Shown piece after piece: positions 1 through 64,000 of a stretch of DNA of 64,000 nucleotides (within the stretch, counting starts at the first letter, position 1; each line of letters opens with the position of its first letter). Under the pieces are notes generated by a model. That model was not told where the DNA came from, did not search any database, and was given only the letters and a program-made list of their open reading frames with translations. A program made the position numbers and the translations under genes. The stretch comes from an uncultured Gemmatimonadaceae bacterium (GTDB lineage Bacteria > Gemmatimonadota > Gemmatimonadetes > Gemmatimonadales > Gemmatimonadaceae): assembly GCA_963761075.1 (NCBI GenBank), contig CAVXFN010000004.1, positions 1,192,411 through 1,256,410 of the forward strand, in the 5' to 3' direction.

Positions 1-1
1 G

Positions 2-319
2 GCCCTGGCGGCAATCGGCCGGGACATCGCCGCCCGCAACGAGCGGGTCTCGGCGCTGTACGTTTCCAACGTGGAGATGTACCTGTGGCGGGACGGCGTC
101 TTTCCCGCGTTTGCGCGCAGCGCGTCGGGCCTGCCACGCGATGCGCACTCGGTGATCGTGCGGAGCTACTTCGGCGGGGGATTCGGCCAGCGTCACCCGC
201 TCAGCACGCCGCGGAACACCAGCACCCAACTCGTCCAGAGCCTCGACGACTTCGCCGACCGCTGGCGCCGCGGTGGATGGGGCACCTACTGGGAGCTCGT
301 CAACGCCGGGAATCGTTAG
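2..319 (+). CDS. Hypothetical protein, C-terminal fragment; the gene starts upstream of the window.
   Basis: Open frame from the window edge to TAG at 317-319 with strong GC3 bias (…YVSNVEMYLWRDGVFPAF…). No family recognised. Confidence 0.4.
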   Translation, partial: ALAAIGRDIAARNERVSALYVSNVEMYLWRDGVFPAFARSASGLPRDAHSVIVRSYFGGGFGQRHPLSTPRNTSTQLVQSLDDFADRWRRGGWGTYWELVNAGNR

Positions 320-1091
320 GTTCCGGGCGGGACGCCCGGTCCGCGGTTGCGCGGTCCGCGGTCACGCGGTCGGCGGTTTCGGCAGGACGCGCGTGGTGTC
401 CACCACGCGGAAGCGAGAACGGCTGCTCGACGAGCTGCGCCACCGGCCGATTGGCGACATAGGCGGGCCGGAATCGCATCAGCGGGATCGCGTGGCGCAC
501 CGCATTCGCGAACTCGGCGTGGCTTGCATAGAGCACGCGCAGGGACGCACTGTCGGGACGGCCGGTCGCATCCACGATGTATTGCACCAGGACCGAGCCT
601 TCCACGCGGCGTGCGAGCAGCGCCGGCGGATACGCTGGTGCGGCGCTGCCCGGATATCGCATCACCGTGCTGTCGACCTCCAGCTCGGTGAGGATCGAGT
701 CACCCGGGGTGATCGGTGCCTGTGGCGCAGGCGGCTTGTCGTCCGCCTGGATTTCCGTCTCCTCCCCCTTGGCCAGCACCACCGTCAGGCGCTGTTCGTC
801 CGCGTGGGGGGGCGACGCCGCTTCCCGGAATCCGAGCCCGGCTCCGGCATCGACCGTGAGCCAGGCGACGTGTTCCTCGTGCGGGCGCATGCCGACACGC
901 TTCTCCTCGGGCACGAGATATTCCACCGGAAAGAAGTCGCGGGCCGCGGGTTGGGTCGGTGCGACACGATGCGTCAGCACCACCGCCGCGCCCAGCAGCG
1001 CCGCGTGCGCCGCGAAGCTCACAGCGCCACTCCGCGTGGCAGAACGCCCAGCGGCGCCACGTTGCGATTCGAGCAGTCGGCGAAACAGCAT
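300..1091 (-). CDS. TonB family energy-transducer protein: N-terminal TM anchor, Pro-rich linker, TonB C-terminal domain.
   Basis: N-terminal hydrophobic anchor (VSFAAHAALLGAAVVLTH), Pro/Ala-rich spacer, and a C-terminal block EGSVLVQYIVDATGRPD…SLRVL typical of TonB_C. Confidence 0.6.
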   Translation of the reverse strand: MLFRRLLESQRGAAGRSATRSGAVSFAAHAALLGAAVVLTHRVAPTQPAARDFFPVEYLVPEEKRVGMRPHEEHVAWLTVDAGAGLGFREAASPPHADEQRLTVVLAKGEETEIQADDKPPAPQAPITPGDSILTELEVDSTVMRYPGSAAPAYPPALLARRVEGSVLVQYIVDATGRPDSASLRVLYASHAEFANAVRHAIPLMRFRPAYVANRPVAQLVEQPFSLPRGGHHARPAETADRVTADRATADRASRPEPNDSRR

Positions 1092-1286
1092 GCGCGCTCT
1101 TCCCGGATGCGGACGCGCCTGGCGTCAGGCGCTGTCCTCGCAGTATGGGCACCGCCGGCTGGGGCGGCAAGCGCTCCGGGGACGAGGTGAGCGGCATCGC
1201 CCGCGACAAGGCTCCCCCGTGACGCAGGCCGTGTTGATGGTCCGTCGGCACGCCCCGCAGGCCGTGCCGGGCCGACGCGACTGCTG

Positions 1287-1790
1287 CTAGCTGTTCACCA
1301 GCGGGACGCGCGCGCGCCCCGCCCGCGTTTCGCGATGTGCGACCGGGATCCGGAAGGCGCGCAGCGCCAGGGCCACCAGCAGCACCACCGTCGCAAGGTA
1401 CTTCACAATCGCGCGCACCGAGGCAATGCCGAACTCGGCGCGCCGAGTCTCAGGCACCGATGCCCGCAACTGGAGGCTGTCGAGCACGAAGCCCGCCATC
1501 AACGCCAGCAGCACGAGCGCCGCCACCAGGTTCAGTACTGCGATGACCCGCTGTGCCACGCCGTGACCCCGGATCGCCGCCACCGTGATGGCGACGACGA
1601 TGCCGATCAGCGGTGTCAGGAGATAGCCGGAGAACAACCCGACCGTCGCGAATCGCCATTGCACGCTCGTCGGCTGGAAGGAGCCGACGTTCTGCACGAA
1701 GTCGACGAGTGGCAGCGCCACCAGAAGCAGCGCGAACAGGTAGAACGGCGCCGCGAGCGCTTCGTCGGGGTCGAGCGGGGTACGGGCCAT
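1287..1790 (-). CDS. Hypothetical integral membrane protein (~4 TM).
   Basis: ATG at 1790; several long hydrophobic helices; GC3 bias. Confidence 0.5.
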   Translation of the reverse strand: MARTPLDPDEALAAPFYLFALLLVALPLVDFVQNVGSFQPTSVQWRFATVGLFSGYLLTPLIGIVVAITVAAIRGHGVAQRVIAVLNLVAALVLLALMAGFVLDSLQLRASVPETRRAEFGIASVRAIVKYLATVVLLVALALRAFRIPVAHRETRAGRARVPLVNS

Positions 1791-1904
1791 GTCGCGCGAA
1801 TGCCTCGAGTGAGTCGGCCGGTGTAAGACGAGTCACATCTAGCGCCATAACGACGCGCGCGCCATCCGCAACGCGGGAATCCGGCGTCGGCTGCAGCCGC
1901 ACGA

Positions 1905-1930
1905 GAAACGGGCCGGGTGCAGAGCACCCG
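1905..1930 (-). terminator. Candidate intrinsic terminator downstream of the patatin gene: 11-bp perfect GC stem.
   Basis: gggccgggtgc-aga-gcacccggccc palindrome in the 526-bp gap; on the minus strand it is followed by GTTTCTCG. Confidence 0.35.
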
Positions 1931-2316
1931 GCCCGTTGTCACGCTACGCGGAAAGGGGGGACGCGCAGCGCGCTCGAAGTTGTGCTCGCCGAACCCGGCC
2001 CCGGATTGCTCCGGCACAATGCGGAGAGCGGGCGGGCTACCGCATGCTTAAGCCGGGCCGGCGTGCTGACCGCGGTACTACGCACTGTCCGTGCCCGGAC
2101 GCGGCCTGAAGCGATGGACGGGCCAGTCCCGCCTCCATGCAGCCGTGTAAGTGACTACACAGCAGTCAGTTGCGAGGTTGGATGCGAATACCTGTTGGTG
2201 CTGTTTGTGACCGACGCCACGTCCGATGCGTTGCGGACCTGAAGCCGCGATGTGAGCAGCCTCGTTGCAGCGTCGCCACAGCAACCACCGTCGGGGCCTG
2301 TCACCGCCGGCAGCCC

Positions 2317-3522
2317 TCAGGAGACCGGACTCGGCTCCCTCTCGAGAAACGCGGCAATGCGCTCGTGCTGGCGTTCGGCGTCGGCCTCCCCGAGCTCCAC
2401 CAGGCGGCGCAGGTAGTCCGCCTGGAACAGTACGAGGCTGAGGATGTCGGGACTTGCGGTGCGGAGCGTGCCGAGGCCACGGGTGAGATACCGAAAGACG
2501 CGCGGGAGTCTGGGTTCAAACTCGCGTGCCAGGCGGCCGAGGTCGCGCGAGGGGCGCATCACGAAGATGTCGACGATACGCATCCCCTCGCGCTCTCCCG
2601 GCGGGAGGTCCTCCAGCAACCGGTTGATCCGGCGAAGTCGCTGGATGTCCTCATCGATCAGGTCGAGGAAGACCGAGTTGTACAGGACGCTCAGGACCTG
2701 CGCCGGCGGAGGATACCCGTCCGTGAGCGGGCGATCCGCCTCCTCGCGCGACCGGAGGTAGCGCGTCGCGACAGTGAGGATCCGGGTGGCGCCGAGGTGC
2801 AGTGCGGGCGACAGCGGCGCGGTGAGTCGCACGCCGCCGTCACCGAACCACTCGGTGCCCACACGAACGGCCGGAAAGAGCATCGGCAGGGCCGCGGACG
2901 CCATGATGTGCTCCACCGTGAGCCGCGTGAGCTCACTCCGTCGCTGCGGCCGCTGCCAGAGCGTGACGTCGCGTCCCTGCACCCACGTCACCGACTGCCC
3001 CGTCGTGTAGCTGGTGGCCGAAAGGGCCACGGCGTGCAACCGCCCGAGCTCCAGGTTGCGCCGGACGCCGGGAAACGTGCCGTCCTCGTCGCGGTCGATG
3101 ACGGTCCCGAGGAACTTCCGGAGCGGCTCGGTGTCGACCAGGCCGCGTGTCGGCTCGCCACGGCTGGCACCCCCCGAAACCAGCCGACCGCCCCAGCGCG
3201 CCACATTGCGGAGGAGCGGCAGTGCGTCCACGTCGTAGACCTTTTCCGGCGACAGGCTGAGCCAGAGCCTGACGAGCTGCTCGGTGGAGTGCGGCAGTGG
3301 CCCGGGATGCGCGGCCAGGTGGGCGGTGTTGACCGCTCCCGCGGAGATACCGGTGTAGATCCGGAAGGCCAGGTCGGGAAAGCGCCGCGCGATTCCCCGG
3401 AGGACGCCGGCCTGGTAGGCGCCGCGGGCGCCACCGCCGCCGAGCATCAGGGCCAGGCAATCGTTAGGTCGCGGCGCGGCGGTCACACCGTCGGATTTCG
3501 TCGCGGAGGCTGGCGGCGTCAT
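2317..3522 (-). CDS. Patatin-like phospholipase.
   Basis: Oxyanion-hole motif LGGGGARGAYQAG and nucleophile elbow GISAGA (GxSxG). Start moved to the internal ATG at 3522 (MTPPASATK…); the long N-terminal extension is Arg-rich junk. Confidence 0.8.
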   Translation of the reverse strand: MTPPASATKSDGVTAAPRPNDCLALMLGGGGARGAYQAGVLRGIARRFPDLAFRIYTGISAGAVNTAHLAAHPGPLPHSTEQLVRLWLSLSPEKVYDVDALPLLRNVARWGGRLVSGGASRGEPTRGLVDTEPLRKFLGTVIDRDEDGTFPGVRRNLELGRLHAVALSATSYTTGQSVTWVQGRDVTLWQRPQRRSELTRLTVEHIMASAALPMLFPAVRVGTEWFGDGGVRLTAPLSPALHLGATRILTVATRYLRSREEADRPLTDGYPPPAQVLSVLYNSVFLDLIDEDIQRLRRINRLLEDLPPGEREGMRIVDIFVMRPSRDLGRLAREFEPRLPRVFRYLTRGLGTLRTASPDILSLVLFQADYLRRLVELGEADAERQHERIAAFLEREPSPVS

Positions 3523-3643
3523 GCGGAATCTGCGAGGGGAGGCGCCGTGGCGGGCCCTGCCCAATGCAACCCGCCGCGCCGCCGACCGGCAAGGCCCACG
3601 GTGTCGGTGACCGCCGTGGCCGGTCTGCTGCCGCGTGTCATGG

Positions 3644-4627
3644 TCACGGAACCAGCACGGCGGCTCCCTGAAAACGACCGTGACGCAGGTCGTCGAGGGC
3701 GCGATTCGCGTCGTCGAGCGGGTAGCGGTGCACGACGGTCCGGACGGAAACCCGGCCGGCGGTCTCCATGAACTCCCGCGCATCGCTCCGGGTGAGATTG
3801 GCCACCGAGCGCACGACCCGCTCGCCCCACAACAGGTCATACGAAAACGCCGGGATCTCGCTCATGTGAATCCCGGCGCACACCACGACGCCCGCCGGAC
3901 GGATCGCAGCGAGTGCGGTCGGCACGAGCGCGCCCACGGCTGCAAAGATGATGGCGGCGTCGAGGGGCCTGGGCGACCGCTCGTCCGACCCTCCCGCCCA
4001 CGCGGCCCCCAGCTGGCGCGCGAAGCGCTGCGCTGCCACGTCCCCGGGGCGTGTGAAGGCGAACACTTCGCGCCCCTCGGCGGCGGCGACCTGTGCCAGG
4101 ATGTGTGCCGCCGCGCCGAAGCCGTACAGCCCAAGATGCTTCGCGTCGCCGGCGGCGCGATACGCACGGTAGCCGATGAGCCCCGCGCACAGGAGCGGCG
4201 CGAGCGCGGCGTCGTCGGCGCCTGCCGGCAGCGGCACGCAGTAGCGCGCATCGGCAACACTGTACTCGGCGAATCCGCCGTCGATGTCGTAACCCGTGAA
4301 GCGGGCCCGTTCGCAGAGATTCTCGCGGCCGGCGCGACACCACTCGCACGTGCCGCAAGTCCACCCGAGCCACGGCACGCCCACCCGATCGCCAATGCCG
4401 GGAGCGTCCACGTCGCGTCCGACGGCTTCCACGGTGCCGACGATCTCGTGTCCCGGAATGAGCGGGAGCCTCGGGTGCGCGAGCTCCCCGTCGAGCACGT
4501 GGAGGTCGGTGCGGCAGACGCCACAGGCGCTGACGCGCAGCAGCACCTCGCCGGCTTCGGGCACCGGGACGTCGACCTGCGACAACCGCAAGGGAGTCCG
4601 GGCCTTTTCGAGCAGCATGGCCCGCAT
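3644..4627 (-). CDS. Zinc-dependent alcohol dehydrogenase (MDR superfamily).
   Basis: GHEIVGTVEAVG catalytic-zinc motif, structural-zinc cysteines CGTCEWC, Rossmann GFGAAAH. Start taken at MRAMLLEK (4627). Confidence 0.85.
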   Translation of the reverse strand: MRAMLLEKARTPLRLSQVDVPVPEAGEVLLRVSACGVCRTDLHVLDGELAHPRLPLIPGHEIVGTVEAVGRDVDAPGIGDRVGVPWLGWTCGTCEWCRAGRENLCERARFTGYDIDGGFAEYSVADARYCVPLPAGADDAALAPLLCAGLIGYRAYRAAGDAKHLGLYGFGAAAHILAQVAAAEGREVFAFTRPGDVAAQRFARQLGAAWAGGSDERSPRPLDAAIIFAAVGALVPTALAAIRPAGVVVCAGIHMSEIPAFSYDLLWGERVVRSVANLTRSDAREFMETAGRVSVRTVVHRYPLDDANRALDDLRHGRFQGAAVLVP

Positions 4628-4659
4628 CCGGACCGGTCGCCGGGTCACATGCGTAACCC

Positions 4660-5514
4660 TCAGCGACCCTGCGAGAGGAACTCGATGAGCGGCGTTCGGC
4701 TGGGCTTGATGTCGCCCTGCTCGAGCCGGTCGAGCACCTGCTCGATGGCGAGCTGTCCGCGCGACACGCGACGTCGTTGGGCCGCTGCGATCGCCGCGCT
4801 GAGAGCGCCGCCGGTGAGGGCGGATGCCAGACCGATCGCACCACCTATCACCAGGCCGGCGACTTCCGGCGCCAGCGACGCGAAGGCGGCGATCCCGGCG
4901 CCGCCGGCAAGCCCGGCGCCCGCCGTTACCACGCCCCATCGCACGCTCCGTCGCCGACTCTGCGAGAAATCGGCGTTGATCCGTACGAGTACCCGGTCGG
5001 TGTCCACGGCGACCGCGGTGGCTCCCACTTCGCTCGCGGTCGTCAGCGCGTAAGGGCGCCCGCGGAGGTTGAACCCGGCCTGGATGCTGCCAAGGAAGTC
5101 GCTGCGGGCTTCCCAGGTCAGCCGCTCGGCGTAGCGCCGTCGTGGGCGCAGCAACTCCTCCCGTTGCATCCACTGATCGATGAGGCCGAGGACGCTCTCC
5201 GGCGTGCCGCGTACGACGCGCGAGGCACTCACGGCGGTGGGCCCGAACCAGGAGCCCCGTGCACCCGGCTCGGATGGCAAGGCCACCCTCGTGCGCTCCT
5301 CCGCGAGCGCCTGCCGGATGTGCTCGGCCGAGATGCCGACTTCGTCGCCGAGCGAGACCAGCTGCGCGTCGGAGAGCCCCTCCGGAGACTCCGCGCTCAG
5401 CGACTGCAGTTCCGTCGCGCGCGCCAGCACCCGCTCGATCGCCGCGCGGTCGAGCGGCGCCGGCAGTTCGGACTGCGATGACGGTGCAGGAGGGCGAGGG
5501 GTGTCGTCAGGCAT
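4660..5514 (-). CDS. Hypothetical membrane-anchored protein with a soluble N-domain and a C-terminal Gly/Ala-rich 2-TM hairpin.
   Basis: 284-aa ORF with GC3 bias; C-terminal GVVTAGAGLAGGAGIAAFASL…VIGGAIGLASALTGGALSAAIAAA. No known family. Confidence 0.5.
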   Translation of the reverse strand: MPDDTPRPPAPSSQSELPAPLDRAAIERVLARATELQSLSAESPEGLSDAQLVSLGDEVGISAEHIRQALAEERTRVALPSEPGARGSWFGPTAVSASRVVRGTPESVLGLIDQWMQREELLRPRRRYAERLTWEARSDFLGSIQAGFNLRGRPYALTTASEVGATAVAVDTDRVLVRINADFSQSRRRSVRWGVVTAGAGLAGGAGIAAFASLAPEVAGLVIGGAIGLASALTGGALSAAIAAAQRRRVSRGQLAIEQVLDRLEQGDIKPSRTPLIEFLSQGR

Positions 5515-5522
5515 TCAGCGCG

Positions 5523-6665
5523 TCAGGTGCCGCCCAGAATAATATCAATCTGGCGCTCCAGCGCGTCCCGCAGGTGATCGGAAAGGGGAAACGTCTCCGC
5601 GAATGATGTCTCGACGCCTGCCGCCGGCGACCTCGCCTTCGCCAGCGAGAGGTAGTAGCGGATGTAGGGCTCACGGCGCTCGGGAAGCACGCGTCTCAGG
5701 AGCATCGCTCCCGCGCGCACCGTCGCGAGGCTCGCGTCGCGGTCGGACTCGCCGCTGCGGCGCTGCGCGGGGGTGGAATTGTCCGTCACGACCGCTGACG
5801 CCACCGGGCCGACAATCTCGTGCACGAAGGCGAAGAGGGCGTCATCGGCCGACGCCAGGTCGGCCGGAAACCCGACAGCCACGATCGTTCGCTCCCCGGA
5901 CCGGGCCAGCGTTCTGCCCTCGCCGGCAAGGGGCAGCGCGAGAATCAGGTCGCCGCGGCGAAGCCGGGCATGCTCGAGAAACGGCGACAGGCCGGCGAGG
6001 TCGCGCGAGCGCCAGACGCCGTCGATTGCCGTGAGCACGTCCGCACGCGCCTTCTGCTCCCGCATCCAGTACGCCGCGAAGAACTTCTCCCGCTCGTCCT
6101 CGAGCGACTCGATGTAGAGGCGAAGCCACTCGCGATCGGGGCCGGTCGGGAAGTATGTCGCGAATGTGGCCACGGTGGAAACGCTCGCGCGATCGCGCGC
6201 CGCGCGGGTGTTCCCGTTGGTGTTGAGGAACAGCGTCGCGCCCTGCCGCAACGAGTCCCAGGTGGGGAAGTAGAGGGCGAGGAATTGCGCCGACAGCAGG
6301 CGAGGGTTCGTCGTCAGGCGGTCGCGCAGGCGATCGAAATTCGTGTCGAACAGCGTGTGCACGCCCACGCGCTGTCGCTCGAGGCGGAGCGCCGCATCGT
6401 ACCCCGGCCGGTAGTATGGCACCAGGGACGAATCCGGCTGGAGCATCGCGAACCCGTGCAGCCAGAGGTCGACGTGCTCCCGCACCCGGATCGGCCACGC
6501 GCTCGCGGGCAGCACGCCGTCTTCCGGCGTCGCCGGAATCGCGACGACAGTGGTCTGCGAGTGCATCGCGCACGCCGCGGTGAGCGCCACCGCGCACAGG
6601 GCGGCAAAGCGTCGCCAGTGACGGAAAGGACGGTCCAGGTTGCGGCGGGCGGGCGGGATCGGCAC
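5523..6665 (-). CDS. Hypothetical lipoprotein.
   Basis: Signal peptide with lipobox ALTAAC at the N-terminus; 380 aa; no recognised catalytic motif. Confidence 0.5.
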   Translation of the reverse strand: MPIPPARRNLDRPFRHWRRFAALCAVALTAACAMHSQTTVVAIPATPEDGVLPASAWPIRVREHVDLWLHGFAMLQPDSSLVPYYRPGYDAALRLERQRVGVHTLFDTNFDRLRDRLTTNPRLLSAQFLALYFPTWDSLRQGATLFLNTNGNTRAARDRASVSTVATFATYFPTGPDREWLRLYIESLEDEREKFFAAYWMREQKARADVLTAIDGVWRSRDLAGLSPFLEHARLRRGDLILALPLAGEGRTLARSGERTIVAVGFPADLASADDALFAFVHEIVGPVASAVVTDNSTPAQRRSGESDRDASLATVRAGAMLLRRVLPERREPYIRYYLSLAKARSPAAGVETSFAETFPLSDHLRDALERQIDIILGGT

Positions 6666-6741
6666 GCGAAGGTCACCGGGTCGTGGCGCGTCGTGCTACC
6701 CGCCGCGCGCACCAGCGTTCACCGGATTGGCAAAGTATCCG

Positions 6742-7482
6742 TCAGTCGACCTGACGACCGCACGTCACGCAGAATCGCCACTCGCTCTCGAGCTCCGCGC
6801 TGCATGCCGGGCACTGCTTGACAGAGAGGTTCTGTCCGCAATGAGGACAGAAGTTCACCTCACGACCGTCGGGCAGTTCGCCTCCGCAATAGCGGCATCC
6901 GGCGGGCGTCGATTGCACGGCGGTGCGCTCGGTCCGGTGGGCCGGCTCCCGACGCTCCAGTGGGCGCGAGCGGGTTTGAGGCTCTTTCGCCTGGGTTGGA
7001 GCCGGCGCTGGCACGCGAGTCGCTTGGGAGGGGACGGCGACCTCCTCTGTCTCGCGGGAGGCGAGCTGCGCCTGCGAGGGCGCCGCGCTCCGTTCCGCGG
7101 GTCCCGGCGTCCCCGGTCCCGATGCGGTGCGCGCCAGCGGCTGGACGTCGAGCGCGCGCAGGGCGTCCGCCGACAGTGCCACCGGTGACGTGGCGAACGT
7201 GCGGAAGGCCGTCAGGTCGGGATTCGGCGACTCCAGTTCGCTGCGGAGCGTCCGCTGCATTTCCTCATCGCCCGTGAGCAGCCCGCGTGCGCCGGAAAGG
7301 AGCTGCATGACGGCGAGCTCGTATTCCTCGTTGGAGTCGAGTTCCAGCTCCCTTCGATTCAGTCGATAGGGCACGAGCTGCTGGTAGATCTGTGCCACCT
7401 CGAAGGGCCGCGTGAGCAACTCCGGAAACCCGGTCCGGATATTCTGCACGAGGCGTCTGTAGAGGCGATCGAGTTCGTCCAT
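6742..7482 (-). CDS. Double zinc-ribbon domain protein.
   Basis: C-terminal CRYCGGE…CPHCGQ…CPACSAE…CVTCG (two CxxC…CxxC ribbons) after a helical N-domain and a Pro/Ala-rich linker. Confidence 0.5.
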   Translation of the reverse strand: MDELDRLYRRLVQNIRTGFPELLTRPFEVAQIYQQLVPYRLNRRELELDSNEEYELAVMQLLSGARGLLTGDEEMQRTLRSELESPNPDLTAFRTFATSPVALSADALRALDVQPLARTASGPGTPGPAERSAAPSQAQLASRETEEVAVPSQATRVPAPAPTQAKEPQTRSRPLERREPAHRTERTAVQSTPAGCRYCGGELPDGREVNFCPHCGQNLSVKQCPACSAELESEWRFCVTCGRQVD

Positions 7483-7492
7483 CGTGGTTTCG

Positions 7493-7675
7493 TCAGTCCT
7501 TCTCGAGTCGGCGCATCATCGCGTCCACGTCGTTGGCGTCGCGGTCACGGGTGGTCCCGGCGACATGTTCAACCATGCGGTGAATCACGTCATCAGCGTG
7601 CGTGCGAGCGTCCTTGAAGCCCACGAAGTACCCGATGGCAATGCCAACGGCCAGGGGAATGATTGCATTTCGCAC
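7493..7675 (-). CDS. Small hypothetical membrane protein (60 aa, 1 TM).
   Basis: Short ORF with a TM segment (IIPLAVGIAIGYFVGF) in the gap between the zinc-ribbon gene and rnhA. Confidence 0.3.
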   Translation of the reverse strand: MRNAIIPLAVGIAIGYFVGFKDARTHADDVIHRMVEHVAGTTRDRDANDVDAMMRRLEKD

Positions 7676-7705
7676 GGCGGTCGCCTCGCGACAGGGGGAT
7701 CCTGG

Positions 7706-8332
7706 TCAGGGACTGACCGGCGAGTGACCGGGTAACGCCGGGGACGCCCTGAAGGTGTCCGCTTCGGGGAAGGCCTCGAGGTCCGCCCGGCTCCCCTTGG
7801 CCCGGAACGCGCCGAGCCAGTCATCGAAACCCGACTCAGTCAAGCCTCTCGAATTGTCGAGGCTGCCCGCTGCTCGCGTGGCGAGGTGATTGGCGTATTC
7901 GTTCTGCGCGTGTCCGGCGTGGCCGCGCACCCACCGCCACTCGACTCGGTGCGGTGCGGCGGCTGCCATCGCACGTTGCCAGAGCTCGAGGTTCTCGATC
8001 TCGCCGTGCTTGCGACGCCATCCGCGACGCGCCCAGTCGTGCACCCACCGCGTCATGCCGTCCACGAGATAGCGCGAATCGGTCGTGAAGCGCACCCGGC
8101 AGTGACGTCCCTTCGCGGAAAGCGCCGCGAAGGCCTCGATGACCGATTGCAACGCCATCCGGTTGTTCGTCGTCGCAGGCTCCGACACCCACAAGTCCCG
8201 GCGCACCAGCTCGCCCGAGTCCCGACGGAACTCGACAAGCACGCCTGCCCCGCCGGGGTTCTCGCCCTCCTGCCCGTTGCCAAGGCATGACTCATCGGCG
8301 AAGACCGCTATGAGGGGCGAGGTCGTCACCAC
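7706..8332 (-). CDS. rnhA: Ribonuclease HI.
   Basis: FADESCLGNGQ…GGAGVLVE…TDSRYLVDGMTRWVHDW…NEYANHLA, the RNase H DEDD-type motifs. GTG start at 8332. The 520-aa ORF 7706..9268 is run-through. Confidence 0.8.
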   Translation of the reverse strand: MVTTSPLIAVFADESCLGNGQEGENPGGAGVLVEFRRDSGELVRRDLWVSEPATTNNRMALQSVIEAFAALSAKGRHCRVRFTTDSRYLVDGMTRWVHDWARRGWRRKHGEIENLELWQRAMAAAAPHRVEWRWVRGHAGHAQNEYANHLATRAAGSLDNSRGLTESGFDDWLGAFRAKGSRADLEAFPEADTFRASPALPGHSPVSP

Positions 8333-8547
8333 GGCACGACCTCGAAGGCCTCCACCTCGTCGAGTCCGATGACGATCGGGTCGCCGGTCACCGGGTGGCG
8401 GGCCTCGATCGCCTCGCCGCCGGCGCGCATGAAGAGGCGCAGCGGAACGACGACGATTTCCCTGCGCTGTCGCCGGATGGCGATTCGCCGGTGCTCCACA
8501 ATTGCGCGTTCCAGCGCGTCGTATTCGCCGGGCCGCAACGTCGCCAT
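8326..8547 (-). CDS. Small hypothetical protein (73 aa), translationally coupled between the M20 peptidase and rnhA.
   Basis: ATG at 8547 overlaps the TGA of the upstream gene (TGATG); its 3' end overlaps the rnhA GTG start. Confidence 0.35.
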   Translation of the reverse strand: MATLRPGEYDALERAIVEHRRIAIRRQRREIVVVPLRLFMRAGGEAIEARHPVTGDPIVIGLDEVEAFEVVPW

Positions 8548-9722
8548 CAGCTGTTCCCGCACCAGCTGCGCGCCACGCCGGCCAGTACGGCTGCGGCCCG
8601 TTCGATCTCACCCGGATCGACCCACTCCTCGGCGGAGTGCGCCAAGGTGATGTCGCCCGGTCCGAAGCAGATGGCGGGGATTCCTGCCTCGTTGAGCAGG
8701 GCCGCATCCGTCCACGCCGAGAGTCCCTCCACGGGAGCCGGCTCCGCGCACGACAGGAGTGCGCGGTGAAGGCATCGCACAACCGGGGCGTCGACCGCCA
8801 CATCGCTCGGCATCTGCGAAAAGACGTGCCGCACCGAGGCCTCGAAGCCTGGAACCCGCGCGCGCACACGAGCGCAGGCGCGTTCAATCTCACGTACTGC
8901 CTCGTCGCGGTCCTCCCCAGGCAGCGTGCGCCGTTCGAGACGGAGCGTGCAGGCGTCCGGGTAGGTCGACCAGCCGAGCCCTCCCTCGATCGTGGACGCG
9001 TGCATGGAGGCGTGGCCGAGCAGCGGATGCTCCCTCCGCGCCAGCTCGCGCCGCTGCCAGTCATCGAGCTCGGCCAGCAGCAGTCCCGCGTGCGTGACGG
9101 CGTCGACGCCCAGGTCGTAGCGGCTGCCATGCGCTGCCCGGCCGTGCAGCAGGACCTCGGTCCAGACGAAGCCGCGGTGCGCTGGAACGATCGCGAGCCG
9201 CGTCGGTTCGGTGACGATCGCTGCGTCAGCGCGCACACCACTGGCGACGAGGGTCCGGGTGCCGACACTCTCGAACTCCTCGTCGACGACCGCAGCGACT
9301 ATCAGCTCGCCGACGATTCCTTCCCGGGCCGCACGCCACGCGGCGCAGCACATCGCGGCGACTCCACCCTTCATGTCGGCAGCGCCCCGCCCGTAGAGCC
9401 GGCCGTCTACGATCTGCGCGTCGAAAGGCTCGTGCACCATGCCATCCACGCCCACCACGTCGAGATGACCGTTGAACATGAGCGAGGGCGCGCCCTGCCG
9501 ACCCGCGCCGATACGGGCCACGACGTTCGGTCGCCCCGGCGAGGTCTCCTGAAGCGTCACGCGGAATCCCCAGCGGTCGAGGAGTTCGCCGAGAAATGCC
9601 GTGATGTCGCCTTCTCCCGGGGCATCAGGCACCAGTCGAGGATTCCTCGAGTCGATCGCGACGAGCGCCCTGGTGAGGGCGACTGCGTCTCCGGGGGCGA
9701 TGCTCATCGGGGTCGAGGTCAC
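8547..9722 (-). CDS. M20 family metallopeptidase (ArgE/DapE-type deacylase).
   Basis: LVAIDSRNP, GHLDVV, GRGAADMKGG and EEFESVG metal-binding blocks. GTG at 9722; alternative ATG at 9707. Confidence 0.85.
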   Translation of the reverse strand: MTSTPMSIAPGDAVALTRALVAIDSRNPRLVPDAPGEGDITAFLGELLDRWGFRVTLQETSPGRPNVVARIGAGRQGAPSLMFNGHLDVVGVDGMVHEPFDAQIVDGRLYGRGAADMKGGVAAMCCAAWRAAREGIVGELIVAAVVDEEFESVGTRTLVASGVRADAAIVTEPTRLAIVPAHRGFVWTEVLLHGRAAHGSRYDLGVDAVTHAGLLLAELDDWQRRELARREHPLLGHASMHASTIEGGLGWSTYPDACTLRLERRTLPGEDRDEAVREIERACARVRARVPGFEASVRHVFSQMPSDVAVDAPVVRCLHRALLSCAEPAPVEGLSAWTDAALLNEAGIPAICFGPGDITLAHSAEEWVDPGEIERAAAVLAGVARSWCGNS

Positions 9723-9737
9723 GAAGTCGAACGGATT

Positions 9738-10694
9738 TCAGGGGGCACGCGTCTCGATGCGGAAGCCCGCGGAGTCGACGCGGAAGTCCAGCAGGGTCGC
9801 CATACCGCCCACGACCCTTCGAATATGGTCAACGCGCTCGTCGGTTGCGACGACCAGTACGCAGCCACCTCCGGAGGCTCCGAGCGCCTTGCCGCCGAGT
9901 GCCCCGGCGCGCCCTGCGGATGCAAGAATGTCATCGATCATGGGTGTCGGAATGGCGGGGTGGAGCGCGCGCTGATGGATCCAGTGCTCGCCGATGAGAG
10001 CCCCGAGTTCGTCGATGTCGCGGGCGTGGATCGCCCGTGCCATCTCTCTGGCCAGTGCCTTCATCCTCTCGAGCGCATCGAGCACCCGTCGCTCGCGGCG
10101 ATGATAGGCGTCCAGGACCGCGGTGATCGTGTCGCCCGAGATGCGGGACTGGCCAGTGTACGCGATGACGCATCGTCGTTCGAGCGACGCGCGGAAGTCC
10201 TCCGCCATCTCTAGCCGGTTCACCCGGGTGCGCCCCTGGAACTCGAGGGCCAGCGCCCCACCGAGGGCGGCAGCATAGTGATCCTGCCGGCCGCCCGCTA
10301 TCCCGAGGTCTTCTACTTCAAGCCGGCGGCTCTCCTCGGCCAACTCGACCCCCGAGCAGTCCCGTCCCTGCCATGCGGCAAGCGCCCCGAGCAGCGCGAC
10401 GCCGCAGGCCGATGATCCGCCAAGTCCGGCCCCCATTGGCACCCGGGTCTGCAGGTCCACCTCGACGTTGCCAGCCGCGTTACGGGCAAGGGCGTAGTCG
10501 ACGAGTGCGCGATCGGCGTCGCCAAGCGTGCCGGCGTCGTGACCTCGCTGTCGCGGCCGGAGCGTGACCACGGCGTGTCGGTCGATAGCGACACTGCAGA
10601 CGAACCCGCCCTGTTCGTCGCTGTAGGGCGGCACGTCCGTCCAGCCGCCACCGAAATCGATGCGAGTGGGGGCGCGAGCGACGAGGACATCCAT
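9738..10694 (-). CDS. GHMP kinase family protein (sugar-1-phosphate or heptose-7-phosphate kinase-like).
   Basis: PTRIDFGGGWTD N-terminus and the GHMP ATP-binding motif PMGAGLGGSSA. Confidence 0.75.
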   Translation of the reverse strand: MDVLVARAPTRIDFGGGWTDVPPYSDEQGGFVCSVAIDRHAVVTLRPRQRGHDAGTLGDADRALVDYALARNAAGNVEVDLQTRVPMGAGLGGSSACGVALLGALAAWQGRDCSGVELAEESRRLEVEDLGIAGGRQDHYAAALGGALALEFQGRTRVNRLEMAEDFRASLERRCVIAYTGQSRISGDTITAVLDAYHRRERRVLDALERMKALAREMARAIHARDIDELGALIGEHWIHQRALHPAIPTPMIDDILASAGRAGALGGKALGASGGGCVLVVATDERVDHIRRVVGGMATLLDFRVDSAGFRIETRAP

Positions 10695-10761
10695 GGCCGG
10701 AAGGTGGACGTCGATAGCCTGTTTCCGATCCGGCCGCGCGCGGCGCCAACAGCGTACGCCG

Positions 10762-11316
10762 CTACTTCTTGGCGGCCGGCTTCTTCGGGGTAGTCTTGGA
10801 TGAAGGCTTCCTGGCAGCCTGTGCGGCCTTCTTGCTTGGGGCGGCGGCTGCCTTCACGCTGGGCTTGGGCGCTGAAGCCGCCGCTTCCTTTGGCGCGGCA
10901 GGTGGGCGGGATTTCGCAGTCTCGGTCTTGGCAGATGGCTTCGGTCGCTTGTGACTGGCTTCCTCGGCCTCGCGGATCAGCTTGTCAGCCTCTTCCTGTG
11001 TCATCTGTCCGCGGCGCACCATGTATTGCACAAGGTCGCGCGCACTCTCGACCGCGAAGGCGGTCAGCCCCGCGGCGGCGTTGATGACATCCTTGAGGGC
11101 GCCCGACATCTTGCTGCCGGCTTCCAAGCTGATTTCGTGTGCCCGTGCCGCCAGTTCGGCCACCGTGTCGCGGACGTCCTGCCCGCGATGCCCGGGGCTT
11201 CGGCGAGGCGGCGTCGGTGGAGTCGGCGGAATTGGCGAAGACGGCGTCGCCTCTTCGGCTGGCAACGCGGTATCGCTGACGGGCGCCGATTCGTTCGGAG
11301 TGGCCTTTTCGGACAT
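10762..11316 (-). CDS. Phasin-like or PHA-granule-associated-like protein with a Lys/Ala/Pro-rich histone H1-like C-terminal tail.
   Basis: Helical core (LVQYMVRRGQMTQEEADKLIREAEE) followed by AAPKEAAASAPKPSVKAAAAPSKKAAQAARKPSSKTTPKKPAAKK, resembling PhaF/AlgP tails. Confidence 0.45.
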   Translation of the reverse strand: MSEKATPNESAPVSDTALPAEEATPSSPIPPTPPTPPRRSPGHRGQDVRDTVAELAARAHEISLEAGSKMSGALKDVINAAAGLTAFAVESARDLVQYMVRRGQMTQEEADKLIREAEEASHKRPKPSAKTETAKSRPPAAPKEAAASAPKPSVKAAAAPSKKAAQAARKPSSKTTPKKPAAKK

Positions 11317-11555
11317 GGAGATATCTCTTGCTCAGCGGTCCGGGTGCGCGCCGACGGAACGTGGATGTGAAGGCGCGTCAGAGTGGTCCGCGCATGGGCC
11401 GGCATCGTGGGGCACGCCGTGGGCGGGTACAGGCGGCGGTAAGTATATGATTTCTCGTGGCCTATGCAAGGATGACGCAGTCGGTTTCCCTCTGGCGCGA
11501 GATGACAGGATTGTCAGTACATATATTGTCATTTCGCATACACTAAAGCGACATT

Positions 11556-12683
11556 ATGGCGCCGCTATTGCTACAAAATATTCGAGTTCTTGACCTTTCT
11601 CGCGTTCTCGCTGGACCACTGTGCAGCATGATGCTCGGTGACCTCGGCGCGCGCGTCATCAAGGTCGAACGTCCCGGGCAAGGCGACGAGAGCAGGGCCT
11701 GGGGACCGCCCTTTGATGGCGAGGGCCGCAGCGCCTACTACCTGAGCGTGAACCGGAACAAGCTCGACGTTGCGCTGGACCTCAATGAGCCTGAGGACCG
11801 AAGGCTGCTCATCGACCTCATTGTCTCCGCCGACGTCGTGCTCGAGAACTTCAAGCGAGGCACCCTCGAGCGACGGGGAATCGATCCCGCACGCCTGCTC
11901 GGCCAGTCGCCTCGCCTCGTCTGGTGCACGATCTCCGGATTCGGACCGGACTCTGATCGTCCCGGCTACGACCTCGTGGTCCAGGCCGAGTCGGGATGGA
12001 TGGCGATTACCGGAGCGCCTGAGGGCGAGCCGACAAAGGTCGGCGTCGCTCTCGCCGACATCGTCGCCGGCAAGGATGCTGCCGTCGCGATTCTCAGCGC
12101 GCTGATTGCGCGAGAACGCACGGATGTTCCGTTGTCAGCCGGGTCGCGTCGCCTGCACATCGCGCTGTCGCGCTCGGCGACTGCCGCCCTGATCAACGTC
12201 GCACAGAACACCCTCGTGTCGGGGATTGAGGCCCGCCGTTGGGGAAACGCCCACCCGAACTTGGTCCCGTATCAGCCGTTTCGCGCGAAGGACCGACACT
12301 TCGTACTGGCGGTCGGCAATGACACCCAGTGGCAGGCGGCCTGCCGTGCCCTCGGTCTCGCCTCGCTCGGGGAGGACCCGGACCTGTCGACCAACGCGGG
12401 ACGTCTCGCCCAGCGCGAGCGAGTGGTCGGGGAGATCGCGGCGCGCGTGGCCTCCGCGCCGGCAGACTTCTGGTTGGGCGCGCTGGCACGGGGCGGCGTT
12501 CCGAGTGGGCGCGTGCGCGGTGTTCGCGAGGCGCTGGCAGACGTGGGGGCGTCGGCGCGCCATGGCGTGGCCCCTGCGACACCCGGTTCGGTGCGGCTGC
12601 CTCCCCCCGCGCTCGATGAGCACGGGGACCTCATCCGGTCCCACGGATGGGGCGCCTTCGACCACCTGCCGGAACCTCGCTGA
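11556..12683 (+). CDS. CoA-transferase family III protein (CaiB/BaiF).
   Basis: RVLDLSRVLAGPLCSMMLGDLGARVIKVE and catalytic Asp region ALADIVAGKDA, typical of CoA_transf_3. Confidence 0.85.
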   Translation: MAPLLLQNIRVLDLSRVLAGPLCSMMLGDLGARVIKVERPGQGDESRAWGPPFDGEGRSAYYLSVNRNKLDVALDLNEPEDRRLLIDLIVSADVVLENFKRGTLERRGIDPARLLGQSPRLVWCTISGFGPDSDRPGYDLVVQAESGWMAITGAPEGEPTKVGVALADIVAGKDAAVAILSALIARERTDVPLSAGSRRLHIALSRSATAALINVAQNTLVSGIEARRWGNAHPNLVPYQPFRAKDRHFVLAVGNDTQWQAACRALGLASLGEDPDLSTNAGRLAQRERVVGEIAARVASAPADFWLGALARGGVPSGRVRGVREALADVGASARHGVAPATPGSVRLPPPALDEHGDLIRSHGWGAFDHLPEPR

Positions 12684-12829
12684 GGCGGCGTGCTGTTACC
12701 AGTTGCGCACCGCGTCGTCCTGCGCATGTGAGACAACTCGTCCGAGCCAAGCCGACTCGAGCAGGGCTGTCGAGTGCGCGGAAAAGCGGTTATGCTAGCA
12801 CCGTGAAATCGACGGTGCCCGTCGCTCCG

Positions 12830-13369
12830 ATGGACCAGATGGAGGCGGACCAGGAGATCATTTCGCGCGTGCTGGCTGGCGAGCGGAATGCGTTCCAGGT
12901 CCTCATCCATCGGTACAGTGATCCGCTCTACCGGCACGCACTCGGCATGACCGGCAGTCCGGACGTCGCGGAGGACATCCTGCAGATGTCCTTCATCAAG
13001 GCCTATCAGCACTTGGCCGAGGTGAGGGGACGGTTCGATGCATGGGTGTTCCGTATCGTGGCCAACGGCTGCAAGGATTGGCTGAAGAACATTCGTCGTA
13101 CGCATCTCAGCTACGACGAAGACGATCAGCCGACCGGGTACGCGAATCCGGATGAAGACCTGGACCGGACGGAGTTGAGAGACGATCTCGATCGTGCGTT
13201 GGCGAGCCTGCCACCCTCGCTGCGAGAGGCCTTCATCATGAAGCACGTTGAAGGTCGGTCGTACGAGGAAATGGCCGAGTTGCTGAGCACGACGGTCGGG
13301 GCACTCAAGATGCGCGTGCATCGCGCTCGGGAGGCGCTCCAGGCACTCTTAGAGGAGAAATACGCCTGA
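12830..13369 (+). CDS. RNA polymerase sigma-70 factor, ECF subfamily.
   Basis: Region 2 (LYRHALGMTGSPDVAEDILQMSFIKAY) and region 4 (REAFIMKHVEGRSYEEMAELL…VGALKMRVHRAR). ATG at 12830. Confidence 0.85.
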   Translation: MDQMEADQEIISRVLAGERNAFQVLIHRYSDPLYRHALGMTGSPDVAEDILQMSFIKAYQHLAEVRGRFDAWVFRIVANGCKDWLKNIRRTHLSYDEDDQPTGYANPDEDLDRTELRDDLDRALASLPPSLREAFIMKHVEGRSYEEMAELLSTTVGALKMRVHRAREALQALLEEKYA

Positions 13370-13794
13370 TGCTGGACGATCTTTACGAGCGCGACGAGAA
13401 CGGTGAACCCACCCGGTCGCGCCCCGAACGGGGGGCGGACGCGTTTGGCCCGGTAGCCGATCGCGAAGTGCCCCTTTCGCCAGTCGCGGCCACGGATGTG
13501 GTCCATCGCTGGCTCGATGGCGAGCTCCCGGAACCGTCGAGCGTCCGTGGCGACGCTACCCGCTCGGTGGAGTTCTGGCGGCGCATTGGTGAGGAAACCG
13601 ACCGTCGTCGGCAGATGATGACGCCGCCCCATGTGGCGGCGCGCATCATGGCGTCGCTTCCGGATCCGATCCGCTCCATCGAGGTGATGCCGTGGTGGAA
13701 GAAGCCGGTCCACCTGAGCCCCACGGCCGCCTTGGCGGCTGCAGCCGGACTGATCCTGCTGGGCATGATGGCCATGCGCTTGCTGGCCGCATAG
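13369..13794 (+). CDS. Anti-sigma factor (C-terminal TM anchor) cognate to the ECF sigma.
   Basis: ATGA start/stop overlap with the sigma gene; single C-terminal TM helix (ALAAAAGLILLGMMAMRLLAA). Confidence 0.6.
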   Translation: MLDDLYERDENGEPTRSRPERGADAFGPVADREVPLSPVAATDVVHRWLDGELPEPSSVRGDATRSVEFWRRIGEETDRRRQMMTPPHVAARIMASLPDPIRSIEVMPWWKKPVHLSPTAALAAAAGLILLGMMAMRLLAA

Positions 13795-13816
13795 TCCTGC
13801 CCCCGGACGATTGAAC

Positions 13817-13847
13817 GAAGGGCCGCCCCGAACAGGGGCGGCCCTTC
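13817..13847. terminator. Bidirectional terminator hairpin with a 13-bp perfect stem between convergent genes.
   Basis: gaagggccgcccc-gaaca-ggggcggcccttc between the anti-sigma gene (+) and serA (-); a second hairpin follows at 13853..13873. Confidence 0.5.
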
Positions 13848-13928
13848 GCACTTGAGGGCAGGGTTGGCCCTCAGGTCGTCTGCCGGCGTCGCTCCAGTCG
13901 GCCGCAGCAGCCGGCGCGGGGCCCTGGG

Positions 13929-15530
13929 TCAACGCAGATTCACCTGCTCGACCGATCGCACCTCCGGGAGGTCGCGCAGCGAGGCAACGAGCGTGTCGCT
14001 GAGCGTGCCCTCGATGCGCAGCAGCGCGAGCGCATCGGTGTCCGGCGCAGTACCGCGTCGTGCGTGCTGGTACTCCTCGACGATGATTCCAGCCGCGCCA
14101 AGCGCCGTTCCCACCTTGCCGATCGCGGTCGGCACGTCGCGCACGCGAAGGACGACGACAGTGCCCTGCGGCAGGATGCTGACCTTGAAGTCGTCGATCC
14201 GCACAATGCGATCGTGCCCCGGTCCGAGCACGGCGCCCGCCACGACACATTCACCTTGGTCGCTGCAGACGCGGAGCTGCACGAACTCCGGATACGGAGG
14301 TTCCGGCTCCTGGAGCGCCTGGTCGACGCGGACTCCACGTGACTGCGCCAGCTGGAGCGCATTCACGAGATTGATCGCGGCGCCGGAGAGGCGCCCCAGC
14401 GCACCGGCGGCGGCCGACGCACCGATGATGTTCAGGCCGGACGGCGAGGCTCCCGCATACCGCACCTCGAGGCGTGTCAGGGGACCGCCGGCCAGAGCGG
14501 CCGCCAGCGAACCGAGGCGCTCCGCCATGCCGAGCACGGGACGCAGGCGCCTCATTTCCTCGCCGCCGACCGCCGGCGCGTTGACGGCCCGGCTGAGGTC
14601 GCCATCGATGAGTGCGGCGCGAACCGCCTCGGCAATCTCGATCGCGACATTGTGCTGTGCCTCGGCCGTTGACGCACCGAGATGCGGCGTGAGCACCACG
14701 TTCGGCGCGGCGCGGAGGGGGTGGTCGGCGGGCAACGGCTCCGCCTCGTAGACGTCCAGCGCGGCGCCGCCCAGTCGCTTTGCAGTCAGGGCGGCCAGAA
14801 GCGCCCGTTCATCGATCACGCCGCCGCGCGCGACATTGAGCAGGAGCGCACCCGGTTTCACCCGGGCCAGCTGGGCCTCGCCGATGAGGTTGCGGGTGGC
14901 GTCGGTGAGGGGCACGTGCACCGAGATCACGTCCGCCCGCTGCAGCACGTCATCCAGGCTCCCGGTTTCGACGTCGAGAGAGCGCGCGCGCTCCGAATTG
15001 AGGAACGGGTCGTACACCACCACGCGCATGCCAAACGCTCTCGCACGCCGCGCGACCTCGCCGCCGATTCGTCCCGCGCCGACGAGCCCGAGCGTCTTTC
15101 CATACAGCTCCACGCCGCTGAAGCTCTTCCGGTCCCACTCCCCCGCCTTCATCGACCGGTCGGCCGCAGGGACCCGTCGGGCCAGCGCCAGAAGGAGGGC
15201 CATCGTCAGCTCGGCCGCGGACGTCGTGTTGCCGGCTGGTGCCGTGAGCACCGGAATCCCGCGTTCGGTCGCGGCATCGACATCGATTGTGTCGACACCG
15301 ACTCCGGCGCGACCGATGGCCCGGAGGTGGTCGGCACGCGCGAGCGACTCCCGTGTGATGCGCGTGGCGCTGCGCACCAGCACGGCGTCGGCTTCGGCGA
15401 TCGCGGCGGCGAGCTCGTCGCCTATCAGGCCCGGCTTCACCACCAGCTCGAAGCGCGGGTCGTCGCGCAGCGGCGCCAGCCCATCGAGGGCAATGGCATC
15501 GGCGACGAGCACGCGAAACGGGGTGCTCAT
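13929..15530 (-). CDS. serA: D-3-phosphoglycerate dehydrogenase (with C-terminal ACT domain).
   Basis: GxGxxG NAD site (GLVGAGRIGGEVA), catalytic RGGVIDE…H and a C-terminal ACT domain; 533 aa. Confidence 0.9.
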   Translation of the reverse strand: MSTPFRVLVADAIALDGLAPLRDDPRFELVVKPGLIGDELAAAIAEADAVLVRSATRITRESLARADHLRAIGRAGVGVDTIDVDAATERGIPVLTAPAGNTTSAAELTMALLLALARRVPAADRSMKAGEWDRKSFSGVELYGKTLGLVGAGRIGGEVARRARAFGMRVVVYDPFLNSERARSLDVETGSLDDVLQRADVISVHVPLTDATRNLIGEAQLARVKPGALLLNVARGGVIDERALLAALTAKRLGGAALDVYEAEPLPADHPLRAAPNVVLTPHLGASTAEAQHNVAIEIAEAVRAALIDGDLSRAVNAPAVGGEEMRRLRPVLGMAERLGSLAAALAGGPLTRLEVRYAGASPSGLNIIGASAAAGALGRLSGAAINLVNALQLAQSRGVRVDQALQEPEPPYPEFVQLRVCSDQGECVVAGAVLGPGHDRIVRIDDFKVSILPQGTVVVLRVRDVPTAIGKVGTALGAAGIIVEEYQHARRGTAPDTDALALLRIEGTLSDTLVASLRDLPEVRSVEQVNLR

Positions 15531-16660
15531 GCGGCGTAGACTGCAGCCAGGGCTTCCAGCACCACCTCGAGCTCGTCCATGGTGTGGTCACCCATGTGAC
15601 CGATCCGGATCATCGACTCCTTGAGGGCGCCGTAGCCGGTGGCAATCACGAAGCCCTTGTCCTTCATTTCGGCGACGAGCTGCGATCCCGTTTTCCCGGC
15701 GGGGGCCGAGATGCAGGTGACGGCCGGCGACCGATAGCCTTCCGGGGCGAGGATGCGGAGCTCGAGGCCCTTCTCACGCTGCTCGTCCACCCAGTGCCAG
15801 GTGCGCCGCGCCATCGCGTCGTGGCGTGCCCACCGGGCCTCGATACCTTCCGACTCGAGGTGCGCGAGCTGCACATCGAGCGCGTAGAGCAGTGACACCG
15901 CCGGTGTATTGGGAGACTGGTTCTTCTTCCAGTAATCGTGGAATTCGAGGAGGTCGAAGTACAGGCCGCGATGGTGGCTCTCGCGGGCACGCTCGAAGAC
16001 GCGGTCATTGGCCGTGCAGAACGACAGGCCCGGCGGCACCGCCAGCGCCTTCTGCGAGCCTGTGAGCACGTAATCGAGACCCCAGGCATCGACCTCGATC
16101 GGCGCCGCGCCCATGCTGGACACGGTGTCGATCACCATCGCGATGTCGCCCGCTTCGTGGGCAGCGCTGGTAAGGTCGCGGATGGGATTGAGCACGCCGG
16201 TGGAGGTCTCCGAGTGGACGACGGTGACCACGTCGTAGTGGTCGCGGCGCAGGGCGTCGACGAGCATCTCGGGTGTGAACATGTGTCCGGGTTCCACTTC
16301 GAGCTTGTCGGCGGCGAGTCCGGAGTTGACCGCCGCCTTGTAGAAGCGCGCGCTGAATGCTCCGTTCACGAGGCAGAGAGCCCGCCGGCGTACGACATTG
16401 CGGACACCGGCCTCCATGAGGCCGGTGGCAGACGACGTCGACGTGTACACCGGCTGCGTCGTCCGGAAGACCGCCTGCAGGCGCGGCGCGATGCGCGCCA
16501 TCAGCTCCTCGATGGCCTTGCCGCGGTGCCCGATCATCTGGCGCGTCATCGCCTGGAGGACGTCGGCGCGCACCTCGGTCGGCCCGGGCAGGAAGAAGCG
16601 GCCAAACGCCGGGGCGGCGGCGCCGGTCGATGCGGAACGTGGGTTCGTCGCTGTGGTCAT
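15527..16660 (-). CDS. Class-V PLP aminotransferase (serine-pyruvate/AGXT or phosphoserine aminotransferase family).
   Basis: PLP lysine context LTGSQKALAVPPGLSF; ATGA overlap with serA suggests a role in serine biosynthesis. Confidence 0.8.
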   Translation of the reverse strand: MTTATNPRSASTGAAAPAFGRFFLPGPTEVRADVLQAMTRQMIGHRGKAIEELMARIAPRLQAVFRTTQPVYTSTSSATGLMEAGVRNVVRRRALCLVNGAFSARFYKAAVNSGLAADKLEVEPGHMFTPEMLVDALRRDHYDVVTVVHSETSTGVLNPIRDLTSAAHEAGDIAMVIDTVSSMGAAPIEVDAWGLDYVLTGSQKALAVPPGLSFCTANDRVFERARESHHRGLYFDLLEFHDYWKKNQSPNTPAVSLLYALDVQLAHLESEGIEARWARHDAMARRTWHWVDEQREKGLELRILAPEGYRSPAVTCISAPAGKTGSQLVAEMKDKGFVIATGYGALKESMIRIGHMGDHTMDELEVVLEALAAVYAA

Positions 16661-16781
16661 GGGTGTCCGTGGAAGCCCGTCCCCCCTCGTGCGACGCCGC
16701 GCGTCGAGTGGGCGGGGACGGTGGAACTGGAATGCCCGGCGTCCGGCGACCCGGTGCGGTGGGACGCGGTGGCGGGAGTGC

Positions 16782-18191
16782 TCATATGTGCAGTGCGCGC
16801 CCGAGCGCGGCCAGTCCCGCCTCTCGCGTGGCCTCCGAGAGGGTGGGGTGCGCGTGGACGGTGAGACCGAGGTCCTCCGAGGCTCCGCGGTACTCGAACG
16901 CGAGCACGACCTCGGCGATGAGCTCGGAGGCGTTGGGGCCGATGATGTGGCATCCCAGCAACTCGTCGGTGTCGGCGTCCGCGACCAGCTTCACGAAGCC
17001 CCCGGTCTCACCCATCGTGCGGGCCCGGCCGTTGGCGGAGAAGGGAAACCGGCCGATGGTGTACCGGCGACCGGCATCGCGGACCTCCTGTTCGGTCAGG
17101 CCCACCGACGCGATCTCGGGCCAGGTGTAGACGACGCTGGGAATGGCGTGGTAGTCCATTCGCGTCGGCTTGCCGGCGATGACTTCGGCGGCAACGACCC
17201 CTTCCTCCTCGGCCTTGTGGGCAAGCAGCTTGCCCCCGGTCACGTCGCCGACGGCGTAGACGTTGGGAACGCTGGTGCGCATGCGGTCGTCGACCCGGAT
17301 CTCGCCCCGGTCGCCGAGGGCGATACCGAGGCCGGCGGCGTCGATGCCTGTCAGCGACGGGCGCCGCCCGACCGACACGAGCACGCGATCGGCCTCGAGC
17401 GACTGGGCGATGCCGTCCTTGCCGAGGTGCACGATCACGCCATCGGCAAAAACGTCGGCGCCGCTGACACGTGTGCTGGCGTGGAGTTCGAGGCCCTGGC
17501 GGCGGAAGACCCGGGACGCCTCGCGCACCACCTCCTCGTCGCTGCCGGCCAGGATCGTGGGTAGCATCTCGATCACCGTCACCCGTGCTCCCAGGCGACG
17601 CCAGACCGAGCCGAGTTCGAGGCCGATGACGCCGCCCCCGATCACGATGAGATGCCGCGGTACCTCGGGGAAGCGCAGCGCCCCCACATTCGAGACGACG
17701 CGATCCTCGTCGAAGGGAAGGAACGGCAGCGCCACCGGCACCGATCCGGTCGAGATGATCACGTTCCTGGCCTGATACGTGGCAACCGTCCCGTCGTCGG
17801 CGACGACCTCGACAGCGTGGCCCGACCGGAGCGTCCCGCGGCCGCGGGCCCAGGTCACCCCATGCTTCCGGAACAGGTACTCGACTCCGCGCGTATTCTG
17901 CGCGACGATCTCGTCCTTCCGCCGCAGCATCCGCTCGAGGTCCAACCGGACGCTGTCGACCGCGATGCCGTGTTCGCCGGCATGGAGCAGCGTGAACTCG
18001 TAGTGCTCGGACGACTGCAACAGCGCCTTGGAGGGGATGCACCCGACGTTGACGCAGGTGCCGCCGAGCGTGCGGTCCATCTCGACACACACGGTCTGCA
18101 GCCCCAGCTGCGCGGCGCGGATGGCGGCGACGTATCCGCCGGGCCCGCCGCCGATGACGACGACATCGGCGGGGAGGGATTCGTTCGGCAT
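16782..18191 (-). CDS. lpd: Dihydrolipoyl dehydrogenase (E3).
   Basis: FAD site VVVIGGGPGGYVAA, redox disulfide GGTCVNVGCIPSK, C-terminal HAHPTLSE. Confidence 0.9.
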   Translation of the reverse strand: MPNESLPADVVVIGGGPGGYVAAIRAAQLGLQTVCVEMDRTLGGTCVNVGCIPSKALLQSSEHYEFTLLHAGEHGIAVDSVRLDLERMLRRKDEIVAQNTRGVEYLFRKHGVTWARGRGTLRSGHAVEVVADDGTVATYQARNVIISTGSVPVALPFLPFDEDRVVSNVGALRFPEVPRHLIVIGGGVIGLELGSVWRRLGARVTVIEMLPTILAGSDEEVVREASRVFRRQGLELHASTRVSGADVFADGVIVHLGKDGIAQSLEADRVLVSVGRRPSLTGIDAAGLGIALGDRGEIRVDDRMRTSVPNVYAVGDVTGGKLLAHKAEEEGVVAAEVIAGKPTRMDYHAIPSVVYTWPEIASVGLTEQEVRDAGRRYTIGRFPFSANGRARTMGETGGFVKLVADADTDELLGCHIIGPNASELIAEVVLAFEYRGASEDLGLTVHAHPTLSEATREAGLAALGRALHI

Positions 18192-18288
18192 CGCGTGTGG
18201 CTCGATGGGGAAAGAGCAGAAAAATTAGCGGGTGTGATCGCCGAAGGCGACCACACCCGCTCCCCCACCGCGTTGCGACGCGGTGCCC

Positions 18289-18726
18289 CTATGCAGCCCG
18301 GTGTGTCGGCTCGGCGCGGGTCGCGACGAAGCGCCCCTGCCGGATGGTCTCGCGCCAGTTGTGCAACCGGGTGTGAAACATTCCTTCGATCGCGCGGCCC
18401 TGCCGGACCCCCTCCAGCACCGTGACGACGTCGGCATTCTGGCTGGGGTCGAAGTACGGTCCGATGAGTGCCACGAAGGCACGGTCGTTGGCCTCGAGCA
18501 GCTTGACGCCGGTCGGTGCCACCGCCGGGGTCGAGAAGAAGAGGAAGCGCCCGGCGACGACGGCGTCCACCGACGCGTCGCGCAAGAGCGTGAACGACTC
18601 GATCCGGTCGTCCTCGTCGATGAATCGGCCGCGCCAGTTTCCGGTGAGCGCAGCGACCGCGTCGGGGCGGTGCTCGGCGTCGCCGTGCGTGGGCGGGATC
18701 GGTGTAAAGGCGTATCTGGCTGTCAT
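18289..18726 (-). CDS. Hypothetical protein (145 aa) between the E2 and E3 genes.
   Basis: ATG at 18726 preceded by GGAG at about 7 nt; GC3 bias; no family recognised. Confidence 0.45.
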   Translation of the reverse strand: MTARYAFTPIPPTHGDAEHRPDAVAALTGNWRGRFIDEDDRIESFTLLRDASVDAVVAGRFLFFSTPAVAPTGVKLLEANDRAFVALIGPYFDPSQNADVVTVLEGVRQGRAIEGMFHTRLHNWRETIRQGRFVATRAEPTHRAA

Positions 18727-18966
18727 CTCAGGCTCCGATGCCATTCCTACGGCATGCGGTCGAAAAAGTGTCACGGCGCCGGCGCGTTGCATTCCGTTGC
18801 CGTCGACTGATTGGATGCCCGGACCCGCGAAATGGTTTACCGCGGCGGCTGACGCGTCACGCGATCGTGACGACCGATCATCCGGCCATTGGACGGCAGG
18901 TGTGTGGCGTCGTTAAGCGCGGCAGCCGGTGCCTTTGCCCCGGCGAGCGACGACGCCGGCCGCCGT

Positions 18967-20511
18967 TCAGTCGACGACCATCATCGCCGGGTCTTCCAGC
19001 AGTTCCCTGACCCTAACGAGGAAGCGCACCGCCTGCTGGCCGTCGATGAGGCGGTGGTCATAGGAGAGCGCGACGTACATCATGGGGCGGGCCTCGATCC
19101 GGCCCTCGACGACGACCGGACGCTCCTGGATCTTGTGCAGCCCGAGGATCGCCACCTGCGGGAAGTTGATGATCGGCGTCGAGAGCAGCGAGCCGAAGAT
19201 GCCCCCGTTGGTGATCGTGAACGTGCCGCCGGTCAGGTCATCCATCGTCAGCTTCCCGTCGCGCGCCTTGCGTGCGAGCTCGACGATGTCGCGTGCCACC
19301 TGGAGCAGGCCCTTCCGGTCGACGTCCTTGACCGCCGGGACCACCAGCCCGTCTTCGGACGCGACCGCAACCCCCATGTTCACGTAATGATGGTAGACGA
19401 TATGGTCGCCATCGATCCGCGCGTTGACCGTGGGAAACTCGGCCAGGGCCCGGCATGCCGCACGGACGAAGAACGGCATGAAGGAGAGACGGACGCCATG
19501 GTCCCGTTCGATGCGCTCCTTGATCCGGCCGCGAAGGGCCTCGAGCGCCGACATGTCGATCTCGTTGAACGTCGTGAGGTGCGCCGTGGCGTGCTGTGCC
19601 TCGAGCAGGTGCTCGGAAATGCGCCGCCGTCGCGTCGACATCTTTTCCCGGCTCTCGCGAACGGAGCTTCCCGCCATCGCCGGGAGTGGGGCCTCCTCCG
19701 ACGGGACGCGTAGAGGCTGAGGTTCCGGGCGTGGCGACACCTCGGGCAGCGGCGACGCCGGGGCCGCTGTGGCCGGTGGCGCGGGTGGAGGTGGTGGCGG
19801 AGGCGATGCCGTGGGAGGTGGAGCCGGGAGTACGGGTGAGGCCACACCGGCTTCCTCGCGCTCCGGCGCGGCTTCCGCGCCGTGGCCGCCGAGGAGCGCG
19901 GCCTGCGACGCTCCCGTCTGCTCGATCACGTCGGGCTTGCTCACGACGCCGCCACGACCGGTCCCGGTAATGGCGCCGAGGTCGATGTGCAGCTCTTCGG
20001 CAAGTCGGCGCGCCGCCGGCGATGAACGCAGGTCCGCGCGCGGCACCGGGGACGGTGCGGCGACGGGTGGGAGCGGCGCAACCGGCTGCGCCGGCGTGAC
20101 GGGCATGGCGACCACCGGCCGCGGCGCAGCGGGTGGAACGCTCACGGGGGGCGTGGGACGGGGTGCCGGGGACAGCTCGGGAGTGGCAGGCGTGCCCGGA
20201 ATCCAGGGAGCGAAGTCCGCCGCATTCGGCGCCGGTGGTGGCGGCGCCACCGTTTCATGCACCGGCGCGACCGCCGCCGTCTCGTCGAGCGTTGCCAGGG
20301 GCTCATCGACCCGGACGACGTCCCCGTCCTGTTTCAGGCGCCTGACGAGAACACCGGCTTTGGTGGCGGGAACCTCCACGGTTACCTTATCCGTTTCCAG
20401 TTCCACCAGGGTCTCGCCCACCGATACCGCGTCGCCCTCCCGCTTCAGCCATCGGGAGATGGTGGCCTCGACGATGGACTCGCCGAGTGGAGGCACCTTG
20501 ATCGAGATCAT
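18967..20511 (-). CDS. 2-oxo-acid dehydrogenase E2 component (dihydrolipoamide acyltransferase) with one lipoyl domain.
   Basis: Lipoyl domain (GETLVELETDKVTVEVPA), subunit-binding domain (SPAARRLAEELHIDL…GTGRGG), catalytic SYDHRLIDG, unusually long Pro/Ala linkers. Start at MISIKVP (20511). Confidence 0.85.
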   Translation of the reverse strand: MISIKVPPLGESIVEATISRWLKREGDAVSVGETLVELETDKVTVEVPATKAGVLVRRLKQDGDVVRVDEPLATLDETAAVAPVHETVAPPPPAPNAADFAPWIPGTPATPELSPAPRPTPPVSVPPAAPRPVVAMPVTPAQPVAPLPPVAAPSPVPRADLRSSPAARRLAEELHIDLGAITGTGRGGVVSKPDVIEQTGASQAALLGGHGAEAAPEREEAGVASPVLPAPPPTASPPPPPPPAPPATAAPASPLPEVSPRPEPQPLRVPSEEAPLPAMAGSSVRESREKMSTRRRRISEHLLEAQHATAHLTTFNEIDMSALEALRGRIKERIERDHGVRLSFMPFFVRAACRALAEFPTVNARIDGDHIVYHHYVNMGVAVASEDGLVVPAVKDVDRKGLLQVARDIVELARKARDGKLTMDDLTGGTFTITNGGIFGSLLSTPIINFPQVAILGLHKIQERPVVVEGRIEARPMMYVALSYDHRLIDGQQAVRFLVRVRELLEDPAMMVVD

Positions 20512-20606
20512 CCGGAGCGATACGAGTCCGCCAGGGTGAGACCGATGCGCCCATGACGTCCCGGGCGCCCCACAGACCAGCGACAATATAACCGACGAGG
20601 GATGCG

Positions 20607-21647
20607 GTGCGAGCGCTGACAATCAACGCGCATGGAGGACTGGAGCAGTTGCGGCTGCGCGATGATCTCGCCGTGCCGGCGCTCGCTGCCCCGGACGACG
20701 TGCGCGTGCGTCTGCGGGCCGCGGCGCTGAACCACCTCGATCTCTGGACGGTGGCAGGCGTGCCGGGCGTCCATCTGGTGCCGCCGTGGATCCTCGGCGC
20801 CGATGGCACGGGGATCATCGACGCCGTGGGTGAGGCCGTCGGCGACGTGCGACCCGGCGACTCCGTCGTCATCAACCCCGGGATCAGCTGCGGCGACTGC
20901 GAGTACTGTCGTGCCGGCGAGGAGCCGCTCTGCCTCCGGTTTGCGCTGCTCGGCGAGCACCGGCCCGGCACTCTCGCCGACTACGTCGTGGTCCCGGCGC
21001 GGAACGTCCGAACGATCCCGGAGGCGGTGCCGGTCGAGGTCGCGGCCGCGTATCCGCTGGTCACGCTCACGGCGTGGCGCATGTGCGTCACCCGGGCGGC
21101 GGTACGGGCGGGCGACGAGGTGCTGATCTGGGGCATCGGCGGCGGCGTGGCCCAGGCCGCCCTGCACATCTGTCGGGCACGCGGGGCGCGGGTATGGGTG
21201 ACGTCGGGGAGCGACGAGAAGCTGGAGCGGGCGCGGGCGCTCGGCGCCGACGTCACGCTGCGGCACGGCGCTGGCGTCGACATTGGCCGGGAGGTGCGCG
21301 CCCGGACCGGGAAGCGCGGCGTGAACGTCGTGGTCGACAGCGTGGGCGCCGCCACCTGGTCGCAGTCGTTAGGGGCGCTGGGACGCGGCGGGCGCCTCGT
21401 CACCTGCGGCGGCACGTCCGGACCGATGGTCGAGACGGACGTGCGGCGCCTGTACTGGAACCAGTGGAGCCTGCTCGGGTCGACGATGGGCTCGAGCCGC
21501 GAGTTCGACGCCGTCACCGACCAGCTGCGAGACGGGCGCCTGACGGCGATCGTCGATTCCGTCTTTCCCCTCGACGAGGCGCCGGCGGCGTTCGCCCGTC
21601 TGAAGTCAGGGCGCCAATTCGGCAAGGTCGTCGTGAGGATCTCCTGA
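20607..21647 (+). CDS. Zinc-binding MDR oxidoreductase (quinone oxidoreductase/alcohol dehydrogenase family).
   Basis: CGDCEYCRAGEEPLC zinc-cysteine cluster and Rossmann GIGGGVAQAALHI; GTG start at 20607. Confidence 0.8.
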   Translation: MRALTINAHGGLEQLRLRDDLAVPALAAPDDVRVRLRAAALNHLDLWTVAGVPGVHLVPPWILGADGTGIIDAVGEAVGDVRPGDSVVINPGISCGDCEYCRAGEEPLCLRFALLGEHRPGTLADYVVVPARNVRTIPEAVPVEVAAAYPLVTLTAWRMCVTRAAVRAGDEVLIWGIGGGVAQAALHICRARGARVWVTSGSDEKLERARALGADVTLRHGAGVDIGREVRARTGKRGVNVVVDSVGAATWSQSLGALGRGGRLVTCGGTSGPMVETDVRRLYWNQWSLLGSTMGSSREFDAVTDQLRDGRLTAIVDSVFPLDEAPAAFARLKSGRQFGKVVVRIS

Positions 21648-21648
21648 C

Positions 21649-22035
21649 ATGCGATTTCCGCTCGTGACGCGGTACCCGGACTACGATACCAAGGGGCACG
21701 TCAACAACGCCGTCTACCTCACCTATTTCGAGGCGGCCAAGCACATGCTCTGGCGCGACGTCTGGAAGCGCCACCCCGACCCGCCGTTCGTCGTGGCTGA
21801 GGCCACCGTGCGATACGCCAGCTCGGCGATGATCGGTGATCCGCTGCAAATCGACATCACGACCGACGAGATCCGCACCCGCTCGTGGACCTGGAAGTTC
21901 CGGATCACCGACGCGCGCGACGAACGCCTCGTCGCCGAGGGGCGGACGGTGCAGGTGATGTACGACTATGCCGTCCGGCGTTCAATGCCGATCCCCGACG
22001 ATGTGCGTGCGCTGCTGGAGACGGTACGGGCGTGA
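21649..22035 (+). CDS. Acyl-CoA thioesterase (4HBT/YbgC family).
   Basis: DTKGHVNNAVYLTYFEAA hot-dog thioesterase signature. Confidence 0.75.
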   Translation: MRFPLVTRYPDYDTKGHVNNAVYLTYFEAAKHMLWRDVWKRHPDPPFVVAEATVRYASSAMIGDPLQIDITTDEIRTRSWTWKFRITDARDERLVAEGRTVQVMYDYAVRRSMPIPDDVRALLETVRA

Positions 22036-22256
22036 GCGACACGGCCCAGTACACGGCCGAGGAGGAGCACGCGTTGCGTGAGGCCGCGGCGCGGGGCGAG
22101 CACCCGGCCTGTCCCCGGTGTGCCGTCGCCATGTCGCCGAGACGGATCGGCGGCGGATCGTTCGGCCTCGGCTATGCGCGACGACGCGAGTGGCTGATCT
22201 GCCCATCGTGCCACCGGAGCGTGCTGTTCGACATCCGGCGCGGCACCCGAAACTGA
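22032..22256 (+). CDS. Small zinc-ribbon protein (74 aa).
   Basis: GTG at 22032 overlaps the thioesterase TGA (GTGA); CPRC…CPSC pair. Confidence 0.35.
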   Translation: MSDTAQYTAEEEHALREAAARGEHPACPRCAVAMSPRRIGGGSFGLGYARRREWLICPSCHRSVLFDIRRGTRN

Positions 22257-22345
22257 GGCGGGCGTTCCCCGGCATGGCCACCTGCATGCGGTCCCGCGGG
22301 ACCGCTTAGATTCCAGTCTGGTCGCCCCTACCCAGAGAGCCCCTC

Positions 22346-23164
22346 GTGAACTTCCTCGAGCGCCTGCAGGAGAGCTTCCTGCAACTCGCCGACGTGATCC
22401 CGGCGCTGCTCGGTGCCCTCATCATTCTCTTTGCCGGCTACCTGCTGGCGAAGCTCGTCGAGAAGGGCGGGGAGCGCCTGCTTCGAAAGCTGCACCTCAA
22501 CGACCTGCTCGAGCGCGGCGGAGTCATGGAGGCGGTGGAACGCACCGGCGCCCACTTCAATCCGACGCGTGTCATTGGCAAGACGTTGTTCTGGATCGTG
22601 ATGTTCGGGGTGATCATCGTCGCCGCCAACACACTCGGCATGGAGTCCCTGGCGGAGGTGTTCACGGAGCTCGTCGGCTACCTGCCGAGCCTGATGTCGG
22701 CGATCGTGATCATGATCGTGGGGATCGTACTCGGACGCTTCACCGGGGGCCTGATCATGGCGTCCGCGGGGGCGGTGCAGGGCGGGCCGACGCTGGCCCG
22801 GGTGGGTCGCTGGGGCGTCGTGATGCTGGCGATCTTCATGGCGCTGCAGGAGCTCGGCATCGCCACCGACATCGTCACCACGGCGTTCGCGATCCTCTTC
22901 GGTGCCGTCGCCCTCGGCCTCGCCCTCGCGTTCGGGCTCGGAAACCGCGAGCTGGCCGGCCAGATCACGCGTGAGTGGTACCACCGCTATCGCGCCGAGC
23001 GCGAGGCCATCGAGCGCGGCGTCGCCCGGCGCGAGCGGGAAGAGACCAGCGCGCTCGAGGATGCGGCCACGACCGCGGAATCGCCGGTCGCGCAGACCGA
23101 CATGTTCACGGACGGCGGCGCGCAGGGTGGCGGCCCGTCAATGGAGTACTCCCGCGCCTCGTAG
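22346..23164 (+). CDS. Membrane protein with repeated 'conserved TM helix' motifs (MscS-related/mechanosensitive-like).
   Basis: Four to five TM helices with repeating LxxALxxLG patterns and an acidic C-terminal tail. Confidence 0.55.
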   Translation: MNFLERLQESFLQLADVIPALLGALIILFAGYLLAKLVEKGGERLLRKLHLNDLLERGGVMEAVERTGAHFNPTRVIGKTLFWIVMFGVIIVAANTLGMESLAEVFTELVGYLPSLMSAIVIMIVGIVLGRFTGGLIMASAGAVQGGPTLARVGRWGVVMLAIFMALQELGIATDIVTTAFAILFGAVALGLALAFGLGNRELAGQITREWYHRYRAEREAIERGVARREREETSALEDAATTAESPVAQTDMFTDGGAQGGGPSMEYSRAS

Positions 23165-23189
23165 CGCGGACCTCACCGGAGCCAATCCA

Positions 23190-24521
23190 ATGACCTCGAT
23201 CGCACCGCGGCGCGACGTCCCCCTCGAAGCGCTGTGGATGCCGTTCACGGCGAACCGCGCGTTCAAGCGCTCCCCGCGACTCCTGGTCGCGGCCGAGGGC
23301 ATGTACTACACCGCGGACGACGGGCACCGCATCCTCGATGGGGCCTCCGGTCTGTGGTGCGTCAACGCCGGTCACGCGCGCCCTCCGATTGTCGAGGCGA
23401 TTGCCCGCGCGGCGAAGACCCTCGACTTCGCCCCGGCCTTCCAGCTCGGGCATCCGCTCAGCTTCCAGTTGGCGCATGAGCTCGCGCAGCTCGCGCCGGG
23501 CCCGCTGGATCACGCCTTCTTCACGAACTCCGGTTCGGAGGCCGTCGATTCCGCGCTCAAGATCGCCCTCGCGTACTGGTACGCCCGCGGCGAGCCCGGG
23601 CGGGTGCGATTCGTGGGACGCATGCGCGGCTACCACGGCGTCGGATTCGGCGGAATCTCGGTGGGCGGCATCCCGATCAACAAGGCGGCCTTCGCGGGCC
23701 AACTGCTCCCGCACGTCGATCACCTGCCGCACACGCACGGCATCCCGGCAAACTTCTTCTCACGCGGCCAGCCGGCCGAAGGGGCGCACCTGGCCGATGC
23801 CCTGGACGAAGTCGTCAGGCAGCACGGCGCCGACACGATTGCCGCGGTGATCGTCGAGCCCGTCGCCGGCTCGACAGGCGTGCTGGTCCCCCCGCGCGGC
23901 TACCTGGAGCGGCTTCGCGCGATCTGCGACCGGCACGGTATCCTGCTGATTTTCGACGAGGTCATCACCGGGTTCGGCCGCCTCGGCGCCGCGTTCGGCG
24001 CGACACATTTCGGCGTCACTCCCGACCTCATGACCGTGGCCAAGGGGATCACCAATGGCGCCGTCCCGATGGGGGCGGTGCTGGTGCGGCACGAGATCTA
24101 CGAGTCGGTGGTGAACGCCGTGGAGTCGGGTATCGAGTTCTTCCACGGCTACACCTACTCCGGGCACCCGCTGGCCTCGGCGGCCGGACTCGCGACGCTG
24201 GCCCTGTATCGCGACGAAGGTCTGTTCGAGCGGGCCGCGGGGTTGGCGTCGTACTGGGAGGACGCGGTGCACTCGCTTCGCGGCCAGCCGCACGTGGTGG
24301 ACGTGCGCAACCTGGGCCTGGTGGCGGGAATCGAGCTGGAATCGCGGCCGGGGGCGACCGGTGCGCGGGCCCTCGAGTGCCTCATCGATTGCTTCCGGAA
24401 CGGACTGTTGATCCGGGTGACGGCCGACATCATTGCGCTGTCGCCGCCGCTGATCATCGAGCGAGCGCAGATCGACGAGATCGTCGACCGGCTGGGCGCC
24501 GCCCTCCGGCGACTGGCGTGA
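23190..24521 (+). CDS. Class-III aminotransferase (omega-amino acid/beta-alanine--pyruvate transaminase type).
   Basis: LLIFDEVITGFGRLG and MTVAKGITNG (PLP lysine) motifs. Start at MTSIAPRR (23190). Confidence 0.85.
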   Translation: MTSIAPRRDVPLEALWMPFTANRAFKRSPRLLVAAEGMYYTADDGHRILDGASGLWCVNAGHARPPIVEAIARAAKTLDFAPAFQLGHPLSFQLAHELAQLAPGPLDHAFFTNSGSEAVDSALKIALAYWYARGEPGRVRFVGRMRGYHGVGFGGISVGGIPINKAAFAGQLLPHVDHLPHTHGIPANFFSRGQPAEGAHLADALDEVVRQHGADTIAAVIVEPVAGSTGVLVPPRGYLERLRAICDRHGILLIFDEVITGFGRLGAAFGATHFGVTPDLMTVAKGITNGAVPMGAVLVRHEIYESVVNAVESGIEFFHGYTYSGHPLASAAGLATLALYRDEGLFERAAGLASYWEDAVHSLRGQPHVVDVRNLGLVAGIELESRPGATGARALECLIDCFRNGLLIRVTADIIALSPPLIIERAQIDEIVDRLGAALRRLA

Positions 24522-24589
24522 CGCAGCCGGCCTGACGCGACTGACCCGAGCGCCGCAGCGTCGCGGAAGTGCGTGCGCGCCGCGACGGT

Positions 24590-26098
24590 CTAGGCGTGCG
24601 TCGGCATCGAGTAGTCCGCGCCGCCGCGGGGGCCGGCGGGCCACCGTGTCGTCACGGTCTTGAGTTTCGTGAAGAAACGCACGCCGTCCATGCCATGCTG
24701 GTTCTGGTCCCCGAAGGCAGACTGCTTCCATCCGCCGAAGGAGTAGAAGGCCAGCGGCACGGGAATGGGGATGTTGATGCCGACCATGCCAGCCTGGACC
24801 CGCGAGGCGAACGCGCGCCCGGTCGCGCCGTCGCGCGTGAAGATCGACGCCCCATTGCCGAATTCGTGCGAGCTGACCAGGTCGAGGGCGTCCTCGAAGT
24901 CTCGCGCCCGCACGATGCAGAGCACGGGACCGAAGATCTCCTCCGCATGGACGCGCATGCCGCGACGGACGTTGTCGAACAGCGAACCCCCAAGGAAGAA
25001 CCCGTCGCCCGCGGGCAGGCCGGACGCCGCTCGGCCGTCGACAACGAGCTCGGCGCCCTCGGCGACGCCAATATCCAGGTAGCGCGCGACACGCGCCCGG
25101 TGCTCGGCGGTGACGAGCGGGCCCATCTCGCTTCGCGGATCGGTTGACGGCCCGACGCGAAGTTCTGCAATGCGCGCGGCGAGCCGCTTGCGCAGTGCGT
25201 CGGCGGTCTCATCGCCCACCGGCACGGCCACCGAGACGGCCATGCAGCGCTCGCCGGCTGAGCCGAACGCCGCTCCCATCAGGCCGTCGACGGCCTGATC
25301 GATGTCCGCGTCAGGCATGACCACCAAGTGGTTCTTTGCGCCGCCCATTGCCTGGACCCGTTTCCCGGCGGCGGCAGCCGTGGCGTAGACGTGGCGCGCC
25401 ACCGCGGTGGAACCCACGAAACTGACCGCCTGCACGCGTGGATCGGCGAGCAGGGCCTCCACGGCCTCGCGGTCCCCGTGCACGACGTTGAGGACACCGG
25501 GGGGCGCGCCGGCCTCGAGCAGGAGCTCGGCCAGGCGCGTCGGGCAGCTGGGGTCCTTCTCGGACGGTTTCAACACGAACGCATTCCCGCAGGCGATCGC
25601 CGGTGCCAGCATCCAGAGCGGCACCATCGCCGGGAAGTTGAACGGCGTGATGCCGGCCACGACGCCAAGCGGCTCGCGAACGGAATGCATGTCCACGCCC
25701 TGCGAGACGCCCGGCGAGAACTCGCCCTTCATCAGGTGCGGGATCCCACACGCGAACTCCACCACTTCCGTCCCACGCTGGACCTCACCGCGGGCGTCCG
25801 ACAGCACCTTGCCGTGCTCGGCGGCGATGATCCGGGCGAGCTCGTCGGCGTGCGACTCGAGCAGCTCGCGGAAGCGGTAGAAGACGCGCGCCCGCCGCAA
25901 CGGGGACCACGACGACCACATGGCGAATCCCTCCGCCGCGCTGTCGATGGCCCGGGCGACAACCGCGTCGCTGGCGAAGGGCACCCGGGATGCGCGCGCG
26001 CCTGACGAGGGATTGAAGACGGCCCCGCTGCGCGCGCCCGGCGCCGCGATCGTCGTCCCGTCGATCAGGTGGGGAACGACCGGGTCACTCGTTGCCAT
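24590..26098 (-). CDS. mmsA: Methylmalonate-semialdehyde dehydrogenase (CoA-acylating).
   Basis: Aldehyde dehydrogenase catalytic Cys (GSAGERCMA) and Glu (LKPSEKDP); overall MmsA-like. Start at MATSDPV (26098). Confidence 0.85.
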   Translation of the reverse strand: MATSDPVVPHLIDGTTIAAPGARSGAVFNPSSGARASRVPFASDAVVARAIDSAAEGFAMWSSWSPLRRARVFYRFRELLESHADELARIIAAEHGKVLSDARGEVQRGTEVVEFACGIPHLMKGEFSPGVSQGVDMHSVREPLGVVAGITPFNFPAMVPLWMLAPAIACGNAFVLKPSEKDPSCPTRLAELLLEAGAPPGVLNVVHGDREAVEALLADPRVQAVSFVGSTAVARHVYATAAAAGKRVQAMGGAKNHLVVMPDADIDQAVDGLMGAAFGSAGERCMAVSVAVPVGDETADALRKRLAARIAELRVGPSTDPRSEMGPLVTAEHRARVARYLDIGVAEGAELVVDGRAASGLPAGDGFFLGGSLFDNVRRGMRVHAEEIFGPVLCIVRARDFEDALDLVSSHEFGNGASIFTRDGATGRAFASRVQAGMVGINIPIPVPLAFYSFGGWKQSAFGDQNQHGMDGVRFFTKLKTVTTRWPAGPRGGADYSMPTHA

Positions 26099-26164
26099 CG
26101 CGCCGGCGCCGAGGGCCGGCTCCCGGACGTCAGCTCCCACCGCTGGAGCCCATGCGGCGGGAGG

Positions 26165-27346
26165 TCAGCGTCCTGCTCCGGCGCGAGTCTCGCGCAACGC
26201 CCCGCCGATGATCGTCATCGCCCGCTTCATCTCGTCCATCGTGCCGATGGAAACGCGCAGGTAGGTGTCGAGCGGTGGGAACGGTCGCCCAACCGCGACG
26301 CCACGATCCAGGCAGGTGGACTGGAACGCCTTCACGTCGCGGCCGATGTCGACCATGACGAAGTTCGTCTGCGACGGCTGGCACGGGAAGCCGAGCTTGT
26401 TGAAGGTCTCGACGGTGAACGAGCGTGCCGCGCGGTTCAGCGCCTGCTGGCCGGCGATGTGATCCCGGAGGCCGAGCGATGCGGCGGCTGCGGCCGCGCC
26501 GAGGACGTTCACGCTCGACGCCAGCCGGAACGCCTCGAGCCGCGCGATCGTGTCGGCGTGGGCCACGGCGTAACCAACCCGGAGTCCAGCCAGCCCGAAC
26601 ACCTTCGAGAAGGTGCGGGTGACGATGACCCGCGGATTCCCGATCGCCATCGGGATGAGCGTGTCGTACCCGGGATCGTCGACGTACTCGAAGTACGCCT
26701 CGTCCACAAGCACGGTGGTGCCCGGGGAGCGCGCCAGGACGTCGCCAATGAAGCGACGCGCGTCAGCAACGCCGTGCACGGTCCCGGTCGGGTTGTTGGG
26801 ATTGCAGAAGAAGACGAGCCCGGCATCGCCGGACTCGCGCACCATCGCGTCGAGGTCGAGGCGCAGTTTCGCGTCGACGTGGACCTCGCGCACGGGCGAA
26901 CCCAGGCGGCGCGCGATCTTCGCCGGATTCTCGAACGTCGGGGAAGCGGTGACGAGGGCACGCGTGCCCGACGTGAACGCCTCGGTGGCCATCCGGAGGA
27001 CCTCGCCCGACCCGCAGCCCAGCGTGATCTCGGCCGTCGTGACCCCGTGCAGGCGCGCAACCGCTGCGCGCAGGTCGCTCTCCGGGTTTCTCGGGTACCG
27101 GTTCGCCTCGCCGAGCATGTCGTGCAGCGCATCGAGCGCCACCGGTGAGGGGCCGTTGGGGTTCTCGTTGCTGTCGAGCCGGATGAGGGATGCTCCAGCT
27201 GCCGTCCCCTCCAGGCGACGTCCCGAGGGCAATGCGACGCCGCTTCCGCTGAACGCTTCGAGGCCGCGCGCGGTGACGAAGGGCAGGAACGCACCGGCGC
27301 TCCCTGCACCAAGGACCCTCAGGAACGAACGGCGTGACGTTGGCAT
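26165..27346 (-). CDS. Histidinol-phosphate/aromatic (HisC-family, class I/II) PLP aminotransferase with a twin-arginine signal peptide.
   Basis: N-terminal SRRSFLRVLGAGSAGAFLPFV Tat motif. Class I/II blocks NPNNPTG, VLVDEAYFEY, TFSKVFGLAGLRVGY (PLP Lys). GGGAGG 5 nt upstream of the ATG at 27346. Confidence 0.8.
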   Translation of the reverse strand: MPTSRRSFLRVLGAGSAGAFLPFVTARGLEAFSGSGVALPSGRRLEGTAAGASLIRLDSNENPNGPSPVALDALHDMLGEANRYPRNPESDLRAAVARLHGVTTAEITLGCGSGEVLRMATEAFTSGTRALVTASPTFENPAKIARRLGSPVREVHVDAKLRLDLDAMVRESGDAGLVFFCNPNNPTGTVHGVADARRFIGDVLARSPGTTVLVDEAYFEYVDDPGYDTLIPMAIGNPRVIVTRTFSKVFGLAGLRVGYAVAHADTIARLEAFRLASSVNVLGAAAAAASLGLRDHIAGQQALNRAARSFTVETFNKLGFPCQPSQTNFVMVDIGRDVKAFQSTCLDRGVAVGRPFPPLDTYLRVSIGTMDEMKRAMTIIGGALRETRAGAGR

Positions 27347-27425
27347 GCGACCTCCCGCAGGGACTGCTCGAAGGTACGCTGTTCGCGGCGTCGCGAAAGA
27401 GCCGCCGACGCCGGTTGCGGGAGCC

Positions 27426-28211
27426 CTACGGCATGCCGTCGACGGCGTTGGCGGCCGCCGCGGACTCCTGAAGGAGCCGGACGAGGGCATCGTCCCAGGG
27501 CATGACGACGCCACCGACCATCGCGCGCGACTGGACGCCGACCGGCGAACGGTTGTAGATGCGCTGGAACAGAACGAGCGCCGCGAGATAGCTGCCAAGG
27601 GTGTTTGCGTGCAGGCCATCGCCGGCGTACAGGGGAAGGGCGAAGTCCCGGTCCCACGCCTCAAGCCAGGCCATGCCTGCCGGGGCCAGCATGCCGTTCA
27701 CGGCCTCGGCCGCTGCGCGATAGGAATCGCGCCCTGCGAGGAAGTCGAACTGGCGATTGGCCTGCGGCCACACCGAGTAGAGGATGGCGCGCGCACCAGC
27801 CGCACCGATCAGCGGTGCGAAGAGCTCCGTGCTCGCGATCAGGTCACTGCGGCTCTCGGGGAGAGCGGAAGGGCCCTGCTGCAACACCACGTAGTCGAAC
27901 GCCTGTTGGCCGAGCACGGCCGCCGCCTCGCCCTGCCCGAGGTGATCGCCGAGCGAGTAGTCGGGAAAGGCGACCGCGACACAGTAGCAACGGGCCTCCC
28001 CCGCGCTGGCGGCCAGGTCGGCCACCGTTCCCGGGATGTCGTTGTCGTACGTGAGGCTGTTACCGACAAAGAGGACCCGCACATCGCCGTCCGCGGCCTG
28101 CGGGTACGGATCGTCGACGCCGAGATGCAGGCAGGACGCGCTGCCGAGGAGGGTGGCGAAAACGACAGCGGCGGCCAGATGGTGTCGATTCGATGGGGTT
28201 CTCGATGACAT
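27426..28211 (-). CDS. SGNH/GDSL-like hydrolase lipoprotein.
   Basis: Signal peptide plus lipobox (ATLLGSASC); block I VLFVGNSLT. Start at 28211. Confidence 0.5.
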   Translation of the reverse strand: MSSRTPSNRHHLAAAVVFATLLGSASCLHLGVDDPYPQAADGDVRVLFVGNSLTYDNDIPGTVADLAASAGEARCYCVAVAFPDYSLGDHLGQGEAAAVLGQQAFDYVVLQQGPSALPESRSDLIASTELFAPLIGAAGARAILYSVWPQANRQFDFLAGRDSYRAAAEAVNGMLAPAGMAWLEAWDRDFALPLYAGDGLHANTLGSYLAALVLFQRIYNRSPVGVQSRAMVGGVVMPWDDALVRLLQESAAAANAVDGMP

Positions 28212-28631
28212 GCGCAGAGGATACCGGTGGGACAAGCCGTCCGGCGTGGATATCGGGGCGGTCCGGTGATCGGTGCTGACCAGGTGAGGCCTGGCGGGCC
28301 GGACTGGCGCGAGCCGGGTCAGGCGGACGCCGGCGCCTAACGCCACAGAACGCGGCTCCCCAGGCTGCCCGTGCCGATCAGCTACGCGGGGGGGCCCCGG
28401 CCGTATCCCGGGGCGCGTTCGGGAGCGGTGGATCAACCGGGCGAACAGAAGCCGAAACGCCGCGCTCGGGCCGACCGTGTCTGGCGTTGTTCGCGAGGCG
28501 ACGGAGTGGCGACATAAGAGGTAGCTGATCAACAACTTAGGAGCACGAGGATGCATTGATTTTCCCCCTTCGGCCGGGTAGTTTTCGAGGTTGCCGTTCC
28601 GGCGCCTACTACAACTCACCGAAAGGCCTCA

Positions 28632-31160
<2,529 letters not shown>

Positions 31161-31165
31161 GGGCG

Positions 31166-31182
31166 CCGGGCGGCGCCTGCAG
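31166..31182. terminator. Candidate bidirectional terminator between gyrA and the flotillin gene.
   Basis: ggcgcc-gggc-ggcgcc hairpin in the 83-nt convergent gap. Confidence 0.3.
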
Positions 31183-31243
31183 CGCCGCCAACGCCTCCGG
31201 CTCCCGGCGACGCGGCCCGTGCGGGGCGCGTCGCCGGCCGGGC

Positions 31244-32758
31244 CTACGGCGTCCGGGTGGCGGTCTTGCCGTCCGTCTCCGTGGCGCCGCCCGCCGCGAT
31301 CCGCTTGACGAACCGCTCGAGGTCCAGGCCCATCGCGCCGGCGACCTGCTCGAGCGCGGCGATGGAGGCGTTGACCTTCTGCGTCGCGGCATTGGCCACG
31401 CCATGGCCGCCGCCACTGTCGACCACCGTGAGGCGCTGGATTTCCACGCCCTTCATCGCCTCCACGGTGACGCCGAGCATCGCCGGGAGCTTCTCGGCGA
31501 GGAAGACCTGCAGCCCGGTATCGCCGGCCTTCTGGATCTCGGCGTAGAGCATCCGCAACACCTCCGCCTGCGCCTTGCCCTGCTCGAGGATGGGCGCGGC
31601 CACCGCCTTGGCCTCGGCTTCGGCCGCGATGCGATTGGCCTCGGCCGGCTGCACGACATCGGCCTGGAGGCGCGTCCGCTCCATGTCGACGCGCCGTGAC
31701 TCCATCTCGGTCTTGGCCTCGATCTCGGCCTTGAGCGCCGAGACCTTCGACACTCGCTCGGTTGTCTCCGCCTCACGGCCGAGTTCCGCCTGCCGGACAC
31801 GAAGCTGGTTGCGGGCCTCGGCGATCGCCACGTCGGCCTGGGCGGCGGCGACATCGGAGAGCTTGCGCGACTCGGCCTGGCGCTGGTGGATCTCGGCGTC
31901 GGCCTGCGCTGCCGCGATTTCCGAGAGCTGGCGCGCCGACGCCTGCTGCTGCTTGATCGCCGCCTCGGCCTCGGCCTCGGCGATCTCCGCCAGGCGGCGC
32001 GCCGCTGCCTGGCGCTGCTTGATCTCGGCCTCGTTCTCAGCCGTGGCCACATCCGCCAGCTTCTTGGCTTCCGCCTGCGCCTGCCTCGTCTCGGCGCTCG
32101 CGGTCGCCTTGGCGATCTCCGCGTCGCGCAGGGCCTCCGCGGTGCGCTTCTCCCCGATGGAGGCGAGATACCCGACACGATCGGCGACGTGCTGGATCTT
32201 CAGCACGTCGAGCTGGAGGCCCAGTTTCTTCAGGTCGTGGTCGGCTTCGTCCGAGAGGTGCTTGGCGAAGCCCAGCCGGTCCTCGTTCACCTCCTCGGGC
32301 GTGAGCTTCGCGAGCACGCCGCGGAGGTTTCCGGTCAGCGTCTCGCGCGCGAGTGCCTCGATCTGCGCCGTGTTCTTTCCCAGCAACCGCTCGACCGCGT
32401 TGTTGAACACCGCCTCCGGCGTCGATGCGATCTTCACGTTCGCGATCGCCTTCACGGTGAGCGGGATGTTTCCCTTCGAGAACGCATCCTCGACGGCGAG
32501 CTCCAGGGGGACGGTCGACAGGGCCAGCCACTGGACCTGTTCGAGGACCGGCACGCGCATCGTCCGCCCGCCCATGACCGTGCGGTAGCCGACCACGGCG
32601 CCTTCCTCGGCGATGCGTTTCCGGCCGGTGATGACCGCGGCCATGTTCGGGGGCACGAGGACGATGAGGTTCTTGACGGTGATGATCGCCAGGAGAACGA
32701 GGGCGACGACCACGGCCCCAGCCACCACGGCCACTTGCGACAGCAGATTCTGCAGCAT
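31244..32758 (-). CDS. Flotillin (SPFH/band-7 family) with an Ala/Glu/Gln-rich coiled-coil repeat array.
   Basis: N-terminal TM, SPFH core, then approximately 22-aa EA repeats (AEIKQRQAAARRLAEIAEAEAEAAIKQQQ…). Start at MLQNLL (32758). Confidence 0.85.
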   Translation of the reverse strand: MLQNLLSQVAVVAGAVVVALVLLAIITVKNLIVLVPPNMAAVITGRKRIAEEGAVVGYRTVMGGRTMRVPVLEQVQWLALSTVPLELAVEDAFSKGNIPLTVKAIANVKIASTPEAVFNNAVERLLGKNTAQIEALARETLTGNLRGVLAKLTPEEVNEDRLGFAKHLSDEADHDLKKLGLQLDVLKIQHVADRVGYLASIGEKRTAEALRDAEIAKATASAETRQAQAEAKKLADVATAENEAEIKQRQAAARRLAEIAEAEAEAAIKQQQASARQLSEIAAAQADAEIHQRQAESRKLSDVAAAQADVAIAEARNQLRVRQAELGREAETTERVSKVSALKAEIEAKTEMESRRVDMERTRLQADVVQPAEANRIAAEAEAKAVAAPILEQGKAQAEVLRMLYAEIQKAGDTGLQVFLAEKLPAMLGVTVEAMKGVEIQRLTVVDSGGGHGVANAATQKVNASIAALEQVAGAMGLDLERFVKRIAAGGATETDGKTATRTP

Positions 32759-32759
32759 C

Positions 32760-33365
32760 TCAGTTCTCCGAAGTTGGGGCGAGTCGCTGGGGCCGGGCGG
32801 CTCCGAGCGCCGGGTCGTTCGGCGAGACGAGGGCGACTCCATCCTGCATGTCGATCACCATGACCTCGATCCACGCTTCCGGCTGCCCGAGGCGCGGATC
32901 GAAGGGGCGCGCGAGGAGTTCCAGTTCGCGGCTCCCGCGCCTGACGAGGATCTTGCCGGTGCCATCGCGCGTCAGTGGGATGACCACCCGGCCGGTCATG
33001 CCGAACAGGCTGGTGTCGCTGGGAAGCTCGCCGGAGTCCGAGCGACGAAGCCAGCGAAACGTGAACGCGCTGAGGGTCCCGCCGCCAAGTCCCAGCATGG
33101 TGGCGACGATCGCGGTAGCGAGCGGACGCCCCCCGGCCCAGATCCACGAGAGGGCGACCCCGGAGACTCCGAACGCGAAGAGCGCATAGGTGGCGTTGCG
33201 GAGCGACAGGATCCGGAATCCGTCGCCCGCGCCCTCGATCTCAGCGTGCCCGAGGTCGGCGTCGGCGCTGGCGTCCACGTCCCCGTGGCCAAGGAGGTCC
33301 GCCGAGAGTGACACAACGTACAGTCCGACGCCAACCACCAGGGCGAACCAGTACAGGGCGGTCAT
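32760..33365 (-). CDS. NfeD-like membrane protein (flotillin-associated, YqiJ/YuaF-like).
   Basis: Multi-TM N-terminus plus C-terminal OB-like beta domain; it ends 2 nt before the flotillin start. Confidence 0.55.
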   Translation of the reverse strand: MTALYWFALVVGVGLYVVSLSADLLGHGDVDASADADLGHAEIEGAGDGFRILSLRNATYALFAFGVSGVALSWIWAGGRPLATAIVATMLGLGGGTLSAFTFRWLRRSDSGELPSDTSLFGMTGRVVIPLTRDGTGKILVRRGSRELELLARPFDPRLGQPEAWIEVMVIDMQDGVALVSPNDPALGAARPQRLAPTSEN

Positions 33366-33751
33366 GAAGTGCGGGAACGAGTCAACACCTTCATGGCGCA
33401 ATATTGGACCCGTCGCAGAGCCGGAACCAGTGGCGGCTTGCTCTAGCCGGAGTCTTGCAATGTGCGACGCATCGCAGTTCGCCGGCCTGTGCGACATAAC
33501 ACGAATACCTGCTGAGACTTACAGTCATGCGTGTAGCCGGGAACCGGATCCCTCGCCGATCCGACGGTGGGCATTCCCGCGCGCCGAGCACGACGTCTCG
33601 CCGAGGTTCGTTCGGCGCGTAGATTGCGGAGTTTCGGTTGCCCGGGCGGGCGCCCGCGTCGAGTCGTCGTGGCATCGGTTCCGGTCCCACCCAAGTTCGA
33701 GATGCCAATGCGACAGCGCGACCTGCCAAAACCCCGATCGATTTCACACCG

Positions 33752-34730
33752 ATGACCGTCGCGGCTGGAACGGCTGAACTCGTCTCGATTGATGCGATCC
33801 GTCGCGCGGCGGATGGCCTTCGCGGTGTCGCAGTCCGGACGCCGCTCCTTCGCTCGTACTCGCTCTCCGAGTCGCTCGGCGCCGAGGTCCTGCTGAAACC
33901 GGAGATGCTCCAGCGCGGCGGCGCGTTCAAGTTCCGCGGCGCCTACACCTACCTCGCCAGCCTTCCGGAGGCCTCACGCCAGCGCGGCGTCGTGGCGCCG
34001 AGTTCGGGGAACCATGCGCAGGCCGTGGCGCTCGCTGCGAGGTTGTTCGGGGTCAAGGCGGTGGTGGTGATGCCGACGACGGTCACCGCGGCAAAGCGAT
34101 CGGGTGCGGAACATCTCGGGGCGCGGGTGGAGCTGGCCGGGACGACGACGAAGGACCGCATGGACCGTGCGCTCGAGCTGGTGGCGTCGGAAGGGACTCA
34201 CGATGGTGCCGCCGTTCGACGATCCGACGATCATTGCAGGGCAGGGGACGACGGGACTCGAGATCGTGGAGGATCTTCCCGACGTCGGGACGGTGCTCGT
34301 TCCTGTCGGCGGCGGCGGACTCAGCGCGGGTGTGGCGACCGCGGTCAAGCGTCTCCTGCCGGGGGCGCGCGTGGTCGGGGTCGAGCCGGCGGGCGCGCCG
34401 AAGCTCACCCGGGCTCGTCAGGCGGGCGGGCCGGTGCGGCTGACGCAGACCGACAGCATTGCCGACGGACTGCTGTCGATCCAGATCGGCACGATTCCGT
34501 TCGCGCACCACCAGGCGTTTCTCGACGACGTGGTGACGGTGGATGACGCCGCGATGGTGGTCGCGATGCGCCACCTTCTCGAGCGCGCGAAGCTGGTGGC
34601 GGAACCGAGCGGCGCGATCACCGTGGCCGCGCTGCTCTCCGGCGCCGTGGCCCCCCTGGGGAAGACGGTTGCAGTGCTGAGCGGAGGCAACGTGGACTGG
34701 CCCGGGCTCGTCCAGCTCCTGCATGCGTAA
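33752..34730 (+). pseudogene. Threonine/serine dehydratase (PLP, fold-type II) interrupted by a +1 frameshift near 34193.
   Basis: N-terminal part (…FKFRGAYTYL…SSGNHAQAVA…) is in frame 33752; it continues in another frame (…GLTMVPPFDDPTIIAGQGTTGLEI…). One extra base in ggaaggg(a)ctcacg breaks the frame. Confidence 0.6.
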
Positions 34731-36195
34731 AGCGCGGATCCTCATCGCGGACGACGATCCCGCCCTCGTCCGCACCATGACGTGGGTGCTCAAGGAGCAG
34801 GGGTACGACGTCGCCTCGACGCGGGAGTCCGTCGAGGTGCTCCCACTCATGGAGCAGCACGCCCCGGACATCGTCCTGCTGGACGTGATGTTCCCCGACG
34901 CCGACGGCAACGACATCCTCGAACGGATCAAGGCGGACGACCGCTGGCGCGATGTGCCGGTGGTGATGATTTCCGCGCTCCCGCCGGAGGAGGCTGCGGT
35001 GCGGACCCTGGGGATCGGCGCCGCCGACTACGTGCGGAAGCCGTTCCGGGTCCGGGAGCTCCTGGCGCGCATCCAGGCGCAACTGCGCATGCGCGCGATA
35101 CTCCGCTCGGCGAACGAATCCCTGCGGGAGACGCGCGAGGCGCTGACGCGGGTTCGGGAGGAGGCCGAGCACCGGCGCCACCTCGTCGACATCCTCCACG
35201 ACGTGACCGATGAGCTGTCGGCGGACGAGATCTACCACCTGCTGGCTCGCCGGGTGGCGCGCGCGCTGGGGCTCACGCACTGCAGCGTGATCCTCGCGCG
35301 CGAGGGCGATCCTCCGCGCGTCGTGGCGACGGCCTACGAGAGCCGGCTGGCGAACGACTTCACGCTCAAGATGGAGCTCTATCCCGAGCTGCGCACGGCC
35401 CTCGAGACGGCGCGTCCGGTGCTTGTGGAGGACGTCCGCACCAGTCCGCTCTACGACTCGGTGCGGCACGTGTGGTCACGGTCGGGGACGCGGGTGACGA
35501 CCCGCTCGGTGATCGCGATTCCGTTCGCGCTGGCCCCCGACGAGGCCGGCGTCTTCTTCCTGCGGCGCAGCGTCGACGAGCCGCCCCTGACTTCCGAGGA
35601 CGTGGACTTTGCCAGTACGGTGATTCGCGCGGCGGTCACGGCGGTGCAGCGGGCCAACCTCATCGCATCGACGATGGAGGACAACCGCCGGCTCGAGCTG
35701 CTGGCGCAGACCGACCCGCTCACGAAGCTGCTGAACCGGCGGGCGCTGAATGAGCGACTGTCGGCGGAAATGGGCCGTGTCCGGCGCTATGATACGGTGG
35801 TCTCGATCCTGCTGATCGACCTGGACCACTTCAAGCTCATCAACGACACGTTCGGGCACCTTACCGGTGACAGCGTGCTCGTCGAGGCGGCGGGGCTGTT
35901 GGAGCGCGGAGTGCGCGCCGTGGACATCGTGGCGCGGTACGGCGGCGAGGAGTTCGTCGTGGTCCTTCCGGAAACGACGCCGGCGGGCGCCGCGGCGTTC
36001 GCCGAGCGGTTGCGCGAGCTGATCGAGACGCATGCGTTCGCCTTGACGCGGGGGACACCGCTGCGGCTGACCGTGAGCATCGGCGTGGCGTCGTTTCCGG
36101 GGTTCGCGGTCGAAGCGGTCGACGACCTCTTCGCCGCCGCGGATCAGGCGCTGTATCGCGCCAAGGCCGAGGGGCGGAACCGCGTACGCGCCTGA
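34723..36195 (+). CDS. Response-regulator receiver + GAF + GGDEF diguanylate cyclase.
   Basis: REC domain (ILIADDDP…DIVLLDVMFPDADG), GAF core, GGDEF with RYGGEEF active site. ATG overlaps the dehydratase 3' end by 8 nt. Confidence 0.85.
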   Translation: MRKARILIADDDPALVRTMTWVLKEQGYDVASTRESVEVLPLMEQHAPDIVLLDVMFPDADGNDILERIKADDRWRDVPVVMISALPPEEAAVRTLGIGAADYVRKPFRVRELLARIQAQLRMRAILRSANESLRETREALTRVREEAEHRRHLVDILHDVTDELSADEIYHLLARRVARALGLTHCSVILAREGDPPRVVATAYESRLANDFTLKMELYPELRTALETARPVLVEDVRTSPLYDSVRHVWSRSGTRVTTRSVIAIPFALAPDEAGVFFLRRSVDEPPLTSEDVDFASTVIRAAVTAVQRANLIASTMEDNRRLELLAQTDPLTKLLNRRALNERLSAEMGRVRRYDTVVSILLIDLDHFKLINDTFGHLTGDSVLVEAAGLLERGVRAVDIVARYGGEEFVVVLPETTPAGAAAFAERLRELIETHAFALTRGTPLRLTVSIGVASFPGFAVEAVDDLFAAADQALYRAKAEGRNRVRA

Positions 36196-36308
36196 GGTAC
36201 TCCCTGGCCGGGGAGTGGTGGCGGGCAACGCGGCAACCGACGGACGTGGGCGGCTGCGCGCGAGCTGGGCGGAGCCCTGACACAACGAACTCACCGGAGA
36301 CCTTGCTC

Positions 36309-37439
36309 ATGCGGATCATGGCGGCAACGCTGGCGCTGTTCGTGCTCACGGCCGCGGCCGGGGCGCAGGCCAACTTTGGGCCGACGCCGGTCGAACTTCC
36401 CCAGGCAGCGTACGGCGGCCGACTGCACGTCCCCCAGGGTTTTCACGTCGAGGAGTTCGCCGCGGTCACCGGCGTGCGCTTCATGGCCCTTGGCCCTGAT
36501 GGCGCCATCTACGCGAGCCAGCCGGCACGGGGACAAGTCATGCGCATCGTCGACACCAACGGCGACGGCGTCGGCGATTCCCAGACCCTCGCGGTGGGCG
36601 GACTCAATCGACCGCACGGTCTCGCGTTCCACGACGGCTGGTTGTACGTCGCGATGGGAGACGGTGTGGTGCGCGTGAAGCTGGACGCCAACGGGCAGGC
36701 GATCGGGACGCCGGAACGGCTCAACAGCTACTCGGCAGGCGGCAACCACTGGTCACGAACCGTCGTCTTCGGGCCCGACGGCGGGATGTACGTCTCGATC
36801 GGCTCTACCTGCAACATCTGCGTCGAGAAGAACCCCGACCGTGCCACGGTGATGCGCTACGATGCCGATGGGAAGAACGGCCGGGTCTTCGCGAGCGGGC
36901 TGCGCAATGCCGCCGGCGTGGCAGTAAACCCGGCAACGCACGAGATCTGGGTCACGCAGAACGAGCGCGACAACCTCGAACCGGACCACGAGAACCTCCC
37001 GCCCGAAGAGATCAACATCCTGCGCGACGGCGCCAACTACGGATGGCCGTACTGCTACGGCGACCGGGTGCCCAACCCCGAATTCAACGACCGTGCGCGT
37101 TGCACCTCGACGGTGCCGCCCGCGCTCAAGATGCAGGCACACTCGGCGCCGCTGGGCATCACCTTCCTCGACAAGGCGACGCGCTTCCCCGCCGAATACC
37201 GCGGTGACGCGGTTGTCGCTTTCCATGGCTCGTGGAACCGTGACGTGCCCACGGGCGCCAAGGTCGTGCGCATCCGTATCCGGGACGGCAAGCCGGTCGG
37301 GTACGAGGACTTCATCGTCGGATGGCAAGAGGCGAGTGGACGACGATGGGGGCGACCGGTCGACGTGCTGGTGGCCGGGGACGGCTCGGTGCTGGTGTCC
37401 GACGACGCGGCGGGCCGGATCTACCGCGTCTGGCGGTGA
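36309..37439 (+). CDS. Secreted PQQ-dependent sugar dehydrogenase (sorbosone/soluble glucose dehydrogenase-like beta-propeller).
   Basis: Signal peptide; the GPDG…YV, WPYCYGD and HSAPLGITF blocks characteristic of the family. Confidence 0.7.
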   Translation: MRIMAATLALFVLTAAAGAQANFGPTPVELPQAAYGGRLHVPQGFHVEEFAAVTGVRFMALGPDGAIYASQPARGQVMRIVDTNGDGVGDSQTLAVGGLNRPHGLAFHDGWLYVAMGDGVVRVKLDANGQAIGTPERLNSYSAGGNHWSRTVVFGPDGGMYVSIGSTCNICVEKNPDRATVMRYDADGKNGRVFASGLRNAAGVAVNPATHEIWVTQNERDNLEPDHENLPPEEINILRDGANYGWPYCYGDRVPNPEFNDRARCTSTVPPALKMQAHSAPLGITFLDKATRFPAEYRGDAVVAFHGSWNRDVPTGAKVVRIRIRDGKPVGYEDFIVGWQEASGRRWGRPVDVLVAGDGSVLVSDDAAGRIYRVWR

Positions 37440-37465
37440 CATCGCCACGTGCCGGCGACGGGCTG

Positions 37466-39202
37466 ATGCTGCGGTCGCCGGCGACACAGGAAGCGCCGCA
37501 GGACGACCGGCAGACGCTGACGCCGGTGCGGAGGTTTGCTCACCTGCTCGGGCTCACGCTCCTCGTTCCGGCGGCGGCGATGGCCCCGTCCGCGCGGTCC
37601 CCGGTCGCGGCACCGCCGCGCCCCAACGGCCCAATTGCCGCCGCGCCGTACCGGCCGGGCATCGACATCGTGCACTACGGCTTCGACATCTCGTTCGGCA
37701 CCAGCGGAGCGCTGGACAGCATGGCGATGGTGGAGAGCGTGCGCGTGCACCGGACGGCGCCGGTGGACACGCTGGTGCTCGACCTGCTGGCTCCGATGCG
37801 GGTTCGCTCGGTCTCCGTGGGGCGCTCGCCCGCGGCGTTCGGCCGGGATGACGCGACCGTGCGCATCCCGCTCCCCGCAGGGACGAACGACACCGTCGAT
37901 GTCGAGCTGCGATACGATGGGAGACCGAGGGACGGCCTCATCGTGCGCCGCGACTCGATGGGGCGATGGACGGCGTTCGGCGACAACTACCCCGATCGCG
38001 CGCGGAACTGGCTGGCGACTGTCGATCATCCGTCGGACAAGGCGACGGTCGACTGGACGGTCCGGCATCCGTCGGCGCTGCGCACCATCGCGAACGGCTC
38101 CCTCCTGGAGGAGTCACCAGACGCGACGGGGAGGATAACCGTGACGCGCTGGCGCGAGGCACGGCCCGTGTACACGGCGGTGATGGTGATCGGGGTGGCG
38201 CCGTTCGCGGTGCTCGAGCTGGGGCGATCCGCGTGCGGGGACGCCGAGGTGGCGGGGTGCGTCGCCCAGTCGGTGTGGGTGGCACCGGAGGTACGCCCCT
38301 CGATGCCCGGTGCGTTCGCGCAGGCGGTGCCCATCGTCGACTACTTCTCGCGACTGGTGGCGCCCTTTCCGTACGAGAAACTGGCCCATGTGGAGAGTGC
38401 CACACGCTACGGCGGCATGGAGAACGCCAGCGACATCTTCTACTCGGATGCCGCATTTCGTCGGGGGCGCATCACCGAGGACCTCATCGCGCACGAGACT
38501 GCACACCAGTGGTTCGGCGACGCCGTCACCACGCGCGAATGGCCGCACGTCTGGCTCTCCGAGGGCTTCGCCACGTATTTCGCCGCGCTCTGGACGGAGC
38601 ATGCGCATGGCGACAGTGCGTTCCACGCGGCGCTGCACCGCATGCGACAGACGGTGCTCTCGGCCCCGGTGACGATCGCCGAGCCGGTGGTGCGCGATTC
38701 GGTGCCGGACCTGACGCGACTGCTCAACTCCAACGTATACCAGAAGGCAGGCTTCGTCCTGCACATGCTGCGGCGCGAGATGGGCGACTCGGCGTTCTTC
38801 CGCGGGATCCGCAGCTACTACCTCACGTACCGCCACGGGAACGCGGTCACCGCCGATTTCCAGCGGGAGATGGAGTCGGCCGCAGGCACGTCGCTGGACT
38901 GGTTCTTTGCGCAATGGATGCGCCGGCCAGGCTTCGCCGAGCTGACGACGACCTGGCGCTGGGACGCGTCGCGCCGGGTGCTGCTTGTCACCGTGTCACA
39001 GGGAACGCGCTTCCCGCCGTACCAGTTGTCGCTGGAGATGGACGTCTACGACATCGCCGGTCGTGCCCATCGCGTGAGGGCCGCGGTTCCGGCAACTCGC
39101 GCCGGCACGATCCCGGTCCCGGTGGTGATCGACGGTGCCCCCGTCCGGGTGGAATTCGACCCCGACGTGGCACTGCTCGGGACGATCCGGCCGGGCACGT
39201 AG
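37466..39202 (+). CDS. M1 family aminopeptidase (aminopeptidase N-like), secreted.
   Basis: GGMEN exopeptidase motif and zinc site HETAHQWFG…WLSEGFATY. Confidence 0.85.
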   Translation: MLRSPATQEAPQDDRQTLTPVRRFAHLLGLTLLVPAAAMAPSARSPVAAPPRPNGPIAAAPYRPGIDIVHYGFDISFGTSGALDSMAMVESVRVHRTAPVDTLVLDLLAPMRVRSVSVGRSPAAFGRDDATVRIPLPAGTNDTVDVELRYDGRPRDGLIVRRDSMGRWTAFGDNYPDRARNWLATVDHPSDKATVDWTVRHPSALRTIANGSLLEESPDATGRITVTRWREARPVYTAVMVIGVAPFAVLELGRSACGDAEVAGCVAQSVWVAPEVRPSMPGAFAQAVPIVDYFSRLVAPFPYEKLAHVESATRYGGMENASDIFYSDAAFRRGRITEDLIAHETAHQWFGDAVTTREWPHVWLSEGFATYFAALWTEHAHGDSAFHAALHRMRQTVLSAPVTIAEPVVRDSVPDLTRLLNSNVYQKAGFVLHMLRREMGDSAFFRGIRSYYLTYRHGNAVTADFQREMESAAGTSLDWFFAQWMRRPGFAELTTTWRWDASRRVLLVTVSQGTRFPPYQLSLEMDVYDIAGRAHRVRAAVPATRAGTIPVPVVIDGAPVRVEFDPDVALLGTIRPGT

Positions 39203-39246
39203 CGAAGCGACACGTCGCGAAGCGGCACGTCGCGAAGCGGCAGCCA
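39196..39246. repeat. 15-bp tandem repeat x3 (cacgtcgcgaagcgg) overlapping the aminopeptidase stop codon, in a convergent gap.
   Basis: cacgtAgcgaagcgA / cacgtcgcgaagcgg / cacgtcgcgaagcgg. Each unit holds a cgc-GAAG-gcg mini-hairpin. Confidence 0.6.
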
Positions 39247-39260
39247 CGGCGGTTCGCCGG

Positions 39261-40871
39261 CTACTCGCGATCGAAGCTGGCGAGCGTGGCACCCATGGCG
39301 TCGATCGTCTCACGGGCGTTCCAGCGATCCGTGCCGTTGTAGAGGAACGCGAACGCGAGGATCTCGCCATCGCGCGCGGAGACGTAGCCGCTGAGCGCGA
39401 TCACATCGTTGGTGGTGCCCGTCTTGGCGTGCAGGTTGTCCTGGGCGGGCGTGGCGCGCATCCGCAGCCGGAGCGTCTCCTGGCGTCCCGCCACCGGCAG
39501 CGACTCGTGGAACTGCCGCGACCAGGGCGCCCGGTGCGCGTACGAAAGCAGCTGCACCAGCGAGCGCGCGGTGGTTCGGTCCAGCGTGGACAATCCGCTT
39601 CCGTCGGCGGCAAAGACGTCGCCGGGCCTGGCACCGACCCGCAGGAGCAGGAAGTCGTGGAGCAGGGCGTTTCCCATGGCAGCCGACCCCACACCCGCCG
39701 CGTCGCCCTGGCGCGCGACAGTGCGGAAGATCAGCTCGGCGAAATGGTTGACGCTCTCGCGGTTCATGATGTCGACGATTTCCGAGAGCGGCGGCGACTC
39801 CAGCGAGGCCACCTTGACCGCGTCCTCGGAAGTCTCGCCGAGTCGCACGTGTCCATCGACCCTCACGCCGGCGTCGGCCAGTGCGCGCGCGAAGGCACCG
39901 GTGGTGAATCGTGCCGGGTCCTCGACAACGACGACGTAGACCTTGGGCTCGGAGTGCGAGCCGATCCATCCGCGCACGGCGATGGAGTTGTCCGATGCGA
40001 GGCCGACCGTGAGCGCCGAACCACGGCTGCCGCTCGCCGTCCGGGCGCCGTTGCTCACCGACAGCGTGCTTGTCCCGGGCTGCAGCGTGACCGTGGGCGC
40101 GCCGCCAGAGCGCGACGGGGAAATGGAGACATAGAGCAGGTTCTCGTTCAGCGAGAGGGCCGAGACGCGCGCGGCATAGCTGGCCTGCAGGTAGCGGTGG
40201 AGCCATCCGTCAGGGACGGTCTTGGACTCGAACGCGTGGCTGTCGCCCACGACGTCACCGGCGACGCGGCGGATTCCCGTTGCGGCGACCTGGTTTGCCA
40301 GGGCGCGCATCGGCGCGCTGGCGTCGCCGTTGAAGAAACGCCGTGAGAGCGACGGGTCGCCGCCTCCCCGGAGCACGAGGTCGCCCTCGAGGGTGCCGTC
40401 GGACTCGAGGTCACCCTCGCGGTAGACGTCAGTCGAGAAGCGGTACGCCGGCCCGAGTCGTTCGAACGCCAGCGCCGTCGTGTACAGCTTGAAGGTCGAT
40501 GCCGGAAGGAGACTGGCGCTGGCATCGCGCGTGAAGAGGGTGTCCCCGCGGGTGAGCGAGACCACCATCACGCCCCAGCTTCCGGAGCGGACCTTTGCCG
40601 AGAGGAGGCTCGAGAGCTCGCCGGCGAGCTCGTCGCTTCCCCGGGGCGTACGGAAGTGCAGCTCCCCGCTGCCGGTGCTGGCGGCCCGCCGCACTGTCGA
40701 CGGAGTCATCCGTGCGGCGGCGCTTGCGCTGCGCGTCCCGCCCGCGGAGCCCGCCTGCGCGCCGGTTGCCGTGGTGGCCGCGAGGGTCGCCAGAGTCGCC
40801 CGCGCGATCGTCCGCGCACTGATCCGTGCAATGTCCCGCACTCGGGCGACAGGGAGATAGGTCCGGCTCAT
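39261..40871 (-). CDS. dacB: D-alanyl-D-alanine carboxypeptidase/endopeptidase (PBP4, peptidase S13).
   Basis: ASTFKLYT (SxxK), SDN-type block, KTGT C-terminal motif. Start at MSRTYLP (40871). Confidence 0.8.
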   Translation of the reverse strand: MSRTYLPVARVRDIARISARTIARATLATLAATTATGAQAGSAGGTRSASAAARMTPSTVRRAASTGSGELHFRTPRGSDELAGELSSLLSAKVRSGSWGVMVVSLTRGDTLFTRDASASLLPASTFKLYTTALAFERLGPAYRFSTDVYREGDLESDGTLEGDLVLRGGGDPSLSRRFFNGDASAPMRALANQVAATGIRRVAGDVVGDSHAFESKTVPDGWLHRYLQASYAARVSALSLNENLLYVSISPSRSGGAPTVTLQPGTSTLSVSNGARTASGSRGSALTVGLASDNSIAVRGWIGSHSEPKVYVVVVEDPARFTTGAFARALADAGVRVDGHVRLGETSEDAVKVASLESPPLSEIVDIMNRESVNHFAELIFRTVARQGDAAGVGSAAMGNALLHDFLLLRVGARPGDVFAADGSGLSTLDRTTARSLVQLLSYAHRAPWSRQFHESLPVAGRQETLRLRMRATPAQDNLHAKTGTTNDVIALSGYVSARDGEILAFAFLYNGTDRWNARETIDAMGATLASFDRE

Positions 40872-41140
40872 CGCGTCCCGGCTGAGGTGTCGGTCATGCG
40901 GACTACGTGGATCAGGCGGATCCTGACCGTTCTGGTAGCGAGAGGGTAGACGAAGAAGGTAAGGACCCTTCACCCGAGGACGAAAGTGACTGGGCGGGGC
41001 AACCACGAGTGCCGGGACCGGTATCCGCTGTCACATCGGCATTTCGCCGACGTGATCGCGGTCCTCCATCGCCCGATGGATTGCCCCTGGGTCGGAACGA
41101 GGACAGGATTGGACAGACATCCCATCGACGGAGGTGTTCA

Positions 41141-41629
41141 GTGAATGGACACGGAACGGTGCGCGAAGGGATCGTGGCCGGCACGATCGGCGCGACGGGC
41201 GTGGCAGTGTGGTTTCTGCTCGTCGATCTCGTGGCCGGGCAGCCCTTCTTCACGCCGGCCCTGCTGGGCAGGGGCGTGATCGGGGTGCTGGGGCCAGGAT
41301 ACACCGACAGCACGCTCACGCTGGTGCTCTTCTACACGGTCATCCATTACGCCGCGTTCATGATTGCCGGCGTCGTGGCGACGGCGGTGGTGCATGCGTC
41401 GCGCCGCCAACCGGCCGTGTTGGCGGGCTTCTTCATGCTCTTCGTGGCGTTCGAGGCGGGATTCTACGGCCTGACGTTCGTGCTCTCGCTGCGCACGCCG
41501 CTGCGCGACATCGCCTGGTACCAGATCGGGATGGCGAACCTGGTGGCCGCCGTCCTGGTGCTCGGTTTCCTGTGGCGCCGGCATCCCGGACTGGCGCGGG
41601 GGTTGCACGAGGCGCTCGGCGACCACTGA
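41141..41629 (+). CDS. Hypothetical integral membrane protein (4 TM).
   Basis: GTG at 41141 preceded by GGAGGTG; hydrophobic helices. The upstream part of ORF 40907 is junk. Confidence 0.45.
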   Translation: MNGHGTVREGIVAGTIGATGVAVWFLLVDLVAGQPFFTPALLGRGVIGVLGPGYTDSTLTLVLFYTVIHYAAFMIAGVVATAVVHASRRQPAVLAGFFMLFVAFEAGFYGLTFVLSLRTPLRDIAWYQIGMANLVAAVLVLGFLWRRHPGLARGLHEALGDH

Positions 41630-41644
41630 CCTGCTTCCGCCGGA

Positions 41645-41684
41645 ACGCACAGGGGCGGCCCGTCGCGGGGCCGCCCCTGTGCGT
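41645..41684. terminator. Bidirectional terminator with a 17-bp perfect GC-rich stem.
   Basis: acgcacaggggcggccc-gtcgcg-gggccgcccctgtgcgt between the convergent membrane-protein gene and coxD. Confidence 0.55.
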
Positions 41685-41703
41685 TGACGAGCGACGTCGC
41701 GCG

Positions 41704-42045
41704 CTACACGGCGTGGCCGCTGCCGCTGAACTTCGCGAACAGGAACAGCAGGCCGATGAGCGTTACCATGGCGATCATGAGTGGCCCGGTGAAGAGCGCC
41801 CGGAAGAGCTTGTGGTCGTAGCGCAGGTGCATGTAGAACATGACCACGATCGCGAACTTGGTCGCCGACATGATGAGCAGGGTCGGGACGAAGAGGCGCG
41901 ACGCGACGAACGACGGAACGTAGTACGCCCAGACCTCGAACACGGTGATCACGGTGAGGATCAGGGCCACCTTCCAGTACTGGGCGAAGGTGGGGTGCTC
42001 GTGGACGTGGTCGGGATTGGCCAGGTCGGCGTGTTCGTGCGCCAT
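41704..42045 (-). CDS. Cytochrome c oxidase subunit IV (prokaryotic caa3-type small subunit).
   Basis: 113 aa, 3 TM, His-rich N-terminus. It is the last gene of the cox operon, immediately after coxC. Confidence 0.6.
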   Translation of the reverse strand: MAHEHADLANPDHVHEHPTFAQYWKVALILTVITVFEVWAYYVPSFVASRLFVPTLLIMSATKFAIVVMFYMHLRYDHKLFRALFTGPLMIAMVTLIGLLFLFAKFSGSGHAV

Positions 42046-42056
42046 GTCGGCTCCGG

Positions 42057-42752
42057 CTATTTGATGAGGTAGACGAGGGTGAAGATCGCGATCCAGACCA
42101 CGTCGACGAAGTGCCAGTAGAGGGCGGCGATGTCGACGAGCAGTGCGTCCTTCGGCTTGAGGCCGCGCTTGCGATCGATTGCCAGCAGGGTGCCGAGCCA
42201 GATGACGCCGACCGTGACGTGCGCCCCGTGGAAACCGGTCAGGGTGAAGAACGACGAGCCGAAGAGGTTGCGCCGGATCGTCAGGCCCTCGTGCACGAAT
42301 GACGTGAACTCGTAGGACTGGAAGCCGAGGAAGGTGGCTCCCAGGATGCACGTCATGAGCAGCCAGAACTGCGACGAACGGGCGACCTTGCCGTACCACC
42401 ACTGCGCGAGCGCCGAGTCCTTCTTCGGCACGGGCTTGTCGCGTTCCTCGACCGCCGCCAGCGCCATCACCATGGCGAACGACGACATGAGCAGGACGAA
42501 GGTCGAGACCGACGTCACGGGGATGTTGAGGATCGCCTTGAACGCCTGGCCGGTCTGCGGGTCCGTCCACGGCTCATGCGGCAGCGGTCCCACCACGCTC
42601 CTGCCCTTGTAGATCAGGTAGGTGGAAATGAGCGAGGCGAACAGCATGCACTCCGACCCGATGAACGTCCAGATCGCGATCTTGCGGCTGTCGAGACCGG
42701 TGGTCGTGTAGTGAGGCGCGTGTTCGTGCGGTTCGGCGACTGCGGTGGCCAT
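42057..42752 (-). CDS. coxC: Cytochrome c oxidase subunit III.
   Basis: Conserved WWYGKV…FTLTGFHGAHVTVGVIW…YWHFVDVVW. Confidence 0.9.
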   Translation of the reverse strand: MATAVAEPHEHAPHYTTTGLDSRKIAIWTFIGSECMLFASLISTYLIYKGRSVVGPLPHEPWTDPQTGQAFKAILNIPVTSVSTFVLLMSSFAMVMALAAVEERDKPVPKKDSALAQWWYGKVARSSQFWLLMTCILGATFLGFQSYEFTSFVHEGLTIRRNLFGSSFFTLTGFHGAHVTVGVIWLGTLLAIDRKRGLKPKDALLVDIAALYWHFVDVVWIAIFTLVYLIK

Positions 42753-42801
42753 GAGCTGTGAAGAGAGGGAAGTGGGCGGCGCGGGGCGCCGGTCCCCGGA
42801 G

Positions 42802-44753
42802 CTATTCGAGCGGTGACGTGAGCCAGTCGTACATGAAGGTGACGAGCATGACCGCGCCGACGGCGATGAAGCCGAAGGCGAGGCCCATTTTCTTGGCGTA
42901 CATGAAGGGCAGCCCGCCGAGCATGATCACGATGCCGGCCGCGACGAACAGCGGCTTGATTGTCGGGAAGGGCATCGGGATCCCGAGTTCCTTCGCCGTG
43001 GCGCGTCGCGACTCGACGTGTGCCGGGGCGACGTCGGCCTCGTGGGCGCCCGCGGTCGTGACGTGTTCGCCGGTGCGGACCTCGGCCTCGCTCCATCCCG
43101 CCTTCGAGTGCGGGATGTCGGCCATGCGCTCGGGATGCGTGAGGTCCCACATCGGATAGCGCGAGGTGACCATCGGGATCTGCGCGAAGTTGTACTCCGG
43201 CGGTGGCGACGGGATCGACCACTCGAGCGTCGGCGCATCCCACGGATTGTCCCCGCACGGCTCGCCGTGCCGCTTCGAGCGGAAGAAGTTGAAGAAGAAG
43301 ATCAGGAACGACGGCACGAAGAGGAATGCGCCGAGCGACGACAGCATGTTGAAGGTGTCCCACCCCTGGCCGGCGTCGTACGTGTAGATGCGCCGCGGCA
43401 TGCCGAGCATGCCGGAGAAGTGCATCGGGAAGAACGTCATGTTGAACGCGATGAAGTTCAGCCAGAAGTGCCAGGACCCGAGCTTCTCGCTCATCAGCCG
43501 GCCGTACATCTTCGGGAAATAGTGGTAGATGCCCGCGAAGATGCCCATGATGGCGCCGCCGTAGAGCACGTAGTGGAAGTGGGCGACGATGTAGTAGGTG
43601 TCAGTCTGCTGCAGGTCCGATGGCGGCGACGAGTGGGTGATGCCGGAGATGCCGCCGATGGTGAACATCGCGATGAGCGCAATCGCGAACTTCATCGAGG
43701 TGGTGAACCGGATCGACCCCCCCACATGGTGAAGATCCAGTTGAAGATCTTCACACCGGTGGGGATGGCGATGAGCATCGTCGTCAGGCCGAAGACGGTG
43801 TCGGCGATGGGGCCCATGCCGACGGCGAACATGTGGTGCGCCCAGACGCCGAAGCCGAGGAAGCCGATGAGGATGCCCGAGTAGGCCATCACCGGATAAC
43901 CGAACAGCGGCTTGCGCGAATTCGTCGGCAGGACCTCGGAGACGAGGCCGAAGGCCGGGAGGATCAGGATGTAGACCTCGGGATGCCCGAAGATCCAGAA
44001 CAGGTGCTGCCAGAGGAGCGGGTCGGCACCGGCGGCGATCGTGTAGAAGTTGGTGCCGAAGAACCGGTCGAACTGCATGAAGAACAGCGCGACGGTGATG
44101 ACCGGGAAGGCCAGGATGATCAGCCACTGCACCACGAACGACATCCACGTGAACATCGGCATGCGCATCAGGTTCATGCCGGGGGCGCGCAGGTTGATGA
44201 TGGTGGTGGCGAAGTTGAAGGCAGCGGCCAGCGACGAGATGCCGAGGATCTGGATGCCGAGCACCCAGAAGTTCAGGTTCTGCCCCGGCGAGTAGGCGTC
44301 GGTGGTGAGGGGTGTGTAGGCGAACCAGCCGCCGTTGGGCGCGGCGTTGAAGAGAATCGGCAGCGTGATGAACAGGCCACCGAAGAGGTAGACCCAGTAG
44401 CTGAACGCGTTGAGCCGCGGGAACGCGACGTCGCGCGCGCCGATCTGCAGCGGTATCAGGAAGTTGAAGAACGCGGCGGAGAGCGGCATGATGACGAGGA
44501 AGACCATCGTCGTGCCGTGCATCGTGAAGAGCTGGTTGAACGTCTCTGCCGAGACAGCCCCCATGTTCGGGCGCATCAGCTGGTAGCGCATGATGACCGC
44601 CTCCATGCCGCCCACACAGAGGAAGAAGAGGGCGGTGTGGAGGTACAGGAGGCCGATCCGCTTGTGATCGACGGTGGTCAGCCACTCCATGATGCCGGAG
44701 CGATTGCCGCTCGCGGCGCCGGCGTAGGTGGGGGCTGCTGCTACGGTGGCCAT
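42802..44753 (-). pseudogene. coxA: Cytochrome c oxidase subunit I, split by a -1 frameshift in a C7/G7 homopolymer; probably functional in vivo (sequence error).
   Basis: N-terminal 353 aa in ORF 43692..44753 (…WAHHMFAVGMG…IFNWIFTMWGG); it continues in ORF 42802..44685 (SIRFTTSMKFA…HFHYVL…). Seven C at 43728..43734 where eight would restore MWGGSIRF. Confidence 0.85.
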
Positions 44754-44842
44754 GGGCTACAGGGAGGGGTCGGGAAGGAGAAGGAGGCGGGAACCGGGAG
44801 GCGTCCGCAACCCAGGGGCGCGGACCGCCGCACGCACCACGC

Positions 44843-46087
44843 TCATTTCAGTGATCGAAGGTAGGCCACGACATCGGCGATCTGCTGATCCGTGAGGCCA
44901 CCGGCGGTGACGCGCATCTTCAGGATCGGGTCGAACTGGTTCATGCCGAGCGTGTTCATCAGAACGCCCGGCTTCATCACCCGGGCATTCTTGATCCACA
45001 AAGCGAGATGGTGGGCGTCGTTCGGATAGATGCCGCCCGCGATCGTCAGGCGCGACGCCACGTGCGTGAGGTCGGGGCCGATGACGCCGACCGCCATCGG
45101 ATTGCCGCGGATCTTGTGGCAGCCGATGCAGACGCTGCGGCTGAAGGTCTCGAGGCCACGCTGCGGATCGCCCGCGGCCAGCAGGTTGTCATCGAACGTC
45201 ATGCCCGGGGGCACCGGCGTCTGCGGGATGACGTTGGGAGGCACCCGGTCGCGCGGGAACGAGAAGGCGTCGACCGGCGGCTGGGCCGCGGCAGGCGGCG
45301 CGGCGGCACCCGCGGGCGTCGTCTGTGCCGCCTGCTGCACCGATGCCACGCCGAAGCGGGCCGGGGCCTGCTCGTTGGCGATCCAGCGGTCGAAGTCCTC
45401 GGGCGACACCGTGAATGCCCGGAACCGCATGTTGGCGTGCGAGGTGCCGCAGTACTCGTTGCAGCTCCCGTTGAACGCCGCCTCACCGGTAGAGTCGGGC
45501 GTGAACCACAGGTGGTTCACGCGATTGCTCACCGCGTCTCGCTTGCCGCCCAGCTGCGGAATCCAGAAGGAGTGGATGACATCCGCGGAGCGCAGCGTGA
45601 ACGCCACCGGCCGCCCGGCGACGAGATAGAGCTCGTTGGCGGTGACGACGTTGTATTGCGGATAGCGGAATTCCCACCACCACTGGTGTCCGGTCACCTC
45701 GACCTGGAGGGCGTCCGCCGGTGCCGGCGCCTCGTACTTCCAGATCGCGCGCACGGTCGGCACGGCGATGAAGAACAGGATCAGGGCCGGCGCGAGTGTC
45801 CAGGTGATCTCGAGGGCGGCATTGCCGTGGATGGGCTTCGGCTCGGGGCCCCCGGGGCGACGCCGGTAGCGGACCATCGTCCAGACGAGGATGCCCTCGA
45901 CCAGGATGAAGACTCCGGTGCCCAGCACCATCATGCGATCCCAGATCGACCGCAGGTCCCGGTTGAACTCGGTGTGGTTCGTGAAGGTCGAATTCGGGTA
46001 GGAACCCGAACATGCGGCGAACAGCACCGGAACCAGGACTGCCAGAACAACGACCGCGAGATGACGCGACCGGAGGTTACGTCTCAT
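44843..46087 (-). CDS. coxB: Cytochrome c oxidase subunit II with a fused C-terminal cytochrome c domain (caa3-type).
   Basis: Lipoprotein-type signal, CuA site H…CNEYCGTSHANM, C-terminal CIGCH heme-binding motif. Confidence 0.9.
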   Translation of the reverse strand: MRRNLRSRHLAVVVLAVLVPVLFAACSGSYPNSTFTNHTEFNRDLRSIWDRMMVLGTGVFILVEGILVWTMVRYRRRPGGPEPKPIHGNAALEITWTLAPALILFFIAVPTVRAIWKYEAPAPADALQVEVTGHQWWWEFRYPQYNVVTANELYLVAGRPVAFTLRSADVIHSFWIPQLGGKRDAVSNRVNHLWFTPDSTGEAAFNGSCNEYCGTSHANMRFRAFTVSPEDFDRWIANEQAPARFGVASVQQAAQTTPAGAAAPPAAAQPPVDAFSFPRDRVPPNVIPQTPVPPGMTFDDNLLAAGDPQRGLETFSRSVCIGCHKIRGNPMAVGVIGPDLTHVASRLTIAGGIYPNDAHHLALWIKNARVMKPGVLMNTLGMNQFDPILKMRVTAGGLTDQQIADVVAYLRSLK

Positions 46088-46254
46088 TCGTTTTCCCGGG
46101 GGGGTGTCAGCTGGGGGGCGCCGACGCCAGAAAGCGTGGCGACAGACCGCGCAAAGCTAGGCCCGCCGCAAGCGGGAGGCAAGCTGATATCGCGTCAGTG
46201 TTTCTCCCTCAATACGCCCGTCCCGGAAACGACACCGACCAGATTCCTCGGAGT

Positions 46255-46635
46255 TCAGGAGGGGGGCGGATTCGTCGCGGCGTCGTGAACGCTGTGGATC
46301 TCCCGCACACGCGTGATCGTCGCCTCGATCTGCGCGCGAATCTGCCCCACGCACTCCCGCAGGGCCCGCACCCTCGCCTGTTCGCTGCCTCCCCGCGTGG
46401 TGACGAGGATCATGCTCGTCACCTGGTCCGAGATCGACGCGAACTGGAGCTTGAGCAGTCCCACCAGCGGATTGGCTGCGCGCTGGAGCTGCTGCCGGAA
46501 CTGTCCGGTGTCGGTCTGGGCGCGCGCCGCAATTGCCATGCGCTCGACGATGCCGTGGACCCGCTGCAGCTGGCTGAGCGCTTCGTCCAGGGTGGCCAGC
46601 TTGAGCTGGCCGGCGCTGTCGATGTGCGTCTTCAA
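46255..46635 (-). CDS. Hypothetical helical protein (126 aa) upstream of the cox operon.
   Basis: Clean GC3 bias; ATG start; no family recognised. Confidence 0.5.
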   Translation of the reverse strand: MKTHIDSAGQLKLATLDEALSQLQRVHGIVERMAIAARAQTDTGQFRQQLQRAANPLVGLLKLQFASISDQVTSMILVTTRGGSEQARVRALRECVGQIRAQIEATITRVREIHSVHDAATNPPPS

Positions 46636-46692
46636 TGGCGGTTCCGGGTGAGAGGCAAAAACGGGACCGCAGCCGGTGAGCCGGCTCGTCCG

Positions 46693-48546
46693 TCAGATCA
46701 TGGAAGAGGGGTTCAGCAGTTCGTCGAGGCGCTTTCGCGTCACCAGCTTCTGTTCAAGGACGAGTTCGTACACGCCCCGTCCCGTCTCCAACGCGCTCTT
46801 GGCCACCTCGGTGGCCTTGTGGTACCCGATTTCCGGCAGCAGCGCGGTCACGAGCCCGATCGAGTGCTCCACGAAATGACGCATGCGATCGGGGTTCGGC
46901 GTGATGCCGTCGACGCAGCGGGTACGCAGCACCGCACAGGCGTTCCGCAGGGCGTCGATGCTGCGCAGGAGCCGGAAGGCGATGAGGGGCTCGAACGCAT
47001 TGAGCTGCAGCTGTCCCGCCTCGGCGGCCAGCGTGACCGTCACGTCGCCGCCAATCACGTCGAAGCAGACCTGGTTCACGACCTCGGGAATGACAGGATT
47101 CACCTTGCCGGGCATGATCGACGAGCCTGGCTGCATGGCGGGGAGGTTGATCTCGCCGAGGCCGGCTCGCGGCCCGGAACTCAGCAGGCGCAGGTCGTTG
47201 CAGATCTTGGAGAGCTTGACGGCGCACCGCTTGAGCACGCCGGACAGCTGCACGAACACCCCGGTGTCCGACGTGGCTTCGATGAGGTCGGGTGATGTGA
47301 CGAGGTCGAGTCGCGTGATCTCGGAGAGGTGGCGCCGCACCAGCTCGGGGTAGCCTGCGGCGGCGGTGATCCCGGTGCCGATGGCGGTCGCTCCCATGTT
47401 GATCTCGCGCACGAGCGACAGCGCCTCCCCGAGCCTGTCGACGTCCTCCAGCAGTGTGTGCCCGAACGCCGCGAATTCCTGGCCGAGCGTCATCGGGACC
47501 GCATCCTGGAGCTGTGTGCGCCCGAGCTTGACGTGCGGGGCGAACTCATGCCCCTTCGCCACGAAGGCCTCCGCCAGCTGGCGCATCGCCCCGCGCAGGC
47601 TCTCGATCTCGCCATGCAGGCCGATGCGCACGGCTGTGGGATAGACGTCGTTGGTGGACTGGCTGAGGTTGACGTGGTTGTTGGGGTGCAGCCGCTCGTA
47701 GTTGCCGCGTGACTCCCCCAGCAGCTCGAGGGCCCGATTGGCGATGACCTCGTTGGCATTCATGTTCGTCGAGGTGCCGGCCCCGCCCTGGATCATGTCC
47801 ACGAGGAAATGTTCGTGGTGCCGTCCCTGGCGGATCTCGACGGCGGCCTTGACGATGGCGTCGCAGAGCGGTCGGTCGAGCAGCCCGAGGTCGGCGTTGG
47901 CCAGCGCGGCCGCCTGCTTCACGGCCGCGAGCGCCTCGATGAGCGCGGGAAACTCGCGCAGCACCACGCCGGTGATCGGGAAGTTCTCGAGAGCGCGGAG
48001 GGTCTGGATCCCGTAGAGCGCGTCGTCGGGCACGTCGCGTGCGCCGAGCAGGTCGGACTCCGGCCGCGTGCGGGCGCCACCGAAGCCGAGCACGCGACCG
48101 CGCCCCACAATGGTGGCGTCGGTGGCGGCGAGCCGTTGCGAGATCGCCCGCGCCGCGCGCCCGACGAGCGCCGCGTAGAGCGAGGCGAAGTCCTTCATCA
48201 TCTCTCGCACGCGCTCGCGGCTGAGGACATAGGCCTCGGTGCGCTGCACCGTACGGGCGCTGGTGCCGTGGGCGGTCTCGTCGAGGAGGATCCCTTCACC
48301 GACGGCGTCGCCGGCGCCCAGCGTGATGAGGCGTACCGGTCGTCCGTTCACGCTCTTCTCGACCACGACCGCCCCGCTCACGAGGATCGCAGCGAACTCC
48401 CGTGCTCCGCCTTCCTCGAAGAGGAGGTGGTCGCTCGCCCACTCGACGGGCGTGACCATGCGGGCGAGCTGATGGATGGCGGTGTCGGTGACACCCTGGA
48501 GGAAGCGGGTGGCGCGCAGGCGTTCGCGAATGGCGGCGGTTGTCAT
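46693..48546 (-). CDS. Aspartate ammonia-lyase (fumarate-lyase superfamily) with an N-terminal cyclic-nucleotide-binding domain.
   Basis: N-terminal ~140 aa CAP-type cNMP domain (…LITLGAGDAVGEGILLDETAHGTSARTV…). Then an aspartase core with QSTNDVYPTA and signature GSSIMPGKVNPVIPE. Confidence 0.85.
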   Translation of the reverse strand: MTTAAIRERLRATRFLQGVTDTAIHQLARMVTPVEWASDHLLFEEGGAREFAAILVSGAVVVEKSVNGRPVRLITLGAGDAVGEGILLDETAHGTSARTVQRTEAYVLSRERVREMMKDFASLYAALVGRAARAISQRLAATDATIVGRGRVLGFGGARTRPESDLLGARDVPDDALYGIQTLRALENFPITGVVLREFPALIEALAAVKQAAALANADLGLLDRPLCDAIVKAAVEIRQGRHHEHFLVDMIQGGAGTSTNMNANEVIANRALELLGESRGNYERLHPNNHVNLSQSTNDVYPTAVRIGLHGEIESLRGAMRQLAEAFVAKGHEFAPHVKLGRTQLQDAVPMTLGQEFAAFGHTLLEDVDRLGEALSLVREINMGATAIGTGITAAAGYPELVRRHLSEITRLDLVTSPDLIEATSDTGVFVQLSGVLKRCAVKLSKICNDLRLLSSGPRAGLGEINLPAMQPGSSIMPGKVNPVIPEVVNQVCFDVIGGDVTVTLAAEAGQLQLNAFEPLIAFRLLRSIDALRNACAVLRTRCVDGITPNPDRMRHFVEHSIGLVTALLPEIGYHKATEVAKSALETGRGVYELVLEQKLVTRKRLDELLNPSSMI

Positions 48547-48658
48547 GGAGTCGGCGGGGATGGATCGGCCCCGGTCCGGCCGGGCCGGGGGCTGAAAGCT
48601 AGGCGGAAAGCGATGTCGGTGGCGAGCGCGGCAGCCGGGCCGGCCGCGGGCACGGGAC

Positions 48659-50239
48659 TCAGCGCGCCGGCGTCACCAGGCGCTCGCACCATCCGAGCAG
48701 GCCATCGACGGCGAGCGCCAGCAGCGCCGCGGGAATCGCCCCGGAGAGGATCATGCGGGAGTCGGCCAGCGTGAGGCCGGCGACGATCGGGTCGCCGAGT
48801 CCCCCGGCGCCGATGAACGCCGCCAGGGTGGCGGTGCCGACGTTGATCACGCCGGCGGTGCGCACCCCGGCCATGACCGTCGGCGCGGCCAGCGGCAGGC
48901 GCACGTGACGCAGGACCTGCCAGGGCGTCATGCCTAACGCCGACGCCGCCGCCACCGCCGGCGGGTCGGCATCGCGCACGCCCGAGTAGGTGTTGCGCAG
49001 GATCGGATAGAGGGAGTACAGGAACAGCGCCACCAGCGCCGGGCGCACCCCGATGCCGAGCAGCGGGATCATGAAGGCCAGCAGCGCGATCCCCGGGAGG
49101 GTCTGCAGCACGCCTACGGCGCGAATCGTTGCCTCGGCGCCCGCGCGAAAGCGCTCCAGCGCCAGTCCGGCGGGGACGGCGACGAGGATCGCCGCCGCGA
49201 GCGACACGCTCACCAGCAGCAGGTGCCGGAGCGTCATCCTGGCAATGTCGCCGCGCCGATCGAGGAGGTAGCGCCAGAGAGGGACGCCGCTGCCGCCGGT
49301 TGCCGGCGCGCCCGACGGCGCCGCCGGAGTTCCCGCAAGTCCGAGCGAGCGCAGCAGGTCGCGGGCGACCGTCGCCACCGGGGCGCCTCCGACCTCGACC
49401 TGCTCGTTCAGGGCGCGCATCCTGGCGACGTCGAGACGGCCGCTGAGTTCCGTCAGCACGGCGACCGCGCCCGGGGTGCGCTGCTGCAGCTCGGCGCCCA
49501 CGAGCGCCGCGGCCTCGTAGGGCGGGAAGAAGTGGTGGTCGTCGGCAAGCACCGCCAGCCCGTATCGTGCGATGAGGCCGTCGGTCGAGTACCCGTCGAT
49601 CACGTCCACCTCGCCGGCGACGAGCGCGCGGTACTTCACGGCCGGCAGCAGCGACCGTACCGCAGCGAGGTGCAGGCCGTAGGCGCGTTCCAGGCCGGGC
49701 AGGCCGTCGGGGCGGCCGATGAAGTCCGGGGTGAATCCCCCGCGGAGCCGCGCGCCGGCCGCCGCCAGGTCGCCGATCGACCGCAGGCCTAACGAATCGG
49801 CCGTGGCGCGGCGGACGGCGATGGCATAGGTGTTTTCGAAGCCGAGGGGCGGGAGCCAGCGGACGCCGTAGCGCTGCCGGAAGGCCAGCGACACGCGGTC
49901 GAACACCGTGGCCGGATCCCCGACCGTGCCCGCACCGAGGATCGCGAGGAGTCCGGTGCCGGTGTACTCCGGGTAGACGTCGATGTCGCCCGAACGCAGC
50001 GCCCCGAACGCGATCTCCGTGGACCCCAACCCGGGGCGACGGTCCACCGAGTAGCCGCGCGACTCGAGCAGCTGCGCGAACAGCTCGGCCAGCAGGTACG
50101 ACTCGGCGAACGGCTTGGACGCGATGACCACCGGTCGCGTCGGCGCCTCCGTGGCTGGCGTGCGGCTGGGCGCGCCCTGGGCCAGCGCGAGCGTCGGCCC
50201 GAGCAGGGCGAGCCATGCCGCTGTCGTCAGGCGCGACAT
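48659..50239 (-). CDS. Betaine/choline-family ABC transporter, fused substrate-binding domain (N-terminal) + permease (C-terminal).
   Basis: Signal peptide; OpuAC-type SBD (…DIDVYPEYTGTGLL…) followed by 5-6 TM helices with an EAA-like loop (…LGMTPWQVLRHVRLP…). Confidence 0.85.
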   Translation of the reverse strand: MSRLTTAAWLALLGPTLALAQGAPSRTPATEAPTRPVVIASKPFAESYLLAELFAQLLESRGYSVDRRPGLGSTEIAFGALRSGDIDVYPEYTGTGLLAILGAGTVGDPATVFDRVSLAFRQRYGVRWLPPLGFENTYAIAVRRATADSLGLRSIGDLAAAGARLRGGFTPDFIGRPDGLPGLERAYGLHLAAVRSLLPAVKYRALVAGEVDVIDGYSTDGLIARYGLAVLADDHHFFPPYEAAALVGAELQQRTPGAVAVLTELSGRLDVARMRALNEQVEVGGAPVATVARDLLRSLGLAGTPAAPSGAPATGGSGVPLWRYLLDRRGDIARMTLRHLLLVSVSLAAAILVAVPAGLALERFRAGAEATIRAVGVLQTLPGIALLAFMIPLLGIGVRPALVALFLYSLYPILRNTYSGVRDADPPAVAAASALGMTPWQVLRHVRLPLAAPTVMAGVRTAGVINVGTATLAAFIGAGGLGDPIVAGLTLADSRMILSGAIPAALLALAVDGLLGWCERLVTPAR

Positions 50240-50242
50240 CGA

Positions 50243-50995
50243 TCAGGACGGTCCGGACCGGACGCCGGCGCGTCGCAGCAGCTCGACGACATACGGCGGG
50301 GCGGGTGACTCCCGCAGCGACGCCGGCGTGGCGAGCTGCTCGATCCGGCCGGCGCGCATGACGGCGATGTCGTCGGCGAGCAGCAGGGCCTCGCGGACGT
50401 CGTGCGTCACCAGCACCGCGGTTACGGCGAGGCGGCGCCGAAGGTCCGCGAACGCCTGTTGCAGCTCGGCGCGGGTGATGGCGTCGAGCGCACCAAACGG
50501 CTCATCAAGCAGGACGACGTCCGGATGCGCGGCGAGGGCGCGCGCGATGGCCGCACGCTGTCGCTGGCCCCCCGACAGCTCGCGCGGCCATCGATCGGCG
50601 AAGCGATCGGGGTCGAGTCCCACGAGCACCAGCGCCTCGCGCGCCAGCGCACCGGGGTCGGGCAGGCCGCGCAGCCACGGGACGAGGGTGACGTTTCGAA
50701 GGACCCGCCAGTGCGGAAGGAGGCCCCCGTCCTGTGGTACGTAGCCGATGCGCCGGCGCAGGGTGACGCCGTCGATCTCGCGCACGTCGCGCCCGTCGAC
50801 GAGCACCCGTCCCTCGTCGGGCGTGACGAGGCCGTTGAAGCAGCGCAGCAGGGTGGTCTTGCCGGAGCCGCTCTCGCCGATCAGTGCCAGACAGTGGCCG
50901 CGCGCCACGGCCAGGGAGACTCCGTCGACCGCGGTCGTCGCCGTAAAGCGCCGGGAGACCGCCTCGACGCGCAGGGCGACGTCGGGCTCGCTCAC
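50243..50995 (-). CDS. ABC transporter ATP-binding protein (OpuCA/ProV-like, no CBS tail).
   Basis: Walker A GESGSGKTT, signature LSGGQRQR, Walker B VVLLDEP, H-loop VTHD. GTG at 50995 overlaps the egtA stop (GTGA). Confidence 0.8.
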   Translation of the reverse strand: MSEPDVALRVEAVSRRFTATTAVDGVSLAVARGHCLALIGESGSGKTTLLRCFNGLVTPDEGRVLVDGRDVREIDGVTLRRRIGYVPQDGGLLPHWRVLRNVTLVPWLRGLPDPGALAREALVLVGLDPDRFADRWPRELSGGQRQRAAIARALAAHPDVVLLDEPFGALDAITRAELQQAFADLRRRLAVTAVLVTHDVREALLLADDIAVMRAGRIEQLATPASLRESPAPPYVVELLRRAGVRSGPS

Positions 50996-52242
50996 CCCGG
51001 GATGGCGACGGGAGCGTCGGCGGCGGGCGACCGCCCACGGCGCGTGTAGCGCTCGAAGAACTCCCACGCGACGGCGAGCGATGGCTCGTCGATCACGGAA
51101 CGCCCCGCCGACTCGCCGGCGCGCAAGGCAAGCCCATAGAGCTCGGCGGCGCGGCGGGCGATCGCCGGGTCGGCGAGCCCGCACCGACCGGCACGCTCCA
51201 GCAGGTCCGCATCGGGCGCCCCGGTGATCTCTCCCGCGGCGCCGGCCGCGGCCGGCGCACCGATGATCCCGGCCAGGAACGCCAGCGGCGCCGCGTACCA
51301 GGCGGGTGCCAGCGCGTCGGTCGAGCGGACCTCGAAATAGCCGCGCGGCCGCACCTCCGGAAAGAGGGTCGAGAGGTGCGACTCCCAGTCCACCGCGCCG
51401 ACTCGTCCGTCGGCGAGGAGCGTGCCGAACGGCGCGAACGGGGGCGACTCGCCATCGTGCAGCACGTCCGGCGCGCCGAGCGCGAAGTCGGCGTAGGCGC
51501 CCACGGGATCGGTCGCGTCCCACGCGAGACCGGTGCGCCGCGGATCGAGGGCGCCCCAGACGAAGCGGCGCAGGCTCTGGTGCCCGGAAAGCTCACCGGC
51601 ATATCGCGGCGAGTTGGCGAAGATCGCCACCAGGTACGGCGCCAGCGCGTTCAGCAGCGTCCATCGCTCGAGCGGACGGGGACCGGCATCGAGACAGACC
51701 TGGATCGAGGCGGTTTGCCGCATCATCCGTGCGCCGTGCGGACCGATGGTCGCGAAATGCGCGTCCATGCGGCGGTACCGCTCCCCGGTCAGCTGCAGTG
51801 GCACGTCGTCGATGGGGTTGAGCGGGTCGATGCCCGCCGCCACCAGCGCGATGCCGGCGTCGTTGAGTGGTGCGTCGATGGCGCCGACGGTCTCGTGCAG
51901 GTCCGCAACGAGGGCACCGACGGACGTGCGTGGTGGTGCAGCGTACTCCACCTGGCCGCCGGGCTCGAAGGTGAGCCGTCCCCCGGTGGGCGTGATGAAT
52001 TCCGGCACGCCCGCCTTGGCGGAGCGCTGCTCGGTCCATCGGGCCTCACGCGCGACTTCGCGGAATACCGGGAGGGTCGACGGGCGGTCGGCGACGTCGA
52101 TGGGGGCGGGGCGCCCCGTCGCGCGCTCGAGTGCGAGGAACTCCACTTCGGCGCCGATGCGGGACCCGAGGTCAGGGGCCGACGGCGCGAATGCGACGCG
52201 GGCCAGGTGTTCGCGGAGACGGTCCGTGTCGCGCGAGATCAT
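50992..52242 (-). CDS. egtA: Glutamate--cysteine ligase family 2 protein (EgtA-like gamma-glutamylcysteine synthetase).
   Basis: GCS2 hallmark RIGAEVEF and overall carboxylate-amine ligase architecture. ATGA overlap with egtD. Confidence 0.65.
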   Translation of the reverse strand: MISRDTDRLREHLARVAFAPSAPDLGSRIGAEVEFLALERATGRPAPIDVADRPSTLPVFREVAREARWTEQRSAKAGVPEFITPTGGRLTFEPGGQVEYAAPPRTSVGALVADLHETVGAIDAPLNDAGIALVAAGIDPLNPIDDVPLQLTGERYRRMDAHFATIGPHGARMMRQTASIQVCLDAGPRPLERWTLLNALAPYLVAIFANSPRYAGELSGHQSLRRFVWGALDPRRTGLAWDATDPVGAYADFALGAPDVLHDGESPPFAPFGTLLADGRVGAVDWESHLSTLFPEVRPRGYFEVRSTDALAPAWYAAPLAFLAGIIGAPAAAGAAGEITGAPDADLLERAGRCGLADPAIARRAAELYGLALRAGESAGRSVIDEPSLAVAWEFFERYTRRGRSPAADAPVAIPG

Positions 52243-53216
52243 GCGACGGTGTCTCCGGCCGGGGCGGCCACCAGCAGCGCGTACTGGTCGTGCGGATCGA
52301 CGCGCCACGCCTGGGCGACGAGCCCGGCCGCGGAGAGCATGCGTTCCATCTGCGGGCGGTCGTACTTGCAGCAGATCTCGGTGCGGATCGTCTCGCCGTC
52401 CCGCATCACGACAGCGCCGATGTCTGGTACGGACACCCGCTGGGCCCCGCGCGAGGCCAGGTGCATCTCGATGCGGTGATGGGCCCACGACCAGCGCGCC
52501 CGGTGCTCGAATCGCGCGAGGTCGAAGCCCGCGCCCAGCTCCCTGTTCAGCACCCGGAGCATGTTGAGGTTGAAGTCGGCAGTGACCCCGGCGGCGTCGT
52601 TGTACGCACGCTCGATTCGCGACACCGGCTTGGTGCGCAGGTCGGCGCCGAGCAGCAGCCTGTCGATGGGGCGCATGGCGTCGCATACCGATCGCAGGAT
52701 GGCGGTGGCGTCGTCCTCGCGGAAATTGCCGATGGTGCTGCCGAGGAAGGCGAAGACCGCCGGTCCGTCGGCGGGAAGCGTGACGTCAATGCGCTCGGTG
52801 AAGTCGCCGATGACCGGCTCCACGGCGAGCCAGGGGAGGTCGGCGCGCAGCCGCGCCGCGCTCTGGTCGAGGAATTCCGCGCTGACGTCGATCGGCAGGT
52901 AGCGATGGCCGCTGCCGGCCGCGCGCATTGCGCGGAGGATGATCCGGGTCTTCTCCCCGCTGCCGGCGCCCAGCTCGACGAGCGACGTCGGGGCGAGTTC
53001 GCGCAGGAGCGACGGCATCCAGGCGCGGAGGGTGCGGCGCTCGGCGCGGGTGAGGTAGTACTCGGGGAGCCGGGTGATGGCCTCGAAGAGCAGCGACCCG
53101 CGGTGGTCGTAGAAGTACTTCGAGGGCAGCTCCTTCTGCGGGCGCGACAGTCCCCAGCGCACGTCGCGCAGCATCGCGTTCTGGCGCGGCAGGGCGAGCG
53201 GGCTGGTGCTAGTCAT
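52239..53216 (-). CDS. egtD: L-histidine N-alpha-methyltransferase (hercynine synthase).
   Basis: EgtD-family N-terminus KYFYDHRGSLLFEAITRLPEYYLTRAE and SAM-binding LVELGAGSGEKT. It starts 2 nt after the egtB stop. Confidence 0.8.
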   Translation of the reverse strand: MTSTSPLALPRQNAMLRDVRWGLSRPQKELPSKYFYDHRGSLLFEAITRLPEYYLTRAERRTLRAWMPSLLRELAPTSLVELGAGSGEKTRIILRAMRAAGSGHRYLPIDVSAEFLDQSAARLRADLPWLAVEPVIGDFTERIDVTLPADGPAVFAFLGSTIGNFREDDATAILRSVCDAMRPIDRLLLGADLRTKPVSRIERAYNDAAGVTADFNLNMLRVLNRELGAGFDLARFEHRARWSWAHHRIEMHLASRGAQRVSVPDIGAVVMRDGETIRTEICCKYDRPQMERMLSAAGLVAQAWRVDPHDQYALLVAAPAGDTVA

Positions 53217-54525
53217 CGCGGGCGCAGCGGAAGCCGCTGAAGATCTGGCGGCGGATTGGGTAGTCCCAGTTGCGGAACGTGTTCCGGATGGCGCCGGGCC
53301 TGGTGGCCCACGAGCCGCCGCGGAGCACCTTGTACTCACCGCCATGGAAGACGGATGAGTACTCGTCGTACGGAAACGCCTCGAACCCCGGATAGGGCAG
53401 AAAGTCGCTGGCCGTCCACTCCCACAGGTCCCCGATCATGCCGTAGCAGCCTAACGCGGAGACGTTTTCCGGGTAGGCGCCGACGGGGGCGGTGTCGAAC
53501 GCCAGCTGGTCGATGTTGGCGCGGTCCGGCGTGGCCGGCGGTTCGCCCCACGGATAGGCGCGCGCCGTCCCGCTGGCGGGGTCCCAGGACGCGGCCGCTT
53601 CCCACTCCGCCTCGGTGGGGAGTCGCTTGCCGGCCCAGGCCGCCCAGGCGCTCGCCTCATGGAAGCAGACATGACCGACGGGGCGCTCCGGGTCGACCGG
53701 GCGGACCCGGTCCATCACGCGCTGCCGCCACTCGTTGCCGTCGCGCACCCAGTACTGCGGCGCCACGGCCCCCGATTCCCGGCGCCAGCGCCACCCCGCT
53801 TCTGTCCACAGTTCGGCGCGCTCGTAGCCGCCGTCCTCCATGAACGCGAGGTACCCGGCGTTGCGCACGGGCGCGACGTCGATCCAGAACGGCGGGAGCG
53901 TGCGCCGGTGGCGGGGGCGCTCGTTGTCGTAGGCGGCGCGCCTGTCGGTGGTGCCGATCGTGACCTCGCCGCCGGGGAAGCGGACCATTGCACCGGCGTC
54001 GACGTGGAGCGCCGGGGCGGGCAGGGCGCGACGGCCCGGCGGGGCATACGGGGCCCCGCGCTTGAGTTGCAGCGTCTGCAAGATCGTCTCGTCGTGCTGG
54101 TACTCGTGTTGCAGCACCATCTCGACGACGTACCCGTCGCGGACGAGCGGATTTGGATCCGACAGGTCGAGTCCCTCCACGCGCTGCATGACGCGGCCGC
54201 GGATCTCCTGCATGCGGGCCAGGCATTCCTCGCGCGTCGGGTAGACCAGCTCGCCGCGCACGCGACGCGGATTCTCGAATGGATTGTAGGTCCCCGGCAT
54301 CTCGACGAACCGGATTTCGCCGTCGAGGTTGTGGGTGAGCCAGAGTTCCTCAAAGTGGGCGATGTGACCGAGGTCCCAGAGGATCGGGCTCATGAGCGGG
54401 TCGTGTTGCAACCGCAGGTCCGCGTCGGAGACCGGCGCGACGAGCTGGAGCGTGCGCTCGCGCGCCTCGGTGAGGCGTGCGAGCAGCGATTCGAGGTCCG
54501 GGCGCACGGGCACGGAGGTCGTCAT
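53209..54525 (-). CDS. egtB: Ergothioneine biosynthesis sulfoxide synthase EgtB (DinB_2 + FGE-sulfatase domains).
   Basis: DinB-like N-domain with His-rich iron site (HIAHFEELW…HEYQHDE); C-terminal FGE-type domain (GDLWEWTAS…RGGSWA). Confidence 0.85.
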   Translation of the reverse strand: MTTSVPVRPDLESLLARLTEARERTLQLVAPVSDADLRLQHDPLMSPILWDLGHIAHFEELWLTHNLDGEIRFVEMPGTYNPFENPRRVRGELVYPTREECLARMQEIRGRVMQRVEGLDLSDPNPLVRDGYVVEMVLQHEYQHDETILQTLQLKRGAPYAPPGRRALPAPALHVDAGAMVRFPGGEVTIGTTDRRAAYDNERPRHRRTLPPFWIDVAPVRNAGYLAFMEDGGYERAELWTEAGWRWRRESGAVAPQYWVRDGNEWRQRVMDRVRPVDPERPVGHVCFHEASAWAAWAGKRLPTEAEWEAAASWDPASGTARAYPWGEPPATPDRANIDQLAFDTAPVGAYPENVSALGCYGMIGDLWEWTASDFLPYPGFEAFPYDEYSSVFHGGEYKVLRGGSWATRPGAIRNTFRNWDYPIRRQIFSGFRCARDD

Positions 54526-54741
54526 GGCGTGATCGGCTCGGGGTGCTCGCGGAGGCGTGAGCAGCTACAATGGTCACCGTGGGCGGTGCGCGCCAGTCGC
54601 GACGAGGCACGCTCCCGCCGGTGACGCGTACAACCCGCCGGTCCGGCAATCGGTTCCTCGTGGTGGGGAACCGCCGCCGGCATGCCGAGGTTGATGCCGG
54701 ATGCAGGCACTCGAGGACGCCTTGACACAAACCCCGGAGGC

Positions 54742-55614
54742 ATGATGGCGGCGACAGCGGGTGGCACGGCGGCGTGGCAGCACCTGACCTCGCCCCCGGC
54801 CGGAGTCCTGTCGGACGCGCGGCTGCAGTTGCACCATGCGGTGCAGTTGATCGTCTCGGCGCCCATCTCGTACCTGCCGGCGCGGGCGGACGACAGTCAC
54901 ACCAACCTCGAGTGGCGCCCGGCGAGCGGTGCGCTGGTGACCAACCCGCTGACGAGCGGCGGGTTGCGCTTCGGGCTCCGGCCGCGCGACCTCTGCCTGC
55001 TGGCGACCGGCGTCGACGATGTGGCGCGCCCGGTCTTTGCCCTGGACGGCCACACGGCCGCAGATGCGCTGGCGTGGATGCGCGGCGTGCTCTCGGGCGA
55101 CGGGCTGGATGCCGCGCGCCTAACGACGGAGAAGCACTACGAGATTCCGCCGCACGCCGTGTCCACCGGTCGGGCGTATGCCCTGGACCGCGAGGGGGCG
55201 TTCGAGACGCTCGCGAGCGCCTATCAGGACGCCTGGCTGGTGACCTCGGAGGTGGTGGCGCGCGACGCCGAGGCGTCACCGCCGCGCTGCTGGCCGCATC
55301 ACTTCGACCTGGCCACGCTGATCACCCTCGCCCCCTCCGCGGACGGCTCGCCGCGCACGATCGGCGTCGGCATGTCACCCGGCGACGACTCGTATCCGGA
55401 GCCGTACTTCTACGTCGGCCCCTATCCGTATCCGTCCGCCGACGCGCTGCCGCGCCTCGGTGCCGGCCACTGGCACACGAAGGGCTGGATCGGCGCGGTG
55501 CTGACGCTGGGCGATCTGGTGGTCCACGACGATGCGGCCGGCCAGGCGGCGCTCGCCACCGCGTTCGTCGAGGCAACGGTGGCGGCATGCCGGCAGGTGC
55601 TCGGCGTGCGCTGA
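54742..55614 (+). CDS. Hypothetical protein (291 aa), divergent from egtB.
   Basis: GGAGG 1 nt before the ATG at 54742; GC3 bias; no family recognised. Confidence 0.45.
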   Translation: MMAATAGGTAAWQHLTSPPAGVLSDARLQLHHAVQLIVSAPISYLPARADDSHTNLEWRPASGALVTNPLTSGGLRFGLRPRDLCLLATGVDDVARPVFALDGHTAADALAWMRGVLSGDGLDAARLTTEKHYEIPPHAVSTGRAYALDREGAFETLASAYQDAWLVTSEVVARDAEASPPRCWPHHFDLATLITLAPSADGSPRTIGVGMSPGDDSYPEPYFYVGPYPYPSADALPRLGAGHWHTKGWIGAVLTLGDLVVHDDAAGQAALATAFVEATVAACRQVLGVR

Positions 55615-55617
55615 GGG

Positions 55618-56724
55618 CTACGGGACGTCCTCCAGCGCGAGCTGGTGCGCCTTGCGACCGCCGCGCGCCACGGTGTGGCGCGCCTCGTCGTGCCCGAGCA
55701 GCAGGTCGGCCATGTCGACGGCGCGCGCCACCAGCATGCGGGCCCCGTCGCGCAGCTCGTCGCTCTTCATCACGTAGTCGATGTTGTGCTCCATGTCCTC
55801 GGCCGACCAGCCGCGCGAATGGGCGATGAACGGGAACTGCGGAAAATGGCAGCCGATCTCGGAAAAGAACCCGAGCATCTGGCCGGCCACCGCCTGCACG
55901 TTGTCCTGCCCCCCAGTGATGATGAACGCCGCGACCTTGTTTCGCACCAGCACGCGGTTGGCGATCGTCACCTGGTTCTGCACGCAGTTCATGCGCTCCA
56001 CCATCTTGTAGTAGAGCGCGCTGGCGTTCCCCCAGCGGATCGGCGTGGCGACGAGCAGCACGTCCGCCCAGTGGATGACGGTCTCGTACACCTGGGCCAT
56101 CTGGTCGGCGGGATCCATCTCGGTGATGGAGCACGGCCAGGTGCAGGCGTGCGCACTCTTGGAGTAGTAGCCCTCGCACTGGCGGAAGGCGAGCGCCGCC
56201 AGGCGCTCGAGCCGGGTCTCGGCACCGAGATCCCGCTGCGCGTGGTCGAGGGCGATGTCGAGCAGCGCATCGGACGTCGAGTAGCGCGGGTTGGCCAGGT
56301 CCATGTTCGTCGTCGAGATCCCGGCCACGCGGATGGGGCCCGGGACACGGACCACCGGACGCGCCACGGGATGGGGCTGGTGGGGGAGGTGGGTGCGCTT
56401 CGTGCCCGAGGCCATGTCGACGAGCAGGCGGCCGTCCTCCACCTTCACCCGGTACGCCGGCGCGGCGTCGCCCTCGAAGCCCGGCTCGCCGAGGCCCGTG
56501 GTCCGATGGTACTTCCAGTTGTGCCACGGGCAGGTCACGTAGTCGCCCCCGAGTCGCCCGCTGCCTAACGGCCCGCCCTTGTGGTTGCAGAGCCCCGAGA
56601 TCGCACCGAACTCCCCCCCGGCGAACGTGACGGCCAGGCGCACGCGGCCGACCAGCGCGGGGGTGATCGGCTGCCTCCGGAAGTCCTCGGCGGGGCCGAG
56701 GTCGTGCCAATCGGGTGCGGGCAT
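55618..56724 (-). CDS. Rieske [2Fe-2S] domain fused to an NAD(P)H-dependent FMN reductase (flavodoxin-like) domain.
   Basis: N-terminal CNHKGGPL…CPWHNWKY (CxH…CxxH Rieske). C-terminal flavodoxin-like/FMN_red fold (…LLVATPIRWGNASALYYKMVERM…IITGGQD…). Confidence 0.7.
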   Translation of the reverse strand: MPAPDWHDLGPAEDFRRQPITPALVGRVRLAVTFAGGEFGAISGLCNHKGGPLGSGRLGGDYVTCPWHNWKYHRTTGLGEPGFEGDAAPAYRVKVEDGRLLVDMASGTKRTHLPHQPHPVARPVVRVPGPIRVAGISTTNMDLANPRYSTSDALLDIALDHAQRDLGAETRLERLAALAFRQCEGYYSKSAHACTWPCSITEMDPADQMAQVYETVIHWADVLLVATPIRWGNASALYYKMVERMNCVQNQVTIANRVLVRNKVAAFIITGGQDNVQAVAGQMLGFFSEIGCHFPQFPFIAHSRGWSAEDMEHNIDYVMKSDELRDGARMLVARAVDMADLLLGHDEARHTVARGGRKAHQLALEDVP

Positions 56725-56930
56725 GTCGGGACTCGCGGGTATCGGGTGGTGGAATAGTCTGCACCGGCCGGTGGGCCGGAGACAAATCGGGCGACGGCCG
56801 GAACGGTTCGGGGCGCGCCGCCCGAGGGGTCCGGAGACCTAACGACGTGGCCCCTGGGGGGGCGGGCTGGCGGGCCCCGTCGCCGCGGTGCACCTTGGGA
56901 TGACCCTTCCCCCCACCCGAGGATCGCTCC

Positions 56931-57350
56931 ATGCCGCACGCGCTGATGTACCACGGTGGCTTCGAGACGAACTTCTCCCGCCTCGCGTCGGGCGCCCGGA
57001 CGTTCCTGGGATCCGATGGCAGGGAGCACCCGCTGCCGGACTGGCCCGACGAGGCCGACGGGCTGCGGATCGGCTACATGGAGAAGCCTGGAAAGAAGTT
57101 CGTCGCGGTACGCGTCATGGACGACACCGACGACATCGTGCTGGAGCACGAGCTCTTGCTCGATCCGCCCAGCCACATGGGCTACGGCCATCGGTTTTCC
57201 CCCGAGCCGACCGTGATCCAGGACGAGGTGGCGAAGCGGTTGCTCGACGACATCATCGCCAAGAACGAGGCGCAGTCGGTGGACCTTCTGACGATCCGGT
57301 CCAGGATGCCGTGGGGGCGTGGTGCCGGGAGGTCGGAACCGGATCGATGA
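56931..57350 (+). CDS. Hypothetical protein (139 aa).
   Basis: Clean coding bias; ATGA overlap with the downstream isomerase gene. Confidence 0.45.
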   Translation: MPHALMYHGGFETNFSRLASGARTFLGSDGREHPLPDWPDEADGLRIGYMEKPGKKFVAVRVMDDTDDIVLEHELLLDPPSHMGYGHRFSPEPTVIQDEVAKRLLDDIIAKNEAQSVDLLTIRSRMPWGRGAGRSEPDR

Positions 57351-58228
57351 ACCGCAGGGCCTTCGTCGGTCGGCTCGGCGCGCTCGTGGGCGGCGCGTCG
57401 CTCGTGGGGGCGGCGTCGACATCGGCGGGGTCATCCGGTTCCGCCGCGCCGGCGGGATCGCGCGACAGGCGCACGCTCGCCCGCGTCGGACTCGAGTTGT
57501 ATGCGGTGCGCGAGGCGATGCGCCGGGACCCCGACGCCACGCTGGCGGCGGTCCGCAAGATCGGCTACCTGGACGTCGAGCTGCTCTGGTCGTTCGACAA
57601 CTTCGGACGCACCACCGAGCAGGTGCGCGCGGCGCTGGAGCGCAACGGACTTCGGGCCCCGTCGGCGCACATCGCGCCCGAGATCCTCACCAGGGACTGG
57701 GAGACGTCGGTGCAGACGGCCCGGCAGCTGGGGCACGAGTTCCTCATCGTGCCGAGCCTGCCGTCCGAGACGCAGCATTCCCTGGACGCCTGGAAGCGCT
57801 GGGCGGACGTCTTCAACCGCGCCGGCGCGACGGCGCGTGCCGGGGGGATCTGGCTGGCGTTCCACAACGAGCCGGATCACATGAAGCCGATCGACGGCCA
57901 GGTGCCGTACGACGTCTTCGCGGCGCGCACCGCGCCGGAAGCGGTGCGCCTCCAGCTCGACGTCGGGAACATGATGCTGGGGGGCGGTGACCCGTTCGCG
58001 TACCTGGCACGCTACCGTGAGCGCTACTGGACCTTCCACCTGAAGGACGTCGTCGCCGACGGCAGCAGCGACACCGAGCTGGGGACCGGGCACTTCGACT
58101 TCCGGCGCTTCCTGCAGTCGGTGCCCGAACTCGACCGGAAGCCCTGCTACGTGGAGCAGGAAGCGCCGCGCGACGAACTCGACAGCGCGCGGCGGAACTT
58201 CGCGTACCTCTCGGCCCTCGAATTCTGA
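57347..58228 (+). CDS. Sugar phosphate isomerase/epimerase (xylose-isomerase-like TIM barrel) with a Tat signal.
   Basis: MNRRAFVGRLGALVGGASLVGAA twin-arginine signal; TIM-barrel blocks (GYLDVELL, LAFHNEPDHM, YWTFHLKD). Confidence 0.7.
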   Translation: MNRRAFVGRLGALVGGASLVGAASTSAGSSGSAAPAGSRDRRTLARVGLELYAVREAMRRDPDATLAAVRKIGYLDVELLWSFDNFGRTTEQVRAALERNGLRAPSAHIAPEILTRDWETSVQTARQLGHEFLIVPSLPSETQHSLDAWKRWADVFNRAGATARAGGIWLAFHNEPDHMKPIDGQVPYDVFAARTAPEAVRLQLDVGNMMLGGGDPFAYLARYRERYWTFHLKDVVADGSSDTELGTGHFDFRRFLQSVPELDRKPCYVEQEAPRDELDSARRNFAYLSALEF

Positions 58229-58296
58229 CCGCGCCGGCGTGCCCCCGCCCCGCCGGCCTGTCCGTGCGGACCTGACGATGCGACGGCCGCGCGTGC

Positions 58297-59076
58297 CTAG
58301 CGACGCGGGGCGATGGCGATCACCCGCACCGGGCTGCCGCTCCCCTGGACGATCTTCAGCGGCGCGGCGATGACGACGCTGCCGGTTGCCGGCAGGCGGT
58401 CGAGGTTGCAGAGGCTGGCCAGCCCGAATCGCCCGGCGCCGTGCATGATGCCGTGGTTGGGAAAGGGCGGGTCGAATCGTCCGGCCTGGCCTGCGTCGGT
58501 GCCGATCGTCTCCACGCCAACGCCGAGGATGTCGCGCTCGGTGGCGAGGAACGCCGACGCCGACTTGTGAAAACCGGGGGTGTGGGGGCCGTTCTCGTCG
58601 GCGTTCAAGAAGGCGGCGCCGGTGCGCCGGCTCCAATCGGTGCGCAACAGGACCCAGGCACCCGCCGGGATCATCCCGTGCTCGCCCTCCCACTGCTGGA
58701 TGCGCGCCGGCGTCAGGAGGAAGTCGGGATCGGCGCGCACGTCCGCCGTCAGGTCGATGACGCAGGCCGGGCCGACGAAGCGTCGCACGGGAATGGTGTC
58801 GCAGGCGTTGTCCGGCAGGTCGCGTCCCGTGATCCAGTGCACCGGCGCGTCGAAGTGCGTGCCGGTGTGCTCGCCAAGGTGCAGCGCGTTCCAGTACCAG
58901 GCGGGCCCGGCGTCGTTGTACCGCGAGATCTCCGTCACCGTGAGGCCGGGTGACGGGGCGAACATCGGGGGCAGGTCGATCACCGGCGTATCCGGGCCGA
59001 GCGGAATGGTGAGGTCGACGATCTCGAGGGTGCCGCCGTGGAGCTCGGCAACGAGCTGGGAGAGGACGTTCGTCAT
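58297..59076 (-). CDS. Cyclase-family protein (kynurenine formamidase-like).
   Basis: HxGTHxDAPxH motif (HTGTHFDAPVH) of putative cyclases. Confidence 0.75.
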   Translation of the reverse strand: MTNVLSQLVAELHGGTLEIVDLTIPLGPDTPVIDLPPMFAPSPGLTVTEISRYNDAGPAWYWNALHLGEHTGTHFDAPVHWITGRDLPDNACDTIPVRRFVGPACVIDLTADVRADPDFLLTPARIQQWEGEHGMIPAGAWVLLRTDWSRRTGAAFLNADENGPHTPGFHKSASAFLATERDILGVGVETIGTDAGQAGRFDPPFPNHGIMHGAGRFGLASLCNLDRLPATGSVVIAAPLKIVQGSGSPVRVIAIAPRR

Positions 59077-59099
59077 CGTGGGTGGCGACGGAAGTCGGG

Positions 59100-59486
59100 T
59101 CAGGTGGGTGGCGAAAAGTGCCGCGCGAACTGGAATCGGTTCTCGAACAGCGCGAGGTGCGTGACGTACCCCGAGGGCCCGACGGCCTCGACCTTGGCGA
59201 CGAGCGTGGTGAGGTCGGCGGCCTCGCGGGCGGCGTCGAACGCCTGCACCAAGTCATCCTCGGAGCGCACGGTGGCGACGCGGGGGATGCCGGCGCCAGC
59301 CGCCATGGCGGCGATGTCGACGCCTTCCTCCTCTTTGGCAAGGCGCACCAGGATCATCGCGGGGTCGCCGTCGGCCATACGGATGAGGCGGATGAGCCAC
59401 GCGTCGGGCAGCTCCGAGATGCGCGAGATGCCGCACGCCGTGAGGGTGTCACAGATGACGCGAGAGCTGGCGACGGAGACGGGCAT
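59100..59486 (-). CDS. Hypothetical protein (128 aa), co-directional with the cyclase gene.
   Basis: ATG at 59486; weak resemblance to TPP-enzyme N-terminal or flavodoxin-like folds. Uncertain. Confidence 0.35.
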   Translation of the reverse strand: MPVSVASSRVICDTLTACGISRISELPDAWLIRLIRMADGDPAMILVRLAKEEEGVDIAAMAAGAGIPRVATVRSEDDLVQAFDAAREAADLTTLVAKVEAVGPSGYVTHLALFENRFQFARHFSPPT

Positions 59487-59716
59487 GACCGGACGTCGCA
59501 GGAGATGGCCGGTGACCCGGGCCACGCCGCAGGGTCACGAGAGGGCGCAATCTTAGCACGTGACGCGCCGGTGTGCACGCTACGGGACGGGGCGCGGCAT
59601 ACATTGACGGAGGGGCGCGCAGAACGGATCCTTCCGACGCTGGCCGCACCGGAGACCCCAGCCGCCGGCGGCAGTGGCTGGGCAGGGCCGGTGCGCACGG
59701 CCATTGTCCCCGACCC

Positions 59717-62164
<2,448 letters not shown>

Positions 62165-62323
62165 CCGAGCATCACTCCTGAGGTGTCGCGGGGACCTCTT
62201 GGCGGTTGCGCGTCGACGCCCCGGGTCGCCGACGCTCGCCTCTGCCACTGGCTCGAAGACCAGTCGCTTCCGGAACAGGGCGGCAGACGTCCCTTCGCTC
62301 GCCTCACGAGCGGAGCCGGATTG

Positions 62324-63710
62324 CTAGGCGGCGGCCCCTGCCACTTCCGTGTGCACCGAGCCGGGCGGTGCCGACTCGGACGGCTCGACCTCGAACCTGA
62401 TTCCATTCACTGAGGCGATCGCCTTGCTGGTGGCGCGTGTGAGTGCGCTGGCAGCCACTGCGAGTTCCTGAACCCGGGCGTGCTGGCCGGTCGCGCCGGC
62501 CGCCGCGTCACGAAGCGCGGTGGCGAGGGCCTCGGACTCGCGGGCGAGCTGCTCCAAACGCAGCAGGAACGCGTCGCCGGTTCCGGAGATGTTGGCCACC
62601 TCCTCCTCCTCACGCGCTCCGGCGTCGAGCACCTCGGCGGTTGACTGCTCGAGCTGCCTGAGGGACTGCTGCGCGCCGAGGGTCGCGTCGTTCACACGCG
62701 ACACCGCCCCGGCGACCCGCTCACTCGCGCCCCGTACGCGCTCGACGCGCTCCAGGACCTCGGACAGCGTGCGATCGGTCCGATCGGCGGCCTCGTTGGA
62801 ACTTCGCGCCAGCCGGCGCACTTCGCTGGCCACCACTGCGAAACCGCTCCCCTGGTCACCGGCGCGAGCCGCTTCCATCGCCGCGTTCAGCGCGAGCAGC
62901 TTCGACTGGCGCGCCATCTTCCGCACCAGCGTCACGAACGAGCGGATCTCCTCGGAGACGCCGACGAGCGCCGCGAGCTCGCTGGCGCTGCCGGCCACGT
63001 CGCTCGACAGCGCCTCGAGCGCGCCCGCGCCGCCGTCGATCCAGGTGAGCCCCTGCTGCGAGAGATCGCGCAGCCGCTGCTCGCGGCCACGTCGCTGCCC
63101 GAGCCTCGTCGATGACGCGCGCGACTCCGCGGGCGACCCGGTCACCGTCCTCGTGGGCCGCCTTGGAGAGCGTGGCCACGGCGCTCCCCTGGTGCGCCAG
63201 CGTGCTCGCCGACTCCATGACACGCTGGCCGGCGCTCATCGCCGCCGACGCCTGCATCGCGACGTCCTGAGCGCGACCGCTCACCTCGCGCGTGGTGCCG
63301 CGGATCTCACGCGTGGTGGCGCGCAGCGACGCCAGCGCGTCGCGCACGGCGCGGGCGATTCGGCCCTGCGCGGAGTCGTCGCGATCACCGGCGGGCGGGC
63401 GCGTGAGGTCGCCCTGCGCCGCAGCGCGCAGGGCGTCGATGACACCGAGGTCGTGGGCCGCCAGGGCGGGGCCGATCACGTTGGCGGACACGACGCCGGC
63501 GAGCACCGCGGCGGCGCCGAGTACGAGCGCGGCGAATACGAGAATGTCCCGCGGCGTCGCGGCGGCAATCGCGTCGCGCGCGAACCAGAGCGCCGTGAAC
63601 AGCGCGATGGCCCCCGCGAGACCGAGGCGCAACACGAGCGTGTCGATGCCGGGACCGGTGGCATCCGAGGCTCGCTTGTCTGCCCCTTCCGGTCCGCTAG
63701 ATTGCCCCAC
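62324..63710 (-). pseudogene. Methyl-accepting chemotaxis protein interrupted by a frameshift near 63090.
   Basis: N-terminal 2-TM part in ORF 62856..63776; signalling domain (…KLLALNAAMEAARAGDQGSGFAVVASEVRRLA…) in ORF 62324..63223. GTG at 63710 with GGAGG 7 nt upstream. The ATG at 63776 would overlap leuS. Confidence 0.55.
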
Positions 63711-63768
63711 GAGAGGTCCTCCGCCTACCGCCGGATTGTCGGCTCCGGCAACCGGCCGATTCTGTTCC

Positions 63769-64000
63769 CATGACAATGTCGAACCCCGAGACGAGCGTCG
63801 CCCCGCCCGGCGGCTACGATCCGTCTGTAATAGAGGCCAGGTGGCAGGCTCGTTGGCGCGAGCGTGGTACGAATCACACGGACCTCGCCAACGGAGCTAA
63901 CCCCTTCTACGCCTTGATGATGTTCCCGTACCCGTCGGCCGAGGGGCTGCATGTCGGCAACCTCTTTGCCTTTACCGGGAATGACATCTATGGACGATTC
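63769..64000 (+). CDS. leuS: Leucyl-tRNA synthetase, N-terminal fragment; continues past the window end.
   Basis: …YDPSVIEARWQARW…NPFYALMMFPYPSAEGLHVGN…, the class-I HIGH-region context of LeuS; no stop before the window end. Confidence 0.75.

Follow-up and report, generated by a model that had tools for sequence, protein, structure and literature searches.

An aspartase fused to a CNB-fold domain with a non-canonical ligand cassette in Gemmatimonadota and Ignavibacteriota

Aspartase stands where amino-acid catabolism, the TCA cycle, and the release of ammonium meet, and the question raised by this locus is what a domain of the cyclic nucleotide-binding (CNB) fold might be sensing at the N-terminus of such an enzyme. 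The gene lies at 46693..48546 on the minus strand of the window (the whole 64,000-nucleotide stretch that was analysed), and its ORF and three Pfam domains identify the 617-residue product as a CNB-domain/aspartase fusion. A sequence-only reading of the window had proposed that a cyclic nucleotide acts through this domain as a second messenger to control aspartate deamination.

The ORF has exactly this span, with an ATG start and a stop codon at 46693-46695, and a protein 100 % identical to its product is already on record (4.22-Mb contig). The start codon holds up: the ATG is the first start past the upstream stop, 112 nt from the end of the preceding gene, and the N-terminus is matched by 122 full-length homologues, 91 of which have Met at position 1. 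Furthermore, the N-domain is in frame with the lyase in 80 of 80 related genome loci, a result that does not bear out a true start farther downstream. These loci were found with A2, a five-sequence alignment of the N-domain adopted because A1, a 12-sequence alignment across phyla, was too diverse for a locus scan, and the set is biased towards Gemmatimonadota. The Pfam scan yielded the three domains that had been claimed (cNMP_binding, Lyase_1, and FumaraseC_C). It could be argued that two separate genes, one for a small CNB protein and one for an aspartase, were joined by mis-assembly or by a wrong start, and on some long-read metagenome contigs (L081 and L082) two ORFs are indeed called for the gene. 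However, these splits are frameshifts within the lyase, away from the domain boundary, and single ORFs of 605-669 residues, with three domains each, are present in 240 independent clusters as well as in the 80 genome loci. Judged by these sequences, such an artefact is effectively refuted already, and its probability is negligible.

The lyase part (residues 159-617; 46696..48072, minus strand) has the class II fumarase/aspartase fold and, by its NF008909 and PDB matches, is a complete aspartase. It opens with the aspartase N-terminal strand, R-x-E-x-DLLG, and carries the GRTQLQDAVPMTLGQEF motif (47473-47523, minus strand), the SQSTNDVYPTA motif (residues 295-305; 47632-47664, minus strand), and the SS-loop GSSIMPGKVNP (residues 474-484; 47095-47127, minus strand), which fits the signature GSSxMPxKxN. 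In Pfam, Lyase_1 (PF00206) covers residues 169-499 with 306.5 bits and FumaraseC_C (PF10415) residues 565-617 with 73.4 bits. Among the NCBIfam models, the protein passes NF008909 'aspartate ammonia-lyase' with 715 bits (cutoff 510), falls slightly short of the aspA equivalog TIGR00839 (658 vs a cutoff of 681), and reaches 457 and 394 with the fumC models, far under their cutoffs of 665 and 840. In addition, solved aspartases outscore fumarases as PDB matches of this part (6wng, 541 bits; 1jsw, 501; 1j3u, 500; top fumarase, 368). The aspartase assignment of the sequence-only reading, together with both motifs that it quoted, is thus upheld, and the gene is predicted to encode a catalytically complete aspartate ammonia-lyase (L-aspartate <-> fumarate + NH4+). 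AspA of E. coli (1jsw), AspB of Bacillus sp. YM55-1 (1j3u/3r6v), and 6wng align end to end with residues 159-617, and the solved aspartases share the SS-loop, QSTND, and GRTQLQDAVPMTLGQEF motifs with the fusion. Unlike the fusion, however, all of the aligned chains are without an N-terminal extension; they start 5 to 22 residues from the R-x-E-x-DLLG strand, the point at which the linker of the fusion ends.

The extension itself (residues 1-142; 48121..48546, minus strand) is a CNB-fold domain of the CAP-effector type, built of N-terminal helices, an eight-stranded beta-barrel, and a long C-helix that runs from residue 121 to 145-154. The barrel lies between an N-terminal helix and the B/C helices, as is characteristic of the CNB superfamily, and cNMP_binding (PF00027) matches residues 35-118 with 43.6 bits (gathering cutoff 27.5; E 2.8e-11) over profile positions 3-87 of 89. 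Pfam detects neither HTH_Crp_2 nor any other HTH in the fusion; unlike in CRP/FNR factors, the C-helix leads through a linker to Lyase_1. This linker, DATIVGRGRVLGFGGA (residues 143-158; 48073..48120, minus strand), is kept within Gemmatimonadota, and D143, A144, T145, G148, G150, and R151 are invariant in the 122 homologues. Its pLDDT in the full-length model is 41-54, and neither its conformation nor the inter-domain geometry is confidently predicted. The best sequence and structure matches of the N-domain are bona fide cNMP binders, namely M. tuberculosis CRP (E 3.5e-10), PKG, GlxR, and Bd1971. All of its close relatives in an exhaustive search (E < ~1e-22) are fragments of aspartase fusions, and the domain appears to be a dedicated subfamily of the CNB/CAP-effector fold.

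The fusion had been described as uncommon, and this does not hold. Of the best clusters around the window protein, 120 of 120 have the same architecture, as do 120 of the 120 best around an Ignavibacteriota member. For Gemmatimonadota, the N-domain was detected in at least 297 genomes at species level, and Holophagales, Kapaibacteriota, and Tenuifilaceae contribute fragments as well. The exhaustive search of representatives gave mostly fragments because partial genes serve as the 50 %-cluster representatives, and an N-domain profile search yielded short or frameshifted calls only; intact fusions beyond Gemmatimonadota were seen with a full-length query rebuilt from two frameshifted halves. Judged by this distribution, the fusion is the usual form of aspartase in Gemmatimonadota and Ignavibacteriota. 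Over the 80 loci, the N-domain has a median identity of 62 % and the lyase one of 78 %; from one phylum to the other, identity is 24 % and 63 %, respectively. Such conservation indicates that the N-domain is under strong purifying selection and clearly points to a functional domain. That the fusion is uncharacterised, as had also been claimed, agrees with full-text literature searches, in which no description of a CNB-aspartase fusion was found.

The neighbours of the gene are likewise as had been reported, a small ORF of no known family followed by caa3 oxidase genes (ORF list and Pfam). The small ORF, of 126 residues (46255..46635, minus strand), lies between the fusion gene and COX2, 57 nt downstream of the former and on the same strand, and has no match in Pfam or NCBIfam. 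By tblastn, 64 of the 80 Gemmatimonadota loci have it (35-61 % identity), and in every one of the 64 but L019 it follows the fusion gene on the same strand. Then come COX2, which has a cytochrome c domain, COX1, COX3, and COX4, and COX2 is present in 62 of the 80 loci. This synteny is strong in Gemmatimonadota and missing from the contigs of other lineages, L081 and L082; the caa3 oxidase was rejected as a general functional partner, and the linkage is confined to Gemmatimonadota. The OpuAC transporter upstream of the fusion gene is no conserved neighbour (8 of 80 loci), and a scan for promoters and terminators was uninformative, its single terminator-like hit, which lies within COX2 on the minus strand, comparing with a chance expectation of 0.8.

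The 'phosphate-binding cassette' of the N-domain, VGEGILLDETAHGTSART (residues 82-99; 48250..48303, minus strand), is non-canonical when it is aligned, without gaps, with M. tuberculosis CRP and with PKG. At the position of the canonical Arg (PKA Arg209 / CRP Arg82) there is His93 (48268-48270, minus strand), and the placement of His93-Gly94 is without gaps against M. tuberculosis CRP and both CNB-A and CNB-B of PKG I-beta. His occupies this position in 210 of 211 and 120 of 120 fusions (330/331), the single exception being a frameshifted call, and none of the 331 fusion sequences has Arg there; among the unfused CNB proteins in the same match list, 69 have Arg and 5 have His. Gly94 stands at the canonical Ser/Thr/Ala position, which is Gly or Ser in the fusions, and H93, G94, and T95 are invariant in the 122 homologues. 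The cassette Gly83-Glu84 is retained, being invariant in the same homologues, and across phyla E84 is invariant and G83 nearly so. In canonical cAMP/cGMP-binding CNB domains, the Glu of this pair touches the ribose 2'-OH.

Other positions add to this picture. PKA Arg209, which binds the cAMP phosphate, co-evolves with Gly169 (PMC2246266); the position equivalent to Gly169 holds Gly in the window protein (Gly46) and in 168 of 194 scored fusions. Divergent clades have Asn, His, or Ser there, and 118 of 120 Ignavibacteriota proteins have Asn. Arg49 (48400..48402, minus strand), in the beta2-beta3 loop, is aligned in the PKG alignment with the second Gly of GDxGD (PKA Gly172 equivalent); it is invariant in N-domain alignments A1, A2, and A3, at least 90 % kept in A4 and A5, and Arg in 118 of 120 Ignavibacteriota proteins. 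The C-helix motif RAARAISQRL (residues 130-139; 48130..48159, minus strand), which includes I135-S136-x-R138, is ISRRM or ISRRI in 118 of the 120 and aligns near the base-contacting segment of cAMP-bound CRP, the M. tuberculosis CRP alignment extending to residue 134. Its Arg138 (48133-48135, minus strand) is invariant in A1 to A5. Between Gemmatimonadota and Ignavibacteriota, F43, G58, E84, H93, and R138 are invariant, and R49 and G83 are nearly so. Taken together, the alignments show a cassette that is non-canonical in having His93 for Arg, a variable Gly169-equivalent, and two extra arginines, the near-invariant R49 and the invariant R138. Overall, the sequence-only reading is partly supported, and its idea of cyclic-nucleotide control is not supported in the form proposed. 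The absence of a conserved phosphate-binding cassette, which that reading had named as a refutation, is borne out by half: the Gly-Glu is kept, and the phosphate-binding Arg has become an invariant His, so that cAMP or cGMP should not be taken for granted as the ligand.

These results have led to the hypothesis, to which we give somewhat better than even confidence, that the N-domain is a built-in allosteric sensor of the aspartase whose ligand is bound outside the canonical cAMP/cGMP mode. In this model, G83-E84, H93, R49, and R138 would line one pocket, R49 coming from the beta2-beta3 loop that lies beneath the cassette, and R138 from the C-helix 'lid'; the ligand would be small and probably anionic, perhaps a carboxylate- or phosphate-bearing metabolite. 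Its binding would reposition the C-helix, which the conserved linker of ~16 residues ties to the lyase at the first beta-strand of its N-terminal domain, and the movement would switch the tetrameric enzyme between states of low and high activity. In mycobacterial Pat and in Bd1971 of Bdellovibrio, the catalytic domain is gated by a CNB domain in this way. The more specific proposal, that the domain is a receptor for a ligand other than cAMP or cGMP held by a His93/Arg49/Arg138 triad, is plausible and is put forward a little short of even confidence. Candidates include anionic metabolites from the C/N node, for example a dicarboxylate or an amino acid (2-oxoglutarate, aspartate, and fumarate among them), nucleosides or nucleotides that are not cyclic, and cofactors ligated by His. 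On this reading, no aspartase before it would have been gated by a ligand, and its N-domain would define a new class of ligand specificity within the CNB fold, present in the standard aspartase of two bacterial phyla.

Other explanations have to be weighed against this sensor. The domain could be a genuine cAMP/cGMP receptor through which a second messenger directly switches aspartate deamination. Its top matches are, after all, bona fide cNMP binders, the Gly83-Glu84 of the cassette is kept, and a His is capable of a hydrogen bond to phosphate; moreover, Arg49 could serve as a relocated phosphate ligand, since in PKA the beta2-beta3 loop packs on the cassette Arg (PMC2246266). However, 330 of 330 intact fusions lack the Arg by which the cyclic phosphate is neutralised, the Ser/Thr/Ala next to it is replaced by Gly or Ser, and the co-evolving Gly169-equivalent is not conserved in the divergent clades. 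Furthermore, the studied families without this Arg have either a different ligand or no ligand at all (PMC2246266, PMC10959531). Families whose cassette is non-canonical and which bind other ligands include CprK and CooA, which holds haem via a His at the cassette Arg position (PMC2246266), and in trypanosome PKA-R, which has lost the cassette Arg, nucleosides are bound instead of cAMP (PMC10959531). Direct control by cAMP or cGMP is consequently regarded as unlikely, although it deserves more weight than the readings that follow.

The domain might instead bind no ligand at all and act, like the 'CNB-homology' modules of KCNH channels, in oligomerisation, autoinhibition, or protein docking, with the conserved linker possibly folded back to serve as an intrinsic ligand. 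This is rather improbable: the invariance across phyla falls on the polar or charged, pocket-aligned E84, H93, R49, and R138 rather than on a hydrophobic interface, and no docking of the linker is predicted (pLDDT 41-54). More speculative is a CooA-like haem sensor of gas or redox state, which would couple aspartate catabolism to respiration with His93 as the axial ligand. The His of CooA at the position analogous to Arg209 does ligate haem (PMC2246266), invariance extends both to His93 and to two arginines that could grip the haem propionates, and the synteny with the caa3 oxidase operon in Gemmatimonadota would fit. The other haem ligands of CooA, Pro2 and Cys75, appear to be absent from the fusion. 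We consider a haem sensor very unlikely. Thus, a sensor with a ligand held outside the canonical mode is the preferred reading.

Soil, sediment, and sludge are rich in Gemmatimonadota and Ignavibacteriota, in which the usual aspartase seems to come with a sensor of its own; the flux of carbon and nitrogen at the aspartase step is therefore probably gated post-translationally. The fusion N-domains make up a large and sharply bounded CNB subfamily, in which the phosphate Arg has become His and two new arginines are fixed, and provide a tractable case for the retuning of the CNB fold to new ligands. They also urge caution, as the annotation 'cyclic nucleotide-binding domain' alone is poor proof of cAMP/cGMP signalling.

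A fumarase/aspartase-fold tetrameric lyase is not among the CNB fusion partners in a census of 2007 (PMC2246266). The fusion has no specific sequence kinship to the CNB proteins with other ligands, i.e., trypanosomatid PKA-R (nucleosides; 6hyi, 6ftf), CooA (haem), NtcA (2-oxoglutarate; 3la2), and CprK. Trypanosome PKA-R has Glu in place of Ala202, where the fusion has Gly85, and NtcA, unlike the fusion, keeps the cassette Arg (PMC2246266). The nearest solved sequence to the N-domain is M. tuberculosis CRP (Rv3676; 3d0s, 3i54), with ~26 % identity over ~145 residues, a Foldseek E of 6e-12, a TM of 0.69-0.70, and a cassette of equal length aligned without gaps; however, CRP has a helix-turn-helix DNA-binding domain and the fusion has none, and the cassette reads RTSSA in CRP and HGTSA in the fusion. 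Finally, CNB-gated enzymes are found in bacteria in Pat (Rv0998 / MSMEG_5458; 4ava, 4orf) and the EAL phosphodiesterase Bd1971 (6hq2-6hq7), both of which bind cAMP via a canonical, Arg-containing cassette, whereas in the fusion that Arg is His.

The fusion gene is a 617-aa ORF with an ATG start, recovered by ORF calling on the minus strand (46693..48546), and the Pfam matches to its product, cNMP_binding (PF00027, residues 35-118, 43.6 bits where 27.5 is the cutoff), Lyase_1 (residues 169-499, 306.5 bits) and FumaraseC_C (residues 565-617, 73.4 bits), all lie above their curated thresholds. Together with the lyase motifs SQSTNDVYPTA (residues 295-305) and GSSIMPGKVNP, the SS-loop (residues 474-484), these matches bear out the architecture proposed in the sequence-only reading, a cyclic-nucleotide-binding (CNB) domain joined to an aspartase. 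Because the ATG, 112 nt downstream of the preceding gene, has no usable start codon between it and the in-frame stop before it, and the N-terminus is common to homologues, a true start downstream of the N-domain (residues 1-142) is refuted. Among NCBIfam models, NF008909, which represents the aspartate ammonia-lyase subfamily, gives 715 bits (cutoff 510) and the aspA equivalog TIGR00839 falls marginally short (658 against 681), with class II fumarase models far under their own cutoffs. Furthermore, the solved aspartase structures 6wng, 1jsw and 1j3u match residues 159-617 at 541, 501 and 500 bits, whereas solved fumarases reach at most 368 bits.

The fusion had also been called uncommon, and this does not hold. 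Of the clusters nearest to the window protein, the best 120 (75-100 % identity) all carry the same three Pfam domains, the named ones being 'aspartate ammonia-lyase [Gemmatimonadaceae bacterium]', and a profile of the N-domain only, run on one genome per species, found relatives in at least 297 genomes, every one of the best 80 being from Gemmatimonadota or an unclassified MAG. With just the N-domain as query, an exhaustive search across 1.84 billion cluster representatives turned up 95 matches with E <= 1e-10. Without exception, the nearest of them are fragments continuing into the aspartase N-terminal strand (R-x-E-H-DLLG-x-R-x-VP), some having an N-domain identity of merely 25-33 %, and the source names of the divergent fragments include Holophagales, Ignavibacteriaceae, Candidatus Kapaibacteriota and Tenuifilaceae. 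Divergent calls were often partial or frameshifted, so a full-length query was rebuilt from two halves on one contig; it retrieved 120 clusters of intact ~619-aa proteins (83-94 % identity), all with the fusion architecture, of Ignavibacterium and Ignavibacteriota origin and on contigs of up to 3.7 Mb. Given the cluster, genome-scan and Ignavibacteriota results, the CNB-aspartase fusion is the usual form of aspartase in at least two phyla. It is real, strongly conserved, not rare and undescribed in the searchable literature; since full-text searches found no published description of it, the earlier label 'uncharacterised' appears correct. One 210-aa sequence from the N-domain search (P0147) was seen by eye to join an N-domain with an H-R-T cassette directly to a tail resembling the aspartase C-terminus (ending GYETAIEIAREALDAGKDVAELAKERQLVK); it could be either a deletion variant or an artefact of assembly.

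The neighbours named in the sequence-only reading are present downstream on the same strand: a 126-aa ORF (46255..46635, minus) between the fusion gene and COX2, and then a caa3-type oxidase set consisting of COX2 with a cytochrome c domain, COX1, COX3 and COX4. This order is kept in Gemmatimonadota, with the small ORF at 64 of 80 loci and COX2 at 62 of 80, the gaps falling mostly at contig ends; in about half of these loci an extra gene of ~352 aa lies between the fusion and the small ORF (for example at 7964-9022, plus strand, in L009), which is absent from the window. However, on two metagenome contigs from other lineages (L081 and L082), the neighbours of the fusion gene are unrelated. Consequently, the oxidase linkage is a lineage-specific gene order, and the caa3 oxidase was rejected as a part of the fusion system. 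The 126-aa ORF has no Pfam or NCBIfam match; its homologues at the 64 loci are 35-61 % identical, it is apparently soluble and helix-rich as judged from sequence, and an accessory role in the oxidase operon is possible. COX1 is split in the window into two overlapping ORFs (42802-44753, minus), one ending in KIFNWIFTMWGGRSGSPPR before its stop and the other continuing GGSIRFTTSMKF. The frame shifts at a G7 homopolymer (43717-43723, minus strand), where an eighth G restores it, and because the two halves share one frame in 43 of 43 related loci, the split in the window copy is due either to a sequencing indel or to a recent frameshift. On L081 (1579-5269 and 8001-9925), a single metagenome contig from another lineage, the frameshifted fusion gene has bacterial-microcompartment shell genes (BMC, EutN_CcmL), an aldehyde dehydrogenase fragment and an ORF faintly matching multihaem cytochrome families (Cytochrom_c3_2, Cytochrome_C7) within a few kb.

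Upstream of the fusion gene lies an ergothioneine-biosynthesis-like cluster with adjoining transporter genes (48659-54525, all minus strand): a fused OpuAC substrate-binding/permease gene (48659-50239), an ABC ATPase (within 50243-51523), a GCS2/EgtA-like gene (within 50992-52686), a Methyltransf_33/EgtD-like gene (52239-53345) and a DinB_2+FGE-sulfatase/EgtB-like gene (53209-54525). Just 8 of the 80 loci have the OpuAC-permease and ATPase pair. The layout of these transporter genes resembles that of the EgtUV ergothioneine transporter; thus, genes for ergothioneine synthesis and uptake may stand side by side here. The ATPase and GCS2 ORFs overlap by ~530 nt, and since Pfam matches only from residue 200 of the former and residue 216 of the latter, both proteins probably begin well inside the ORFs as called from the earliest start codon. 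Such over-extension of ORFs is typical of high-GC genomes.

The N-domain has a genuine CNB fold, and selection acts on it. Residues 1-148 were modelled by AlphaFold2 from a 54-sequence alignment with pLDDT >90 at most positions (mean 88.6), giving the expected beta-barrel and long C-helix, and the best Foldseek match of the N-domain model is M. tuberculosis CRP (E 6e-12, TM 0.69), with PKG, GlxR and PKA-R also among the best. Across 76 Gemmatimonadota loci, identity to the window protein is 54-80 % (median 62 %) in the N-domain and 70-86 % (median 78 %) in the lyase; between Gemmatimonadota and Ignavibacteriota the values are 24 % and 63 %.

In canonical CNB domains, the phosphate-binding cassette is FGE[LIV]AL[LIMV]X[PV]R209[ANQV], whose Arg209 binds the cyclic phosphate; Gly169, in the beta2-beta3 loop, co-evolves with this Arg (PMC2246266). 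The cassette of the window protein (VGEGILLDETAHGTSART) aligns without gaps to that of M. tuberculosis CRP (FGELSIFDPGPRTSSATT) and to both CNB domains of PKG I-beta, and in these alignments the conservation looked for in the sequence-only reading is found in part: Gly83-Glu84 are retained, but His93 replaces the Arg and Gly94 the following Ser/Thr/Ala. None of H93, G94 and T95 varies among 122 full-length homologues. Of 211 fusion sequences in which fewer than 110 residues separate a CNB cassette from the aspartase N-terminal motif that follows it, 194 carried the strict His-containing pattern; 16 of the 17 misses still read H[SQ]T, mostly PHST, and the last (P0145) is a frameshifted call. 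All 120 Ignavibacteriota proteins have the cassette GEGA[LI]MD[DN]SPHSTSA, and no fusion in either set has Arg at the His93 position, which in long unfused CNB proteins from the same match list is Arg 69 times and His 5 times. At the position equivalent to Gly169 the window protein has Gly46, but Asn stands there in 118 of the 120 Ignavibacteriota proteins, and further divergent clades have Asn, His or Ser.

Invariant or near-invariant across phyla are F43, R49, G58, G83, E84, L87, H93 and R138, along with R161 and E163 of the aspartase. In the PKG alignment, R49 aligns with the second Gly of GDxGD, the canonical motif of the beta2-beta3 loop, and R138 lies within the C-helix motif I-S-x-R-[LM], near the segment that reaches the base of cAMP in CRP. 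The cross-phylum invariants, besides the structural F43 and G58, thus map to positions aligned with the ligand pocket, whose chemistry has changed. Beside the loss of the cassette Arg stand two points in favor of canonical cNMP control of the aspartase through the N-domain, namely that, overall, true cNMP binders are the closest matches to the domain and that R49 could serve as a relocated phosphate-binding arginine; we regard such control as doubtful.

In published precedents, changes at the Arg209 position retune or abolish cyclic-nucleotide binding (PMC2246266, PMC10959531). CprK, with Asn there, binds a chlorophenol, PDZ-GEF has Met or His, and CooA ligates haem through a His at a structurally analogous position (PMC2246266); in trypanosomatid PKA-R, where polar residues replace the Arg, inosine or guanosine is bound with nanomolar affinity and the protein is insensitive to cAMP (PMC10959531). 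A ligand-free CNB-homology module, given the polar or charged nature of the invariant pocket-aligned residues and a linker that is not predicted to dock, is improbable, and a CooA-like haem role, despite the shared His, very improbable. The reading toward which we lean is a dedicated allosteric sensor whose ligand would be bound otherwise than cAMP and cGMP are in canonical domains, in a pocket on which R49, H93, R138 and Glu84 would converge; with two invariant arginines, a His and a Glu in place, this ligand is suggested to be anionic. Ligand binding would move the C-helix, which a conserved linker of ~16 residues tethers to the first lyase beta-strand, and the shift would then modulate the activity of the tetramer, as the comparison with Pat (Rv0998) and Bd1971, two enzymes gated by CNB domains, suggests. 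A full-length monomer model, of the kind proposed for viewing the domain interface, was built (pLDDT 78.1, pTM 0.65), but because its linker has a pLDDT of 41-54, it yields no trustworthy interface.

Pat and Bd1971 are both detectable relatives, and the fusion belongs to a known kind, the CNB-domain-regulated enzyme. What is new within that kind is that the cassette Arg has been replaced throughout by His, with invariant arginines that compensate, and that an aspartase serves as the output domain.

What the first reader, a model, noticed from the sequence alone, without database searches (positions are those of the whole stretch)
48659..54525. Ergothioneine genes egtB-egtD-egtA translationally fused to a betaine-family ABC transporter
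Five co-directional genes run egtB, egtD, egtA, an OpuCA-like ATPase, and a fused OpuAC-type binding domain plus permease. They are separated by a 2-nt gap, ATGA, GTGA and 3 nt, which implies a single translationally coupled operon. Ergothioneine ABC importers of this fused betaine-family type (EgtUV) have so far been described only as stand-alone uptake systems. Here the transporter is hard-wired to the biosynthetic core, with the binding domain N-terminal to the permease (reverse of EgtU). No egtC (amidohydrolase) or egtE (C-S lyase) lies in the window, although the EgtA/EgtB route formally needs both. Possible roles are hercynine or histidine-betaine salvage, ergothioneine export or re-uptake, or another trimethylammonium compound feeding the pathway.
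Basis: partly seen in the sequence, partly recalled or inferred. Interest (0 to 1): 0.7.

Follow-up and report, generated by a model that had tools for sequence, protein, structure and literature searches.

The report
Ergothioneine genes joined to betaine importer
A soil bacterium of the phylum Gemmatimonadota carries one operon that joins three genes for making the antioxidant ergothioneine to a betaine-type ABC uptake pump; relatives keep the two together in six gene orders, so producers of ergothioneine probably also take up it or its precursor hercynine.

Summary
On the minus strand, egtB (54525..53209), egtD (53216..52239), an EgtA-like ligase (52242..50992), a 250-aa ABC ATPase without CBS domains (50995..50243) and a fused binding-domain/permease protein (50239..48659) form a tightly packed operon. 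One detail is wrong: the egtB/egtD junction is an 8-nt overlap (ATGACTAG), not a 2-nt gap.

The window comes from a Gemmatimonadota genome. In 25 of 37 related loci with full 8-kb flanks, egt genes lie within 8 kb of the orthologous transporter, in six arrangements. The link also holds for transporters only about 50% identical.

Some relatives add an EgtC-like gene, a Ser/Thr-dehydratase-like PLP enzyme, a TonB-dependent receptor and an FAD disulfide reductase.

EgtB is the γ-glutamylcysteine-dependent type I, which fits the co-encoded EgtA. No egtC or egtE was found in the window.

The binding domain scores equally against ergothioneine-binding EgtUC and glycine-betaine-binding AfProX. Its pocket is AfProX-like at the three positions that define Firmicute EgtU, and shares a proline with the lower-affinity H. 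pylori EgtU. The ligand is therefore unresolved.

Best reading: an importer of ergothioneine and/or hercynine, co-expressed with synthesis. The N-terminal binding domain is common in this family. I found no paper describing this linkage.

The parts
53209..54525 (-). egtB: type I hercynine/γ-glutamylcysteine sulfoxide synthase, 438 aa
   Evidence: TIGR03440 scores 411.6 bits, above the cutoff of 360; Pfam finds DinB_2 plus FGE-sulfatase. The closest solved structure is M. thermoresistibile EgtB 4X8B (1.7e-104), against 1e-50 for the type II enzyme 6QKI. The alignment keeps H51/H134/H138, Y377, Y380, R87, R90, W415, D416 and R420 (residue list from PMC4768315).
52239..53216 (-). egtD: L-histidine Nα-methyltransferase (makes hercynine), 325 aa; its start overlaps the egtB stop by 8 nt (ATGACTAG)
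   Evidence: TIGR03438 scores 325.8 bits, above the cutoff of 290.9; Pfam Methyltransf_33 matches at 1e-99. Junction read. An independent gene call for the same genome gives the same 325-aa product.
50992..52242 (-). egtA-like glutamate-cysteine ligase, 416 aa; ATGA overlap with egtD
   Evidence: The best NCBIfam hit is EgtA TIGR03444 at 228.3 bits, below the cutoff of 370.8. Plant-type GCL scores 101.7 bits and YbdK 27 bits; Pfam GCS2 matches at 5e-38. It is syntenic with egtB/egtD in at least 15 related loci. In L083 it is called as one product with EgtD.
50243..50995 (-). ABC transporter ATPase, 250 aa, no CBS domains; GTG start in a GTGA overlap with egtA
   Evidence: Pfam finds ABC_tran only. 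The proV-subfamily model aligns over positions 5-232 of 363, so the C-terminal CBS region is absent. Walker A (GESGSGKT), the LSGGQ signature and Walker B (VVLLDE) are intact. It sits next to the SBD-TMD gene in every related locus where the upstream sequence is present.
48659..50239 (-). Fused protein, 526 aa: signal peptide, OpuAC-type substrate-binding domain (about residues 32-302), linker, then BPD_transp_1 permease (about 335-526)
   Evidence: Pfam OpuAC matches at 7.5e-61 (residues 36-297) and BPD_transp_1 at 2.6e-21 (355-521). The closest solved structures are SpEgtUC (1.5e-50) and AfProX (6.3e-49). The pocket is K42-P43-F44, S73-T74, Y92, T95, F134, N136, Y138, D172, R176, Y217, Y241. 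An importer-type EAA coupling motif lies at residues 430-449, and hydrophobic peaks are confined to residues 340-515.
54526..54744 (.). Divergent intergenic region between egtB and the DUF5996 gene; presumed promoter/regulatory region of the operon (inferred)
   Evidence: No σ70-like promoter, intrinsic terminator or Rfam family was detected here or inside the operon. The role is inferred from gene layout only.
54745..55614 (+). DUF5996-family gene, 289 aa, divergent from egtB; candidate associated gene of unknown function
   Evidence: Homologues carry PF19459. The gene is divergently paired with egtB in the closest relatives. The same pairing holds in relatives at 46-50% identity that lack the transporter at this locus. 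The AlphaFold2 model has pLDDT 94 but no convincing match to a solved structure. The association rests on synteny only.

Best explanation
This is a single operon of a Gemmatimonadota bacterium. It co-expresses the first steps of ergothioneine synthesis with a binding-protein-dependent ABC importer.

Synthesis steps:
- EgtD methylates histidine to hercynine.
- The EgtA-like ligase makes γ-glutamylcysteine.
- Type I EgtB joins the two with O2.

Transporter: two copies of the fused binding-domain/permease protein and two copies of the small ATPase.

Most likely function: the pump carries a histidine betaine from the periplasm into the cell. The substrate would be ergothioneine itself and/or hercynine, which is both its precursor and its oxidation product. 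The cell can then make the antioxidant or take it up under one control. Hercynine taken up could go straight to EgtB, saving three S-adenosylmethionine per molecule.

Shown here: gene identities, operon packing, importer architecture, and conserved linkage to egt genes.

Inferred: the direction of transport, the ligand, and co-regulation.

The later steps (removal of glutamate, C-S lyase) are not encoded in the window and must lie elsewhere in the genome.
For: 1. Gene identities and tight packing are established.

2. Linkage is conserved.
- The ATPase and SBD-TMD genes are always paired.
- In 25 of 37 loci with full flanks, egt genes lie within 8 kb.
- Six arrangements occur: egtBDA then transporter; divergent; transporter then egtBDA; egt genes 6-8 kb downstream; egtD alone, divergent; and convergent.
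- The linked arrangements are scattered across the transporter tree.
- The two most divergent K-P-F transporters (49-53% identity to the window protein) sit beside egtD. In L086 a distant EgtB (35% identity) follows egtD; in L087 the contig ends just past egtD.

3. The architecture is that of an importer.
- It has a periplasmic binding domain behind a signal peptide, a BPD_transp_1 permease with an EAA coupling motif, and intact ATPase motifs.
- In seven relatives a TonB-dependent outer-membrane receptor, a class of protein that only imports, lies in the same neighbourhood.

4. The ATPase has no CBS domains. In OpuA these domains carry c-di-AMP control and form part of the ionic-strength gate (PMC7673798). 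Their absence argues against a classic osmoregulated betaine pump.

5. The binding domain resembles ergothioneine binders.
- Ergothioneine-binding EgtUC is its top-scoring solved relative (1.5e-50).
- Its D2 lobe is closer to EgtUC (7e-28) than to AfProX (1e-22).
- The carboxylate clamp (K42, T95, R176), the acidic residue D172 and T74 are kept.
- P43 matches P296 of H. pylori EgtU, which contacts the thione sulfur. That protein binds ergothioneine at Ka 5e5 per M (PMC12922746).

6. In five loci an FAD disulfide reductase with a CVNYGC motif sits directly upstream of the ATPase on the same strand. This fits a thiol-related cargo.

7. EgtB has the full γ-glutamylcysteine site, which fits the co-encoded EgtA. 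Comparative genomics places Gemmatimonadetes among bacillithiol producers (PMC6282198). My inference is that they may lack a housekeeping γ-glutamylcysteine supply and so need a dedicated ligase.
Against: - The pocket is AfProX-like, not SpEgtU-like, at the three positions published as ergothioneine determinants. It has F44 where SpEgtU has G244, Y92 for F293 and F134 for Y337 (PMC9732360).
- In SpEgtUC, the G244F, F293Y and I243P substitutions lower ergothioneine affinity about 100-, 10- and 1000-fold (PMC9732360, PMC12922746).
- The same AfProX-type signature is the rule among the 150 nearest representatives. The pocket could therefore simply bind glycine betaine or proline betaine.
- Twelve of 37 full-flank loci have no egt gene within 8 kb. 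There the transporter lies beside serine-synthesis and end-joining DNA-repair genes.
- The pocket is the same in linked and unlinked loci.
- There is no binding, transport or expression data.
- SpEgtUC binds hercynine about 10,000-fold more weakly than ergothioneine (PMC9732360, PMC12922746), so no hercynine-binding relative is known.
Confidence: 0.55

Rival explanations
1. The pump is a general osmoprotectant importer of the AfProX/OpuF type, taking up glycine betaine, proline betaine and similar solutes. It sits next to the egt genes only because both belong to a common stress regulon, or because ergothioneine is itself a betaine. It would not carry histidine betaines to any useful extent.
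For: - The pocket carries the AfProX features given in PMC9732360: a four-tyrosine cage (Y92, Y138, Y217, Y241), and phenylalanines at the positions of the AfProX Phe that replaces G244 and of AfProX F107.
- The lysine, threonine and arginine that clamp the ligand carboxylate are also present; I did not see their AfProX counterparts in an alignment.
- The overall score against AfProX (6.3e-49) equals that against EgtUC.
- The AfProX-type signature dominates the nearest 150 representatives.
- One third of orthologous loci are not linked to egt genes.
- Source databases name these proteins osmoprotectant or glycine-betaine transporters.
Against: - Proximity to egt genes is kept through six different rearrangements, and down to about 50% transporter identity. 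A loose regulon link does not predict that.
- The ATPase lacks CBS domains. My reading is that these are typical of osmoregulated betaine pumps; the role is documented for OpuA (PMC7673798).
- TonB-dependent receptors and a disulfide reductase recur beside the pump. My reading is that an abundant small osmolyte would not need them.
- H. pylori EgtU shows that a transporter lacking the SpEgtU determinants can still carry ergothioneine (PMC9732360, PMC12922746).
Confidence: 0.27
2. The pump exports newly made ergothioneine (or hercynine) out of the cell. This would fill the long-sought role of a bacterial ergothioneine exporter.
For: - The pump is co-transcribed with biosynthetic genes, the usual place for product exporters.
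- No ergothioneine exporter has been identified in any organism (PMC12689799).
Against: - The architecture is that of a type I ABC importer: an extracytoplasmic binding domain, a BPD_transp_1 permease with an EAA motif, and no exporter-type transmembrane domain.
- All characterised relatives (EgtU, AfProX, OpuF, OpuA) are importers (PMC9732360, PMC7673798).
- The recurrent neighbour is a TonB-dependent receptor, which only imports.
Confidence: 0.04
3. The adjacency is inherited gene order within one phylum and has no functional meaning.
For: - 79 of the 80 loci kept by the genome scan carry a Gemmatimonadota lineage name in their record titles (L015 is named Longimicrobium sp.), so the counts are not independent.
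- Some clades have lost the linkage.
- egtBDA clusters also occur without the transporter.
Against: - The flanking genes differ completely between arrangements, while the egt-transporter adjacency persists.
- Strand orientation and gene order have changed at least five times.
- The adjacency recurs in a convergent form in very divergent loci, where EgtD is 43% and EgtB 35% identical to the window proteins.
- Four junctions with overlapping or near-overlapping stop and start codons indicate co-translation in this genome.
Confidence: 0.05

Closest known systems
EgtUV / EgtU ergothioneine ABC importer (S. pneumoniae SPD_1642-1643; L. monocytogenes BilEB; H. pylori EgtUV)
   Same: - It is a two-gene system: a small ATPase plus one protein that fuses a subcluster F-III betaine-type binding domain to the permease.
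- EgtUC is the top-scoring solved relative (1.5e-50).
- The carboxylate clamp K/T/R, the acidic residue before the Arg, T275, N339 and three cage tyrosines are kept.
- The proline after the Lys matches H. pylori P296 (PMC12922746).
   Different: - The domain order is reversed (binding domain N-terminal).
- F, Y and F replace G244, F293 and Y337.
- It is encoded with biosynthetic genes. The EgtU hosts characterised in the papers I read (S. pneumoniae, Firmicute pathogens) are discussed as bacteria that take up rather than make ergothioneine (PMC9732360).
- It occurs in a diderm soil phylum, not Firmicutes or Campylobacterota.
- Ligand binding is untested.
Archaeoglobus fulgidus ProX (AfProX), glycine betaine / proline betaine binding protein
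   Same: The overall score is the same as for EgtUC (6.3e-49). It has the same four-tyrosine cage, and phenylalanines at the positions of SpEgtU G244 and Y337 (PMC9732360). PMC9732360 reports an analogous Glu in AfProX at the SpEgtU E375 position, where this protein has Asp.
   Different: - AfProX is a free binding protein; here the domain is fused to the permease.
- The D2 lobe is less similar to AfProX (1e-22) than to EgtUC (7e-28).
- Here the gene lies among ergothioneine genes.
- I could not display a residue-by-residue alignment with AfProX.
Actinobacterial egtABCDE cluster (M. smegmatis / M. tuberculosis)
   Same: It uses the same chemistry. EgtD, a γ-glutamylcysteine-dependent type I EgtB (closest structure 4X8B, with all thiol-site residues kept) and a dedicated EgtA ligase lie in one cluster.
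   Different: - The gene order is B-D-A.
- There is no egtC or egtE in the cluster or the window.
- EgtA is divergent (228 bits against a cutoff of 371).
- A transporter is built into the operon.
- Some relatives pair an EgtC-like gene with a Ser/Thr-dehydratase-like PLP enzyme instead of EgtE.
OpuF (Bacillus) and OpuA (L. lactis) betaine ABC importers with binding domain fused to the permease
   Same: Each has a fused binding-domain/permease protein plus one ATPase. Both belong to the betaine family, and OpuF falls in the same sequence cluster as EgtU (PMC9732360).
   Different: - In EgtU and OpuA the binding domain follows the permease: EgtUBC has an N-terminal permease and C-terminal binding domain (PMC12922746), and in the OpuA chain 7ahc the permease match lies at residues 98-271 of 585.
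- The OpuA ATPase carries CBS domains for ionic-strength and c-di-AMP control (PMC7673798), which are absent here.
- As far as I know, neither is encoded with a biosynthetic pathway.

Membership tests
EgtB, type I (TIGR03440) | Score at or above the curated equivalog cutoff | tested here: met
   411.6 bits against a cutoff of 360.
EgtB, type I (TIGR03440) | Three-His iron site (H51, H134, H138) and catalytic Y377 | tested here: met
   All four are conserved in the alignment to 4X8B (residue list from PMC4768315).
EgtB, type I (TIGR03440) | γ-Glutamylcysteine/hercynine site: R87, R90, Y380, W415, D416, R420 | tested here: met
   All six are conserved. 4X8B scores 1.7e-104, against 1e-50 for the type II enzyme 6QKI.
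SenA selenoneine synthase (NF041186) | Score at or above the cutoff, with R87 and D416 replaced by His and Phe/Tyr | tested here: not met
   353.4 bits against a cutoff of 420. R87 and D416 are retained (criterion from bioRxiv 10.1101/2022.04.13.486033).
EgtD (TIGR03438) | Score at or above the curated equivalog cutoff | tested here: met
   325.8 bits against a cutoff of 290.9; Pfam Methyltransf_33 matches at 1e-99.
EgtA (TIGR03444) | Score at or above the curated equivalog cutoff | tested here: not met
   228.3 bits against a cutoff of 370.8. It is still the best-scoring ligase model; plant-type GCL scores 101.7 bits and YbdK 27 bits.
EgtA (TIGR03444) | Encoded with egtB and egtD | tested here: met
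   It is adjacent to egtD in the window and in at least 15 related loci. It is called as one EgtD-EgtA product in L083.
EgtU ergothioneine importer | Subcluster F-III binding domain with aromatic cage, plus carboxylate clamp K242/T296/R379 | tested here: met
   K42, T95, R176; cage Y92, Y138, Y217, Y241 with N136. These residues are invariant or nearly so in relatives.
EgtU ergothioneine importer | Invariant G244, which makes room for the water network around the thioimidazole | tested here: not met
   F44 aligns with G244, as in AfProX (PMC9732360). It is invariant in 81 orthologues.
EgtU ergothioneine importer | F293/Y337 'Y-to-F switch' | tested here: not met
   Y92 and F134, which is the AfProX state (PMC9732360).
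EgtU ergothioneine importer | CH-S donor at position 243 (Ile in S. pneumoniae, Pro in H. pylori) and an acidic residue at position 375 | tested here: inconclusive
   P43 matches H. pylori P296, and D172 replaces E375 (PMC12922746). AfProX also has an analogous Glu (PMC9732360), so the acidic residue does not discriminate.
EgtU ergothioneine importer | Permease N-terminal, binding domain C-terminal | tested here: not met
   OpuAC lies at residues 36-297 and the permease at 355-521.
EgtU ergothioneine importer | Binds and transports ergothioneine with selectivity over hercynine and glycine betaine | not testable with these tools
   This needs ITC or uptake assays.
AfProX-type glycine betaine / proline betaine binding protein | Four-Tyr cage, with Phe at the positions of SpEgtU G244 and Y337 | tested here: met
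   read against the AfProX description in PMC9732360. No direct residue alignment with AfProX could be displayed.
AfProX-type glycine betaine / proline betaine binding protein | Binds glycine betaine or proline betaine | not testable with these tools
   This needs binding assays.
Osmoregulated OpuA/OpuC/ProU-type betaine pump | ATPase with C-terminal tandem CBS domains | tested here: not met
   The ATPase is 250 aa with ABC_tran only; the proV model is covered over positions 5-232 of 363. The CBS role is described in PMC7673798.
Type I ABC importer | Extracytoplasmic binding domain, BPD_transp_1 permease with EAA coupling motif, ATPase with Walker A, LSGGQ and Walker B | tested here: met
   The EAA motif is AAASALGMTPWQVLRHVRLP at residues 430-449.

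The most novel reading that the evidence does not exclude
The pump is the inner-membrane part of a dedicated salvage-and-recycling route for spent ergothioneine.

- In relatives the route would also include a TonB-dependent outer-membrane receptor and an FAD disulfide reductase.
- The cell would take up hercynine or oxidised ergothioneine from the environment.
- EgtB would add the sulfur back, or the reductase would reduce the oxidised form, which avoids three methylations per molecule.

If so, this would be the first transporter tuned to hercynine or oxidised ergothioneine, and the first closed redox-recycling loop for this antioxidant in bacteria. The K-P-F pocket would be a second, independently evolved way of recognising histidine betaines.
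Probability: 0.2. Interest if true: 0.8.

Novelty: new variant of a known kind. Interest (0 to 1): 0.55.

Why it matters
**What would change.** In the papers I read (PMC9732360, PMC12922746), bacterial ergothioneine uptake through EgtU is studied in bacteria described as unable to make the compound, and the biosynthesis literature deals with separate organisms. A conserved operon joining the two would mean that producers also scavenge the compound or its precursor.

**New candidates it offers**
- A protein for testing how histidine betaines can be recognised without the Firmicute EgtU determinants.
- Gemmatimonadota, abundant in soil, as likely ergothioneine producers. I found no paper reporting this.
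- Replacements for the missing EgtC and EgtE steps.
- A possible ergothioneine-linked disulfide reductase.

**Practical side.** Ergothioneine fermentation is limited by poorly known transport. A 2025 paper states that no exporter is known in any organism (PMC12689799).

Tried and rejected
1. **Window class-V aminotransferase (15527..16660) as EgtE.** Rejected. It lies next to SerA (PGDH, 568 bits), resembles PhnW/SerC, and scores 25 bits on the EgtE model against a cutoff of 400.

2. **Window disulfide oxidoreductase (16782..18191) as the counterpart of the transporter-linked reductase.** Rejected. It is dihydrolipoyl dehydrogenase (552 bits, above its cutoff), lies one small gene downstream of SucB, and is 34% identical to the linked reductase.

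3. **Asparaginase_2 Ntn-hydrolase next to the DUF5996 gene in L084 as an EgtC substitute.** Rejected. Its N-terminus (MSVSRRDFLATGATA...) looks like a Tat-type export signal, so it is probably periplasmic. It is absent from the window and present in only one of the scanned loci.

4. **EgtC in the window.** None was found by tblastn with three Gemmatimonadota EgtC-like proteins.

5. **Riboswitch or other known RNA in or upstream of the operon.** No Rfam match at E up to 1.

6. **σ70 promoters and intrinsic terminators across 48300..54900.** None was found. This says little in a 70% GC genome.

8. **Residue-level alignment with AfProX and H. pylori EgtUC.** This could not be obtained, because the six S. 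pneumoniae EgtUC variant sequences filled the five displayed alignments in the D2-lobe search made for this purpose, and four of the five in the earlier full-domain search. AfProX and H. pylori residues are taken from PMC9732360 and PMC12922746.

9. **Reversed domain order as a novelty.** Rejected. N-terminal binding-domain fusions are common among the nearest relatives.

10. **Selenoneine synthase reading of EgtB.** Rejected.

11. **Coverage of the window.** Twenty-five of the roughly 40 other window genes were scanned against Pfam or NCBIfam. The rest were covered only by tblastn with EgtC-like, dehydratase, reductase and receptor queries.

Full report
**1. What is in the sequence**

The window is about 70% G+C. 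On the minus strand, five ORFs run head to tail:

| Coordinates | Length |
|---|---|
| 54525..53209 | 438 aa |
| 53216..52239 | 325 aa |
| 52242..50992 | 416 aa |
| 50995..50243 | 250 aa |
| 50239..48659 | 526 aa |

Curated models give the following:
- **EgtB:** TIGR03440, 411.6 bits (cutoff 360).
- **EgtD:** TIGR03438, 325.8 bits (cutoff 290.9).
- **EgtA-like ligase:** the best hit is EgtA TIGR03444 at 228.3 bits, below its cutoff of 370.8. The YbdK model scores only 27 bits.
- **ABC ATPase:** it contains nothing but the ABC_tran domain.
- **Fused protein:** an OpuAC binding domain (residues 36-297) followed by a BPD_transp_1 permease (355-521).

The junctions are ATGACTAG (an 8-nt overlap), ATGA, GTGA and TGAtcgATG. 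An independent gene caller on the same genome gives the same products for four of the five genes. In that assembly egtB is truncated by an indel.

The ATPase has intact Walker A, LSGGQ and Walker B motifs. The permease has an importer-type EAA coupling motif at residues 430-449. The N-terminus looks like a signal peptide.

**2. Source and neighbours**

The exact transporter protein is encoded on a 5.47-Mb contig of an ENA metagenome assembly. Its close homologues are named Gemmatimonadaceae, Gemmatimonadales or Longimicrobiales.

- **Downstream** lie a fusion of a cNMP-binding domain with class II fumarase, then cytochrome oxidase genes.
- **Upstream and divergent** lie a DUF5996-family gene, then a Rieske/FMN-reductase gene.
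- No Rfam family, σ70-like promoter or intrinsic terminator was detected in or around the operon.

**3. The biosynthetic half**

EgtB is far closer to the γ-glutamylcysteine-dependent M. thermoresistibile enzyme (4X8B, 1.7e-104) than to the cysteine-dependent type II enzyme (6QKI, 1e-50).

It keeps the iron ligands, the catalytic Tyr377, and Arg87, Arg90, Tyr380, Trp415, Asp416 and Arg420 (residue lists from PMC4768315 and bioRxiv 10.1101/2022.04.13.486033). The SenA model falls below its cutoff, and the Arg87/Asp416 pair is retained. Selenoneine synthesis is therefore excluded.

A type I EgtB fits the co-encoded EgtA-like ligase. Comparative genomics places Gemmatimonadetes among bacillithiol producers (PMC6282198). 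I infer that a dedicated γ-glutamylcysteine source is needed there, as in mycothiol-using actinobacteria.

The route then formally needs EgtC and EgtE. Neither was found in the window:
- tblastn with Gemmatimonadota EgtC-like proteins finds nothing.
- The only class-V aminotransferase found is SerC/PhnW-like and sits next to SerA.
- Coverage is incomplete: about 16 window genes were not scanned against the family libraries.

**4. Is the linkage conserved?**

A scan of one genome per species found at least 540 relatives of the transporter. Of the best 80, 79 carry a Gemmatimonadota lineage name in their record titles; L015 is named Longimicrobium sp..

The ATPase and SBD-TMD genes are always adjacent. 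Among 37 loci with 8 kb of flank on both sides, 25 have at least one egt gene within 8 kb and 12 have none.

Six arrangements occur:

| Arrangement | Example loci |
|---|---|
| egtB-egtD-egtA then transporter, as in the window | L003-5, L009, L040, L058, L061, L073 |
| egt genes divergent from the transporter | L031, L038, L052, L078, L079 with egtA; L046, L057, L066, L068, L072 with egtB-egtD only |
| Transporter then egtB-egtD-egtA | L039, L080; L048 (no egtD hit) |
| egt genes 6-8 kb downstream | seven loci |
| egtD alone, divergent | seven loci |
| Convergent | L086, L087 |

- These arrangements are scattered over the transporter tree.
- The convergent pair is the strongest test. Those transporters are only 49-53% identical to the window protein. 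Their EgtD is 43-44% identical, and the EgtB of L086 35%. L087 ends just past egtD, so its egtB is unseen. The genes are still adjacent.
- egtBDA clusters also exist without the transporter, for example directly followed by the same fumarase gene (L083). The transporter pair therefore behaves as a module that has repeatedly been placed next to egt genes.
- In about 17 unlinked loci the pump lies between end-joining DNA-repair genes and a DUF1015-SerA-SerC-like cluster.

**5. Extra partners in relatives**

Around the egt genes of Longimicrobiales-type loci there are four recurrent genes:
- An EgtC-like gene. EgtC is its only NCBIfam hit, at 186-191 bits against a cutoff of 219.
- A short Ser/Thr-dehydratase-like PLP enzyme immediately upstream of it. 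This is a plausible non-orthologous C-S lyase, which is my inference.
- A TonB-dependent receptor, in seven loci.
- An FAD pyridine-nucleotide disulfide oxidoreductase of the PRK06370 type with a CVNYGC motif. In five loci it sits directly upstream of the ATPase on the same strand.

A TonB-dependent receptor only imports, so its presence supports uptake. A disulfide reductase in the transporter operon fits a thiol-related cargo.

**6. The binding pocket**

Against solved structures the binding domain scores alike for ergothioneine-binding SpEgtUC (1.5e-50) and glycine-betaine-binding AfProX (6.3e-49). OpuCC scores far lower, about 1e-35. The D2 lobe alone is closer to EgtUC (7e-28) than to AfProX (1e-22).

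Mapped on SpEgtUC (residue roles from PMC9732360 and PMC12922746):

| SpEgtUC residue | Role | Window protein |
|---|---|---|
| K242, T296, R379 | carboxylate clamp | K42, T95, R176 (kept) |
| T275 | contact with imidazole N | T74 (kept) |
| N339, Y341, Y419, Y443 | cage | N136, Y138, Y217, Y241 (kept) |
| E375 | H-bond to imidazole | D172 |
| G244 | room for water network | F44 (AfProX state) |
| F293 | cage | Y92 (AfProX state) |
| Y337 | partner of the Y-to-F switch | F134 (AfProX state) |
| I243 | CH-S donor | P43 (as H. pylori P296) |

- In SpEgtUC, G244F, F293Y and I243P cost about 100-, 10- and 1000-fold in ergothioneine affinity.
- H. pylori EgtUC has Pro at this position and still binds ergothioneine at Ka 5e5 per M.
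- PMC9732360 notes that transporters lacking the SpEgtU determinants can still take up ergothioneine.
- The K-P-F ... D ... R signature is essentially invariant in 81 orthologues, whether or not they are linked to egt genes.
- Among the 150 nearest representatives, the AfProX-type F/Y/F state is the rule and the SpEgtU state is absent.

Sequence alone therefore cannot decide between ergothioneine, hercynine and simple betaines.

**7. Domain order and the ATPase**

Among the nearest representatives, N-terminal binding-domain fusions (32) outnumber C-terminal ones (13). Free and multi-domain forms also occur. The reversed order relative to EgtU is real but ordinary.

The ATPase lacks the CBS domains. 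In OpuA these carry c-di-AMP control and form part of the ionic-strength gate (PMC7673798). Their absence argues against a classic osmoregulated pump.

**8. Interpretation**

The operon is real and the linkage is functional, with high confidence.

The pump is an importer, also with high confidence. This rests on its architecture and the TonB-receptor context.

The cargo is most likely a histidine betaine, ergothioneine and/or hercynine. I put this at about 0.55. The main rival, at about 0.27, is a general betaine pump co-located with a stress pathway. Export and meaningless synteny are unlikely.

**9. Novelty**

Searches of the held literature found no paper describing an EgtU-like or betaine ABC transporter encoded with egt genes, and none reporting ergothioneine genes in Gemmatimonadota. 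The H. pylori paper in Cell is not held and could not be checked.

All the protein families are known. What is new is the conserved operonic coupling, the distinct K-P-F pocket, and the phylum. I rate it a new variant of a known kind, of moderate interest, with clear and cheap experiments that would settle the ligand.

Noticed in passing
[not shown]
   Followed up: partly
L068 2963-4683; L038 1647-3396; L072 2813-4574; L057 1622-3382; L082 4174-5924: In related egt neighbourhoods, a short Ser/Thr-dehydratase-like PLP enzyme (about 324 aa, no equivalog cutoff reached) sits immediately upstream of an EgtC-like gene. It could be a non-orthologous replacement for the C-S lyase EgtE.
   Followed up: partly
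L069 5796-7166; L028 5775-7142; L057 5871-7235; L087 1425-2804; L086 3-1088: An FAD pyridine-nucleotide disulfide oxidoreductase (PRK06370 type, CVNYGC motif) lies directly upstream of the transporter ATPase on the same strand in five loci. Two of these are very divergent. It may reduce oxidised ergothioneine.
   Followed up: partly
L054 3145-5868; L060 2789-5551; L068 28-2727; L014, L031, L072, L078: A TonB-dependent receptor with an N-terminal CarboxypepD_reg domain recurs next to egtD or the EgtC/dehydratase pair in seven related loci. This hints at an outer-membrane uptake step for the same cargo.
   Followed up: partly
L083 3965-6355: EgtD and the EgtA-like ligase are called as a single 796-aa product (Methyltransf_33 plus GCS2). 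This is either a true fusion or a lost stop at the ATGA junction. Either way it supports the EgtA assignment.
   Followed up: no
window 46693..48546 (-): A class II fumarase carries an N-terminal cyclic-nucleotide-binding domain (617 aa). It is conserved downstream of the operon in several relatives, and directly after egtA in L083.
   Followed up: no
window 33776..34730 (+): A homologue (about 46% identity) of the cluster-associated Ser/Thr dehydratase lies 14 kb from the operon. It is split over two reading frames near 34150-34190, probably an assembly indel.
   Followed up: partly
window 38688..60240 compared with L001: The window and the ENA copy of the same region are 99.4% identical, with 97 mismatches and 10 gaps in 21.5 kb. 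Different genes look frameshifted in each: COX1 (43692..44753) in the window and egtB in L001. Small indels in this genome should be read as assembly noise.
   Followed up: partly
window 55618..56724 (-): A fusion of a Rieske [2Fe-2S] domain with an NADPH-dependent FMN reductase domain (368 aa) is conserved next to the DUF5996 gene in the closest relatives and in L083.
   Followed up: no
L007 6925-10576 and about 16 other loci: In loci not linked to egt genes, the transporter is followed by DUF1015, SerA and a SerC-like aminotransferase, and preceded by Ku and LigD end-joining DNA-repair genes.
   Followed up: no
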